Origin: Mytilus trossulus
Lineage: Eukaryota
DNA: 64,000 nt
NCBI RefSeq assembly: GCF_036588685.1
Contig: NC_086376.1
Location: 87,399,630-87,463,629 of the forward strand
Direction of reading: 5' to 3'
The notes beneath the pieces are model-generated. The model was not told the origin of the DNA, ran no database searches, and saw nothing but the letters and a program-made list of their open reading frames with translations. The position numbers and the translations under genes are program-made. Numbering within the stretch: position 1 is the stretch's first letter; each line of letters begins with the position of its first letter. Positions 1-64,000 of the stretch are shown here, piece by piece.

Positions 1-129
1 TATTATGAAGTGTAAAAAAAGTTCATGATATCTGTGATTTGGTTGAATTTTCTGTCATCTAACTAATTTATAGTCGTTGGGATATTTTGCAAGGAATGAT
101 TACTTAACAGCTAGTATAGGATAAATGAT

Positions 130-2845
130 GCATACAAACAACCTGGGAATAGGATAACTTATGTGTCAGCAATAACCTGTGGAAAGGATAACTTATGTGT
201 CAGCAATAACCTGTGGATAGGATAACTCATGTGTCAGTAACAATTTGTGGATAGGATAACTCGTGTGTCAGTAACAATTTGTGGATAGGATAACTCGTGT
301 GTCAGTAACAATTTGTGGATAGGATAACTCGTGTGTCAGTAACAATCTGTGGATAGGATAACTCATTTGTCAGTAACAACATGGGGATAGGATAACTTAT
401 GTGTCAGTAACAACCTGTGGATAGGATAACTTATGTGTCAGCAAAAACATGTGGATAAGATAACTCGTGTGTCAGTAACAATCTGTGGAAAGGATAACCG
501 ATGTGTCAGTAACAATTTGTGGATAGGATTACTCATGTGTCGGCAATAACCTGTGGATAGGATTACTCATGTGTCGGCAATAACCTGTGGATAGGATAAC
601 TCATCTGTCAGCAACAACCTGTGGATAGGATAACTCATGTGTCAGTAACAATCTGTGGATAGGATAACTCATGTTTCAGTAACAATCTGTGGAAAGGATA
701 ACTCATGTGTCAGTAAAGATCTGTGAATAGGATAACTCATGTGTCATCAACAACCTGAGGATAGATAGGTTAATCTAAAAGTTATCAAAAACCTGGGGAT
801 AAGTAAATTTATGTTTCAGCAACAATCTGTGGATAGGATAACTCATGTGTCAGCAACAACCTGTGGATAGGATAACTCATGTGTCAGCAAAAACCTGTGG
901 ATAGGATAACTCATGTGTCAGTAACAATTTGTGGATAGGATAACGCATGTGTCATTAACAATTTGTGGATAGGATAACTCATGTGTCAGTAACAATTTGT
1001 GGATAGGATAATTCATGTTTCAGTAACAATCTGTGGATAGGGTAACTCATGTGTCAGTAACAACCCGTGGATAGGATAACTCATGTGTCAGTAACAATCT
1101 GTGGATATGATTACTCATGTGTCAGCAACAACCTGAAGATAGGATAACTCATGTGTCATCAACAATCTGTGGATAGGATAACTCATGTGTCAGTAACAAT
1201 CTGTGGATATGATAACTCACGTGTCAGCAACAACCTGTGGATAGGATAACTCATGTGTCATCAACAATCTGTGGATAGGATAACTCATGTGTCAGTAACA
1301 ATCTGTGGATATGATAACTCATGTGTCAGCAACAACCTGTGGAAAGGATAACTCATGTGTCAGCAACAATCTGTGGATAGGATAACTCATGTGTTGGCAA
1401 TAACCTGTGGATAGGATAACTCATGTGTTAGCAACAACCTGTGGATAGGTTAACTCATGTGTCAGCAACAACCTTGGGATAGGTTAACTCATGTGTCAGC
1501 AAAAACCTGTGGATAGGATAACTCATGTGTCGGCAACAATCTGTGGATAGGATAACTCATGTGTCAGCAACAATCTGTGGATAGGATAACTCATGTGTCG
1601 GCAACAATCTGTGGATAGGATAACTCATGTGTCGGCAACAATCTGTGGATAGGATAACTCATGTGTCGGCAACAATCTGTGGATAGGATTACTCATGTGT
1701 CAGCAACAATCTGTGGATAGGTAACTCATGTGTCAGTAACAATCTGTGGATAGGATAACTCATGTGTCGGCAACAATCTGTGGATAGGATAACTCATGTG
1801 TCGGCAACAATCTGTGGATAGGATAACTCATGTGTCAGTAACAATATGTGGATAGGATAACTCATGTGTCGGCAACAACCTGTGGATAGGATAACTCATG
1901 TGTCGGCAACAATCTGTGGATAGGATAACTCATGTGTCAGTAACAATCAGTGGATAGGATAACTCATGTGTCAGCAAAAACCTGTGGATAGGATAACTCA
2001 TGTGTCAGTAACAATTTGTGGATAGGATAACTCATGTGTCAGTAACAATTTGTGGATAGGATAATTCATGTTTCAGTAACAATCTGTTGATAGGGTAACT
2101 CATGTGTCAGCAAAAACCTGTGGATAGGATAACTCATGTGTCAGCAAAAACCTGTGGATAGGATAACTCATGTGTCAGTAACCATTTGTGGATAGGATAA
2201 CTCATGTGTCAGTAACAACCTGTGGATAGGTTAACTCATGTGTCAGTAACAATCTGTGGATAGGATAACTAATTTGTCAGTAACAACATGGGGATAGGTA
2301 AACTTATGTGTCAGTAATAACCTGTGGATAGGATAACTCATTTGTCAGTAACAATCTGTGGATAGGATAACTAATTTGTCAGTAACAACATGGGGATAGG
2401 ATAACTCATGTGTCAGTAACAATCTGTGGATAGGATAACTTATGTATCGGCAACAACCTGTGGATAGGATAACTCATGTGTCGGCAACAAGCTGTGGATA
2501 GGATAACTCATGTGTCGGCAATAACCTGTGGATAGGATAACTCATGTGTCGGCAACAATCTGTGGATAGGATAACTCATGTGTCAGTAACAATTTGTGGA
2601 TAGGATAACTCATGTGTCAGTAACAATTTGTGGATAGGATAACTCATGTTTCGGCAATAACCTGTGGATAGGATAACTCATGTGTCGGCAACAATCTGTG
2701 GATAGGATAACTCATGTTTCGGCAATAACCTGATGATAGGATAACTCATGTGTCGGCAATAACCTGGGGTTTGAACAACTTATGTGTCATCAACAACCTG
2801 TGGATAGATAGGCTAACCTAAGTGTTTACAACAACCTGGGGACAA
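130..2845. repeat. 34-bp tandem satellite, about 80 copies
   Basis: Unit GGATAGGATAACTCATGTGTCAGTAACAATCTGT recurs at a 34-bp period (e.g. 181, 215). There are no unique spacers, and copies are degenerate at both ends and at about 750-830. Confidence 0.97.
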
Positions 2846-3276
2846 AATATTCCTCATCATCCGGCCTGCACATTACCTTGCGCATGCCGTAACCCCCAGT
2901 TTGCACACATATATATATTGTAGCAATTTGGTTATATCCATGGTATCGTATCGTCTAAATAAAACAATATTATGCATGGTTATGCATAGTTTTGTCTATA
3001 ATCTTTTTTTCTGGAGACTCCTTGTCATGAATTAGAGAGATCCATCTTTTGACGTGGTAGCTTTCTGGTTTATGGCAAGATTGCACTTTTCTCCCGATCT
3101 TATTTCCATGATATTACCAAGTCGAAGACTCTCCTGAGTCGTTTACAATAAGAAGAATCTTGACGAATGGATCATTAATAGGTCGTTTAATCTATAGATT
3201 TATCAGCGTACATGGTTTTAATGTTGTTGAAGTAAATTTATAGTAGTGGTTCTCCGATAGATCCACGTACGCTTTA

Positions 3277-3546
3277 GGGAGCTACCATTTGATTTTTATG
3301 GGGGGGGGGCTAATCTCTGTCCTGCCTTTTTATTTTTCACTCTATTCGGTCCTGCTTTTTTTTTTTTTTTTTAGTTTATCCTGACTTCTTAAACATAAAT
3401 CGTCATCCTGACTTTTTTTTTTGCAAGTGTCTCATCCTGCCTTTTTTTTTTTAACTCAAAACTCCTGTCCTGCCTATTTTTTCAAATTTCATCCTAGCCC
3501 CCGCACCCACCCACCCATCCCCCATAAAAATCAATTGGTAGCTCCC
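3277..3546. mobile_element. PIF/Harbinger (Tourist-like) MITE
   Basis: TIR GGGAGCTACCATTTGATTTTTATGGGGG / CCCCCATAAAAATCAATTGGTAGCTCCC, flanked on both sides by TTA (3274-3276, 3547-3549). Confidence 0.85.
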
Positions 3547-4544
3547 TTACTGCAATCGTGAAGATTTCTCGGAACATTTCCATGATTTGTTAAATTATTT
3601 TGTTTAGTCCTGGTGTTACATATAAGACTATATGGGTTTTTTTTAAACACACGTATACAGACCGCTATCATGATTTAGTCTACCCTAATTTCCTGGAAAA
3701 GTGATACTATTCTGCTGAAATATTGTTACCATGCAAAGATATCCGTACAAACAGACTTATTTCTAATTATTACAGATTGTTTTTATGTTTCACTATTTTT
3801 AAAAGAGTTCCTATATATATAATACGAAATTTAAGTCTGAATATTTAGATAAGTTTCTGTTTGTGTGATGTTTCGTTTACTCTAAAAGATACTCTCGTCA
3901 GATCAAGATATACATGTTGACAACTACTTAACTTATATTTATTGTGATATCACGATCCAGGAACCTTTTAATTTTAAACTATTTGTAAAGAGGAAGTAAG
4001 ATAAATTGGAAGACGATATTTACAAGTTACAAGGTTAGTTCCATTTTCATTATCTACCACGTGTGCAATAGTTATACAACTTTTAAAACTATTATTTTTA
4101 AAACTGCATGTATATGCCTGCTATTCTAATTTCAACATTCTTTACGAAAGGCATCGAAAATTGGTCACAAATTTTAAATGAACAGAGTTATTTGAATTTT
4201 CAATGATGAAAGAATTTAAAATTTGTGGTTACCGATGGACGGAAGAAAGTAACTACTTATTAAGTGCATGCATGTAGTGCCATACTCAGAACGACGGATA
4301 TAAGATAATAAACAAATGATGGTGAAGGAAAGGGGTTCGCAATGGTAAATTTAGACTGCTTCTGAAAAAGCGTTTGTATAGTAGGAGTGACATTTACAGT
4401 CGCGATGTAGTAGTTCCATGACACTTTCTTGGAATGTTCTAACCCTATGTTCAAAACACGCCACGGTGTTATCAATCTAGATGCGTATAGTGTTGTGAAC
4501 TTTGGTTTAGAAAAGAGAGACGAAAAACACCCATAGGACATCCA

Positions 4545-4706
4545 AGCTTAAAGGTCGAGAATAAACTGACAACGCCATGGCTCACAAAAAAGACAAACAG
4601 ACAAACAACAGTACACAAAAACCATCATTGAAAACTAAAGATTAAGCAACACTTACCCCAGCAGAAAACTGGGAGTTAGGGTTCTCAGGTGCCCCAGAAG
4701 AGTAAT
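4545..4706 (-). mobile_element. Short dispersed repeat matching the 3' tail of the Penelope-like element
   Basis: The reverse complement resembles 47500-47640 (ccggagcacctgag...gtgttgcttagtctttagttt). Confidence 0.6.
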
Positions 4707-4911
4707 CTGATTATGTTCTTTTCGATATTTTGAAAGAATGTAACTACATAAGTACATGTTCTTATCATAATTAGCAGGACGAATATAAGTTAGTAAAACA
4801 TGCTGGTGAGGGAGAAAGGTGCGCCATGGTAAATGTATACGGTAACTGCAAAGCGTTTGTACTACACCGTGTAAGAAACTCACACCAGTTTCAAAACACT
4901 CCCTTATTGAA

Positions 4912-5230
4912 ATAAGAATATGTGGTATATAACAAATGAGTCAACTTTTCACCATAGTCCGAATGAAGTTCAATGTTTGCAACTTTATACCAACGTATTG
5001 GCGTCAAAAACAAGCAAAGTCCGAACCGTATAGTCCGCTATAAAAAAAATAGACCAGATACAACCAGTTTTGAAACATTTCAAACCAGCAGCCTGTTTAA
5101 AGACAAAACAATAAATGTTAAACAAAAATGACAGAAGGTAACCGTTAACAAAAACAGATTGTCCAGGCCTACTTAGGGACTGGTATATATAAAGAGTGAG
5201 GTAGGATTAAACATACGCGTGTTTGTGAGA
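4912..5230. mobile_element. Dispersed SINE-like repeat, 'aagatgtggtatgattgccaatgagacaac' family (diverged copy)
   Basis: Similar to copies at 17605-17730, 20555-20730 (reverse), 26975-27310, 35935-36033 and 55735-55890. Confidence 0.55.
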
Positions 5231-5355
5231 GCTAACTGACTATCCCCTATACATAGTAACAATTCAACACAATGTCATACAAACAGTGACTTTTGTACTA
5301 TGAAATTTTAATAGTCAAAAAGAAATATTGGAAAATCTTTTAACTGTTCAGCTTT

Positions 5356-5559
5356 AAGGACGACATCAAAATTTTAATGTAGGAAAGATGGTTAAAGTCC
5401 AAACTTATGTTAGGGCCGAAAATAAATCCATATTTTTCCATCTGAAAATCGCTGTCGAATAAACAAAACTTGCAGCAATTTTTATCCCCCCCCCCCCCTT
5501 CCACCAAGCTATTTGAATTAAATTTTTTATCCTACATTGATCTTTTGATGTCGTCCCTT
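5356..5559. mobile_element. MITE with about 28-bp imperfect TIRs
   Basis: AAGGACGACATCAAAA..AATGTAGGA vs TCCTACATT..TTTTGATGTCGTCCCTT. Confidence 0.65.
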
Positions 5560-6187
5560 CGTGATAGTTTTTAACTACGCATCTTTCTACACCCGATATA
5601 TTCCAAATGTAAGTCGAAAAATAATATTTAATTAATTAATTAAAATCTCCTACGTAGCGACCAAGCATAAAAAACAGCGAGAGCCGGGAGATTCAAATTC
5701 AATATTAAAAACTTATCAACCAAGTTTTTACATAAGCATTCAGGACAAGAAGGTATTATATAGTGCATACATTCATGACACAAAAGGCCCACAAAGTGTC
5801 GTTAAGAACTATTAACAATGCTACATCTGTAGATGAAATTACATAATAATGTCATCATTGTCATTTAAAAGTCATTTATATTTCCGAATATATTATAATT
5901 ATGTAATTCACCTTTTCTGTATAACAAAGCACTATGTTTCACTTAACACGACATTGGCTTTCAGGACGTCCGATTGTTTCTATCTACTCGTTCTTGTTTT
6001 AGTGGTATATGGGTCATTAAAAATATCGAATTTTCCGGCTGAACATGTTTGTTAAAAAATCATTTTCCAGGAAAACTGTAATAAACTAGTATAGTAATTT
6101 TTTTGAATGGAATTTTCTATAGCTTTTAACACAACTAACATCTTTATTGGTGAAATTTTAAAAAAAATTAACAAACTGAACGAATTC

Positions 6188-7156
6188 AATAGAGAGCTGC
6201 GCTATAAGCGCATGATACGCCCGTTGTCTTTTTAGCTTGTCTTTATGCTTTTAATGATTTTTTTCAACGAATAATTTTCCTTGGCCGTTTCTGACATTTT
6301 TTTTCAAGAAGAAAAATTCCACAACTGTACAACATCAATTCTGAAATTATTTAAAAAACAAAAGGGTACCTAGTTCAATAGATATATACAAGTCACCATA
6401 GTTTCATCATAAATTGCTGAAAGCTTTTTGATTTATTATCCGTAAAACTGGGGGGAAAACTCATTAAAAATAAGACTGCATAACACCAAAAATGTAAAAT
6501 CTGAAATTTATACAAATCAAAAGGGATCTTACATGAATAGATATAAACAATTCACCATAGTTCATAAAAGTTGGTAAAAGTGTTATTGTCCAAACACTGG
6601 AAAAATCCCCATTGTTTAAGTATAAAAATTCATAACTTAAATTCGTGAAATCTTAAATTTATAAAAAATTAAAGGTATCTTAAGTCAACAGAGATAAGCT
6701 ATTCACCAAAGTTTCATAAAATTTTGGGAAAGTGTTTATTCGAGTGATTGTCCGAAAACGGGAAAATCATCGGCCGCCTTTTTTTAAGCATAACAATTAT
6801 AAGTCATAACATGGAAACGTAGAATTTGAAATTTATAATAATCGAAAGGGAACATACGTCAATTAATATAAACAATTCACCAAAGTTTCATTAAAGTTGA
6901 TGGAAGCATTTTCAGTTATTGTCCGAAAACGGGAAATCCCCCCTTTAAAGGATAAAACTTCATTTATGATGATGACATCATCGGGAAACGAAATTTATAA
7001 AAATCGAAAGGTTACGTCAATAGATATAAACAATTCAACAAAGTTTCTTAAAAGTTGGCGGAAACGTTTTTTTTTAGTAATTGTCCGACGTGTGTGCGAC
7101 GGACGGACGTACAATGGTGTACCATAATACGTCCCGTCTTAGACGGGCGTATAAAA
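6188..7156 (-). mobile_element. Non-autonomous Helentron-type (HINE/DINE-like) element with internal 155-170-bp tandem repeats
   Basis: Subterminal IR ATACGCCCGT (6215) / ACGGGCGTAT (7143), hairpin TGCGCT-ATA-AGCGCA, GACG microsatellite, and repeated core ACAATTCACCA.AGTTTCAT. Confidence 0.8.
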
Positions 7157-8548
7157 TGTATGTGAATATATGTGGTTTACACATAAAAAAATATATGATT
7201 ATTTGAACTCAATTGAAGGTTGTAAACCATCTTTGCACTTTAGCTCAAACAGAGACATATATCTCTGCATGGCTCAAACAACTTATAATACAATTTTGAT
7301 ACGGCTTTGGATAACAGGATATACAAAACTACTGAATTTTGTAATATACGACCGTAACCGTACGTTTATGTTACCAAAAAAAAAAATAGGATAAAATTAA
7401 AACTGTGTGATATGTGAGGGAAGTTATTAATGTTGTGTTCAAGTTAAAGAGAGATTTTTTTTTATGATAACCGCTTTATTGCTCCAGGAAAAACAAGTCT
7501 AACATATAATCAACATGTTTGGGTACTATAGCCAAAAATCAGTCCTTTAAAAAATGACAAGCAATTGATAAATGTAAACTTCTTATGGACAAATTATAGA
7601 AATTTCTTAAGATAAAAGTATACGTACAGAAGTTTTATAATAAAAACTAGCCATTTAGTTATAAAAAAAATCTACGCATTTTTTTTTAATTTGAAGTTTC
7701 ATATGACTTCAACAACTATCTTTACAAATTTTACAACTATTAACTAAGCAATGACGGTAAAATGGTAAAAATTATGCTCCGCCTCGTGTCCTTTGGTTTC
7801 AAATACAATTTCTTAAAACACTATTGTATCTGAAAGATGCATGTTATGTATATAATGATGGTAATATACGTATAATCTTATTCGTTGAACAGTATGATTC
7901 ATTTATTATTTTAGGCTCGACGGTACTTTATATCCGCCCCTTTCTATCAGTATATAATAAAGAAGATTATTGGTATTTAGCTAAATTATAAAAGTGGTTC
8001 AATAATTATCTCCCTTGATCAAAAATATCAACACGGAAGAAGCTGAGCGTAAATAGTACAAACTGATGTTATCTGCTTGTTTAAAAGTAACATGCTATTT
8101 TTTGATACAATGATAAACTTAATTTCGCATCTAAATAATTTTAAATGAATATTTAGTCGTAATGTATGTATAACAATGCCACCTGTAGATTTTACTAATT
8201 GGGGCACCTGTCACCAAGCTTGTTGATGAGACTGACTGGATGACTCATCTAATCACTTAATTGAAACATTAAATTAATGGCGTAAATAATTGTATGACAT
8301 GACAAATGCAAATCACAATGGTCTAATGAGTTATCTCATATTCATTGACTAATGAAGTATTATTTTATTGGTAATAAACTGTACAGCCACTTCACTGCCT
8401 GCTGCAGGTACTCAAACAGGTTTGGCATAGAATTATAACATTTAAATTTAACTTCCTATAGTCTAAAGTGAGGGATGAATATAAGTTTTTTTCTAATTAA
8501 AACATGTCCTTTTTTTCTTGAAATGGTGTGTATACATTTATACATTTA

Positions 8549-8747
8549 GGCAGCAACCATTTGATTTTTTTCTTTCAATTTTAGCATTACATATAGTGGC
8601 AGCTAAGGGTGAAACAAACAATTTTTTTTCTCAGGGTCAAAAACAAATTATTTTTTTCACCAAAAACCATTGAAAACTGGAAACAAACTTTTTTTTCCAA
8701 AAAAAAACATAGCCTCCCCCCCCACAGAAAATCAAATGGTTGCTGCC
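8549..8747. mobile_element. PIF/Harbinger-type MITE
   Basis: TIR GGCAGCAACCATTTGATTTT / AAAATCAAATGGTTGCTGCC with TTA on both flanks. The TIR is related to that of 3277-3546. Confidence 0.85.
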
Positions 8748-8813
8748 TTATGTTTGAATCAGTGACGACTTCACAACAGATTTTATCCATCAGATCACCA
8801 GCAGTGATGGTGA

Positions 8814-10919
8814 TACAAGGCTAAAAATATATTTGTAGAGTCTTCACTGGTTCAGATGTATTTATAATATTATTATTTCTGTGACTTCATTTTACATTAA
8901 TTTGTAAGATCCTTACAATACATGTAGATAATTCAGCTGATCTGTAACAATTCCATATTCATGCCTTATATAATTATCATGAACAGTGTTACATGTATGC
9001 TATATGTAGATTAAAATTGATGAGGAAAGGTATCACCCGGCCACCGATTTAAGCTTGGGATTTCAGGATTGACCCTTTTGTGATTCTGAAATCTATTTTC
9101 AAACTTAAAGAAGTCAGGATTTCATGTTTTTCAGCTCGGTATTTCGAGATCAGGACCCCTCTGACCCCCCCCCCCCCCTCATGTTTCCCCCTTCTATCAG
9201 ATAATCAGACATGCATCACATGGTACATTGTATATCTTCAATTCATACATGTACTATTTTAAAATGATAGAATTAAACATTCTTTTCTGAACACTAATTC
9301 TTCCACATTGGCACAAGATGCCTTCCTTATCTTAATCCTTATATTACAAGGCTAAAAATATATTTGTAGAGTCTTCACTGGTTCAGATGTATTTATAATA
9401 TTATTATTTCTGTGACTACATTTTACATTAATTTGTAAGATCCTTACAATACATGTAGATAATTCAGCTGATCTGTAACAATTCCATATTCATGCCTTAT
9501 ATAATTTATCATGAACAGTGTTACATGTATGCTACATGTAGATTAAAATTGATGAGGAAAGGTATCACCCGGCCACCGATTTAAGCTTGGGATTTCAGGA
9601 TTGACCCTTTTGTGATTCTGAAATCTATTTTCAAACTTAAAGAAGTCAGGATTTCATGTTTTTCAGCTCGGTATTTCGGGATCAGGACCCCTCTGACCCC
9701 CCCTCATGTATCCCCCTTCTATCAGATAATCAGACATGCATCACATGGTACATTGTATATCTTCAATTCATACATGTACTATTTTAAAATGATAGAATTA
9801 AACATTCTTTTCTGAACACTAATTCTTCCACATTGGCACAAGATGCCTTCCTTATCTTAATCCTTATATTACAAGGCTAAAAATATATTTGTAGAGTCTT
9901 CACTGGTTCAGATGTATTTATAATATTATTATTTCTGTGACTACATTTTACATTAATTTGTAAGATCCTTACAATACATGTAGATAATTCAGCTGATCTG
10001 TAACAATTCCATATTCATGCCTTATATAATTTATCATGAACAGTGTTACATGTATGCTACATGTAGATTAAAATTGATGAGGAAAGGTATCACCCGGCCA
10101 CCGATTTAAGCTTGGGATTTCAGGATTGACCCTTTTGTGATTCTGAAATCTATTTTCAAACTTAAAGAAGTCAGGATTTCATGTTTTTCAGCTCGGTATT
10201 TCGGGATCAGGACCCCTCTGACCCCCCCTCATGTATCCCCCTTCTATCAGATAATCAGACATGCATCACATGGTACATTGTATATCTTCAATTCATACAT
10301 GTACTATTTTAAAATGATAGAATTAAACATTCTTTTCTGAACACTAATTCTTCCACATTGGCACAAGATGCCTTCCTTATCTTAATCCTTATATTACAAG
10401 GCTAAAAATATATTTGTAGAGTCTTCACTGGTTCAGATGTATTTATAATATTATTATTTCTGTGACTACATTTTACATTAATTTGTAAGATCCTTACAAT
10501 ACATGTAGATAATTCAGCTGATCTGTAACAATTCCATATTCATGCCTTATATAATTTATCATGAACAGTGTTACATGTATGCTACATGTAGATTAAAATT
10601 GATGAGGAAAGGTATCACCCGGCCACCGATTTAAGCTTGGGATTTCAGGATTGACCCTTTTGTGATTCTGAAATCTATTTTCAAACTTAAAGAAGTCAGG
10701 ATTTCATGTTTTTCAGCTCGGTATTTCGAGATCAGGACCCCTCTGACCCCCCCCCCCCCCCTCATGTATCCCCCTTCTATCAGATAATCAGACATGCATC
10801 ACATGGTACATTGTATATCTTCAATTCATACATGTACTATTTTAAAATGATAGAATTAAACATTCTTTTCTGAACACTAATTCTTCCACATTGGCACAAG
10901 ACGCCTTCCTTATCTTAAT
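8814..10919. repeat. Near-identical 525-531-bp tandem repeat, 4 copies
   Basis: Units start TACAAGGCTAAAAATATATTTG at 8814, 9345, 9870 and 10395. Confidence 0.97.
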
Positions 10920-11055
10920 TTATTAGTAAGCACAACACAACATGGAAGTTTATTTACTATTATGAAACAGAAAGTGATACATTTTAGCATATCTTGCATG
11001 TTTAACCTCAAAGAAATACAAATGTACCAAAACTATTCATTTAGTTTTAAAAAGT

Positions 11056-11451
11056 AATAGACCACTTTCGAGTTCATCCGTCACCGGCAAAAACTCGTCA
11101 ATTATGCACGCCTTTATGACGTCATTTAACAGATAGAGGGGCTCGCCTGTATCCCTGCACTATTTACGTTCATCAAGCGTCTTAGTGATCGTCTTTGTGC
11201 AGGATAAACTAGAAATAATGGTTGCTCTGTAGGTACTTACTGACAATTCCCTAATGACAGCAGTGTTGATTGTCAATTTTGAGAATTCAATTTGCCGAAT
11301 AATTCGTACAATATAGAATTATAGTTTTCCAACCACTCGCTCAACATTGAAAGGAAGTGACGATGCCCCTAAACGCACAAATGACGGTGATAAAGGCGCG
11401 TATAATTGACGAGTTTTTTCCGGTGACGGATGAACTCGAAAGTGGTCTATT
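11056..11451. mobile_element. Non-autonomous DNA transposon with about 60-bp TIRs
   Basis: AATAGACCACTTTCGAGTTCATCCGTCACCGG... vs ...CCGGTGACGGATGAACTCGAAAGTGGTCTATT. No clear TSD, so superfamily not assigned. Confidence 0.85.
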
Positions 11452-11570
11452 GAACACCAGGGATGTCTGTTGTAATACATGTAATAGTGATAAAAATGTA
11501 ATTTTTTTCCTTTCAAAGTTTAGAATATGGAAATATTTTCATTTAAGTATAAGCATGATAAGGTACGTAC

Positions 11571-12422
11571 CAGGGTTTCCGCTGGCGGTCGACATTTTCG
11601 CAATTTGCGAAAAAATAATAATTGTGGCGATTAAAATTCGTCATTGGCGAAAGAATTTGGCGAAAGAAATATATATATCGATTTTATTTTCAGCCATCTT
11701 GTTTATTTACTTTTTTTCGAGTTTCTCTGACTTTACCGATCAGACAATACTCAGAATTCACCTTGAACTCGTTAAGATTTTGACAGAAAAGCAATAATCA
11801 GCTAATGCATTTATAGCTATGGTCAGCTACCGACTTCAGATGACTAAATAATAAAGGTGTTGAATGTATGATTTGGTTAAATGGCTTCATGCCACAAAAG
11901 GGATTTATAACCGCGTTGCGACGCACGTGTAAGAAGCAAAAATTTTGCGCTTCCTCTCCTTCTTTTAATGATATTCCAAAAAAAGAAAACTGTTGTTATG
12001 ACGAAAAATGTTCAAGAGCAAAGAAGGTCTCTGATTTAAAACTTTATCATTTAAATTTCATATAGATCTTTGATTTGAGTGGGTACTTTAAAGTCGATTC
12101 AGTGACACACGTGTTTCAAGCATATAGTTTGACTTTTTTACGATGGTCTAGAAGTAGAAAAGAAAACTGTCGTTATGAAGAAATCTATTCAAAAGGTTGG
12201 CATGAGTTACCCTTCAATGTAATGACTTCACCTTGCACGAAGGATCAACTTCAAGTGATAAGGTGTTTTGTTTTGTTGGGGGAGGGGGGCTCGAAAAAAA
12301 GTAGAATTTAAAAAAAAAAATATTTTTGTGTTACTTGGCGAAAAAAATTATAAAGTGGCGAAAAATATATTGTTTTGGCGAAAGAGGTGGCGAAAAAAAT
12401 AATTCACCCAGGGGAAACCCTG
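11571..12422. mobile_element. Non-autonomous hAT element
   Basis: TIR CAGGGTTTCC / GGAAACCCTG, perfect 8-bp TSD GTACGTAC (11563-11570, 12423-12430), and subterminal TGGCGA motifs. Confidence 0.9.
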
Positions 12423-12460
12423 GTACGTACTGTACATGTATTTATTTTCAATTTTTCATA

Positions 12461-12705
12461 GGGGCCTCAGTGGCCAAGTTGTCTAAGCAGTTCTTTTATT
12501 GTAATTACTAGCAAGTCAACACTGAGGTTGTGAGTTCAAACTCTGCTCGTGCAGGTGCACTCAACTTCAATCTTAATTGACTAGAATTGTAAGTTTTCCT
12601 ATTGTAGGTCAGTTGTTTTTTCCACCCATAAAAACTTACTGCCACAAAATAGCCCAAAGTGGCACTTAAAATTGATGATCAAACACCAACAATCAACCAA
12701 TCAAA
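12461..12705 (+). mobile_element. tRNA-derived SINE
   Basis: GGGGCCTCAGTGGCC head, A-box-like TGGCCAAGTTG, B-box-like GTTCAAAC and (AATC)n-like tail. A second diverged copy lies at about 44890-45120. Confidence 0.7.
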
Positions 12706-13337
12706 TTTTTTCATAGATGGTAGAAATGGCAATTGATCTGTAGTTTATCAGGTGCATGTTTTAATTAAATAAGTTGATAATTTGTTTAAAAGCAAATACT
12801 TACAAATACAATCTATATGCATGATTAGGGACAATAAGTTTGTTTAAGGATTTAAGGAAACTGAAGCAATAAGTTAATGAACCTGTACATGTACAGATGA
12901 TTTTTGACACATGCTTGCAGAGTACATATATTTCCTGTATTGGTCTTTGATAATAGTTTAATTACTGTTAGTCAAACATGATAGTTTTGACATGGGGAAA
13001 ATAGAGGCACCATGAGTAAGATAAACAACTGTTGCCATTTGAAGTAAAAAATCTACATGTAACTTTGTGACGGTGGTCATGGTGGTGAAAGCTAATGCAA
13101 TCCCTGCTTCTTTAAATTAAACTTGTCAGATTAAAATATTTATTTTCAAGGTACAAAATTTAATGAATTATTTCACCTTATGCTTCTAAAAATATTTACT
13201 TGCATGTATACATTTTTTGTTATACTTTACCGGTATCATTGGTTTATGACAATTTTTTTTACAACCACTGAAATCCTTATAAAGTTTTGTGCGGTCAAAC
13301 ATGTCTAAAGCATTAAATCTTTCATCTTGAGTACAAT

Positions 13338-14435
13338 AAACTAGAGGCTCTCAAGAGCCTGTATTACTCACCTGATTCTACAAATGTACTTGGGTTTTTG
13401 AAATCATTTAAAAAAAATAATTGGCTAAAAGTAACAATATACCCTCATAAGGAAAGGAACATTCAGGCCATGTTTGATTTCATTCAATTCAGTGGTTCTC
13501 TAAAAGAAGTCATTTGTATGCATTTCTCATAGGGTCCTATGTTGGACTAGGTCCCCCCCACTGGCGACCGTCTTGGAAGATGGATCAACTACAAAGTAAC
13601 AACACTTGGTCAGCACCTCATAAGGAACATTCATGCCATGTTTGGTTTCATTCCATTTAGTGGTTCTCTAAAAGAAGTCATTTGTATGCATTTCCCATAG
13701 GGTCCTATGTTAAACTAAGTCTTCCGCTGGCAGCCATCTTGGATGATGGATCGGCTACAAAGTAACAACACTTTGTCAGCACCTCATAAGGAACATTCGT
13801 GTCATGTTTGATTTCATTCCATTCAGTGGTTCTCTAAAAGAAATCATTTGTATGCATTTCCCTTAGGGTCCTATGTTAAACTAAGTCCCCCACTGGCGGC
13901 TATCTTGGATGATGGATCAGCTACAAAGTAACAACACTTGGTCAGCACCTCATGAGGAACATTCAGGCCATGTTTGATTTCATTCAATTCAGTGGTTCTC
14001 TTAAAGAAGTCATTTGTATGCATTTCCCTTAGGGTCCTATGTTAAACTAAGTCCCCCACTGACAGCTATCTTGGATAATGGATCGGCTACTAGGTAACAA
14101 CACTTGGTCAGCACCTCATAAGGAAGGAACATTCATGCCATGTTTGATTTTCATTACATTCAGTGGTTCTCTAAAAGAAATCATTTGTATGCATTTCCCT
14201 TAGGGTCCTATGTTAAACTAAGTCCCCCACTGGCGGCTATCTTGGATGATGGATCGGCTACAAAGTAACAACACTTGGTCAGCACCTCATAAGGAACATA
14301 TATTCATGCCATGTTTGATTTCATTCAATTCAGTGGTTCTCTAGAAGAAGTTCAAATGTAAAAAGATAAAGACGACAACGGACGCCAAGTGGTGAGAAAT
14401 GCTCAGTTGGCCCTTCGGGCCAGGTGAGCTAAAAA
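13338..14435 (-). mobile_element. Non-autonomous Helentron-type element with about 5.5 x 166-bp internal tandem repeats
   Basis: Subterminal IR CTCACCTG / CAGGTGAG, hairpins AGGCTCT-CA-AGAGCCT and TGGCCC-TTC-GGGCCA, and 166-bp period (13598, 13764...). Confidence 0.85.
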
Positions 14436-14716
14436 TGTATTTGCATGTTAAAAATTATCTCCATTTATGCAAGGCTTCACAAAAATGTTCCCTGGAAGAT
14501 AGTATATGTACTGTAAGTGTTAATAAATCTGCAGACATACCTGCCAACTGTCAGTATTTGCAGGGGATTTCCACCATGTAGGCTCCCAAATTGTGCAGCA
14601 CATATCTTGTGAAGTTTCAGGGAATTGGGTAGAGAACTGGAGAAATTCAATTGTTGGAATATATTTACTGTTTGATCTTACAGGTTATTATGATGTTGCT
14701 GATCAAGTAGAATGTT

Positions 14717-14800
14717 ATGGATAACGTCATTAAACAGGGTTACTTAAAGAAATCCAGACCAACAGCTCCTGGAAGTAATCCAGCCAACAGCTTTCTACAG
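14717..14800 (+). CDS. PH-PDZ gene coding exon 1 (MDNVIKQGYLKK...FLQ)
   Basis: ATG at 14717, upstream acceptor TTACAG at 14683, donor GTGGGT at 14801, PH strand 1 motif. Confidence 0.8.
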
Positions 14801-17800
14801 GTGGGTTTTATATTAAATGTTAATGACACATTTATAATTTAAATTTCTTTAGTCTTTTGTCATAAGAGTCAGTGGTTTATTATATAACTAGAATTATTAA
14901 AACAGTATTCTTGTAATGTTGATCATACATAAAGGTTTTCGTTGTCAAATGGGAATTGTTGACCACGACTCAAGGTACAAAATTTTACATTTTATAAAAG
15001 TAATGTATTAACAATCAAACAAACAGATTTTTTTTCATTAATATTTTTTTTCTGCATTTTTATTAAAACTGTCATTAGGAATGTCCAATGGTTCCTACTT
15101 TTCTGAGATCTAATGTGGAAAACAAAATATCTGAAATATTAATACCTGTAAAAAGAGGGATTTTCTAGAATATTATAGTATCTAACAAATAATTGTCCAT
15201 CACATGACAAGGTAAAACATGATACTGTGTACACAATATATGTACTGAACACACTGGCTTTTGATATGTACTCGTTCAACTTTCACTAGTCAACTTACTG
15301 GTTATAACCATGCTGCTCCCAGTGTAAACCATATGTTTCATCATATTGTAATTAAAAATCCCAAGAATATATGTTTATATCATACATTGCGTGTAAGATT
15401 ATATCATTATAGTCTTTATGCTTTGTTTTACAGCTGTTTGAACCAACAAGATGGTTTGTGTTTGGTCTTCGAATTCGTCGTCCATATTTAGAGTATTATG
15501 AGAAAGAGCAGCATGTTTTCACAGCTCAGCCAATCAACAACTTTGATCTTTACGAATGCACTAAAGTTACTTATACTCTGGGTCGTAACAATAGAAACTG
15601 GACATTCTGTTTATTTCTACAAGACAGGGTTCTAGAATTAACAGCAGATTCAAGGTAAATTATCAATTATATTTATTGCCATCTTATTATCTTGAAAAGT
15701 TACATGTCCTTGCTTGTTTTTTTGTAAACATTGTTCTTGTTTGGGATATTACACTAAAAATTTAGATTATAACTGAATATATAATACTCACCTGACTCAA
15801 AGAGTTGGTGTCAGCTTTTGCTCCATGTATCAGATGGCTATTTTTGTTTATCATCATTCATCCTCTGTTAACATCTACAAATATAATCTCCTCTGAAACT
15901 ATCAGGATAAATAACACCAAACTTTTCCACAATCATCCTTATGATATCAAGTTTTACAATTTTGTCTGGTGATACAGCCTACCAAACAACATGACTTCCA
16001 ATGCTAGAAATAGAACAAAGGGTAAAAATGCAAGTACTATTTATTATCATCAGAAAGAGAAATCCGTAGGGTAAGAAATTTTCAAAATGATGAGAACTAC
16101 CTACATACATAGCAGCAATTTCCTCAATTAAAGATTGAAACATTTTTGAGATGTCTATTACATATTTTTCATGATTATTGGACCAGATATCTTTGGAAAT
16201 ATATATTGAACTTTAATTTCAGAACCTCAATTTTAGAAAGACTAAAAACAGTTCTATACATGTGTATAATTTGTATTTTTTTCTTTTTTCAGGGAGGTGA
16301 TGTTAAGTTGGTGTAGGACTTTGGAACATACACTTCAAAATTATGGAGCTTTAGTGAGTATATTAAATGATAACACATTAATTGCCATTGTTTGTATTCC
16401 TTCAGTAACCTTTTTTAATCTGTAGATGAACATAACATAAGCAATATAAGATAATTAAGTAATGCTTATTTAAAGAACGTTGATATTCCTAAATGATATT
16501 TTACATATATAAAGATGCTGTGTGGTTTATATCAATGAGACAAAAACTCAAGGACATACAAAACCAAAAGACTAGACCAACAAAAGACAGGTGTCTATAT
16601 ATAGATCTAGTGTGATTCAGATTTAAATCATTTTGTAGTGTTCTGTACCAGAGACTGTCATGCACCTTGTTGCTAAAATGGTAGTAATAACACATACAGT
16701 GAAATCCTGTAAGATATGTTGTTTATTTTTATTAGAAACATATGCCATCATAACACATATGCTGTGATAATGCTGTAAGATATGTTGTTATTCTTAAAAT
16801 CAAAACACATATACAGTGATTTGTTTATATTTAACAGAAACATGTGCCATCAGAACACATTTACAGTGATTGTTTATTTTAACAGAAACATGTGCCATCA
16901 GAACACATATACAGTGATTTGTTTATATTTAACAGAAACACGTGCCATCAGAACACATATACAGTGATTTGTTTATATTTAACAGAAACACGTGCCATCA
17001 GAACACATATACAGTGATTATCCAGTAAGATACAAACCAAAGAAGTCAGCCAGTCCTCCACCAATAGAAGACAGAGATTCAGCCACTCCCACCCCTCCTC
17101 CCTCTGAACCAGCCCCACCTGTTCCTCGAGAGAATGGACTGGTGCCCTTACAACCCAGAGCAGGAGCAGAATATTGTAATTCAGGTATATTTTAAAATGT
17201 ATTCAATAATAAACTTCTTTTTTTTTCGGAAGTAAGACAAATCTACAATATTCCTATATAGAGGGCAAACCTTTTTCTAAATTGACAGAACAATACAACA
17301 GATGTAATGGCATGTGTTATATCTAGAGTTTAATGAAATTATCCATATATTGCAGATAATAAATTTCTTGCATACTATGGATTCATTATTATTCTTTGTA
17401 TATCAATTTTCGTGGATTTCGTGGGAACAGGCGGACCACAAAATTAAAAGTTCAACGAATTTATAGCAAATTTAGCGTAGGCTTTTATGCAGATTTCAGA
17501 AAAAACACAAATTTAAATATCCACGAACATGTAAGTTTTCCTTAATCCCTGAAAATCGGTACCCACGAAAATAAATGAATCCACAGTATTTCCATTTGAA
17601 AATAAAATATGTATGATTGCCAATGAGACAAATATACACCAGAAACCAAATGATGTAGAAGTAATAAACTATAGGTCACCATACAACCTCGACAATGAGT
17701 AAAACCTATACGTGTACTGCAAAGTCACTTTTGTAATATGTCGATATAATTTCAAGGATGTTTACAGTGGTGTACACTTGAACTTTAACTATTGCAAAAC

Positions 17801-20800
17801 TTTGGCAGACCAGAAGTGATTGATTTTCTAATGACAATTTATACAAAATGAGGAACAGTTGTAGTAAAGACAGATCTTGAAATGTGTTTATTGTTTTAAC
17901 ACAATGTAAGGATTAGATAAGGAAGTGGCAAGCTTTTGGTTTCAGTCTTAGCCTATACAATAGTCAATATATATTGTTACTTTCAATTTAACTATTGTTT
18001 TGATATAAGTGGATTATAACTCTTTGAACTATTTTTAGACTGGGTAGTTGCTGAGAAACCAGAGTCTGAACACAGTGAACCAGACACGTCAGAAGACGAT
18101 TTCGTCAATGAAGAGTTCTTTAAACAGAAAAAGTTAGAAGCATTTAGTAGTAATACATTAAAACCAATATCAAAAACTGAAAATCCTTTCGTATTACACT
18201 CCAGATCAGTTGCCTCACTGCCCCTGAGGTCTTTTAGTTTGCCAGCAGAATATGCAAATGGTACACCTCAGTTACCAGCTAGACCACACAGGAATAAACC
18301 AGTCACCACTGGTACTTCAGAACCTCAGTACAGTCAAGTTAACAAATTAAAACCCAAACCAGAACCAGATTCTGAAGATGTTTATGAATCAGCATTTGAC
18401 TTTGATGATCAGGGTACACAATGTAATCATTCAAATAGAAATACATTAACTGACCTGTCAAGTTATACAACTGATGAATTAGACGAGGGTTTATATGAGG
18501 CAGCTTTTGATGTTCGTGACACACAACCTCTGTTTGAGAAAACAAGTTCTGATCCAATAGTTGAACTTCCCAAGCGAATTTCTAAATTAAAAGACATCGA
18601 TGAACTTTCTTCTGAGAAAAGAAAAAGTCAGATAGCTGTTGAAGAAAATATCTATTCAGGTTTTAATTGTGGTGAAGATAAAAATAATGATGGAAAATTT
18701 GTTGACAAAAAGGCTGATCTTGCAAATAACAATATTAAAAATGAAAACATTTACAGCAATACTAATTCTACGGACATTCCTGTGTCTAAGGGACATTCAA
18801 AAGATAATACAAATCAAAATCAAAATAAAGATCATATTTATTCCAATACTAATGCATGCATTAATACTGAAGCTACATCAATAGAAACAACGATTAACGA
18901 TGAAGAGTCTCAAGGAACTGCTAGTCCCCTCAAACCTCCTAGAAGGAACTCAAGAAATGCATCGAAAAAGAAAGTAGATCCAGGCTATGCAAATTTTGAT
19001 AAAGCAGGAAGTAATAATTCCAAAAAGGTGTCAGAAAAACATGAAAAGACTACAGAAACTGTTCCTTTACCTGTTAGAACTCAGCCTGTGAAGGAAAATA
19101 TTTATGACTTTGGAAAATGTTTACCTCCTCCGGTGAACAAAAGTGAAATAGCAAAGGCTGATTTATATAGTAATTTGAATTCCATTCAAGAACAATCCCG
19201 TGGCAGTGCTGATTTTAAGCAAAGCTCAAAATATACAATTCCCCCACCTTTGAATTTAAATTTTGATCATGCAAGATCTGATTCCTCCTCCCCTGAAACT
19301 CCTCGGAGATTAATTGAGTCACTTAAAATGCCATCAAAATTTGAACCTGTTTCCACCAAAAATGATCTTGATGACTTGCCACCATCACCAACCTCACCAA
19401 CAACACCTGTTAATGATCCTGGTATAGAATTTCCTACTGTTCATAAATCCATAATAAATGTGACTGATATATCTCATAAGAAGCAGTCAACCCCATCACC
19501 AAAACCTCGTCACTCCAGAACTACATCACACTCACCAAAAATTAGACATTCTGAAGACAAAGGCAAGGAGGCACAAAATGTACTGTTACCTAAGTCAAGA
19601 CTCGCTTCTGGAAAACAGGAACGCCCACGATCTTTGATAATGCCACAGCAGTATGACTACATGTCGTCTGTTCATCAACCTGTGCGCAAAAATACTGGAG
19701 AAGCATTATATTCACCTGTGTTAAATAAGAAATGGTTTGGTTCTCAACCAATGCCTGGAATAACCTCTCAACCAAAAGCTGTTGTTGCTTCACAACCAAT
19801 CTTAAATCTTGGTTCCAGTATTGGATCTCAACCAGTATCAAAGAATGGATTTCAACCAATTTCTACAGAAACAGACGAAATTTATCAAGTGCCAAAAAGA
19901 GCCAGATCTGTAAAGGTAAAGCATGAACCCCAACCAACTTTCATTAGTCGTGATATTGAGAGTAATGCTCTTGGTTCCTCACCAAGCCATGATGGCTTCC
20001 AGTTTAATGTTCCTAAGCGACAGACGTCTGCTGAGGATAATGATGATGAGGACAATGATTCACATGATTATGAAGATGCCACTATGCGTCATGGTGAGCC
20101 ACCTCTGCCACCAAGACGAACCAATTCAACTGCTATGAATAACCGTAGTCAGAGTGTGTATGTGCCCTGTAATATTAACCCAGAAGCATCAAACAAAGGT
20201 AAGAATGAAAAGTTTAGCTTCACTAGAAGTTATGAATGTGTGATGACTGTGGATTCATTTTTTTTTCATGTGTACCAATTTTTGTGAATTGAAGGAAATA
20301 ATTAATTTCATGGATATTTTATTTCTTGATTTTGCAAAACTTGGCATACAAACTTATAGAAATGTTTTTAATTCATTGAACAATAGAAATCTTGGATAAC
20401 AATGTGTTTACCTTCAAAATTCATTAAAATTAGTGTCCCACAAAAAATAATAAATCCACAATATTTTAAAAACAAAGAAGTCCTTTTTGTTTTTTTAGTG
20501 GTAATTAAAAAAAAAAGAGAAAAAAAGCAGGTGTGAACACAATAGACTAGGTCAATACTGTTCTCGTTTGAATTGTTTTACATTGTCATTTCCAGGCCTT
20601 TTATAGCTTACTATGGGATATGAGCTTTGCTCATTGTTAAAGGCTGTAAGGTGACCTTTAGTTGTTTACTTCTGTGCCATTTGGTCACTTGCGGAGAGTT
20701 GTCTCATTGGCAATTATACCTTCTTTTTCATATATACAATAGAAGCTATCATCCACAGAAGGCTTATGACCAGAGTTTTTGATGAACACAAATCACTGCT

Positions 20801-23800
20801 TTTCTTTACTTTTTCTCCAAGCAATCTCACTTTTTATACAAAAACCTATGTGCAGACCAAACTGAATGTATTTGAGACTCCACTTTCGTACCATGACATA
20901 TTAATCCATTCTAATGAATTGGCTACTGTGACTAGCCATAGTGATTATGTTATGGTAGGATGTAACATTTTGGGGATATATAATACAAATAGTATTGAAA
21001 ACAATATTCCATACAACCTATCCATGAACATTAAAAAAAAATATCAATGAAATACTCAAATAAACAAAATGTTAATAATTTTGAGTCATGTATGTGTATA
21101 ACCATTTATATTTGTAAGGAAAATGACATAAATTGAATCTGGTATGTTTTCTAAAAATATCAAAAGTAATATTTAAATATGGAATTATCTTTCTTTGTTC
21201 ATTATATTTTTGTTCCCTTCAAATGCTTAATACACTGCAATCTTGAATTAACCTTTATAAATAAATGCAATCTTTACAAGGGCTCTGATTGTAAAACTAC
21301 TGACTCTGTTGTTTATATTTAAAACAAAAAAAACAGAGCACCATATTGATATTTATCTTATAAGTGTTGAAATATGTGCTTGATTATGTCTGTTATATAC
21401 TTGTTTATCTTTTTAGTGATTGTAAGACAGACATCATTACGTGAGAGACAGAGGATTACATCATCGCCAGGATTGGTGACTGTTCTCCCGTTAAAACAGA
21501 GTGAAATAGACATTTTACAGGAAGAACAACATTCACATGGGATCATTGTTAAAATATCACCTGCAGCTTGTCAAAAGATAGCTTTGGTGGATAGCTTTAA
21601 TGGAGTATGGTATGTATTAAACTTGTCAAAAGATAGCTTTGGTGGATAGCTTTAATAAAGTATGGTATGTATTAAACTTGTTAAAAGATAGCTTTGGTGG
21701 ATAGCTTTAATAAAGTATGGTATGTATTAAACTTGTTAAAAGATAGCTTTGGTGGATAGCTTTAATAAAGTATGGTATGTATTAAACTTGTTAAAAGATA
21801 GCTTTGGTGGATAGCTTTAATAAAGTATGGTATGTATTAAACTTGTTAAAAGATAGCTTTGGTGGATAGCTTTAATAGAGTATGGTATGTATTAAACTTG
21901 TTAAAAGATAGCTTTGGTGGATAGCTTTAATGGAGTATGGTATGTATTAAACTTGTCAAAAAATAGCTTTGGTGGATAGCTTTAATGTAGTATGGCATGT
22001 ATTAAACTTGTCAAAAGATAGCTTTGGTGGATAGCTTTAATAAAGTATGGTATGTATTAAACTTGTTAAAAGATAGCTTTGGTGGATAGCTTTAATAGAG
22101 TATGGTATGTATTAAACCTGTCAAAAGATAGCTTTGGTGGATAGCTTTAATGGAGTATGGTATGTATTAAACTTGTTAAAAGATAGCTTTGGTGGATAGC
22201 TTTAATGGAGTATGGTATGTATTAAACTTGTTAAAAGATAGCTTTGGTGGATAGCTTTAATAGAGTATGGTATGTAATAAACTTGTTAAAAGATAGCTTT
22301 GGTGGATAGCTTTAATGGAGTATGGTATGTATTAAACTTGTTAAAAGATAGCTTTGGTGGATAGCTTTAATAGAGTATGGTATGTAATAAACTTGTTAAA
22401 AGATAGCTTTGGTGGATAGCTTTAATAGAGTATGGTATGTAATAAACTTGTTAAAAGATAGCTTTGGTGGATAGCTTTAATAAAGTATGGTATGTATTAA
22501 ACTTGTTAAAAGATAGCTTTGGTGGATAGCTTTAATAAAGTATGGTATGTATTAAACTTGTTAAAAGATAGCTTTGGTGGATAGCTTTAATAAAGTATGG
22601 TATGTATTAAACTTGTTAAAAGATAGCTTTGGTGGATAGCTTTAATAAAGTATGGTATGTATTAAACTTGTTAAAAGATAGCTTTGGTGGATAGCTTTAA
22701 TAAAGTATGGTATGTAATAAACTTGTTAAAAGATAGCTTTGGTGGATAGCTTTAATGGAGTATGGTATGTATTAAACTTGTCAAAAAATAGCTTTGGTGG
22801 ATAGCTTTAATGTAGTATGGCATGTATTAAACTTGTCAAAAGATAGCTTTGGTGGATAGCTTTAATAAAGTATGGTATGTATTAAACTTGTTAAAAGATA
22901 GCTTTGGTGGATAGCTTTAATAGAGTATGGTATGTATTAAACCTGTCAAAAGATAGCTTTGGTGGATAGCTTTAATGGAGTATGGTATGTATTAAACTTG
23001 TTAAAAGATAGCTTTGGTGGATAGCTTTAATGGAGTATGGTATGTATTAAACTTGTTAAAAGATAGCTTTGGTGGATAGCTTTAATAGAGTATGGTATGT
23101 AATAAACTTGTTAAAAGATAGCTTTGGTGGATAGCTTTAATGGAGTATGGTATGTATTAAACTTGTTAAAAGATAGCTTTGGTGGATAGCTTTAATAGAG
23201 TATGGTATGTAATAAACTTGTTAAAAGATAGCTTTGGTGGATAGCTTTAATAGAGTATGGTATGTAATAAACTTGTTAAAAGATAGCTTTGGTGGATAGC
23301 TTTAATGGAGTATGGTATGTATTAAACTTGTCAAAAGATAGCTTTGGTGGATAGCTTTAATAAAGTATGGTATGTATTAAACTTGTCAAAAAATAGCTTT
23401 GGTGGATAGCTTTAATGTAGTATGGCATGTATTAAACTTGTCAAAAGATAGCTTTAATGGATAGCTTTAAAAGAATGGGGTATGTATTAAACTTGTCAAA
23501 AATAGCTTTGGTGGATAGCTTTAAAAGAAAGGGGTATGTATTAAACTTGCCAAAAGATAGCTTTGGTGGATAGCTTTAATGTAGTATGGTATGTATTAAA
23601 CTTGCCAAAATATAGCTTTAATGGATAGCCTTAAAAGAATGGGGTATGTATTAAACTTGTCAAAAATAGCTTTGGTGGATAGCTTTAATAGAGTATGGTA
23701 TGTAATAAACTTGTTAAAAGATAGCTTTAGTGGATAGCTTTAATGGAGTATGGTATGTATTAAACTTGTTAAAAGATAGCTTTGGTGGATAGCTTTAATA

Positions 23801-26800
23801 GAGTATGGTATGTAATAAACTTGTTAAAAGATAGCTTTGGTGGATAGCTTTAATGGAGTATGGTATGTATTAAACTTGTCAAAAGATAGCTTTGGTGGAT
23901 AGCTTTAATGTAGTATGGTATGTATTAAACTTGCCAAAATATAGCTTTAATGGATAGCCTTAAAAGAATGGGGTATGTATTAAACTTGTCAAAAATAGCT
24001 TTGGTGGATAGCTTTAATAGAGTATGGTATGTAATAAACTTGTTAAAAGATAGCTTTAGTGGATAGCTTTAATGGAGTATGGTATGTATTAAACTTGTTA
24101 AAAGATAGCTTTGGTGGATAGCTTTAATAGAGTATGGTATGTAATTAACTTGTTAAAAGATAGCTTTGGTGGATAGCTTTAATAGAGTATGGTATGTAAT
24201 AAACTTGTTAAAAGATAGCTTTGGTGGATAGCTTTAATGGAGTATGGTATGTATTAAACTTGTCAAAAGATAGCTTTGGTGGATAGCTTTAATAAAGTAT
24301 GGTATGTATTAAACTTGTCAAAAAATAGCTTTGGTGGATAGCTTTAATGTAGTATGGCATGTATTAAACTTGTCAAAAGATAGCTTTAATGGATAGCTTT
24401 AAAAGAATGGGGTATGTATTAAACTTGTCAAAAATAGCTTTGGTGGATAGCTTTAAAAGAAAGGGGTATGTATTAAACTTGCCAAAAGATAGCTTTGGTG
24501 GATAGCTTTAATGTAGTATGGTATGTATTAAACTTGCCAAAATATAGCTTTAATGGATAGCCTTAAAAGAATGGGGTATGTATTAAACTTGTCAAAAATA
24601 GCTTTGGTGGATAGCTTTAATAGAGTATGGTATGTAATAAACTTGTTAAAAGATAGCTTTAGTGGATAGCTTTAATGGAGTATGGTATGTATTAAACTTG
24701 TTAAAAGATAGCTTTGGTGGATAGCTTTAATAGAGTATGGTATGTAATAAACTTGTTAAAAGATAGCTTTGGTGGATAGCTTTAATGGAGTATGGTATGT
24801 ATTAAACTTGTTAAAAGATAGCTTTGGTGGATAGCTTTAATAGAGTATGGTATGTAATAAACTTGTTAAAAGATAGCTTTGGTGGATAGCTTTAATGGAG
24901 TATGGTATGTATTAAACTTGTTAAAAGATAGCTTTGGTGGATAGCTTTAATAGAGTATGGTATGTAATAAACTTGTTAAAAGATAGCTTTGGTGGATAGC
25001 TTTAATAGAGTATGGTATGTAATAAACTTGTTAAAAGATAGCTTTGGTGGATAGCTTTAATGGAGTATGGTATGTATTAAACTTGTCAAAAGATAGCTTT
25101 GGTGGATAGCTTTAATAAAGTATGGTATGTATTAAACTTGTCAAAAAATAGCTTTGGTGGATAGCTTTAATGTAGTATGGCATGTATTAAACTTGTCAAA
25201 AGATAGCTTTAATGGATAGCTTTAAAAGAATGGGGTATGTATTAAACTTGTCAAAAATAGCTTTGGTGGATAGCTTTAAAAGAAAGGGGTATGTATTAAA
25301 CTTGCCAAAAGATAGCTTTGGTGGATAGCTTTAATGTAGTATGGTATGTATTAAACTTGCCAAAATATAGCTTTAATGGATAGCCTTAAAAGAATGGGGT
25401 ATGTATTAAACTTGTCAAAAATAGCTTTGGTGGATAGCTTTAAAAGAAAGGGGTATGTATTAAACTTGTCAAAAGATAGCTTTGGTGGATAGCTTTAAAA
25501 GAATGGGGTATGTATTAAACTTGTCAAAGATAGCTTTGGTGGATATCTTTAATGGAGTTTGGTATGTATTAAATTGGTCAAAAGATAGCTTTAGCAAATA
25601 GCTTTAATGGGGTGTGATATGCATTAAATTTGATAAAAAATAGCTTAAGTGGATAGCTTTAAAGGACTGTGGTATGTATTAAATTGTCAAAAGATAGTAC
25701 ATGTACATGTAGTATTAGAGGATTATTTAAGCTAGGTATGTCAAATAATATTGAGGTTTCCATGAGAAAAGATTGGCAGGTTTAAGAAAGCAACAGTGGG
25801 CATATGAAGAGTAGAGCTCTCATAATGCATATACACAATACAGAAAAAAAAAGAAATTCAGACAAATGACCTAAAATACGAATCAAAGAACTCTGATCCA
25901 GACAATTTTGTTTGTACAATGTACTTTAACTTGATTATTACAGGATTATAGGATGGGATTTTAAACATTATCCAAGGTTATCTGAGAGTATTCACATTGG
26001 TGACGAAGTTACTAAAATTAACGACCTCAGGGTAACTAACGCTAACATGGCTAAGAAAGTGTTGAAATCGTGCAATACAGAACAGATAGATCTGGTTATA
26101 AAACGTCTTCCTTACGCTAAAGTGATGGCCATACGAAGACATCAGACTGGTGAAAATCTAGGATTACAACGTTTAGGAGGAACTGCTGAGGTCAGCATAC
26201 TTATATTGATAGGTCAAAATACATTCAGCCAATCAGAAGATGTGTTACTTAGAAATAAGCTAAATAAAATTAAAGTGCAGAAAATAATTTTAATATCATC
26301 TACCATTGAGTCAATTTAAGGGTTTGCTATTATCTGTACCCATTAACAAGCTGTTTGTAATCTGTCTTAATTGGCCCCATCATCCTAATTCTAAAATTAG
26401 CTGAATTAAAGACTTTTCTTCATTATCTATATATGTAGTATGGTCGATTGAACTTACATCCAAAGCTACCATAGATTTAGTATCATATTTAGTTCATAAA
26501 AGTTAGAAATATTCTTCAGAGCTGCATAGGCATTCAATATTAATCTGTCTATTAATTCTGTTATTGCTCTCCTTTAAACTTATGTTAACTTTTCTCATAA
26601 ATGAATAAATACAAGAGACATCTGTAGGCTTCTATTTTGTTTGGACTTATGATGTGATGAAAGTAATACTAGTTTGAGTGATTGCATTCTAATTTTCCAG
26701 ATAACCTATGTGGACCCCTCAGGACTAACTGCTCAACATGGTTTGACAAAACATGCTTCATGTGTGGAGAGTGAGGGAACCTGTAACTGGTGGATTACAG

Positions 26801-28005
26801 AAATAAATAATAGACCACTCAATCTGTCCTTCAAAGGAAATGAGGTAGGGATACAAATAAACACTCAATCTGTCCTTCAAAGGCAATGAGATAGGGATAT
26901 GAATAAACACTCAATTTGTCCTTCTACAAATTTTCTTATGAAAATGGCTTCTGAACATATGTAAAAGTAAAATATAAAAAAGAAGATGTAGTATAATTGC
27001 CAATAAGACAACTCTCCACAAGAGACCAAATAGAACACAAGTTAACAGCTATAGGTCACCGTACAGTTTTCATCAATGAGCAAAGACCATACCTCATAGT
27101 GAGCTTTAAAAGGCCCCAAAATCACAAATGTAGAACAATTCATAAGAGAAAACCAATCGCCTACCGGTGTCATTAATGTAAAGAAAAATAGAGGAAAAAC
27201 AAATATGTAACACAGCAACAAACAACAACTACTGAATAAATTCACAGGCTCATGAATTGGGACAGACACATATATACAAAATGTTGCAAAATTAAATATG
27301 TTAGCAGATACCCAATTAAAACAAGTTTTCCACAGGCACAACCGAACTTTGTATCCAAATCTTTATTATCTATAGAAAAATTAGGTGAAGTTTTAAGTAA
27401 TTTATGGTAATGAAATCCTTTTCTTAATATCTTACCAGTAATACATAAATTATGTTGTTAAAATCTTAAACATCACAACAGGCATTGGCATAGCGAAAGA
27501 GTTGTGAAATATAAAGACTGTAAGTAGGTATAAAATGCCTGCTTTTATACATGTACTATATATCTTGATCTATATCAATTTGAGTTCTTATACTATTAGT
27601 TACATAGTGTGTTAGTGACCTACTACAATATACATGGGGTCAGTAAATTCCATATGGGGTGAGAGCTTAATTCCAGTTGAAAGGAAAAAAAACCTGGGGA
27701 AATATATGCAATAATAAATTTATGCCCTTGGCACATAGATTCAAGATACTTTAATTACATTTTGTTTAAAGTTAAATAGTATACCAAAACATATGAATTC
27801 ATTATTTTTCAGATTGAGAGTACTTAGCTAAATGAAAGTAGAATACTAGTATACACATAAACCCTTTATTTTTCAGATTGAGGCAAAGCTAAACGCAGTT
27901 GGCAAAGACATTTCCATTGTTGTTCATCCATCTGATTTTATAAAGGAACTTAAAAGACAGCTGAAAAAGATGAGAAACTTTAAAGACTTCATGGCTGTGG
28001 CATAA
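14717..28005 (+). CDS. PH-domain / Tyr-motif-rich / tandem-PDZ adaptor protein, about 1145 aa, 9 coding exons
   Basis: join(14717-14800,15434-15654,16293-16353,16986-17184,18039-20198,21417-21609,25944-26190,26701-26844,27877-28005). All introns are GT-AG with matching phases (0,2,0,1,1,2,0,0) and the total is 3438 nt open to TAA. PH hallmarks: VIKQGYLKK, RWFVF, LEYYE, EVMLSWCRTL. PDZ-like hallmarks: IHIGDEVTKIND, ENLGL, WITEINNRPL. Confidence 0.9.
15434..15654 (+). CDS. PH-PDZ gene exon 2 (PH core)
   Basis: TTTTACAG acceptor; LFEPTRWFVFGLRIRRPYLEYYE...LELTADS; GTAAAT donor. Confidence 0.9.
16293..16353 (+). CDS. PH-PDZ gene exon 3 (PH C-terminal helix)
   Basis: Long polypyrimidine tract + CAG; (R)EVMLSWCRTLEHTLQNYGAL; GTGAGT donor. 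Confidence 0.9.
16710..17020 (+). repeat. 48-50-bp tandem repeat spanning the intron 3 / exon 4 acceptor
   Basis: TTTAACAG|AAACAYGTGCCATCAGAACACAT with AG ending at 16837, 16885, 16935 and 16985, plus degenerate copies at 16710-16810. Confidence 0.9.
16986..17184 (+). CDS. PH-PDZ gene exon 4 (Pro-rich)
   Basis: KHVPSEHIYSDYPVRYKPKKSASPPP...AEYCNS; donor GTATAT at 17185. Confidence 0.85.
17373..17588. mobile_element. Tc1/mariner-type MITE (TACTGTGGATTCATT TIR)
   Basis: TACTATGGATTCATT...AATGAATCCACAGTA; related copies at about 20245-20462 and 31263-31478. Confidence 0.75.
18039..20198 (+). CDS. PH-PDZ gene exon 5 (2160 nt, disordered linker)
   Basis: Contains most of the 682-aa ORF in frame; acceptor TTTTTAG at 18038, donor GTAAGA at 20199. 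Confidence 0.93.
21417..21609 (+). CDS. PH-PDZ gene exon 6
   Basis: (V)IVRQTSLRER...CQKIALVDSFNGV(W); donor GTATGT at 21610; phase 2 matches exon 7. Confidence 0.9.
21567..25698 (+). repeat. 55-bp satellite, about 75 copies; unit = last 43 nt of exon 6 + first 12 nt of intron 6
   Basis: CTTGTCAAAAGATAGCTTTGGTGGATAGCTTTAATGGAGTATG|GTATGTATTAAA repeated from 21567, 21622... Confidence 0.97.
25944..26190 (+). CDS. PH-PDZ gene exon 7 (PDZ1 and start of PDZ2)
   Basis: TTACAG acceptor; (W)IIGWDFKHYPRLSESIHIGDEVTKIND...LGGTAE; donor GTCAGC. Confidence 0.9.
26701..26844 (+). CDS. PH-PDZ gene exon 8 (PDZ2)
   Basis: TTTTCCAG acceptor; ITYVDPSGLTAQHGL...WWITEINNRPLNLSFKGNE; donor GTAGGG. Confidence 0.9.
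26816..26925 (+). repeat. 46-bp tandem repeat (about 2.4 copies) across the exon 8 donor
   Basis: CACTCAAT.TGTCCTTC at 26816, 26862 and 26908. Confidence 0.85.
26975..27310. mobile_element. Dispersed SINE-like repeat ('aagaagatgt...gccaatgagacaact' family)
   Basis: At least six related copies in the window. Confidence 0.7.
27877..28005 (+). CDS. PH-PDZ gene last coding exon
   Basis: IEAKLNAVGKDISIVVHPSDFIKELKRQLKKMRNFKDFMAVA*; stop TAA at 28003-28005. Confidence 0.88.
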   Translation: MEAKLNAVGKDISIVVHPSDFIKELKRQLKKMRNFKDFMAVA

Positions 28006-31000
28006 ACAGAGAACATGTCTGTAATTCACAGTAAATGGAGAAATGTAACTATACATGACAAATACTGTCTGTGATCACTTTTATATAGTCCCATGTAATA
28101 CTGTCTTTTTATTTTCAAAATGGCTGATTCTGCAACCTGCTACATTTCATTTTGTCATCATTTCATTTTATCATGTGATACATGATGTTTCTCTGTTGAA
28201 AGATGAATCAACAGTTTATGCAAGACCAATTTATTGAAATGTTTTTCTTTTAAAGACCATACATTTTACAATTTTTTTTGACATAGTAGATTTTGACACA
28301 TGTTTGACTACGACTTTCAGGGTAAAACCTATTTATACTTCACTATCTCTTTAGATATCTGTGTTCTGTACATGTATTTATCCACAATTAATTGTATTGG
28401 TTTTAAATTTTTGAAGGTCAAAAGATCATGTCAGCATAATCAAAAGTCAGATAGTCCAAGTAGACTCAAATATAATGTTCAGTACAGGTTATAAATAAAC
28501 TGTTTGAGTTACATTTTAACATAATTAGTACAGGAGTTTTAGAAGCTCAATAACAAGACAGTTTTTAAATTATGTTTGAAATGTTTGGGTTTTCATGTTA
28601 TTTTATTTGATGACCATTTTGAAGCAAATTTCTAGGATTTTTTTTAACTCCATATGAACAGTAAATTCAATTAAAGAAAGAATGCATGATAGTTTATGAT
28701 AGAATGATGACTTGGCATGCCTGCCAACTTTTCAAAATGTCCATTGGGGTTTTACGTGCAAGATGGATCTTTTAGTCCAACAAAACCTTCAAAGGGGTCT
28801 TCAAATACATTTTAATGTTGTTTTTTGGCTTCTTCCTACATTTACAAGCCTATAGCCATTGTAAAGTTAATTGTTTTGTTTAAACTTATGGACAAATTTG
28901 CTCTTTCAAAATTTCCATTTGGGAGCTTTCATGGGGGAAATCCTCCACTGGAACTTTAAGAACTTTGTAACTGTGATCTATCTGTCAATCTTACAGGGTT
29001 ATTTTTGTTTTATTCCTCAATTTCTATGTAGTGTAATATTAAAGTATATTAAAACTTTTATATTATTATTTATTAATAGATATTTGTAGAAGCGCTAGCT
29101 CTTTCAGTATTATAATACGATTATAGTTAAAGTGCTATGTTAGCCTTATACACTGTTTGCCATTTATACTAGCCCTATATACTGGTTTGCCATAAAGATA
29201 TGTTATTTTTATATATTTTTAATGTTAAACAATTTTGACATTTGTATAGTGTATTGTTTCATATTACATTCATTAATGATTTCATCAACTTATATGAAGA
29301 ATTTGTATTGCTTATAAATGTTATTTTTGTAATTTGAAACCACATTTTATTGTTAGTTGTTGTTAAATGAGAATTTAAAAAAAGATATTTCATCAAATTC
29401 ATTTAAACCACTTAAGTAATGCAATTTGTTCAAAACTTAAACATTTTTATTTGAATGAACAAGGTACACAATTTGACCGTTTGACTTTGACATTTAAAAA
29501 GTTATATATAGAATTAAAAAAATAGATCCTTTTGTGGAAAGGTAATAATGTAAAACCACAGTTAGACAGACCATTTCATAAAGAGCTATAGTTTTCACAC
29601 TCACAGCCAATGTATTATAAGACAAGACATTTCAATGGTAACTTTTTTTTTTTGTAATCACAACTTCTTTAACTCTTGTTTGAAAAGTTTGTAAAAAATG
29701 ACAGAGTATGAACTGTCTATGGCAGCTGTAGCCAAACATATGATATAACCAGGGAAAAGATACATCAAAGTTTCAACTGTATGATTTTTTGTTTGCTTAT
29801 TTGATGGAAATATGTTGTTTTTGTATGTAGAAAATCTGTTGTAAAATTTTCTACTTAGTGCTAACATTTTGCTGCTTTATTGCTTAGCAATTCTTCTGCA
29901 ATTTATTTAAATCTAGTATCAGTAGAGCACTCTACATGCTGCATTCCATGATGACTGATGGGAGCTATTCCAATCATATAGTTAATTAGGGACCATAATT
30001 TAATGTTTAGTAAATAGAAGTGTAATATATCAGCATGACCTTGCTTTCAGGGAATAAGCCTGGTTGAGGGGAAGTAACTCTGTAATAAGCAATGCACCTT
30101 ATCGCTAATCCCTGCTTGAACTTTTGACACATACTACAATCACTTTTCCGTTGTGGCATCAGATATTTTGTATTGTGAAGTCAAAATTTTACGGGAAGCT
30201 GTGTGATATCCAGTAATGGCGAACAAATAGCAATAAGGTGTATGTGTTTGTTATAGTCAGTTTCATTATGGTTTTATAAGCATTGGCATAACACAGAATT
30301 ATGATAATCTTTTTTCTATAGAAGCTTGGAAATGAATAATTGCATAGTTTGACACAAGCATACTTTTGATTTCTCAAGAGTTATGTCCCTTAAACCAAAT
30401 TTATTTCCACCAATCTAGAACTACATTGGAGTTATAGTACCGGTATATATATATATAGTTGCAAATTAAAGGTGCTTTTATGTAGTCTGTTCATAAGAAA
30501 TAGATTTTTTTGTTTTTTTTATTTGTATCATAGTAAAATGCAATTGGATGATATTTATAGCCATGCAGGCATGGTAATTAATTTTATAATGTCTCAAAAC
30601 TACAGCATGCATAAATTCACACATGTGTTAATGTTGTAAATATGTTTGTTATATTTTACAAGATTTCAGTTATGCTTATAGCAGATTATAGAATCATTTG
30701 TAATTAAATTGTGTATTTTGAAGAAGCTCAGACAAGTTACTTCACTTTTGAGAAGATTTTCATTCACACAAGTTGAATATATAATTTTAGTTTTAAAAAT
30801 GTGCAATAAACATGTTTTTAGTTCTCACACCTCTCTGTATGAAGTACAAGAGCAAACTATGTAATAATTCCATGCCAATTCACTACAGTAAATTAATTTT
30901 AATTGCTGCAGACCTGCCAATTTTTCTGATTTATGGTGACCCCTTTTTCCTAATTTATGGGTAACTTTCCCCTTGGGAGGATATTGACCCGGCTTTTGAT

Positions 31001-33495
31001 TTTTTTCATTATGATACTCTGAATACCTTAATACAGACAAACATCCATCTGAGTGGTATATAGATACAAATATATTCTTTCAAAACCATGGAAAGTACAT
31101 ATTAGTTCAAAACCATGGAAAATATATTTTCTTTCAAAACCACAGAAATTATAAATTCTTTCAAAACCACAGAAATTATACCTGTGAATAAAATATGTTG
31201 GAGTAGTAACAGTAGACACCATACCTATTTACCATGCAAAATTAAAAATTGAATGCTTTATAAACTGTGGATTCATTAATATTTGTTGGATACATATTTT
31301 TCGTGTGTTTTGTGAGAGCAGGAACACAATTAACTCAAATCTTCAACGAATTACATAGTTTCAATAGACTTTGTATATAGAGATTAGCAAAACCATGAAA
31401 TCAAATATCTAAGAAAATGCAAGTTTTTCAGCAATGCATGAAAATTGATACCCACAAAAATAAATGAATCTACAGTATCTTTATATGAATTTCATAATTT
31501 GACAGCTGCAGGTCAGGCTGATGATCCATAACTGTTTTCATTTTGTTGACATTATCATTATTTCAATATAAAATAATTTTGTATATGTTATTGTAGATAA
31601 TAATATTTTTTTGTTTTGTCATTTGAAACCAAAAACATATGCACACTTAACAGAAGCAAGTGAAAACCATTCAAAGCAAGGGAAAATGCTTGATTCCTTT
31701 CTTCTCTCTTTCAGATAGATTATTTTAAAAAATGTGGATTAGAAATCCAACTCTTTAAACTTTCAATTTTAATTTTTTTTTAATTTTAGAGAAGTTTCAC
31801 CATAATTTGTCATGTTAAACCAAGGCATCTTAACATGATGCTTTATTGTAAATCCAAGTCTGTAAATACAGCAATCATTTATTGACAAATTGTCTTTTTA
31901 GCAATATTTTCAAAACCAAATATTTCATTTTGTCTTATTTTAATAATATTATAACATGCTGAAATCTTGTTATCCAAAATAAAGATGCTGATGAAAGAAA
32001 ATTAAGATAAGGATCTGTAATCTGTGTTAATTGCTGAAAAGGTCAACCATTTTAATGTGCCTGTCTAATTAGGAGGCATTTGGTTTGCATGTGATCAGGA
32101 TAATCACTGCTTCATTCTTTACATTTTACAATAATATTTTTTTTAAATAAATATCAGGAGAAGAAAAAATTGTCATAAACAAAGTCCCTGGTAAACAAAT
32201 ATTTTGTACAAAAAGTTGATATAGAAAAAATATGCTGTGAGGAAATTTTGGATATTTGGTTATTTAAACAGATTACTTTATACTACAAAATGATATGCAA
32301 TGTTATATGTACACAAATTAAATCAATTTTATGATAGATTTTTTTCTTTTTCTGTAGACAGAAAGGTTCTGTTGATTTCAGTGTTTAGAGAATAGATTGC
32401 AAGATGTTTCAGTACTTGCACACACACACCATAAAATATATATATTGCAATACTTTTGTACATGCTCACACAAACACACACCAGTAAATATTTTCAGTAC
32501 TTGTGCAAACACAAACACACACCAGAGAACATGTTTCTGTACTTGCACACACACCACAGACAATTCTGTATATTGCTATTAATTTCATAGATGAGTTTTA
32601 CAAGAAATTTTTTTTCAGATATATTTTTATACCCTCATTATGTATACCTTACTGTTTTGAAAGAATGTTAGGACATATGTGTCAAATAACTGTACCAGTA
32701 TTTCGGTTGGTACCTCTGATAATATTTTGAATCTCTCATGTTTTTCCTGATAGTAGAAACAATTATCAAAATAACTTTTATTGCAATTTCTCTTTTTTGT
32801 AAAATGGATTTTTTTTGTCTGAATAATTTTTCTCATACAATAGAGTGTCCAGGCTATTTGATGACTTTACTAATAGATACAGTTTATGAATTAAATAGAT
32901 TGATATAAATCTTGTCATGAAATATTTTTAAACAGACATAATTCCACTTTAAATAAAAATATCAATTTCAAATTAATCAAATTGCATAAAAAGTGAAAGA
33001 ATTATGTAAGTATCTTTTTATGTCAAACACAACGGGACCAGTATAAAATATTTATCAGACCAAGGAAATCAAATTAGGAGGAATATTTCTATATACATGT
33101 ACATGTTACTGTATGAAATATCTGAATTATTTCCCTTTATTTGTTTGATTAACAAAAGAGCACTGTAATTTTGAAGCATAAATAAATGTGATTTGTTAAA
33201 AATTTCATTTGAATAGAGCTTTAGAAACTTATTGTTATTATGTTTAAATATATATGTTTTTATTTTGGAAATAAATGTTATTTTTTCTAGAGTTTATGTG
33301 TAGTATATGTATGAGCATTTAATGCATGTTATATGTTTTTTTGCTATTAAACTATTCAGAAATTCAGAATTGCTAAATATTTGTGTTGCCAATTTAGAAA
33401 GGTGATCTGATAAGATCTAGTTACATCATGGGCAGGGATATCTGTCTGTCTGTCTGTCTGTCAAAGTTTTCTTGGCTTCTATGTAAGTGAATGAA

Positions 33496-33517
33496 TTTAT
33501 TATACCCCATGCAAGGG

Positions 33518-33552
<35 letters not shown>

Positions 33553-34277
33553 CATCAGTCCGTCTGTCAGTCCTGTTTCTTGTCATCGCAACTCCTCTCA
33601 AACCACACAACAGAATTTCACGAAACCTTTTCAGATGATAAGGACATACTATGTAGTTGTGCATATTGACGGGAAATTGCGATTCAATTTTTTTTCTAGG
33701 AGTTACGCCCCTTTGAACTTATTTACTTTAATGTACTACTGCAACAGTTTGTCATCACAACTCCTCTCAAACCACACAACAGAATTTCACGAAACCTTTT
33801 CAGATAATAAGGACATACTATGTAGTTGTGCATATTGACGGGAAATTGCGATTCAATTTTTTTTCTAGGAGTTACGCCCCTTTGAACTTATTTACTTTAA
33901 TGTACTACTGCAACAGTTTGTCATCACAACTCCTCTCAAACCACACAACAGAATTTCACGAAACCTTTTCAGATAATAAGGACAGAATATGCAGTTGTGC
34001 ATATCGACGGGAAATTGCGATACAAATTGTTTTCTAGGAGTTACTCCCCTTTGAACTTATTTACTTTAATTTACTACTGCAACAGTTTGTTATCACAACT
34101 CCTCTCAAACCACACAACAGAATTTCACGAAACCTTCTCAGATAATAAGGACATACTATGTAGTTATGCATATCGACGGAAAATTGTGTTCATTTTACTT
34201 GCGAAGTGAGAATTTGTTTCTTCAGTGACAATATGAAGACGTGGGGTATGTGAGCGTGCTCACAAAGGTTCTTTAAT
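33496..34277 (+). mobile_element. Non-autonomous Helentron-type element with about 3.7 x 169-bp internal tandem repeats
   Basis: T-rich start, ATACCCCA / TGGGGTAT subterminal IR, CCGT/CTGT microsatellite and 3' hairpin GTGAGC-GT-GCTCAC. Confidence 0.85.
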
Positions 34278-34654
34278 ATTTGATCTGCAGAAAATGAGCA
34301 ATAGAATTTAAGCAATTTCTACATCTACTGTACAGACTCTTCTGGTTTGCCAAATCTCTGAAATTTAACAGCACTCATTTTGCATGGATATTATCCTTGA
34401 ATTTTTCTTCATTCATTTTAGGGAATTATCATTTATGCCACATTATATCTGACTTAGTTGCTACCTTAATCAATTGCATGTAGGGATGCAGGTTCAGACA
34501 CTGTATTGGTCTAGTTTTTCATCTACTGGTTGGACTATTTGAAATAAATAATATGATGAATTATAAGCCCTTAAGACAGTACAATGATACATGAAGACAT
34601 TTCTATGAAACAGTTCCATTCATTAAAATAAGTCTTGTGAGAAAAAATATTATA

Positions 34655-35933
34655 TATATGTTGTGTACAAGTTATCATTTTGTACAAATAATAATTTGTA
34701 CAAAAATATTGTTCAAATTAAAATTTGTATTTTGACTTTGTACGAATTGTAATTTGTACAAAAAGTGCTTGTACAAATTACAATTTGTACAAAATAGGAC
34801 AAAAATTCACTTATAACTTGTACAATAATTTTTCAAATGGATTTTGGAGAAAAAAAATCATTGATACACGTTATTGAATTGCTACTAAATGACCAGACAG
34901 TACACCTGAGTTACAAAATTCAAAAGTAGTTCTTTATCAATCGTTTGAGCATGTGATCTAGTGAGTTATGGAATCAGGTATTGCATACCATCTTTTGACT
35001 CTCAAATCGATAACAACTTGTTTTACAGACATTTTAACTGTTTCATATAGCGAGCGTTGAAGCTCAGGAATCGTTGCTGTGAATAAATATGTGTTTAAGT
35101 ACTTCATTCAGACTTTTAGAGAAAATAAATATCCCAGAAGATTAAACACCCCATTTGGTTAGGAATACGACTGCTAAAGTCAGGAATATGTCAGTTGTTT
35201 TTTTGCTGTTTTTGTATCAATTTGTTTTTCAACAAGGATTAAGTTATGTAAATCCAATCTTTTGATGTACCAATTACAAATACAAATTATCACTTGCTTA
35301 CAGAAAGATATGATTGTTTTCATTGACTTTTAGAAATAACAAATAAGTGGCATCAAATCTTTTGCGATCCTTCTCACGATCATCAAAACGCTGTACACGA
35401 TCTTTCACGATACAAAATAGGGAAATTTTACAAATATAATCGTTTGCAAAGTTCCTGAATAAAAAAAAAATACATCAAAATAACGATAAGAATTAATCAA
35501 GCAGTACTATTGAGTGATATTTTTTTTAAGAAAAAGACGTGTATGTATTAAAAATTTGAAAAAAATCCTATTTGTTTACTTTTTGTTTTTTTAAAAATTT
35601 CGAAGATCAACCTGCCTTTTGTAGTTGGGTATAAACGGTGTATTATGTTACTACGGTTTAGTGTGTGGTCAGTTAATTACAATTCTATCGTGTGAAACAT
35701 TGCATTTTTCACAAAAAATCGTATTTAAAACTGTTGTAAAAGTTATAAGTGAATTTTGGTCAAATTTTGTACAAATTGTAATTTGTACAGGCACGTTTTG
35801 TACAAATTATAATTTGTACAAAGTCAAAATACAAATTATAATTTGTACAATATTTTTGTACAACTTATAATTTGTACAATATTTTTGTACAACTTATAAT
35901 TTGTACAAAATGATAACTTGTACACAACATATA
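34655..35933. mobile_element. Foldback-like element with about 200-bp TIRs built of TGTACA motifs
   Basis: TATATGTTGTGTACAAGTTATCATTTTGTACAAAT... is the reverse complement of ...ATTTGTACAAAATGATAACTTGTACACAACATATA. Confidence 0.85.
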
Positions 35934-36033
35934 GATAAAAGAAGATGAGGTATGAGTACCAATGAGACAACTCTCCATCCAATTCAGAATTTATAAAATA
36001 ATACCATTATAGGTCAAAGAACGGTCTTCAACA

Positions 36034-36477
36034 GGTGAAATCACCCTTACATCGCAACAGGAACACTTCACAGATGAAATAATTAGCAAACTTGGCTAAT
36101 TTGTCACATTGTTCAAAAAATATCCATCCTCAAAACTAACGATACTTGAAATCCCAGTCTACTCTATCACAGAATGGAACAGGTACAAAGGACATAAAAA
36201 CCCTGAAACCTTTAAAGACCAAGATAGCCAATTGCAAAAACAAATTGAAAACATAAACGAGTGGATCCACACAACAAACCAGGAACTTGGTAGTCGCTCG
36301 CCATTACTCAACCATCATCTTCGTGCTCGAAAACAACAAGCAAGAGGGAAACACAAGCCTTGCAAAAAGTATTATAACGTCAAATTGTACAAAGACGGTA
36401 TTCATCCAAAGCAGCTGTTAGCTAAAGCCTGGCTGGCAGAAATAGTTGAAAAAGTTCGTAGAGACTGTTGGGCATAA
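36034..36477 (+). pseudogene. LINE 5' ORF, SGNH/GDSL esterase-like C-terminal part
   Basis: LYKDGIHP followed by a helix (block V DxxHP). The frame extends back to the insertion point with one TAA. Confidence 0.7.
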
Positions 36478-36634
36478 CATAGTGACACTTATATTAATGC
36501 TTGAAGATCAGGAGGCATGGAATGACCAAGCCACACTGAAACCTTCAAGTACTTGATATCAAGCTGTCGATACACTGTCTGATCTGCATAAAAACAACTG
36601 GACTACCTCAATAACGTCTAATACTAAAACAAGA

Positions 36635-38744
36635 ATGGCAAGTTCCATTATACAGAGAGCCAAAATTACAGACTCGCACAAAAAGGTGACAGAGCTTATA
36701 ATTGGTGACTACACTCTTTAGTTGATAAAACCCTGAAGAAAAAACTTGAAGCCACTAAACGTTTGCAACATGTTGAATACAAATTTACCAACGGAGGCGT
36801 GGTTATCACATCCGATGCAGCAACATATTCAGAATGGCGGCAATGAGATATTATGAAACACTCCCCCCAAATCATGGAGTGGCACACATAAAGAAAACAA
36901 CAGACAGCACTCGACTCCATACAGTCCAAAACACTGTGCGAGTAGTACAACCATCGAACAAAAGCTACACAGTGAATATATACTATACAACAAGCAGACT
37001 ACTGGTGAATGGTAAAAATGTGTCTGACTTTATTGATAGAGACTTGCAGAACATCCACAATATTATTTCTTCTAGTACAAGCAATAACACCAAACTTAAT
37101 ATTAATGACCTCAATGCTATGTTACGGGAACAGCTGACTAGCATACTAAATGCAAATCAAATGAAGTATGAAGAAGTTAATAGCCAAAATACACAAGATA
37201 AAGATTCTGATAACATTGCTTGTATAAAATGCACCAGAAATTGTAGGACAAAAAGTACTTACTGCTCGACAGGCAACCACTGGGTTCACTACAGTTGTCA
37301 AAACCTAACACAGGAGGACATAACAGAGGTGTAAAAAGGTGAAAATAACACCTACACCTGTACATTCTGTACTGGAGACTCCAAGAAACTAGCTTTCCCA
37401 AATACTCTGCAAATAGCCAACTGCAACCAACTAAATGACCTACTACAAGAAAAGGTAACATTAAGAACAGATGAAACTACAATGAGCAACAAAGACCTGT
37501 GCTTTGTGTGCGATCAACAAACTGATAACACACCGTGGGATGTTTGTGATCTTTGCAATAATATGAGCCACACTACCTGTATGAACATTGAAAATAATGA
37601 ACACCACTGTAACGCATGCATAGGTAGTGAAATAATGGAATACACCACTAGCGTAATTAAAACGGATAGGCTCCAGATAAGCCAATATAACTTGACCGAG
37701 CCAATAGAGGTCATATCTGAGGAAAATACAAGCACTGTTGAGTCTGAGACAACCCTCAAAACAGTAATATCTAGTAACAGTCCTCAACCAAAACAGTGTG
37801 TCTTGAAAAAGATTGTACTACCAGAAAGGATAACAAAAGCTTCACTGCAAACCCAAGAAGAACTCCAACTCAAACATAGTGAACTCAGAGAAAGGGAGTT
37901 AAAACTTAGGAAAACTGAAGAGCAACTTAAACTTAGGGAAAAAGTGGTTAATGAATACAAAAAAGAGAGAATACTACTAGAAACAAGATGCCAGAGACTG
38001 GAGGCAAGAAACTGTGAATTAGAACAAACGGTAAAAAGCTTAAGGAAAAGCATTGAAATGAGCAACTTGTCAGAAGAAACCAGCCGAAATGAACCAGCTC
38101 ATACACACGTGAGGAATTCTTTGCAAACAGGCAAGCCGGAAATGAATGATGTGTTCAATATAGTGCAAACACAGCTAAACAACAAGGTTCTGGCCCTACA
38201 CGAAAAGCTAACAAACATAGTCTTCTCTAAAATAGACAAACAACTGGACAAAATTAGCTTGGCAGACATGAATGAAATGGAGAAAATAAATCCTGAAATG
38301 TATAATGTTGAAAGATCTACACCATTACAATCAAAACAGGACAAGAAAGAAACGGAAGAAATAACTCCTCAACTTAACAACATTGAAAGAAATACACTAT
38401 TGCAATCAAAACAGGACAAAACACCGATTACTTCCAAGAACGCAACAGAAACTGCTCCCCATGTAGGGCAGCCGGTACAGAACAATTCAAAACGATATAT
38501 GCAACCAAGTAATCCTGCTAACAAATGGAACCTAGCCAACAGCCTAACAGGTCAACCACTTGTATACAGAGGATACCAGAAATACAGTTTGCAACAACCT
38601 ATGGACCAAGCAGGTGTCCCATTCAACCAAAAACAAGGCAGACGCAACCCACAGATTATAAACAATACAACCACAGAGAAAATTATACAACCAACAAATG
38701 CTCACTTTTTAGACAGACCAGGCCTCAAGAAACAGAACATGTAG
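36635..38744 (+). pseudogene. LINE ORF1-like protein with two PHD-type Cys/His clusters and a coiled coil (frameshifts and stops)
   Basis: CIKC..C..GNHWVHYSC..(stop)..CTFC; CFVC..CDLC..HTTC..CNAC; ELRERELKLRK heptads. Confidence 0.8.
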
Positions 38745-41700
38745 CAGGAACACAAATCGATAGCAACAAGGGGAAGGGACATCTAACAATAGCCTCCTAT
38801 AATTGCAAAAACATCAAAACCTGTGGTCATGCAATCGATGAACTATTAAAATCAAATCAATTAATCTTATTACAAGAACACTGGCTTTTCCAATCACAAA
38901 TTGATATGTTAAGCGACCTGCACTCAGAAATCAACTATGCAGGAAAGGGAGTCGATATTAATAACCCTTTACTCCCGATGTATATGCCAAGAGGCTATGG
39001 CGGTGTTGCTATCATATGGCAAAAAAGTATCGATCACTTAATAAAACCATTATCTGAAGGATCAGAAAAGATGCAATGCATAGAAATATTAAGCAATAGT
39101 GCGCACAACTTGCTGCTTGTGTCAGTTTACTTACCGTCCAAAGGAAGTCGAGACCATGTTGAGGAATTTTTAGAATGTATTGACCAACTCTACGAACTTT
39201 ATCAAAAATACTATGGAACGCACGACATAATAATTGGAGGAGACCTAAACGAGGACTTAAACGATACTGCGACGTCAAGAACAAGAAATAGATATTTGAG
39301 GAACTTTATCTCAGAGTGTAACTTGTCCTTCAACAATGCAGGAAAAACCTTCATCAAGGCATCTGGAGTAGAATGTTCGGAACTTGATTACTTTCTACAC
39401 ACTCTCAAAGACCCAAAGCTATACTCAAACAAAACAGTTCTACACTCCGTTAAAATGAATGTGTCAGATCATCATCCAGTACAAATGACGTGTGTGTTTG
39501 ATTTCGCGAAGGTCACACAAAAGCAAAGGAAAAGTAGCAACGTCACCCCAAAAATAAAATGGGACAAAATGGACATGGACCTATATAAAGCTATGGTCGA
39601 CACATCATCAAAGTTGATATTGGAAAAATTAGACAATAAACAGATAGGACTGGAAGAATCTATTCAGACAACATGTGAGATAATGGCCAACTCAGCCATT
39701 AAATCCTCCAACATCAAACCCTCGTATAATGCAAAACCGAAACTTAAAGTATGGACACCTGCAATACAGGTTGCTCTTAAGGAGATGCGAAATAGCTACA
39801 ATGCATGGGTAAAATCAGGAAAACATGAAGATCTAGACAATGTCCTTTTCTTGGAGAAACAACGAACAAAACAACTTTTTCGAAAATCAGTCCGTGTCGA
39901 AATTGCAAAAAGAAGAGAGGACGAAAAAGAGCTGATCATGGAAACTAGAACCAGAAATATGAAACTATTCCATAGGCTAGTTAGAAATACACGTAAAAAA
40001 GGCGGAGAAATTATAATGGACTTGAATGTAAATGGACACTGCTATACGGGAGATGAAAACATGCTAGCAGGTTTCAAGGAACATTTCCGCACACTAGCAA
40101 CATACGATGAAAACATCAACATTGACAACGACTATCATCAAAATGTGGAACATGAAATTCATATAATAAATCAATTGGTTAAAGGCAAGAACATTCCTGA
40201 TGCATCAATGGAAGAAATTTCAAACGCAATCAAAAATATCAACAAGGGTAAATCTGCTGACTACTATGGCATCACAATTGAACATATAGTTAATGCGGGA
40301 GAAATCATGGTCATCTTGCTCCAAAGCATCATAAATGAAATTTTCCAACAAGGATATGTGCCAGATCTCCTAAAAATCGGACTTCTCACACCAATTTTCA
40401 AAAACAAAGGAACTAAGAATGATGCAGGAAATTACAGAGGAATAACAGTGCTGCCTGTAGTGAGCAAAATAATAGACACAGTGCTTAAAAATAGAACACA
40501 ACCATCAGTAAAAGCCGTGCAACATAAATATCAACGTGGATTCACAAGTGGTTCAGGACCAATGAACTCAGCACTACCAGTGGAAGAAGTGTATCGTGAA
40601 GTTCATGACGGTGAAACAGAAGCACAAATAATACTACTGGATGCAAAATCAGCGTTTGACAAAGTGATACATACCCATATGATGAGAAGAGTGTACCAAG
40701 CAGGTATCGAAGACAAACATTGGTCACTAATAAGTAGTCTGCACCAAAACGCTGCCAGTACCAGCAAATGGGGAGGATATATCTCTGAGTGCTTCCAAGT
40801 CTCATTGGGTGTTCGTCAAGGTGGAATACTCAGCACGGACCTATACAAGCTCTACGTAAATCCACTACTAGACAGATTGGAAAACTCAAATCTTGGTATA
40901 AGGATTGGTAATATAACATGCAATGCCAGCGCCTGTGCTGATGATATAGCTTTAATGAGTACAAAAGAAGACGACACACAAGTGCTGATAAATATGGCGC
41001 ACGATTTTGCGTACATGGAAGGCTATGAGCTACAGCCCCAAACAAGTGTGGCGTTAAACCTCTTGTCAAAAACTCATAAAAAGAACAATACCAACGAGTG
41101 CATATTCAACATTGGAAATAACGTTATGCCAAATGTCAAGCAGGCACTACATCTTGGAATAATTCGAACAACATCAATGAAGGAAAACGTAACTTTAAAT
41201 GTGGAGGAAAATATCAAGAAAGCTAGAAGAAGTGCATAGGGCTTATTTGGCGGTGGTTTCCATGGACATAATGGACTAGACCCAGAAAAACTGGTACACC
41301 TGTTTAAAACATACATTAGCCCTGTGTTACTCTACGGAATGGAACTATTACTACCCAAACCAGCTATGCTACTTCAACTAGAAAAATTCCAGAAAAGATT
41401 ACTGAAACAGCTGCTTTCACTTCCTACATCAACTCCAGACCCGGCGGTGTACATTCTATCAGGAATACTACCCGTCGAAGCGCAAATTGACAAAAGAGCA
41501 CTGGGATTACTTAACAACATCTGTAACCAAGATGAAAGCAGCACGGAAAAACAACTGGCGCGAAAACAAATCAGTGTTAAATCGCTGGACAGTAATAGCT
41601 GGTTTATACAACTCAAAGAGATCCTTTCAAAATATAACATGGATGAAATCAACACCTACCTTGATATACCTATGAAGAAAGAAAAATGGACCACATTGAT

Positions 41701-42268
41701 AAACCGAGCTACCCAAAAACACTGGAGCGAGTCAATAACAAGAATGGTTCCTTACTACAAAGGCCTACAACACTTAAATTACACGGAATTTCACCAAGGG
41801 AAGCTACACCCTCTAATAAAAATCAAATGTCAATCAGCTAGAGACATAGGAAGAATTCCTCCAAAGCTAAAAATTCTAACCGGCACATACATTTTGCAGT
41901 CACACAGAATCAAAATGTATGAAAATGAAACAGACCTGATCTGTCTTATATGTCACCAAGGAGACGAAACGCTGGAACATTTTATCCTGGAATGTGAAGG
42001 GTTAGCCGATACTAGGAATTCAATTATGGATGAAATTAGTGCCATTCTGAAGGATTCAAGAAATGTAGACTTTCATAAGCAATCATCAAAAGTAAAGATG
42101 CAAATTCTACTGGACATTACAATGCTGCGGGAAAATCTAAAACTAGATGCACAACTAATGGCCGAAATTGAATATTGTAGCCGCCGACTTCTCTTTTTGT
42201 TACACACCACCAGATACCGTTTCCTGTCAAAAGGATGGAAAAAGGACAAGAAAAACGTAAAGGTGTAA
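38525..42268 (+). pseudogene. LINE ORF2: AP endonuclease + reverse transcriptase + CCHC, with one in-frame TAG at 41237-41239
   Basis: SYNCK, LQEHWL, GDLN, SDHHPV; NYRGITVL, LDAKSAFD, GVRQGGILS, CADD; CLIC..ETLEHFILEC. The ORF at 41324-42268 is in the same frame. Confidence 0.95.
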
Positions 42269-44376
42269 TAACCAAGAATCAGTGCTGTGAACAATGTGTA
42301 AATAAACTGTATATATTAAACCAAATTCGATGGTATTGGACTGCACTACACGTATATATAAAGCACACAGGTGGAAGATATTGCTGCACATGTTAGACAT
42401 ACTGGTGCCTATGAAGACACTGGTGTGGTTCTCCTATATAGGAGGTTAAAGATACAGAGGTAAGGTAAGGATGCCTTGGCTTACACCGAACAGCAAGCTA
42501 TAAAAGGCTAAAACAATTAGTAGTGTAAAACATTTAAACGTCACTAACTGAAAAATGCCTAAGTGAATTTATGATAATTTGTTGAGAAAAGTTAAAGGAG
42601 AAGGAAGAGGTTCATCTTAAATGTCTCTTCACCGGGAGTATAGTATAATAGTAAATACTTTCGTGACTATACAACCCGACATAAACAAAGTGCTTTTAAT
42701 GAACTTGCAATTCAGTGGATATGTAAAGAGAACTAAGATTTCAAGTCGCAGTCACATTTTGGGGTTTTCCAGTTTAGAATACAAGTTTCTCTAATTCTAT
42801 GGAAAGATATCCCTTTCCGAACCAATTGTATAAAAAAAATTAATCAACGTGTGGCTGCCGGTGATTTCAGAAGATGATTGGCTGAGTCAAAGAGTCATAA
42901 CCTTTCTCAGCTCCCTGAATTGATCAAAATGTTCTAAAAGGTGTTAATGAAATTGGCTATTTAAAAGTCTAATGATATTAGCCAGGATCGAAATCCTACT
43001 ATGAGAGTGTCAACTGTGTATAATGAGATGCGAAATATACAAAAAGGTTTTTGAAACCCGTAAGTTGAAAAAAACGTATTACGTCACGTCTGAAAAGGAA
43101 ACAAACAACCGTACACAAAACACAACACTAAAGACTGAGCAACACGAACCTCAAGAAAAACAAAAGTTGTATGTAAACAAAAAATCTCTGTGTAGTGGTA
43201 TTGGACATGTTTCAATTTTTAACAAGTGCCTAACCATTTGTGTTGATCTAGAAAGAAGAGTACCATAGAATAACTTTAGAGTCATCAAATGTTTTCGAAG
43301 TATAAAAATTTCTAAGAAATAGAGCCGAACCACGAAAGGATTTTCGGGGTATGCTAATTTACGGAAAAATCAACCGCACTTCGTACCCCGAAAATTTAAA
43401 ACACATCTATTCAAAAGCAAAATCACAAAAATACTGAACTTAGAGGACAATCAATTCGGAAAGTCTACAATCACATGGCAAAATCAAATAACAAAACGCA
43501 TAAAAAACGAATGGACACGAACTGTCATATATAAAATGTCTCAGCTTTTAAACGAGCCATCACACATATCCAAGTTTACGATATATACTGAGCTAGAGAA
43601 GAAAACGTTTCCATTACTGCCTAAGCAGAAACAGTTTCGCATATTGCCCGATCTATCAAATAAATCAGGATAGGAGATACAAGCCCTAAAATATCGTATC
43701 TACTGGTAGATATTTGCTTCGTTTGTAGACGCTACTCGAATGTTGCTACAAACTATTGAAAAGTTCAGAATGAGGAAGCTGAAATATTTTGTTTTGTCTT
43801 AAAGTTTGTTTTCAACGGCCCCTCAGTGTCAAGTTCTATGCCAAGATATGAGGTAGATTTAACTCTATCTGCTGTGTCCTTTACCTCAAGTACGATGGGA
43901 TAAAGCCATATACTTCATAAAAAAAAGGCATGAAGATAAGATAAGATAACATAAGATATTTTATTGGTTTAAAATCCAAAATTACAGGATTGATACCAAG
44001 ACAATACACATTTGTCATATGCAAACATACAAACAGACATATATATATATATATATATCTGATCACATTTATAAACATTATATATACATATACATGTACA
44101 TACATCCCCTCTATTGTGAAAAGTAAATATTGTTACAATGATTAATGTATATAGTCTCTGAGAGGAGGTGAATGACTGGGTTACAGATGTCTTATTTTAT
44201 GAAGTTTTTGTCTGTCATATCGGAGATTATTATAACACATTATTCTCAGGACATATGTCCATTGTCATAGTCATAAGATAACTATATATTTATTTTGTAC
44301 ATGGGTATCTTTACAAGGTCCATATGTCTGTCAGGCAGGGATCACGTGGCCCTTTTCACGTCATGGATCAGTATTC

Positions 44377-44680
44377 AAAAGTAAAATTATAAAAATACTG
44401 AACTTAGAGGAAAATCAATTCGGAAAGTCGACAATCACATGGCAAAATCAAATAACAAAACGCATTAAAAACGAATGGACAAGAACTGTCATATTCCTGA
44501 CTTGGTACAGGCATTTTCAAATGTAGAAAATGGTGGATTAAATCTGGTTCTACAGTGCTAACCCTCTCACTTTAATGACAGTCACATCAAATTCCGTTAT
44601 ATTTACTTTGATGCGTAAATAAACAGACACAAGAAATAAATACTCAAAATATGGGTATATCAGTCATTATCGTATAATGT
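44377..44680. mobile_element. Abundant SINE-like repeat ('aaaagtaaaatcacaaaaatactgaact...catattcctgacttggtac')
   Basis: Related copies at 43413-43530, 46857-46900, 51060-51360, 57650-57790, and reverse copies at 56455-56618 and 62648-62776. Confidence 0.75.
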
Positions 44681-45214
44681 TCAGTTATCATGGGTAAGCC
44701 TATATCTCAGCAACTAGTTATGAGGTCAAAAATGTTTTTTTTTAGAATGTATTGATTTTAAGGTGTACATGACTGTCTGACATGTTTCATCTGACCTTGA
44801 CGTCTTTGTGCATAGACAACAAGTATGTAAATGTAACATTTTTGTTGTATAATATGTTTCTCTGATACTTCCTCCATATTAGAATGGAAGGGATTCGGAG
44901 ACCGACAGGTCTACGTAGTCTAACTACTGTACTTGGTATGTCAACACTGAGGTTGTGAGTTAGAATCCCACATGTGGCAGGTGCGATTGACTCCATCCTT
45001 TATTGTTTAGGATTGTCAGGTTTCCTACCGAAGATCGTTGGTTCTTTCCTGCCTCCTCCACAAATAAAAAAAAATAGCACAATAGTGCGTAAAATTGTGT
45101 TAAACACCGACCAATTAATAATTAAGTCAATTATTATTTGAATGGCTAAAGCGAACTTTCACATTATAACATTAGTGTCAAGTTTCCGGTCTATTAAAGA
45201 CTTTCTGCAATATA

Positions 45215-47680
45215 TAATCCAGTAGGTTTTCATTACATTATCCCGAATTTTCATTACTCCTTTCAAAACTTCGTTCTCTATTCAATTCAGGTTTAAAAAC
45301 CACGGTTAAAACCCTCATTTAAACCAAGAAAAACTTACAGCTATCATACCGGATACTGCAAGTCACAGACTTTTCAAGCCAGTTCACATTGGAAACGATG
45401 AAAAAAGATAAAACATCTTTCCTTAATGGAGACCATTGCCAACAAAAAGTCTCGATGGAGTCAAAATGGGCAATATCCTTCATTATCAATCGGTTCAATC
45501 GAAAATATTTCCCTATTTTAAAGATCAGTCTATACAAATCATTTCTTATATCTATTCCAAACCAATTGCAACTAACATTTTCACCTACACACATGTTTTG
45601 CAGGATCTCAATATTGACGACTTTAATTCTAAATCGCCTGATTGCACCTGTGCTGGTTCTCAATCCCAATATAATCCGACTGCCTACGTTATTTACGGTG
45701 ATCTCAACATTATCAGTAACACTTCCTTGGGAAATGTGTTATCTAAAGGTCCGAAATATTGTGAGCCTTAATCCATCAATTGGAAACACAACTTCAAAAT
45801 ACTGATGCAATCAATCGAAAATTATTCCAGCGAATGGCCTAAATGCGAGAAAGAAGACGAATACTAGTATACTCTTTCCGAATGGATTAAGGTTGTGAGG
45901 TCGTTGATACAAATCAGAATTAAGCAGAAACTCTACTTTTCCTTATCAAAACCCATGCTACGTCAATCTTTAAAGACCCAAATATTGCAAAGAACGTGTT
46001 CTACCTCCATGACACATATGTTGTTGTACCCGCAGATAAAGCCCCAAACAAAAACTGCTTGATTTTAAATTGAGTTAGGTATTGGCAGTTCACTTAGAAA
46101 CTGAACATATACCCCGACGACACTTACCAAAACATGAAATCCTGGATAATCATAGGTCTATTCTATGTTCCTTTGCTATTTCAATCAAAGATGAATAACT
46201 GGATCTTCCATTTCTGTACTATTTACCTAAACTACTTATTAATAAGTGTCCTTACAAACAACGGTATATCGGTATTGCTGGGTCTTCCAAGTGCTCGACG
46301 AAACCTCTTTCATAAATATAAATCTCTGTGTCATCAGCAATTAAAGCCGTGCTTCAAAGTTATTGTGAAATTGTCTGTTCTAGAGGTGGCGTGAATCAGA
46401 TGTGAATACTAAAAAAATCCATTGATCCTTTAGAGCACATATAGTCTAAGACTCTTTCATCTTGCAATATTATTACAACATTTCTTACTTCTCTGCACTT
46501 TAAACAAGTATTCCCAATTCTAAACAAAAAGGACCAATTGAAATAGTTGGTTTTGCTTTATTTGAGAACAAAGAATTGCCAACGTAGATACATGTATCTT
46601 GTCTTAGGGAGGGATTACTCCTACTTTGTAAAAAATCCCTCTGATTTGAACAAAATAATCTCTGAAACTGACATCATCAAGATGCTTGATTTCTTGATTG
46701 ACAACATACTTTTAAGAAAAAATTGAATCAACCCCCAACATATTTGTTACGCTTGGTGGACGTGTTTTATCAGCATTCCCATGGGAACCGATTGAGGCTG
46801 ACTTCATACTGGAAGTTCTAAGGAAAAAAGTAAAAAGAAAGTTAGCTATATCCTTTAAAAAGTAAAATCACAAAAATTCATAACGGAAAGTCCCTAATCC
46901 TAACTTTAACTTCTGCTATATACTAGTAGATGATGTTCTATCACTGAATAATTCAAATATTGGTGAGTATATTGAAAACATCTATCCCATCGACTCAGAG
47001 ATAAAAGATACAAGAATTTCAGTTGAGTCTGCCTCATTTGTTGACTTCATCCAGAAATTGACAATGAGGGTCGGTTGAAAATAAAACTTTACGACAAAAG
47101 AGATAATTTCAGCTTCTTCATTCTGAACTTTCCATTCGCAGCAACATTCTAGCAGCGACTGCTTACGGAGTATATATCTCCTATTTGAAACGATATTCCT
47201 TGCCTTGTATTTCCTATCATGATAACATTGATAGATATGTGTTGCTCATAAGGAAGATATTAAACAAAGAGTTCCAAATGGTTAAGTTGAAATCATTCTT
47301 TCGTTATTTTTCGGACGACATTACAAGTTGGTTGACCATTATTGAATATCTGTTTCACAGATGGTATCGGATATGTTCCTTATGTCGTTACTATAATCCC
47401 GTTCGATTTTCACTTATGTGACCTACCGAATTAAATTATTTTCTCGGTTTGTAATAAAATGAGCAACATGACGGATGCCAAATGTGGAACAGGATTCTTT
47501 TACCTTTCCGGAGCACCTGAGATCAGCCCAGTTCATGGTGGAGTTCGTGTTGCTTAGTCTTTAGTTTTTTTATGCTGTGTCTTGTGTAATGTTTGTCTTT
47601 TTCTTTTTAAGCCAAGGCATTATGAGTTTGTTTTCGATCTATGTTTTTGAATGTCCCTCTGGTATCTTTCGCCCCTTGTT
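45215..47680 (+). mobile_element. Decayed Penelope-like retroelement (RT)
   Basis: Frameshifted motifs KGPKYCEP, YVVVPADKAPN, KCPYKQRY, GSSKCSTKPL, FLIDNI, IPMGT, VDDVLSLNN, KLYDKRDNFSF and AYGVYIS, typical of PLE RTs. Confidence 0.8.
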
Positions 47681-49769
47681 GTTTGGAGATTTCGTGCTAT
47701 TGCCCAATACTCTGCTTTTGTACAATATTACGCTTTTGTGCAATACTAATGCTTTTCCGCAATACTAATGCTTTTCCGCAATACTGTGATGTGACGTAAT
47801 ACCATTTAATTGTGCAATACTGTGCAATTGAAGATTTCTTGATATTGCACAATACTGTGCTATTGTGCAATACTGTGCAATTGTAAATGTTAAAAATCAG
47901 AAAGTTCAAAAAGCATTTAGAAAAAAAACATTAAATGATTCCAAAATTAAAAATGAACAAATAAATTTCCCCCAAAAATTGAACCGTCTTTGAAGTAATT
48001 ACACCCAAACTCAATCCCAGCTTTCCTTATGTTGTATGGATCCTTGTAGTCCAATTTAAGAGAGACTCTTAAACACAAGTTATTGTCCTGTCAAAGTACT
48101 TGATAAAGTGCAGCTATTTTAAATACTTAAAGGATATTCATTTACATATCTTTTCAAGAACACAGTACATTTTAATCAATGCTCAATAATTACAAACTTT
48201 AACAGTACAAATCGACTGCATTTCCGACAGTCATTTACACTCCAGGGCCAACGCATTATTTAATGTACATTTACAAGTACAGGTTATACTATTGTTTAAA
48301 AAAAGAAAACAGAACGTACCAAAGGAATACCAGAAAAAAGGACAACACCATATCCCCAACTGGCAACATGAATTTCACAAAAAAGAAATGACGTCGAACT
48401 AGATACTACACAGAGAAAAGAAAGACAATAAAACGCCTGCCCTACCAAAATACTCACGTTTGGAGAATACATGTGCACTGGCTAGTCACAAGTTCTATTC
48501 ATGTAGAATACGCGTTGTGTTGCTCAGGTTTAGAAGTTATAATCTTTTTATATATCGATATGAAGTTTTTCTAACCTAAAAGATCACCAAATCCTCGAAA
48601 TATTATTCTGACATGAGAGTAATGGTAATTAAAGAAAGATTGCAAAAATATATTTTTTCGAGTAATATAAAACGACATGGTTAAGAAACTCATGTCCTTA
48701 TCATGTTGACTTGGGGTTGACCTATCTCCATATGAGTCAAGCTGTTTTGTATAGTACGGGCACTAAAGAACCATAGTGACTCAGTTAGCAGAATAATTTT
48801 GTTACAAAATTCCAAAATATGGAATCTTTAGTCACTTTTCATTTAAATTAATTTATTTAAGAAAAGTTCAGAGTAAAATTAAGGCAACAGTATTTTTTCT
48901 GATTTTCAATAGTCATTATCTAAGTAAGAAACCATAAGATATAAATGCAGATAACAAATAAACAAAAACTTTGAGAAACGAATGGTCATGAACTAACAAG
49001 GTAGCAAGACCGGGTGTACCGATATGGAAAGCATCTCATGCACATTCCATGATTGCAAAAACATGCCGCTATTAAACTGACATTTAGGAACATTTTATCG
49101 GTCAAGCAATACCTGATTGTACTTTCAAAATATATAAAGTAAAGATGATATTTGCATATACTATAACTTTTCTTTTACAGTACTTTTTATACTGCACCCC
49201 TGTCTAACTTAAAAAAAAAACCAGACTTAAATTATTGTCATCATATGCATGTTTTCTGATTCATTGGAAATAAATGCAATACATGTCATGTTTGAATACA
49301 TATTCTGAATTATTGTAATTATAAACATTTTCTGAGTAATTAGCATGTTTTAAAAACAGAAAGAAATGTTTATAAGTGCAACACACGGTACTTGAGACAA
49401 GAAATCAATGTTTGCTTACACTTTTAAAATTCAAATGAAGTAAATATTTATATGCAAGAGAAATTGTTGACGCAGCAATAACAATCTGTTACACAGACTA
49501 CAATATACCTACTAGGTTGTCACAATAGTGGTGCATTTCTTTCCAGTGGTTCTCAAGCAACACATACAGAAATCTTGGTAAGAATTAAATACCAGTACTG
49601 GTAAATATTTACCTATTTAAGATTTATTTTATAAGGTATATTTTTTTTTCAAAAAGGCATTTCTCCATTGATTCACACAGTAATTTCTTTAAATTCCTTG
49701 ATTTTTCTACTTAATGCTTTGTTAGACTCTCTTTCAGCTTACTTCTATGTATTTTGTTTTATATTTTTT

Positions 49770-49962
49770 CAACGTTATTTCAAGATTAAAGTTGATAATT
49801 TTAAAGTTAGTGTTGATTAATCCAAGATTAAATGTTGATAATCCCAAGATGAATATTTGACAATTCCAAGATCAAAATTAGAAATTTCAAGATTAAATTT
49901 GATAATTCCAAGATTTATGTTGGAAATTCCATAATAAGGGTTGGAAATTCCAAGATTAAAGT
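49770..49962. repeat. Degenerate 22-bp minisatellite (TTCCAAGATTAAAGTTGATAA)
   Basis: About 8 imperfect copies. Confidence 0.7.
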
Positions 49963-52900
49963 TACGCGTCTTTGAACCACTTTATCGTTTTATTCGAATA
50001 CTTCTCAAAGTTCAACGGGAACACCAGAAAAGAACCCGTATACGACCAATAAGTTGGGTTTCTATATATTACAAACAACCAAGATGTCAAACCAGTTACC
50101 ATGGTTTAGAAGTTTAGAACCAAAGAACCAGGATACTGAGAACAACATATTGCATTCGAACTTTTTATACCTTCAACGCATTTTCCAAAATCTTTATACT
50201 ACAAAGCAATTAAAGTCTAAATGGCCTATATTTGAACTCGACTCTTCTGTTTTTTTTCGCGACCAGTCTGAATTGGTCTGAATTTCACTCGACATTACTC
50301 GACCCCAGTCTCAACCATACTCGACTGTAATAATTTGTACTTGACCGTTAACTATGCCAATGAAAATAGTCTGAACTTCTACTCGACCAGTCCGAAACAG
50401 GCTTAACCCATACTCGACCTTTACTCGACCTAATTTTTCAGTCAAAACCATACTTGACCAAAGGACTGAAAAATTCTCAACCTGTCTGAACCATAATTGA
50501 CCAAAACACACCTTCTTATACGACACAGAATGATTATTTGTAGAACATGTCCCTTTAGTAGGTTTCATCTTACCGTGACCTCATTTTCACGGTCCACGTT
50601 AGGTTTACGTGGTTAATAAGACATCATATTTCTGTGATGCTATAAGTAATTTAAATCTATTATTATATTGTTGTTTTGAAATATCATAAGGTTTACATAT
50701 CAACAGGGTTAATATAAAATTGACTTCATTTACATCGATACTTTATGATGTTAATGTATGTGATGTAGTAAAGACTTTCTTCATAAAGAACTTTGAACTT
50801 AATCTAACTATGATCAGTAAAGCAGGTGAGACATTTCAGTGTTTGCACTTTTATTAAATTTGAAAAAAAGTTATAGGAAAGATATAAAATACCAGTTCAA
50901 GCAAGAAGAACATGCAATAGTTGATGATGGAATGGTGTTACACATTCTAGTGTCAAACGTGACATGCATTTCAGAATGAGATCATATCATGTAAAACAGA
51001 CACCCTGCTTTGTACGACCGACACGTTGAGTCATACCTTTATCGACTAGTACAGCTCGTACACCGAGGACATTGAAAAATGAAAGTCTCTAATCAAATGT
51101 CAAAACAAAAGCTGAAACACATCAAACGAATATATAAAAACTGTTATATTCCGGACTTGGTACAGACATTATGTAGTATTTTGTTGATTGAACCTGATTT
51201 TATAGCTAGCTAAAACTCTCACTTGTATGACAATTGCGTCAAATTCCATTATATTGACAACGACGCGTGAGCAAAGCAAACAGACACAACAGGAAAAAAT
51301 GTCAAAAAAGAGGTACAGAAGGCAACATTCGGTTATCATCTGAATCACCATTATTACAAACAAATGTAAAAAAAAGGCACAAAAAGGGATACATCAGATC
51401 TTTTTCATTATAGGATTTTATATATACATATGTAAAATACACCCATAAAGGATTGAAGATTTTAAGTACTGGGACCGAATTCCTACCCTGACAGACACAT
51501 GGTTAGATAAACATTAACTGTGAATCGGGCGTTTGAAGTCGCACAGGTAGACATTTCACCTTTATCCTGGTACATTATACTTACACTAACTTGCTAAGAT
51601 GAAGCAGCAAAAACGTATTGCATGTCTTTAGATCGAACCGGCCACGGATTGCAGATAAAGGGATGTATAAGTTTGATCCTAATCTTCTATTGTGACATCT
51701 GATTTTCTATACTATAACTTATAATTTCTCTCGTGGCATCCTTTAAATTTGGGATTTCATCATTCGACATATAGTGTGAATTTTTAACTAGGCTTATAAT
51801 GGCAACTTCTGACTTGTTCTTTAATAAACTGTAGGTTAAGGCCGAAAAATATCCGTTCAGGCTATTTAAAGGTCAAATTAAGTGGATCGTTTTTTTTTTA
51901 ATAAATTGTAGTTTCTATACAAACTGGTTTCACAGTATTATTTTACTATGAGAGTTGACGTCTTTTTATCAGATTATAAATCTTTTCAACTGGTCCCTGT
52001 GATAGAAAATTGTTCATACAAAAAATTAAAATCAAAACGATGTTCGCTCCTTTGTTGCAATTTCTATTTCTATGTCTTCCATTTAATGTCAACTGCCATA
52101 TCTAATTTGTTCCCGCCTCTGTTTTACATGTAATTAAAAGTAAATGAATATAACTCGAAAATTTGGACGTCGAGATTCTTACTCTTAAGTTGTTCGTATG
52201 CTATATGCATTTGACGTCAAATTAAATATACTCGTTAGTTGTCTTTCTATGCAATTCTCCGAAATAGTGCTTATATCATGAAATTGAAACATTCATGATT
52301 TTGATTATAAGCGTTATTATTAATCCTAACTAAACTTCAAATGATTGTTTTTTATAAGCTTATATTTTCTTGTCTTTGTCAATGTAACAAGGATAAAAGT
52401 AATTTTCTATGATTCCTTTGTGTTTATTTGTGAATCTACGTTTCCAAATAAGGATAATTTCGACAATTTGCTTCATGACCACTTTTGCGATATGGATTAT
52501 TAGTTCACAGGTAGTTTGTTTTAAAAACAAACGACAACTTATGCTTCATTTTATTACTGCTTTCATGTATTATACTATAAAATTAAGGGCGTTATAACAC
52601 GATAAATGTATTATGGTTATTCTAAAATCATATCCTTCAATAGTTCCGTAGGTGTCTCTCTGTTTAGACTAAGCATGATAAATGCAGGATATATTATCAA
52701 ATTTAATGGTGTTATGGTGCGAAAAATGAACAAAGAGAGTAGGATTGAGGAATACGCCAACGAGAATGCAACAGGCCAACTCTAAAAAAATATAACCCAA
52801 AAAATATTTAAAAGACCATGGGCATCTAGATTTTAACATATGGACGGTCTTCAACAACTTACCAATGTAAACGAAACATATCAAGCTTTAGTTTTTCGTC

Positions 52901-53443
52901 TAGAACAGTTTGAATTTTTAACTGGCATCAATTCAAAATTCTATTAACGACACAAAAAACACTAAGTTATGATTAAAGGCAACCGCTGATAAAGTTATTG
53001 ATTTGAAAGAGACTCGTATGGTGAGGTTACACAATAAACGTTTTATTATGTCAACTATTATAGGCAATAGCTCAGATTTGAAAAGAAGTGCATGTGCGTA
53101 GTAAAATTGAATTGCTTTATAATCGTCGATTTTGAACATTCCAGTTTGATTCGCAATAACATAGTGTTGTTAGGTCTGTTTACATATTTTTTTCATAAAT
53201 TTCAAAGGGTTTGATTTTATTCAAACGCTGTTGACATATTTAATGATTGAATTGGTTGCTAGTTATTTGTTTTAATGTCCATTATTGGTATACATTTCAT
53301 CAATGTTCAGGGAGGAAAAAATGAAACAATATGTAAAATAATAATCACTACAAATACATTTTTATAACTAGATTGGCGATCAAATAATTGCTCTAAAAAA
53401 TAACAAAACTTGTAGCTGTAAACGACCATATATAGGCAACCTG

Positions 53444-53631
53444 TGTACAATTTCGATATTAGAATGGCGTTCATTATCACTGAACTAGTATAGGGGCCAG
53501 CTGAAGGACACCTCCGGGTGCGGGAATTTCTCGTTACATTGAAGACCTGTTGGTGACCTTCCGCTGTTGTTTTTTCTATGGTCGGGTTATTGTCTCTTTG
53601 ATACATTCCCCAATTTCCATTCTCAATTTTA
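53444..53631. mobile_element. Dispersed SINE-like repeat ('...ggtcgggttgttgtctct...ttccattctcaatttt')
   Basis: A second shorter copy at 55270-55338 is absent from the paralogous block at about 63415. Confidence 0.7.
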
Positions 53632-53863
53632 ACCACAACGCCTTTGACTGGAGAGGACTTCAAAGCCAGTCAAGTTCATTAAAAAAAAAGTACTGTTGAC
53701 GACGAACGAACGATAATTCGAGAAAAACTTGTTGCCTATATAGTTTGTTTGATGTTCGCAATAAAAATGACTTACACTTGTATTTGTCAAAACTTATGAA
53801 TTTTTGTTCCTCATTACTCTTTGACATCGTACTTTATTTGGCTTTTTAAACTTTTTTATTCGA

Positions 53864-53906
53864 GCATCACTGATGAGTCTTTTGTAGACGAAACGCCCGT
53901 CTAGCA
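53864..53906 (+). ncRNA. Type I minimal hammerhead ribozyme motif (stem I partly degenerate)
   Basis: CTGATGA-GTCT-tttgt-AGAC-GAAA-CGCCCGTC, within a dispersed repeat at about 53775-53955. Confidence 0.7.
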
Positions 53907-54466
53907 CAAAAACAAAATTTTAATAATTGTATCTGTGATGAGTTTATTTACATGTTAAGGAAGACGATAATTATAGTAGCATTGGCTTATTGTTGGTATG
54001 AAGATATCTCTCGTATTACGCACTTTCGTCCGAGTTAACCTCTTATTTTTAGTATTTTGAAATTTAAACATTTTAGTTTTAATTTTTTTTTTTATCTCTT
54101 TTACATTTCCACATAAGAACAATTAACCTTCCACATACGTCATGGTAATAATCATTACATCATCTCGATTTTGAGGAAATATATTCACATTTCCTTCTAT
54201 TTATTGTAAACAATACTAACATGCGTCATCCCTTTTCCCGCTTTTTGACAAGGTTTTAAAGGTCAAGTTCGGAGATGGGAAGAAAAAGTTGAAACATGTT
54301 TAACATCTAATAAAGATTATTTATGCTTTGTTAGTATCAGTCAACATTTTTACCTAAAATTGTTGAAGTAAAAATCATAAAAGCCTTGGTTATAAGTGTC
54401 GCATTAAACATAACAAATTAAACGTGAGTTGAAAGGTGAATATGTTTTGTTATATTTCACCTGCTA

Positions 54467-54476
54467 CTATAAAAAG
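54467..54476 (+). promoter_or_regulatory. Candidate TATA box of the temptin gene
   Basis: TATAAAAAG, conserved in the duplicate at about 63136. Confidence 0.4.
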
Positions 54477-54535
54477 GTAGTCCGGATGTCTTCTCAATGT
54501 AATGACGAACGTATATAAATTTAAGTAACAGTTTG

Positions 54536-54996
54536 TTTTATTATGCCCCACCTACGATAGTAGAGGGGCATTATTTTTAATGTCCGTGCGTCCGTGTGTC
54601 CGTCCTTCCTTGCGTCCGTCCGTCTGTTCCGTTTCAGGTTAAAGTTTTTGGTCAAGGTAGTTTTTGAAGAAGTTGAAGTCGAATCAACTCTAAACTTGAT
54701 ACACATGTTCCTAATGATATGATCTTTCTTATATTAATGCCAAATAAAACTTTTCACCCCAATTGTACGGTCCACTGAACATAAAAAATGAAAGTGCATG
54801 TTTCAGATTAAAGTTTTTGGTCAAGGTAGTTTTTGAGGAAGTTGAAGTCCAATGAACTTGACCACATGTTCCTTATGGTATGATCTTTGTAATTCTAATG
54901 TAAAATAAGATTTTTATCTCACTTTTACGGACCACTGAACATCGAAAATGATACTGAGAGTGGGGCATCCGTGTACTGTGGACACATTCTTGTTTA
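54536..54996 (+). mobile_element. Non-autonomous Helentron-type element
   Basis: ATGCCCCA / TGGGGCAT subterminal IR, CCGT microsatellite, two internal repeats and 3' hairpin. The empty site is in the duplicate at about 63210. Confidence 0.88.
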
Positions 54997-55049
54997 ATCT
55001 GAATCATCAATTTATTTTCCAGCTTAAAGAAGGATAAGGATAGACCACA

Positions 55050-58000
55050 ATGTTTAAAATGGTACGACTTTATATATATATAATGTCTAAAAATATATAT
55101 TTATTTGTATATAATGTCTAAAAATATATATATATTTGTAATATTTTGATAATAGTATATATTGTATTATGTTTGATTCTATACTAATAAACATTTATTA
55201 AAAAATAGAAAAGGTGTCAATATTAATTCAAAACCTTGATCGAAAAAAATAAAATAAATAAATGGACAATGCTGTTGGTTTTTCTATGGTCGGGTTGTTG
55301 TCTCTGTGACACATTCCCAATTTCCATTCTCAATTTTATAAATAATATAAAATCGTAGGGACAAATGTGTCTACCGATAATACCAATCCTCATTTGAAGA
55401 CATTTCAGCAATTCTCTATAGATGACAGTAACAGAAGTGCTATATACTACTTTCAAGTATGTGTTATGTTTCAATATTTGATGTTTAATTTGTTCATTTG
55501 TTTAGCACTGGGTCGAAAACCCTGATAATGAAATGTTAGTTCTTAATGTTGTTATAAGGTCAGTTGTCAGTGTTTCGGTACGAACATGATTTATAAATAC
55601 TTTTTTTGAAATCCTCCATCTGATAATTTAGAAACAACTAAGAAACTAAGGTTATATGTCCCTTTTGAAATGCTCCGATAGATATATAGTTTAAGAAACT
55701 ATTAAAAAACTGGGGTTCGATCTTCCTTCGACAATTATAAAAAAGAAGATGTGGTATGATTGCCAATGAGACAACTATCCACACAATGACACAATCAAGA
55801 ACAACTATAGGTCACCGTTCGGCCTTCAACAATGAGCAAAGCTCCTACCGCATCGTCAGCTATAAAAGGCCCCGATAAGACAATGTTAAACATTAAGATC
55901 GTGATTTTTACCTGATAAAGGTAAATCTAGAAAAGTGCCAATGATGCACCTTATTTATGTTACAGATTAATTGTCATTTTTATCGTCATAAAACGTTTTG
56001 TAAAATAAAATAGTTTTTTGTTTTACCTTTTAGTCCTTTTTATAGTTTTATTGGAATCTTTCATCTGTTCACAGTCGAAGTGTGACACGCATATAGTTAA
56101 CTTATAACGAATAGCCTATATATATAGAACTGTATGTGTTTTCATAAAGCCTCCGAAATATAATTTCATTTATCATCAACATGAAATAAAATGCATGTTA
56201 TACATAATCAAAAGTGCAAACGAATGAAAACAAAACAAAAAAGTTGTGTATCGACCTACTTTTTAAAAAAACCACTTGAGCCTATTTTACAGGTTGTTTG
56301 ATAGAGATGTCATTAATCAAGCCACAGTGTGATCTTAAGATATTTTAATCATAACTTACAAGTCATTGACATATCTATAACGAAAGAAACTAATTTTTAT
56401 ACAGTATAGAAAGAGCAAATGAATTAAACGTTGAATTTGCAAAACGGACAAGATGGTTTAATCCAACATTTTCTACATTTGAAAGTGCCTGTACTTAGTC
56501 AGGAATATGACAGTTCTTGTCCATTCGTTTTTGATTGTTATTTGATTTTGCCATGTGATCATGGACTTTCCGAATTAATTTTCCTCTAAGTTCAGTATTT
56601 TTGTGATTTTACTTTTTTCTAATTTAAAAAGCCAATCTCAAAAGTCAAGAGTACATAATCTTTTCAGATCTATACTATTAAGTGGAGAGACGGTTGTGAG
56701 AAAAAGCTTCTCTGAAACTACAAAATGAAGTAATGTTATGAAACATTGTATGTCACGTACGATATGAATATTAAGTGCCAGTCTTTGTACGAATCAGGCA
56801 ATTTTGAAAAAAATCAGAACATGGCTGAAAAAAACTTACCTACCCAGCCATCCTATTTTGAAGCAACACTCATCCTGACTTAGAAATGGTAGGTCTTTAG
56901 TGTCTGCGTGTCTGGTAACTTGAGAAATCTTTAGATAAAATTTGGTTAGAATGATAGCAAACTACAGAGTTAGCTCTCCTTAATTGTTAATTTCTAGTGC
57001 ATTGTAATCAAATTTTATCTCCAATTACCAGAATAGGACAAGGAAACGAATGGTATATTTTTGCATTATTATACATTCTGAACATAAATTAATGCCAACC
57101 TGAGTGGTTTTTTGTTTGTCATGTTTTCACCACTGCCTGATTCTTAGCTAGACTAGCACTTAAGCATGTTCTCAAATAAAAGGGGGCAAATACAAAGACA
57201 ATCTGGAAATCAAAATGTGAAGCGGAAAACCTAAATCGTATCTTGTTTAATATGTATGTGTAATCACAAAGATTTAAGTTCATTTTTTTTTGGCGACAGG
57301 ACCTTTGAGTATTTATATTCTTATTATAAAATTATATCATTTTCTCTCTAGGGACCTTCCTGTATCATACTGTTGATTAGTGTGCTGTATGTTATTGTAA
57401 ATGTAGATTGCTATCCATGGTTTAGAGACAATATACCAAATGGAGACTTTGTCCCTTGTAATTGTTCAAAACTTTCTGAAATGGCCTGGGAAGCTGTTGG
57501 ACATTTTAGTTTATTTGACGGTACAGCCAATAAAAATCCGTTTGGAATTGTAAGTATGATAGGGTAGTAAAGATAAAAAATTATAAAAAAAAAAAAATAT
57601 ATATATATTTGAATATTTTTTTACTGGACATCATTGACATCGGATGATAAAAAGTAAAATCACAAAAGTACCGAACTCCGAGGTAAATTAAAAACGGAAA
57701 GCCCCTTATCAGATGACAGAATCAAAAGTTTAAACACATCAAACGAATGAATAACAACTGTCATATTCCGGACTTAGTCCAAGCATCTTCAAAGGACTAC
57801 AGTGTTTGAGGATAAATTCATATACATTTCATCAATCAGTTAATAATGATCGATTAAATTTGGATGAAGCGTATCAAAATTGGCAGGAGTATATATATTG
57901 ATGAATTCAGTTGGAGCTATTAGAAATTCTAAGACGGGTTGAGCTTTCTTATTTCAATTAATTAATATCTTTGAAAGGCCCCATTAAATAGACGATTTTA

Positions 58001-59383
58001 TGGTATGGGGTTTTCACTTTTTTAAAGGCTCGACGGTTTCCTATAATTGCGTTGTACCTCCACGTTATTTAAAATTTTGAGGATAGTAATCACAGTGCAG
58101 TGGGAATCATACAATGGGCTCCTTATTTCTATAGGATTTGTTAGACAAGCAATAAGTAGACATTACATAATTTAATACGAAATAAACCGGTATCCACATT
58201 ATATAGATCAAAATGGTAAACTGATTTTAATTTATATAGGATTTCCGAAAAAATGGAATGAAATGGACACAAAGTTTGTGCAAAGGGGATTCCGACGGAG
58301 ATGGGTTATCAAATGGAGAGGAACTAGGAGATCCAAACTGTACCTGGATAGAAGGACAAACACCTGATTATGACGCTATAGGACATCCAGGTACTAACTT
58401 AGTTATTCGTGCTATATCTCTTGCACGTTAAATAAACTCATCATGGATACACCTTTGTAGATTTCGTAAAAGAACAGGTTAATGCCGCTTCAAAGCAGCA
58501 CTACCACCTGTTAAGTGGAAAAGGATTAATATAAGTTGCAAAACTTGTTTCTCAATCTGCCATAAATAAATATTATTTCACTAAACTAGTTATTCGTGGA
58601 TATGGTTGATTATTCTAATTCAACGTTCGATACGTTTAAAAGAGGGATGAAAGTTAACAGAGAGACAGTCACACTTAAAGACTGAAAATAAACTGACAAC
58701 ACCAGAAATAACTGGCTAAAAATAAAAAGACAAACAGACAAATAAGACACAACATAGAAAACTATAGACTAAGCAACACGAATCCCATAAAAAACTGGGA
58801 GATATCTTAGGTGCTCAAGAAGGGTATGCAGATCCTGCTCCACATGTGGCACTCGTCGTGTTTAATGTATCACTCAACCATTTTTGTGTTGGGAATCTTA
58901 AACTAACCCCTTTATGTTCGTGTGATCAATACGCATCGTGCAATATTTTACATTTTCAAAATTTTATTTGAATCCTTTTTACTTTTGGTTCAAAGGAAGA
59001 TTATTTTGTCTCAATTTTTGTTGCTGAAATGAGTTAATTGAGATATTGAGTGTACTCAATGAGTATGTCAAGAGACATCAGCGTCATCAATTGACAAGCC
59101 AGAGAAACAACATCAGTGAAAAAAGAAGATCGAAACCGATATTTCTATTAAATGAACAAGTAAACTCGATTGGTCTCGACCGTGATCGATCTGTGTTTTT
59201 GTATATATGAGCGGTATATTAAGGGTGTCTTGCGTTATTCATTCTTTGTAATATTTTATTTATATTTTAGGTATTTGTGAACCAATAGGAAGTAAGTTCT
59301 GCAAAGACTTAGGACAGTTGTTTACATGTGACTGTTTGGAAGAGGGTCAAGTCTGTCCCATTAACTTGGATGAAAGAAATTGA
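55050..59383 (+). CDS. Temptin-family secreted protein, about 157 aa
   Basis: join(55050-55061,57352-57549,58240-58390,59271-59383) gives MFKM|GPSCIILLISVLYVIVNVDC-YPWFRDNIPNG..AVGH..KNPFGI|DFRKNGMKWTQSLCKGDSDGDGLSNGEELGDPNCTW..GHP|GICEP...ERN*. It matches temptin motifs (IPNG, VGH, NPFGxDF, WTxxLCxxDSDGDGxSNGxELGDPxCxW, HPG). The 12-nt first exon is less certain. Confidence 0.9.
57352..57549 (+). CDS. Temptin exon 2 (signal peptide and N-half)
   Basis: TCTCTCTAG acceptor, GTAAGT donor, phase 0. Confidence 0.92.
58240..58390 (+). CDS. Temptin exon 3 (DSDGDG core)
   Basis: Open frame with the conserved temptin core; donor GT at 58391. Confidence 0.93.
58640..58862 (-). mobile_element. Short element matching the 3' tail of the Penelope-like element
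   Basis: The reverse complement aligns by eye to 47460-47675. Confidence 0.7.
59271..59383 (+). CDS. Temptin exon 4 (Cys-rich tail)
   Basis: TTTTAG acceptor; (G)ICEPIGSKFCKDLGQLFTCDCLEEGQVCPINLDERN*. Confidence 0.85.
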
Positions 59384-60189
59384 GTTGAAAATATGTGCTG
59401 AACGGAGACTTTTGCTGTCAGTGACGGATATAAGATTTTCTTTTGCTTTTTTTTCTATTGGGAGTTTCAACTGTTTGTAACTGGACCATTGAAACACAAT
59501 TAAGAAACGTTGTGACAAAAGTGTACATTTATCACGCTTCAGATCGGAAAACAAATTATTTGCATGTAAACAATTTATTTGCATACGAAAGCTTATTAAT
59601 GCAAGTCGCCTATCATACGTCTAGCAAAAAGGACGATGTTCTACGAATGGTTGTGATTGCTTACATTTAGATAATATCAAAATATTTAAAGTCATTTTAA
59701 CCATTTCATCGATAAGGATTGTTTTTAATTTTCAAAAAGCCTGTCATGAATTAAATTTTTTTTGTAAGTGAACTATTTTGTATCTTTGCTTTCAAACCTT
59801 TCGGAAGACATATAAAAAGGAATTAATTATACCCATCCACACTTTAGGTTAAAAAGTTTATATTCTAGGATAGGAGATTCATAAAGTTTGCACGAAATTT
59901 GCATTTTGAATACTCATATATTTTTGTACACATACATGTTTGTGTAACTTTCTGTGATGACTTATGTTATGTTTTATAAATGTATATATTATGTTAATTT
60001 CATTAAATGTCAACAATTTCAAATGATAATAAAAATTTGATCATGTTTCTTGTTTGTGTCGTTCACTATTCAGTTGTAAAATATTTTCATATGCTGCTCG
60101 GACAAAAAAGCAGTTGTCAGGTCAAAATAACTTATGTTATTAAAGTTTGATAATATATGGTAGTGTTTGTTACGGTGACAAAAATAGTT

Positions 60190-60998
60190 ATAGCGAACCC
60201 TATGATAGTTTTCCATAGATTCACATGCGAGTTACCTGTCGATTTAAATTTTGGCAGTTATATTGTCCCATCTAACATATACAACAGGAATTGTTCTCTG
60301 TATAGTTTATTCACTCAGACCTTTAAATTTCTTCCAAGAGAAATCTATCACTCATTGATTAATTTACCTGACCAAAAAATAGAACAGTCAATGATGACTT
60401 TTGTTTATACCAATACTAAGAAAGGATTCACAAAACTGCATGTGGTGTTGTATTTATTCAATACCAAAAACTCGTTTTTACTGTGTTCAATATTAATACT
60501 GATTCAAAAATTAAAAGTTGATTTCTGATCAAATATTCAATATTTTTGTGTGTTTGATGAATAAAACTTTGAATATTATTATTTTTGAATTAAGGTCTTT
60601 ATAAAAATAGTCTATAAATGGTCAACAACAAAAACATGCAAATTCATTGGAACAATACTAAAAAATGTGTCTGAAATAATCTTTTTATTATTAAATCAGA
60701 TTTTATATTGAACAGGTTGAAAATATATTAAGGATATTTTGAATAAATACAATATCTCATAAAGTTTATTTGAGTTTATAGAAGTATTTCAATAAAAAAA
60801 AGATTTGTTTTGGTCAGGTAAATTAATTCATGAGTGATTTATTTCTCCTAGAAAAAATTTAAAGCCCCAGGTGAAAAAAACTATACAGAGAATAATACCT
60901 GTTGTATTTGTTAGATGGGACAATAGAACTTACAAAAGTTTAAATCGACAGGTAAATTGCAGGTGAATCTATGGAAAACTATCATAGACTTCGCAATA
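60190..60998. mobile_element. Element with about 190-bp imperfect TIRs
   Basis: 60190-60378 (CTATGATAGTTTTCCATAGATTCAC...TTACCTGACCAAAA) is the reverse complement of 60808-60998. Confidence 0.85.
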
Positions 60999-62094
60999 AA
61001 ACCCAACGATTCACTGCCACTTGATGTAGTCAAAAGAAACATTGTATAGTAAACTAGATGTCTTTTACAATTCAACATAGTACTACAAAATGTAGTATTG
61101 GAATTTCCCGTCTTTATTTATTGTCTTAGACTCGAGTATTGATTCTGAACTTCAGTACTATTTATGCATATACATATATAAGATTCCAGGGCTGTAAGCA
61201 TAAAAGTACTAAAATTAAGATTGGTTACGAACAGACGGATTTTTCTTCATATCTTAAGAAAAATCAGTACTACGATTGAATATCTTAAAGTTTTCCCTGC
61301 ATATCAGCTCTGATCAAAATATTCCTATTGAGACATTATGGCTAAGGTCCTTAGTCCTAACCCATAATGTCTCAAGTTTAAAAGCCACACTTCAATGGAA
61401 TAATCGTCTTAAATAAATTTTATTATTTCTCTTCCGATCCATCTGAATAAAACGCACATGGCTTCGAATATTTTTTTTTAATTTTGTTTTGTTTTAAAAA
61501 CTTGATATACACCTGCAAATAATTTACCTTGTATAACCCAGAGAAGTCTAAACAAGGGGTCTTGTGTTTACAATGATCCATCGTATAGGGGTAAACCGTG
61601 GACTCTATTATATATATATATATTTTTTTTGGCATATTAAGTAATACATTCATATTAAGTACACAGACAGAGTTTGCGTATACAAGATTTATAACATTCT
61701 ACAGTAAATAAAATACACCAAAAGTCCTCAAAAGACACACTACATTCTACACAATATTTTACCTTCACTTATAATTGACATCTATTTTTTTGTACGTTGG
61801 CTTCGCATATTGGTTGTTTTTGTTAATGCGATTCATTCAGACTCTTACATACATTAGTAAAGACCAATATAAGCTGTCACATATCTTTCTTTTTACCGCA
61901 ATGAACCAACATATTTTTAATGCAATCAGCCACGATTTTCATTGTTTTTAAGACTGCATATAAGAGGATTTAGATAAATCAGTAAAAAAAACAACAAAAA
62001 AACAAAAAAAACAAAAAAAAACCAAAAAAAAACGAGTTGTCAAAGGTTTCTGGAATAATATTAGTTATCAAAGGTACTAGGATTATATTTTGGT

Positions 62095-62138
62095 ACGCCA
62101 GACGCGCGTTTCATCCAAATAAGACTCATCAGTGACGC
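62095..62138 (-). ncRNA. Type I minimal hammerhead ribozyme motif
   Basis: Minus strand reads GCGTCA-CTGATGA-GTCT-tattt-GGAT-GAAA-CGCGCGTC-TGGCGT. The core is intact and stems I and II pair with wobbles. It lies within a dispersed repeat at about 62052-62290. Confidence 0.8.
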
Positions 62139-63044
62139 TCATATCAACATATTTATATAGCCAAACAGAGTACAAAGTTGAAGAGCATTGAGGATCCAAA
62201 ATTCCAAAAAGTTGTGCCAAATTCGACTTAGGTCATCTAGTCCTGGGATAAGAAAATACGTAGTTTTTCGAAAAATTAAAAGTTTTTTAGGGTCGATTTT
62301 TGGCTGAAAATCATCATGTGTAGAAATCGACTGACTGCTAGTAACACTACAAAATTGAATAAAAAATATTTTGGAAATCAAGTTGCACATCTTATCACCT
62401 TAGCGGTCCCAAAACTCAATCCAGCCAATTGTCAATGAGTTAACACACTATTAATATTGATCTGAGCCTATTTATGATATTGTCAACAGTATATACTCAA
62501 ACGTCCACGATTTTACATTTGTGAGAACGGGAAACGAAATCGGATATTTACTGTTCATGATATTACTGGATACTAAGAGTAAACACGCCAACAATAGTAA
62601 GTTAACCAAACGTTAATAATATGAGGTGTAGAATAAACAATTAACAAACCAAGTCAGGAATATGACAGTTGTCGTCCATTCGTTTGATATGTTTTGTCAT
62701 ATGATTATGCCAAATGATTATGGACTTTTTGATTGAATTTTATTCGGAGTTCAGTTTTTTTGTGATTTTACTTTTTACACACTCATTCCAACAAAGAAAT
62801 TACCAGTATATTTGAATCTTCAATTCTTTTGACATTTTGTTTGGTGTTTAATTCTTCGAAGGAGTACTTGGTAGACTTGTTTTCTTTTAAACTTAACAAG
62901 GTTGAAAAGGTTAAATGTTATTTCAAAAGGAAATACAAAACACTAATGAATAAAAAAAAAACAACGTTGAACCACAAACGTCTGAATTATCTCATCGCGA
63001 AGTGGAATTATCCATTTGTGGATTCTTATAAATTCTATATAACT

Positions 63045-64000
63045 TAAAAGCCTATGTTATAAGTGCCGCATTAAACATAACAAATTAGACGTGAGTTGAA
63101 AGGTGAATTTGTTTAGTCATATTTCACCTGCTTATTATAAAAAGGTAGCCCGGATGTCTTCTCAATGTAATGACGAACGTATATAAATATAAGTAATAGT
63201 TTGTGTTATTAGATCAGAATCATCAATTTATTTTCCAGTTAAAAGAAGGATAAGGATAGACCACAATGTTCAAAATGGTATGACTTTATATATATATTTG
63301 TAATATTTTCATAACAGTAAATAGTATATAATGTTTAATTCTATACTAATAAACATTTATTAAAAATTAGAAAACGTGTCAATATTAATTTTAATCCTTG
63401 ATGGGATAAATGGACAAACAATATAAAATCGTAGGGACAACCGTGTCTTCTGATAATACTAAGCCTCACTTGAAGACAATTCATCAATTCTCTATAGATG
63501 AAGAACAGTAACAGAAGAGCTATATACTACTTTGACGTATGTGTTATGTTTCAGTATTTTATGTTTAATTTGTTCATACGTTTAGCACTGGGTTGAATAC
63601 GCTGCTCATGAACTGTTAGTTCTAAGTGTTGTCATACACTCAGTTGTCAGTGTTTTGGTACAAACATGATTTATAAATACATTTTGGAAATTATCTATTT
63701 GATAATTTAGAAACAACTAAGAAACTAAGGTTCCATTTCACTTTGATATTGTCCGCTATATATATAATTTAAGAAACCAATAATAACCAACAATCTGGGG
63801 TTCAATCTTCCTTCGACCAATTTATCTTGGCTATCATTTCTATGTTCATTTTTGATCACAATAATCCTCATGTGTTCAGGAATTTATACAGCCAATACTT
63901 TAAAATTTAAGAAAGTTATTTTTACCTGATAAAGATAAATACAGAAGAGCGTCAAGGATACATCTTATTTATGTTATAGATTAACTATCATTTTTATCGT
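63045..64000 (+). repeat. Segmental duplication, copy 2 (runs off the window)
   Basis: Colinear with 54378-55986. Confidence 0.93.
63266..63277 (+). CDS. Putative first coding exon (MFKM) of a second temptin paralog
   Basis: ATG TTC AAA ATG|GTATGA vs ATG TTT AAA ATG|GTACGA in copy 1: only a synonymous change, with the donor kept. Confidence 0.55.

What the first reader, a model, noticed from the sequence alone, without database searches (positions are those of the whole stretch)
16710..27882. Four splice junctions of one gene have each been tandemly duplicated into the intron
Seen: the exon 4 acceptor (48-50 bp x4-6), exon 6 donor (55 bp x~75), exon 8 donor (46 bp x2.4) and exon 9 acceptor (17 nt, offset 64) each have copies containing the junction plus exonic sequence. 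The units are unrelated to one another, and the other obvious tandem array inside the gene's introns is not apparent. In the three arrays the most diverged copies lie farthest from the exon, and none of the offsets to a recognisable decoy site keeps the full protein. Inference: either a junction-targeted mutational process (transcription- or splicing-coupled breaks, or RNA-templated repair) or selection for decoy splice-site arrays that tune splicing, seen here at different stages from 2 to 75 copies. I cannot confirm from the sequence whether this is already described.
Basis: partly seen in the sequence, partly recalled or inferred. Interest (0 to 1): 0.85.

Follow-up and report, generated by a model that had tools for sequence, protein, structure and literature searches.

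The report
Splice-junction minisatellites in a mussel gene
Four exon-intron boundaries of one Mytilus trossulus gene have been copied in tandem into the neighbouring intron (one about 75 times); this is a real but already described kind of repeat ("mirage" minisatellite), and a small matched control suggests it needs no special cause in this repeat-rich genome.

Summary
The gene is Mytilus trossulus LOC134716225, a PH-domain protein of 1145 aa.

Four of its 16 splice junctions lie in the end unit of a local tandem duplication:
- exon 4 acceptor: 50 bp, three extra young copies plus older ones
- exon 6 donor: 55 bp x75, with 69 intact donor motifs
- exon 8 donor: 46 bp x2.4, decoy changed from GT to AT
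- exon 9 acceptor: one old copy of about 50 nt

Each unit occurs only at this locus. The exon parts are conserved coding sequence, so the exon is the source. Every decoy tested would give a premature stop.

The kind is known from human F7, CBS, IFI6, LMNB2 and PDGFA, and from amphioxus "mirages". This scan has noted it many times on other DNA of this genome.

The special-mechanism reading is not supported here. In a sample chosen without regard to repeats, 3 of 152 myosin exon ends carry such duplications (2.0%), the same as matched non-coding positions (2.0%). Decoy donors show no extra conservation, and the big array grew by ordinary block duplication. Four of 16 in one gene is still unusual (P about 2e-4 before allowing for a genome-wide search). 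RNA reads and orthologous DNA could not be obtained.

The parts
14717..28005 (+). Coding part of M. trossulus LOC134716225 (PH-domain protein with a conserved C-terminal region weakly like PDZ, 1145 aa). Exons: 14717-14800, 15434-15654, 16293-16353, 16986-17184, 18039-20198, 21417-21609, 25944-26190, 26701-26844, 27877-28005 (stop included).
   Evidence: All nine exon pieces are 100% identical and contiguous in RefSeq XP_063435155.1. Orthologues exist in M. edulis, M. galloprovincialis and M. californianus. PH domain at residues 4-115. Weak PDZ match in exon 7, below Pfam's cut-off.
16690..17019 (+). Exon 4 acceptor array. Three young 48-50-bp decoy copies plus a 19-nt partial copy (16799-16965), each full copy holding about 16 nt of pyrimidine tract with AG and about 34 nt of exon start. 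The authentic copy follows, with exon start at 16986. Older, longer and more diverged copies lie at 16690-16716 and 16719-16782.
   Evidence: TRF; local alignments; junction probe score 50; unit found only at this locus; use of any decoy acceptor gives a stop at residue 128-166.
21567..25697 (+). Exon 6 donor array. 75 copies of a 55-bp unit made of the last 43 nt of exon 6 and the first 12 nt of the intron, then a 14-nt partial copy. 69 copies keep the donor motif G|GTATGT. Five copies read GC at the donor and one is degenerate.
   Evidence: TRF; copy-by-copy segmentation; unit found only at this locus; the exon tail encodes a motif conserved in distant orthologues; identical blocks recur at lags of 15, 17 and 32 units; every decoy donor tested (copies 2-5, 7 and 10) gives a stop at residue 986.
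26816..26924 (+). Exon 8 donor array. 46-bp unit made of the last 29 nt of exon 8 and 17 nt of intron, x2.4. The second copy has AT in place of the donor GT.
   Evidence: TRF; sequence; 4 mismatches between copies 1 and 2; junction probe score 34; unit found only at this locus.
27780..27893 (+). Exon 9 acceptor duplication. An old, gapped copy (27780-27832) of the authentic acceptor region (27850-27893; exon start at 27877). The two share an exact 17-mer across the AG at an offset of 64.
   Evidence: Sequence; gapped local alignment; junction probe score 17, against 11 or less at the 12 unduplicated junctions; the decoy gives a stop at residue 1108.

Best explanation
These are four independent junction-spanning minisatellites, the kind called "mirages" in amphioxus.

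How each arose. One local tandem duplication (slippage or unequal exchange) happened to cover a splice junction. One copy stays next to the exon body and keeps the gene intact. The other copies lie in the intron, so the event is tolerated. An array, once seeded, grows and shrinks by ordinary unequal exchange. At exon 6 this took the form of multi-unit block duplications up to 75 copies.

Why it is silent. The spliceosome uses the copy that adjoins the exon body: the first donor for exons 6 and 8, and the last acceptor for exons 4 and 9. This happens although many decoys are identical in sequence to the authentic site. Any use of a decoy would give a premature stop and a truncated product.

Function. 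No function is needed. In this genome 8-10% of non-coding positions have a local copy within 400 nt, and about 2% lie in the end unit of a local repeat. Junctions are hit at about that rate.

Shown: the anatomy, the exon as source, the canonical joins in the annotated protein, no extra conservation of decoys, and the base rates. Inferred: the neutrality and the rule by which the splice site is chosen.
For: - Arrays and junction positions.
- Exon boundaries identical to RefSeq XP_063435155.1.
- Contigs of about 4 kb (P0150, P0152, P0154) encode the full 1145-1146 aa. They are too short to be genomic, so I take them to be assembled transcripts with the normal joins.
- Exon tails are conserved in distant orthologues, so the exon is the source.
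- The units occur nowhere else in the genome.
- Block duplications at lags of 15, 17 and 32 units.
- Donor positions are not less variable than the rest of the unit.
- The exon 8 decoy is dead, and every decoy tested gives a stop.
- Repeat-blind sample: 3 of 152 myosin exon ends (2.0%) against a matched edge rate of 2.0% and 1.9% at random non-coding positions; P(3 or more of 152) = 0.58.
- The same kind is described in human F7, IFI6, CBS, LMNB2 and PDGFA, where mostly the first donor is used (PMC1557585). It is described in amphioxus genes at both 5' and 3' boundaries without disturbing splicing (PMC3087553, PMC3902484).
Against: - Four of 16 junctions in one gene, with no array inside the roughly 5.4 kb of remaining intron, is unlikely at the 2% base rate: P = 2.3e-4, and Fisher P = 0.0017 against the myosin sample.
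- If about 25,000 genes had 16 junctions each (my assumption), only about 6 such genes would be expected in the whole genome.
- Unchecked notes of this scan list many such genes in a small part of the genome, some with 10-25 junctions. That points to heterogeneity between genes or to a junction bias.
- The control sample is one gene family, and its 95% interval (about 0.4-5.7%) still allows up to about a threefold excess.
- Silence of the decoys was not checked with reads.
Confidence: 0.68

Rival explanations
1. A mutational process biased towards splice junctions, or towards particular genes, seeds these arrays more often than elsewhere. Examples would be breaks or template switching coupled to transcription or splicing in the germ line. 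This gene would be one of its hot targets.
For: Four of 16 junctions are hit and no array lies in the intron interiors of this gene; P = 2.3e-4 at the base rate. In 5 of 6 cases I looked at, the unit is mostly exon with only 9-21 nt of intron. Unchecked notes of this scan report many genes with several such junctions, one of them about 100 kb from this window.
Against: The repeat-blind myosin sample shows exactly the background rate (3 of 152 against 2.0%). Unit ends do not coincide with the splice sites: they lie 12-17 nt into the intron and 29-43 nt into the exon. That is not what a break at the site of splicing chemistry predicts. The 75 copies come from array dynamics, not from repeated junction events. 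This gene was picked out because of its pattern, so its P value overstates the case.
Confidence: 0.2
2. The arrays are kept by selection as decoy splice sites that tune splicing or expression. They might soak up U1 or U2AF, delay intron removal, or divert a share of transcripts into decay.
For: 69 intact, identical donors and three or four intact acceptors (three young copies and one older, more diverged one) sit beside the authentic sites. Human junction minisatellites can supply extra donors that are used (IFI6 and CBS, as reviewed in PMC1557585).
Against: Donor positions vary as much as the rest of the unit (5 of 9 against 28 of 55). The exon 8 decoy has lost its GT. Copy numbers run from 2 to 75 and the units are unrelated. 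The high likeness between copies is explained by recent block duplication. Exon ends elsewhere are hit at the background rate.
Confidence: 0.06
3. Assembly artefact: the arrays, above all the 4.1-kb one, are mis-assembled or inflated copies of a short duplication.
For: Long tandem arrays are hard to assemble, and I could not lay any reads on the region.
Against: The copies carry a structured pattern of variants, with nested block duplications and degenerate end copies, which collapse or inflation errors do not produce. The same kind of array turns up at unrelated loci of the assembly. The window holds no gaps.
Confidence: 0.03

Closest known systems
Human junction-spanning VNTRs: F7 intron 7 (37 bp x5-9), IFI6 (6-16), CBS intron 13, LMNB2, PDGFA (PMC1557585)
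   Same: The first monomer spans the exon-intron boundary, so the authentic donor is followed by identical pseudo-donors. Normally the most upstream donor, or the first few, are used.
   Different: The human cases are donor-side only as listed in that paper, one array per gene, and at most about 25 decoys. Here there are four junctions in one gene, two of them acceptors, and 68 intact decoy donors. Splicing behaviour was not measured here.
Amphioxus "mirage" minisatellites (Adh3, globins BflGb6 and BflGb9, TnC, PGBD5; PMC3087553 and PMC3902484, which cite Canestro et al. 2002, a paper not held in the library)
   Same: Tandem duplications of exon-intron boundaries at both 5' and 3' ends. Units range from tens of bp to about 160 bp. 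Splicing is undisturbed. The end copies are left out of homogenisation. The origin is stated to be unknown.
   Different: A different phylum (a bivalve mollusc), and a much larger copy number at one junction. Length polymorphism and somatic instability, shown for amphioxus, were not testable here.
Ordinary intronic minisatellites and satellites with higher-order repeats
   Same: Growth by unequal exchange in multi-unit blocks, degenerate end copies, and locus-specific units.
   Different: The end unit overlaps a coding exon and carries a working splice site.

Membership tests
Junction-spanning ("mirage") minisatellite | Head-to-tail tandem copies (two or more) | tested here: met
   TRF and copy-by-copy alignments.
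Junction-spanning ("mirage") minisatellite | The end monomer contains an authentic exon-intron boundary (exon letters plus the splice site) | tested here: met
   Boundaries are identical to RefSeq XP_063435155.1. Exon parts are 34, 43, 29 and 17 nt.
Junction-spanning ("mirage") minisatellite | The exon is the source: its part is ancestral coding sequence and the unit is not a dispersed repeat | tested here: met
   Exon edges are conserved in distant orthologues. The units occur only at this locus.
Junction-spanning ("mirage") minisatellite | The normal mRNA uses the authentic site and the decoys are silent or minor | tested here: inconclusive
   The annotated protein and three likely transcript contigs of about 4 kb carry the normal joins.
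Junction-spanning ("mirage") minisatellite | Copy number varies between individuals (VNTR) | not testable with these tools
   No reads and no second assembly could be reached.
Selected decoy splice-site array (regulatory element) | Decoy splice sites conserved beyond the rest of the unit | tested here: not met
   5 of 9 donor positions are variable against 28 of 55 overall. The exon 8 decoy reads AT.
Selected decoy splice-site array (regulatory element) | Arrays kept at the same junctions in related species | not testable with these tools
   No orthologous DNA was available.
Junction-targeted mutational process | Junctions are hit more often than matched non-coding positions | tested here: not met
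   3 of 152 repeat-blind exon ends (2.0%) against 2.0% at matched random positions. The sample is small and from one gene family. This gene itself has 4 of 16.

The most novel reading that the evidence does not exclude
Mussel genomes have a tandem-duplication process that favours exon-intron junctions, or particular (perhaps germ-line-expressed) genes. It would seed "mirage" arrays well above the background rate. This gene's four hit junctions, and the multi-junction genes noted elsewhere in this scan, would be its footprint.
Probability: 0.2. Interest if true: 0.7.

Novelty: new member of a known kind. Interest (0 to 1): 0.3.

Why it matters
The finding is a clean natural test case for splice-site choice. 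68 decoy donors and at least one decoy acceptor are identical to the authentic site in sequence and local context, yet the annotated mRNA uses only the copy next to the exon body.

The more useful result is the base rate. In this genome about 2% of any positions, exon ends included, lie in the end unit of a local tandem duplication. Thousands of such junction arrays are therefore expected without any special mechanism. That sets the bar that claims of enrichment, including earlier notes of this scan, must clear.

I found no paper describing this repeat type in bivalves.

Tried and rejected
A metagenome scan with exon 7 found no relative. Whether the arrays are shared between Mytilus species is therefore unknown.
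- Larger repeat-blind sample. The kinase search mostly returned intronless or tandemly amplified genes, which are useless for junctions.
- First attempt to mark exons by paralogue comparison. It was too noisy because recent paralogues share their introns. I redid it with paralogues on different chromosomes only.
- Exon edge recruited from a dispersed repeat or transposon. Rejected: the units are unique to this locus and the exon parts are conserved.
- Gene identity. Pfam gives only the PH domain above its cut-off, and there is no relative of solved structure by sequence. The C-terminal PDZ likeness is weak; "Syntenin-1" is only a database name for a snail orthologue.
- Spliced model. In one search exon ranges were joined inside a local script to find the first stop, and only positions were printed.
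- No stretch looked human, and the window holds no N.
Full report
WHAT IS THERE. TRF finds three arrays between the start and stop codons of one plus-strand gene: 16799-17019 (50 bp x4.5), 21567-25697 (55 bp x75.3) and 26816-26924 (46 bp x2.4). It finds no other array in that span. The window holds no N.

THE GENE AND ITS BOUNDARIES. Open frames and GT-AG sites give nine coding exons:
- exon 1: 14717-14800
- exon 2: 15434-15654
- exon 3: 16293-16353
- exon 4: 16986-17184
- exon 5: 18039-20198
- exon 6: 21417-21609
- exon 7: 25944-26190
- exon 8: 26701-26844
- exon 9: 27877-28005

A search with exon 5 found proteins of 1146 aa in M. edulis and M. californianus. The cluster also holds M. galloprovincialis and M. 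trossulus proteins of 1145 aa. Every exon piece of the window is 100% identical to RefSeq XP_063435155.1 of M. trossulus (LOC134716225) and lies contiguously in it, with the split codons R, D, V and W exactly as predicted. The window is therefore M. trossulus, and NCBI's own model uses the splice sites next to the exon bodies. Three contigs of about 4 kb that encode the full protein (P0150, P0152, P0154) are too short to be genomic, so I take them to be assembled transcripts with the normal joins. The protein has an N-terminal PH domain and a conserved C-terminal region with only a weak PDZ match.

THE FOUR JUNCTIONS. A 50-nt probe centred on each of the 16 junctions was aligned to the next 400 nt of intron. 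It scored 50 at the exon 4 acceptor, 47 at the exon 6 donor, 34 at the exon 8 donor and 17 at the exon 9 acceptor. The other twelve scored 11 or less.
- Exon 4 acceptor. Three young decoy copies and a partial one precede the authentic copy. The nearest decoy is identical to the authentic copy over 50 nt. Each full copy holds about 16 nt of pyrimidine tract with AG and about 34 nt of exon start. Older, longer copies lie at 16690-16782.
- Exon 6 donor. There are 75 copies of a unit made of 43 exon nt and 12 intron nt. 69 copies keep G|GTATGT.
- Exon 8 donor. The unit is 29 exon nt plus 17 intron nt. The second copy reads AT where the donor GT should be.
- Exon 9 acceptor. The exact 17-mer is the core of an older gapped copy, 27780-27832 against 27850-27893.

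Use of any decoy acceptor, or of any decoy donor tested (copies 2-5, 7 and 10), gives a premature stop. That bookkeeping was done inside a script, and no joined model went to a search tool.

DIRECTION OF COPYING. The tail of exon 6 encodes a motif conserved in orthologues as far away as insects. The exon 4 start and the exon 8 end are conserved in a more distant mytilid. Each of the three units is found only at this locus in the 1.3-Gb genome. The exon is therefore the source, and the arrays are not pieces of a dispersed repeat.

HOW THE BIG ARRAY GREW. Identical blocks of 7-9 units recur at lags of 15, 17 and 32 units. Copies that differ from the exon copy by a single base occur all along the array, and only the last two or three copies are degenerate. 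So one seeding event was followed by ordinary unequal exchange.

IS IT MORE THAN CHANCE? This genome is very rich in local repeats. Outside the gene, 8-10% of random positions have a copy within 400 nt on a given side, and there are about 0.15 arrays per kb.

For a sample chosen without regard to repeats, I took the 30 best myosin-head exon loci. They merged into 21 regions totalling 81.5 kb. I marked coding segments by conservation between paralogues on different chromosomes. Of 152 segment ends, four scored:
- a 79-bp x3.1 donor array
- a 60-bp x6.9 donor array
- a two-copy acceptor duplication of about 55 bp
- a 29-bp x32 array that abuts an acceptor but holds no exon letters

That makes 3 true cases in 152 (2.0%).

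As a matched control, I asked how often a random non-coding position lies in the end unit of a local repeat, facing outwards. The answer was 2.0% in the introns and flanks of those loci and 1.9% in this window outside the gene. The two rates agree, with P(3 or more of 152) = 0.58. An earlier, narrower count gave 1 of 77. In this sample, junctions are hit as often as anywhere else.

At the 2% rate, 4 of 16 in one gene has P = 2.3e-4, and Fisher's test against the myosin sample gives P = 0.0017. If about 25,000 genes had 16 junctions each (my assumption), about six such genes would be expected genome-wide. A reader who scans everything will meet some of them. On the other hand, unchecked notes of this scan list many such genes, some with 10-25 junctions. 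If those notes hold, genes differ in their proneness.

SELECTION ON THE DECOYS. In the 55-bp array, 28 of 55 positions vary, and so do 5 of the 9 donor positions. There is no extra constraint on the donor. One decoy donor is dead.

MOST LIKELY MECHANISM. A tandem duplication that covers a junction leaves one intact copy joined to the exon body. The rest becomes intron, so the event is tolerated, whereas a duplication wholly inside an exon is not. The spliceosome then takes the first donor after the exon (exons 6 and 8) and the acceptor that adjoins the exon body (exons 4 and 9), although many decoys are identical to the authentic site. This is inferred from the annotated mRNA, not measured. 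For donors it matches the 5'-to-3' rule shown for human F7 (PMC1557585).

WHAT IS KNOWN. Minisatellites whose first monomer spans an exon-intron boundary are described for human F7, IFI6, CBS, LMNB2 and PDGFA (PMC1557585). Tandem duplications of 5' and 3' boundaries are called "mirages" in amphioxus genes, where they leave splicing undisturbed and their origin is stated to be unknown (PMC3087553, PMC3902484). I found no paper on them in bivalves. This scan has noted the same thing many times on other DNA of this genome.

A metagenome scan found nothing. Decoy use, copy-number variation and sharing between species therefore remain untested.

VERDICT. It is a new member of a known kind. The special-mechanism readings are not supported by the tests I could run, but a junction bias or gene-specific proneness is not excluded.

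Noticed in passing
L048:2885-3124 (G000:C3:77964492-77964731, minus-strand gene): A 79-bp x3.1 array made of about 58 nt of a myosin-head exon end plus its donor. It is a junction minisatellite found in a sample chosen without regard to repeats.
   Followed up: yes
L063:2078-2491 (G000:C10:32769559-32769972, minus-strand gene): A 60-bp x6.9 array made of the end of an N-terminal myosin exon plus its donor (GTAAGT). The neighbouring paralogue about 28 kb away has no array at the matching place.
   Followed up: partly
L046:3216-3326, approximate (G000:C10, about 32796271-32796381, minus-strand gene): A two-copy duplication of about 55 bp spanning a myosin exon acceptor (pyrimidine tract, AG and 11 nt of exon). 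TRF does not list it.
   Followed up: partly
L064:1952-2881 (G000:C7:78755904-78756833): A 29-bp x32 array of pyrimidine-rich units that ends within 3 nt of the acceptor of the myosin P-loop exon but contains no AG and no exon letters.
   Followed up: partly
window 137-2807: A 34-bp x78 satellite with no evident link to an exon. Its first and last copies are the most diverged.
   Followed up: partly
window 13454-14351 and 33580-34186: Arrays of 166 bp x5.3 and 169 bp x3.6. They are unrelated to each other. They are also unrelated to the dispersed satellite of about 160-169 bp shared by three myosin loci.
   Followed up: partly
window 36100-42265 (+): A LINE-type retrotransposon. One open frame of 905 codons carries an endonuclease domain (Exo_endo_phos) and a reverse transcriptase domain (RVT_1). 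The strand is strongly A-rich.
   Followed up: partly
window 57352-57564 and 58240-58428 (+): Two exons of a temptin-like gene (Pfam Temptin_C). No tandem array lies at their ends.
   Followed up: partly
G000:C1:26.00-26.03 Mb, C3:16.31-16.36 Mb, C4:20.13-20.15 Mb: Long head-to-tail series of near-identical open frames with a protein-kinase domain, spaced about 1.7-1.9 kb apart. There are dozens of copies per site.
   Followed up: no

Follow-up and report, generated by a model that had tools for sequence, protein, structure and literature searches.

A 55-bp minisatellite of 75 units lies across the junction of coding exon 6 and its intron in a Mytilus trossulus gene for a PH and tandem-PDZ protein

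Tandem repeats that reiterate a splice junction have been described in human and lancelet genes. In the 37-bp VNTR of human F7 intron 7, splicing uses the 5'-most donor alone, each downstream donor takes over only once all those preceding it have been destroyed, and site choice is unaltered by copy number from 1 to 12 (PMC1557585). Other human minisatellites named there are the 31-bp VNTR of CBS intron 13 (nomenclature in PMC2630376) and those of 6-16 intron 2, LMNB2 and PDGF intron 4; in CBS and 6-16, two pseudo-sites are reported to be used as well as the real one (PMC1557585). In amphioxus, repeats termed 'mirages' are known in Adh3, the globins BflGb6 and BflGb9, troponin C and PGBD5, according to PMC3087553 and PMC3902484, while boundary repeats that create new introns (PMC2812944) are related but have a different outcome. 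Nothing closer was found among the listed papers on long-read VNTR splice studies, and no report of a junction-spanning minisatellite in a mollusc was found in the literature searched. Here, an array of real sequence is described that is a minisatellite with its first unit across the junction of a coding exon and its intron in a mussel gene; it is likely to be a neutral member of this already known kind of repeat.

The array and its host gene

The window is the 64-kb stretch of Mytilus trossulus DNA analysed here, and the features discussed are collected in Table 1. Tandem Repeats Finder placed a repeat at 21567-25697 (period 55, 75.3 copies, 92% matches, score 6638), and a script counting donor positions gave 75 units of 54-55 bp over 21567-25698, spaced 55 bp apart in 66 of the 74 gaps and 54 bp apart in the other 8, which fall into 21 sequence types. 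Unit 1 consists of the 3'-terminal 43 nt of coding exon 6 (21567-21609), which encode (A)CQKIALVDSFNGV and two bases of W, followed by 12 intronic nt, and none of the 74 further copies is identical to it. The donor hexamer is GTATGT in 69 of 75 units (GCATGT in 5, ATATGC in 1), being kept in 68 of the 74 extra copies inside the intron, and the array occupies 94.3% of the 4334-nt intron (21610-25943). The layout, with a terminal unit across a real boundary, is that of a junction-spanning minisatellite of the F7 VNTR or 'mirage' type.

A preliminary description made from the letters of the window had claimed about 75 copies of a donor plus 43 coding nt over 4.1 kb, a first unit ending in G/GTATGT with GTATGT kept by most copies, an array filling about 95% of the intron and a coding sequence from a PDZ1 region; the counts agree with all of the former, and the latter is backed by a predicted fold. 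Its 'intron 6' is correct if coding exons alone are counted, untranslated exons lying outside the map, and for a unit of 55 bp minisatellite is a better term than its 'satellite'.

Exact block duplications of 12, 12, 10 and 8 units are present in the array, whereas 2000 shuffles gave runs of 6 at most, and the 3' edge is degenerate, the last two units differing from unit 1 at 9-10 sites. Exact multi-unit duplications together with a decayed 3' edge are tandem-repeat turnover. A 25-base core (at most 3 mismatches) had 69 matches in the 64-kb window and 0 in each of 100 shuffles. A dispersed satellite or transposon-borne family is not supported within the window, the repeat unit encoding a conserved peptide and 69 of 69 core matches in the window lying inside the array. 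Metagenome scans gave 0 hits with the repeat core and, for an orthologous intron, 598 pattern hits with 0 confirmed.

Splicing at donor 1 yields a nine-exon product identical (1145/1145) to P0008, the M. trossulus PH and tandem-PDZ RefSeq model, RefSeq protein models being predictions. Among 12 Mytilus-type proteins, the exonic peptide copied by the array is unchanged in all 12, and the junction peptide GVW/IIGW is present in 11, the twelfth being an unspliced exon read-through; the spliced ones all use donor 1. Three of the 12 come full-length from Logan contigs of 3.7-4.4 kb, and thus presumably from transcripts; they resemble M. edulis at 99% but the protein of the window at only about 95.6%. 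A 72-aa exon read-through, P0018, ends in GVWYV, which could reflect another start of the intron or simply the end of a contig. The peptide family is old, with 300 relatives at E <= 0.001 and with G49 and W50 invariant in 77/77 aligned relatives. The C-terminus of the host protein is modelled as a syntenin-like tandem of two PDZ folds: a model predicted from the C-terminal 217 residues of relative P0031, whose identity to the M. californianus protein in this region is 81%, has pLDDT 95.3, Foldseek matched the modelled C-terminus to 8blu_A (E 2.1e-12, TM 0.70), and a profile search hit a syntenin-like PDZ tandem (E 7.6e-9), though Pfam PDZ scores lie below the curated cut-offs.

Table 1. Positions of the junction arrays and of the host gene in the window
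Feature	Position	Strand	Remarks
Host gene coding span, nine exons	14717..28005	+	PH domain N-terminal, long low-complexity middle, syntenin-like PDZ tandem C-terminal (predicted)
Nine coding exons	14717-14800, 15434-15654, 16293-16353, 16986-17184, 18039-20198, 21417-21609, 25944-26190, 26701-26844, 27877-28005	+	
Second junction array, 50 bp x 4.5	16799..17019	+	repeats the acceptor plus 34 nt at the start of coding exon 4
Coding exon 6, 193 nt	21417..21609	+	AG/GT boundaries, product identity to RefSeq model, tblastn map
Unit 1: 43 coding nt, authentic donor TG/GTATGT and intron start	21567..21621	+	GT at 21610-21611
74 further 54-55-bp copies and a partial one, intronic	21622..25698	+	repeat scan and script
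In-frame TAG reached when donor 1 is skipped	21647..21649	+	precedes every later donor
Non-repeat 3' end of the intron with acceptor (ttgattattacag)	25699..25943	+	
Coding exon 7, 247 nt	25944..26190	+	remainder of PDZ1, start of PDZ2
Third junction array, 46 bp x 2.4	26816..26924	+	copies end and donor of coding exon 8

Donor choice and the competing readings

Read-through past the W codon gives WYVLNLSKDSFGG and then the TAG, 15 nt before donor 2 and 406 nt upstream of the last junction, so every downstream donor would produce a stop-carrying, PDZ-less message, as the preliminary description had noted, and, for a possible poison-splice regulatory element, this placement fits nonsense-mediated decay. 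That description also posed a puzzle of donor choice: the donor that restores the full protein is indeed the farthest from the downstream acceptor, a situation already studied rather than a new paradox, since in human F7 the spliceosome takes the 5'-most of the reiterated donors. Donor 1 is also the closest to the exon's own acceptor, giving an exon of 193 nt vs 248, 303 and 358 nt for the next donors. Counting against sole use of donor 1, pairing with U1 improves by one G-U pair over the authentic donor in 12 of the 75 copies, and at a match count of 8, 40 other copies tie with the score class of unit 1 (39 excluding unit 1). Conservation of the donor bases within the array is not in excess: 1 of 6 donor-core positions is variable vs 16 of 49 others (p 0.65; Fisher p 0.65-1.0 overall, in a test of low power). 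RNA structure hiding the spare donors was rejected, the fold over units 1-5 being unexceptional (z -1.25, with 22 of 200 shuffles folding equally well), as were new cassette exons within the array, there being 0 acceptor-like sites with at least 10 pyrimidines in 14 in the rest of the intron. A share of 0.23-0.24 of the sampled words is present in the two best RNA-labelled runs, near the 0.231 of the distinct 31-mers that exons 6 and 7 make up, a comparison which assumes that distinct words were sampled and which covers runs with shares of 0.2 or more (11 of 20 fell below); the DNA runs of organism B (0.29-0.38) were set aside, flank and array words being inseparable in them.

The array is probably a large, ordinary and harmless expansion of which the first donor alone is used. 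It is likely that the cell uses only the donor of the first copy, as in the known human and lancelet repeats, and the expansion is therefore likely to be harmless. The exon would have preceded the array, because the peptide is conserved far outside it; a single tandem duplication of the exon 6/intron junction likely founded the array, and slippage and unequal exchange likely enlarged it. The gene would tolerate the array, since the spliceosome would take the first donor and handle the remaining copies as intron, the first donor presumably winning by the 5'-most or exon-definition rule established for human F7. Nonsense-mediated decay would clear the occasional message spliced from donor 2 or a later one, because the stop lies 406 nt before the last junction. 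The array itself would have no function of its own, with selection on the protein holding unit 1 while the other units drift.

Inflation of a short junction repeat by the assembler is very unlikely. Several of the 8-12-unit blocks are exact duplicates, as such an error would leave them, but the 21 unit types are arranged in nested blocks in a set order, with decay at the edge, and the best DNA run contains a share of 0.72 of the sampled words where words outside the array account for no more than 0.527 of the distinct 31-mers, so array-specific words exist in its contigs, although this run is possibly the assembly's own sample and a word share is silent on array length. A dial on dosage, whereby some transcripts use donor 2 or later, gain the TAG and are degraded, so that array length or the sequence of unit 2 sets the level of PH-PDZ protein, is unlikely. 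It would draw on the retention of GTATGT in the extra copies, on the in-frame stop ahead of every later donor and on the two pseudo-sites reported in PMC1557585 for CBS and 6-16; yet that leak goes to the nearest copies, so array length past a few units should matter little, and the same source gives an identical site choice for F7 from 1 to 12 copies. Neither do the donor bases show excess conservation, and the RNA word shares, if weakly, fit the exons alone. Quite unlikely is the allele-variable form of the dial, in which junctions of the gene repeatedly seed minisatellites (3/3) and transcripts are lost to the stop-carrying donors of the largest array in a proportion that depends on its length, which thereby sets the level of the syntenin-like PH-PDZ scaffold. 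Were the dial real, the 5'-most-donor rule would saturate at high copy number and the locus would offer a natural allelic series for donor competition.

Beside a copy-number rheostat on expression, the preliminary description suggested a gene-conversion donor for coding sequence and a U1 snRNP-dense element. These two roles, taken here as a reservoir diversifying the binding strand of PDZ1 and as a U1 snRNP-recruiting element, fared no better and are together highly improbable. In the model, the copied peptide does span the strands of residues 36-41 and 44-50, where PDZ1 begins, and a 4-kb stretch of pre-mRNA with 69 U1-complementary sites is present. Conversion over the whole tract would, however, damage the protein, because 72 of 74 copies give nonsense (40), missense (24) or frameshift (8) outcomes and 2 are silent, counts that hold for whole tracts, shorter ones often being silent; no copy equals unit 1, and the peptide is the same in every Mytilus-type protein compared. 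Against the U1 element stands the ordinary conservation of the donor bases, in the low-powered test given above.

Other junction arrays in the same gene

Two smaller arrays also cover splice junctions of the gene. The second holds three spare acceptors, at 16837, 16885 and 16935, all out of frame, the true acceptor ending at 16985, and in the third the second copy reads AT instead of GT. Exon 8 is polymorphic among proteins (GNE, GSE, GTE); conversion from its repeat copy was rejected as the source, since that copy encodes GNE. All three arrays of period > 30 in the coding span thus cover a junction, which random seeding under the neutral reading explains poorly.

It is possible, if doubtful, that tandem duplications at exon-intron junctions are born more often or survive longer there, a bias compatible with neutrality that may arise where an undeletable essential unit keeps reseeding its array. 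The per-array chance of covering a junction is 0.095-0.118 (exon-internal seeds disallowed), which gives about 0.001 for all three arrays and about 0.01 for the two that the preliminary description had not named, in a count made after the fact on one gene and over a span chosen by the analyst. PMC3902484 reports several mirages in lancelet PGBD5, and PMC3087553 calls the origin of mirages unclear. Against such a bias, the arrays outside the coding span, at 137-2807, about 8814-10919, 13454-14351 and 33580-34186, which the count left aside, hold no junction of the mapped coding exons; the 34-bp array at 137-2807 has no coding exon by eye or in the ORF list. Furthermore, none of the junctions of another small gene, near 57350-59390, carries an array.

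Comparison with known junction-spanning repeats

If the array is, as is likely, one more junction-spanning minisatellite, here in a mollusc, it matters little in itself. It is larger than the human cases given in PMC1557585 (75 vs 5-25 copies), it offers a natural means of stressing the 5'-most-donor rule in a non-mammal, and three junction arrays in one gene bear on why such repeats form at junctions. Read mapping and gene prediction can also be misled by the array, because its 43 coding bases occur 75 times.

The host protein resembles human syntenin-1 in that the C-terminal 217 residues of its mussel relative are predicted to fold as a PDZ tandem, whereas identity is about 22% and the mussel protein adds an N-terminal PH domain and a long middle. 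The amphioxus mirages (PMC3087553, PMC3902484) are likewise minisatellite-like tandem duplications of 5' and 3' exon boundaries, with more than one per gene, and the three arrays of the mussel gene fit that description; they evolve in concert with decayed edges, and PMC3087553 reports no splicing interference. They differ in belonging to a cephalochordate, in the 3-6 units of BflGb6 and in the length and somatic instability shown for Adh3 (PMC3087553), while the mussel array is known from one assembled allele. In the human CBS, 6-16, LMNB2 and PDGF minisatellites an exon end and its donor are repeated 10-25 times, and the CBS unit, with 24 exonic and 7 intronic nt, is similarly exon-heavy (both from PMC1557585).

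The F7 precedent covers up to 12 copies in mammalian cells, and the mussel array has 75 units. The two differ in copy number (5-9 in F7), in exonic nt per unit (4 in F7 vs 43 in the mussel), in phylum, a mammal against a mollusc, and in that donor use and length polymorphism are proven for F7 where the mussel array is known from its sequence. They are alike in having a first unit across the exon-intron boundary with the donor reiterated within the intron, in donor context (TGG/gtgggt in F7, ATG/gtatgt in the mussel) and in a 5'-most donor that is the productive one in F7 and probably so in the mussel.

Structure of the array and its host gene

Tandem Repeats Finder placed the array at 21567-25697 (period 55, 75.3 copies, 92% matches), where the preliminary description had put it, and cutting at the donor motif gave 75 units of 21 types, spaced by 55 bp in 66/74 cases and by 54 bp in 8/74. 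The earlier estimates of about 75 copies, mostly GTATGT, and about 95% occupancy of the intron also held: GTATGT is found in 69/75 units, GCATGT in 5/75 and ATATGC in 1/75, and the array fills 94.3% of the intron (21610-25943). In a search of the window, a 25-base core of the unit matched 69 times with <=3 mismatches, always within the array, and had 0 matches in 100 shuffles. Unit 1 comprises 43 exonic and 12 intronic bases, and read-through of its authentic donor (donor 1) does reach the previously reported TAG (21647-21649), which precedes donor 2, the next copy. Within the unit, at 21577-21604, lies a 9-base direct repeat, GATAGCTTT, with 14 bases between its copies, which may have helped to seed slippage; it overlaps the DSF codons, and P0004, a more distant relative, reads DCL there.

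Joining nine AG/GT-bounded exons via donor 1 yields a protein identical at 1145/1145 positions to P0008, a Mytilus trossulus RefSeq model, and exon 7 matches uncharacterised Mytilus proteins. A PH domain lies at the N-terminus (E 1.1e-6). Pfam PDZ scores are under the cut-off; the C-terminus, as a 77-sequence alignment, gave a profile match to syntenin-1 (E 7.6e-9), and its predicted fold, built from the relative P0031 rather than the window's own protein, matches the syntenin PDZ tandem (pLDDT 95.3, E 2.1e-12). In that model the repeated peptide spans strand two and some of strand three in the first PDZ, with strand numbers that we take from PDZ topology. The family includes 300 relatives at E <= 0.001, and exon 6 is thus probably older than the array.

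Origin, donor use and proposed functions

The array probably arose by duplication of the junction and subsequent expansion, with the first donor used and leaks cleared by nonsense-mediated decay (NMD). Observation covers the composition of the unit, the junction that gives the full protein, the TAG and the turnover pattern; the remainder, donor use included, we infer. A single tandem duplication across the exon 6/intron junction would have spared the exon because the extra copy landed in the intron, and slippage and unequal exchange would then have enlarged the array. The winning donor would be the one nearest to the exon's own acceptor, as in human F7; donor 1 gives an exon of 193 nt vs 248 nt and up from later donors. 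Leaks to the latter would be cleared by NMD under its distance rule, as the TAG precedes the last junction by 406 nt.

The donor-1 junction (GVW followed by IIGW) is present in 11/12 Mytilus-type proteins examined, the twelfth being an unspliced read-through. Three of the 12 are encoded in full by Logan contigs of 3.7-4.4 kb and are M. edulis-like (99%, vs about 95.6% to P0008), from alleles that may or may not carry the array. Assuming that distinct words were sampled, which applies to RNA and DNA runs alike, the sampled-word share in the four best RNA-labelled runs (the label is the tool's guess) was 0.20-0.24, near the 0.231 that exons 6 + 7 contribute to distinct 31-mers. The best DNA run held 0.72 of sampled words vs a maximum of 0.527 without array words, so array-specific words occur outside the assembly; this run may itself be the assembly's source.

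None of the 74 extra units equals unit 1. Exact duplications of blocks of 12, 12, 10 and 8 units are present, where the longest duplicated run in 2000 shuffles of unit order was 6, and the final two units carry 9-10 changes relative to unit 1; the pattern is the usual turnover of tandem repeats. Neither purging nor protection of donor positions is seen, albeit in a weak test: variable positions number 1/6 in the donor core vs 16/49 elsewhere without three edge units (p 0.65) and 3/6 vs 25/49 with them (p 1.0). RNA folding of units 1-5 was not better than shuffles (z -1.25), and a scan of the array returned no acceptor-like sites.

Three functions were offered in the preliminary description. 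For the suggested U1-dense element, the donors show no sign of selection. As a gene-conversion reservoir the array would be damaging: of 74 replacements of unit 1, 40 are nonsense, 24 missense, 8 frameshift and 2 silent, counts that apply to replacement of its whole coding part, shorter tracts often being silent. The repeated peptide is identical in 12/12 Mytilus-type proteins examined. The array endangers the exon instead of serving it as a reserve. That array copy number sets expression, as a rheostat, is improbable; by a simple count, U1 pairing is slightly stronger for 12/75 copies than for the real donor, and the F7 tests stop at 12 copies, but copy number had no effect in them (PMC1557585).

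Further arrays in the window

The host gene carries two smaller junction arrays (see table). That at exon 4 supplies three spare upstream acceptors, all out of frame, and more decayed partial copies extend back to about 16686; that at exon 8 includes a copy with AT replacing GT. All three arrays with period >30 in the coding span lie on a junction, a count made after the fact in one gene with four larger arrays outside the span left out; the chance of overlap is 0.095-0.118 per array, or about 0.01 for the two unprompted arrays. Seeding or anchoring of such arrays by junctions is thus hinted at. No tandem array was found at the junctions of the second small gene, nor an exon junction at the ends of the 34-bp minisatellite.

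The 525-bp unit exceeds the 500-bp period limit of the repeat search. The flanks of the 166-bp and 169-bp arrays presumably resemble bivalve satellite or Helitron-linked repeats. By eye, the LINE-like ORFs, which a stop at 41239 interrupts, resemble endonuclease and reverse transcriptase, and the TTGTACAA-based clusters are possibly inverted transposon ends.

Features accompanying the exon 6 array
Feature	Position	Unit and copies	Remarks
34-bp minisatellite	137-2807	34 bp x 78.5	88% matches
525-bp array	about 8814-10919	525 bp, four near-identical tandem copies	upstream of first coding exon
166-bp array	13454-14351	166 bp x 5.3	
Second junction array	16799-17019	50 bp x 4.5	copies acceptor of coding exon 4 + its first 34 nt
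Third junction array	26816-26924	46 bp x 2.4	copies end + donor of coding exon 8
169-bp array	33580-34186	169 bp x 3.6	
AT-rich TTGTACAA-based clusters	34664-34794, 35765-35924		about 1 kb apart
A-rich LINE-like element (label by eye)	about 36100-42268		long ORFs 469, 905, 342 aa
Second small gene	about 57350-59390 (+)		three apparent exons, cysteine-rich end

Known junction-spanning minisatellites

In the human F7 intron-7 minisatellite, the first unit spans the exon boundary and splicing takes place solely at the 5'-most donor; successive donor knock-outs each activate the next, stronger downstream sites (consensus value up to 91) fail to compete, and site choice is unchanged over 1 to 12 copies (PMC1557585). 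Further human cases listed there are CBS, 6-16, LMNB2 and PDGF; in the first two, splicing also occurs at two pseudo-sites (PMC1557585). Lancelet 'mirages', in which one or the other boundary of an exon is tandemly duplicated, leave splicing undisturbed, vary in length, have decayed edges and are given an unclear origin (PMC3087553); two are reported within one lancelet gene (PMC3902484). No mollusc report of such a minisatellite was found in the literature searched, most subscription journals being outside its coverage. Three of the five defining features of junction-spanning minisatellites are found in the mussel array, which is real, large and of an already known kind.
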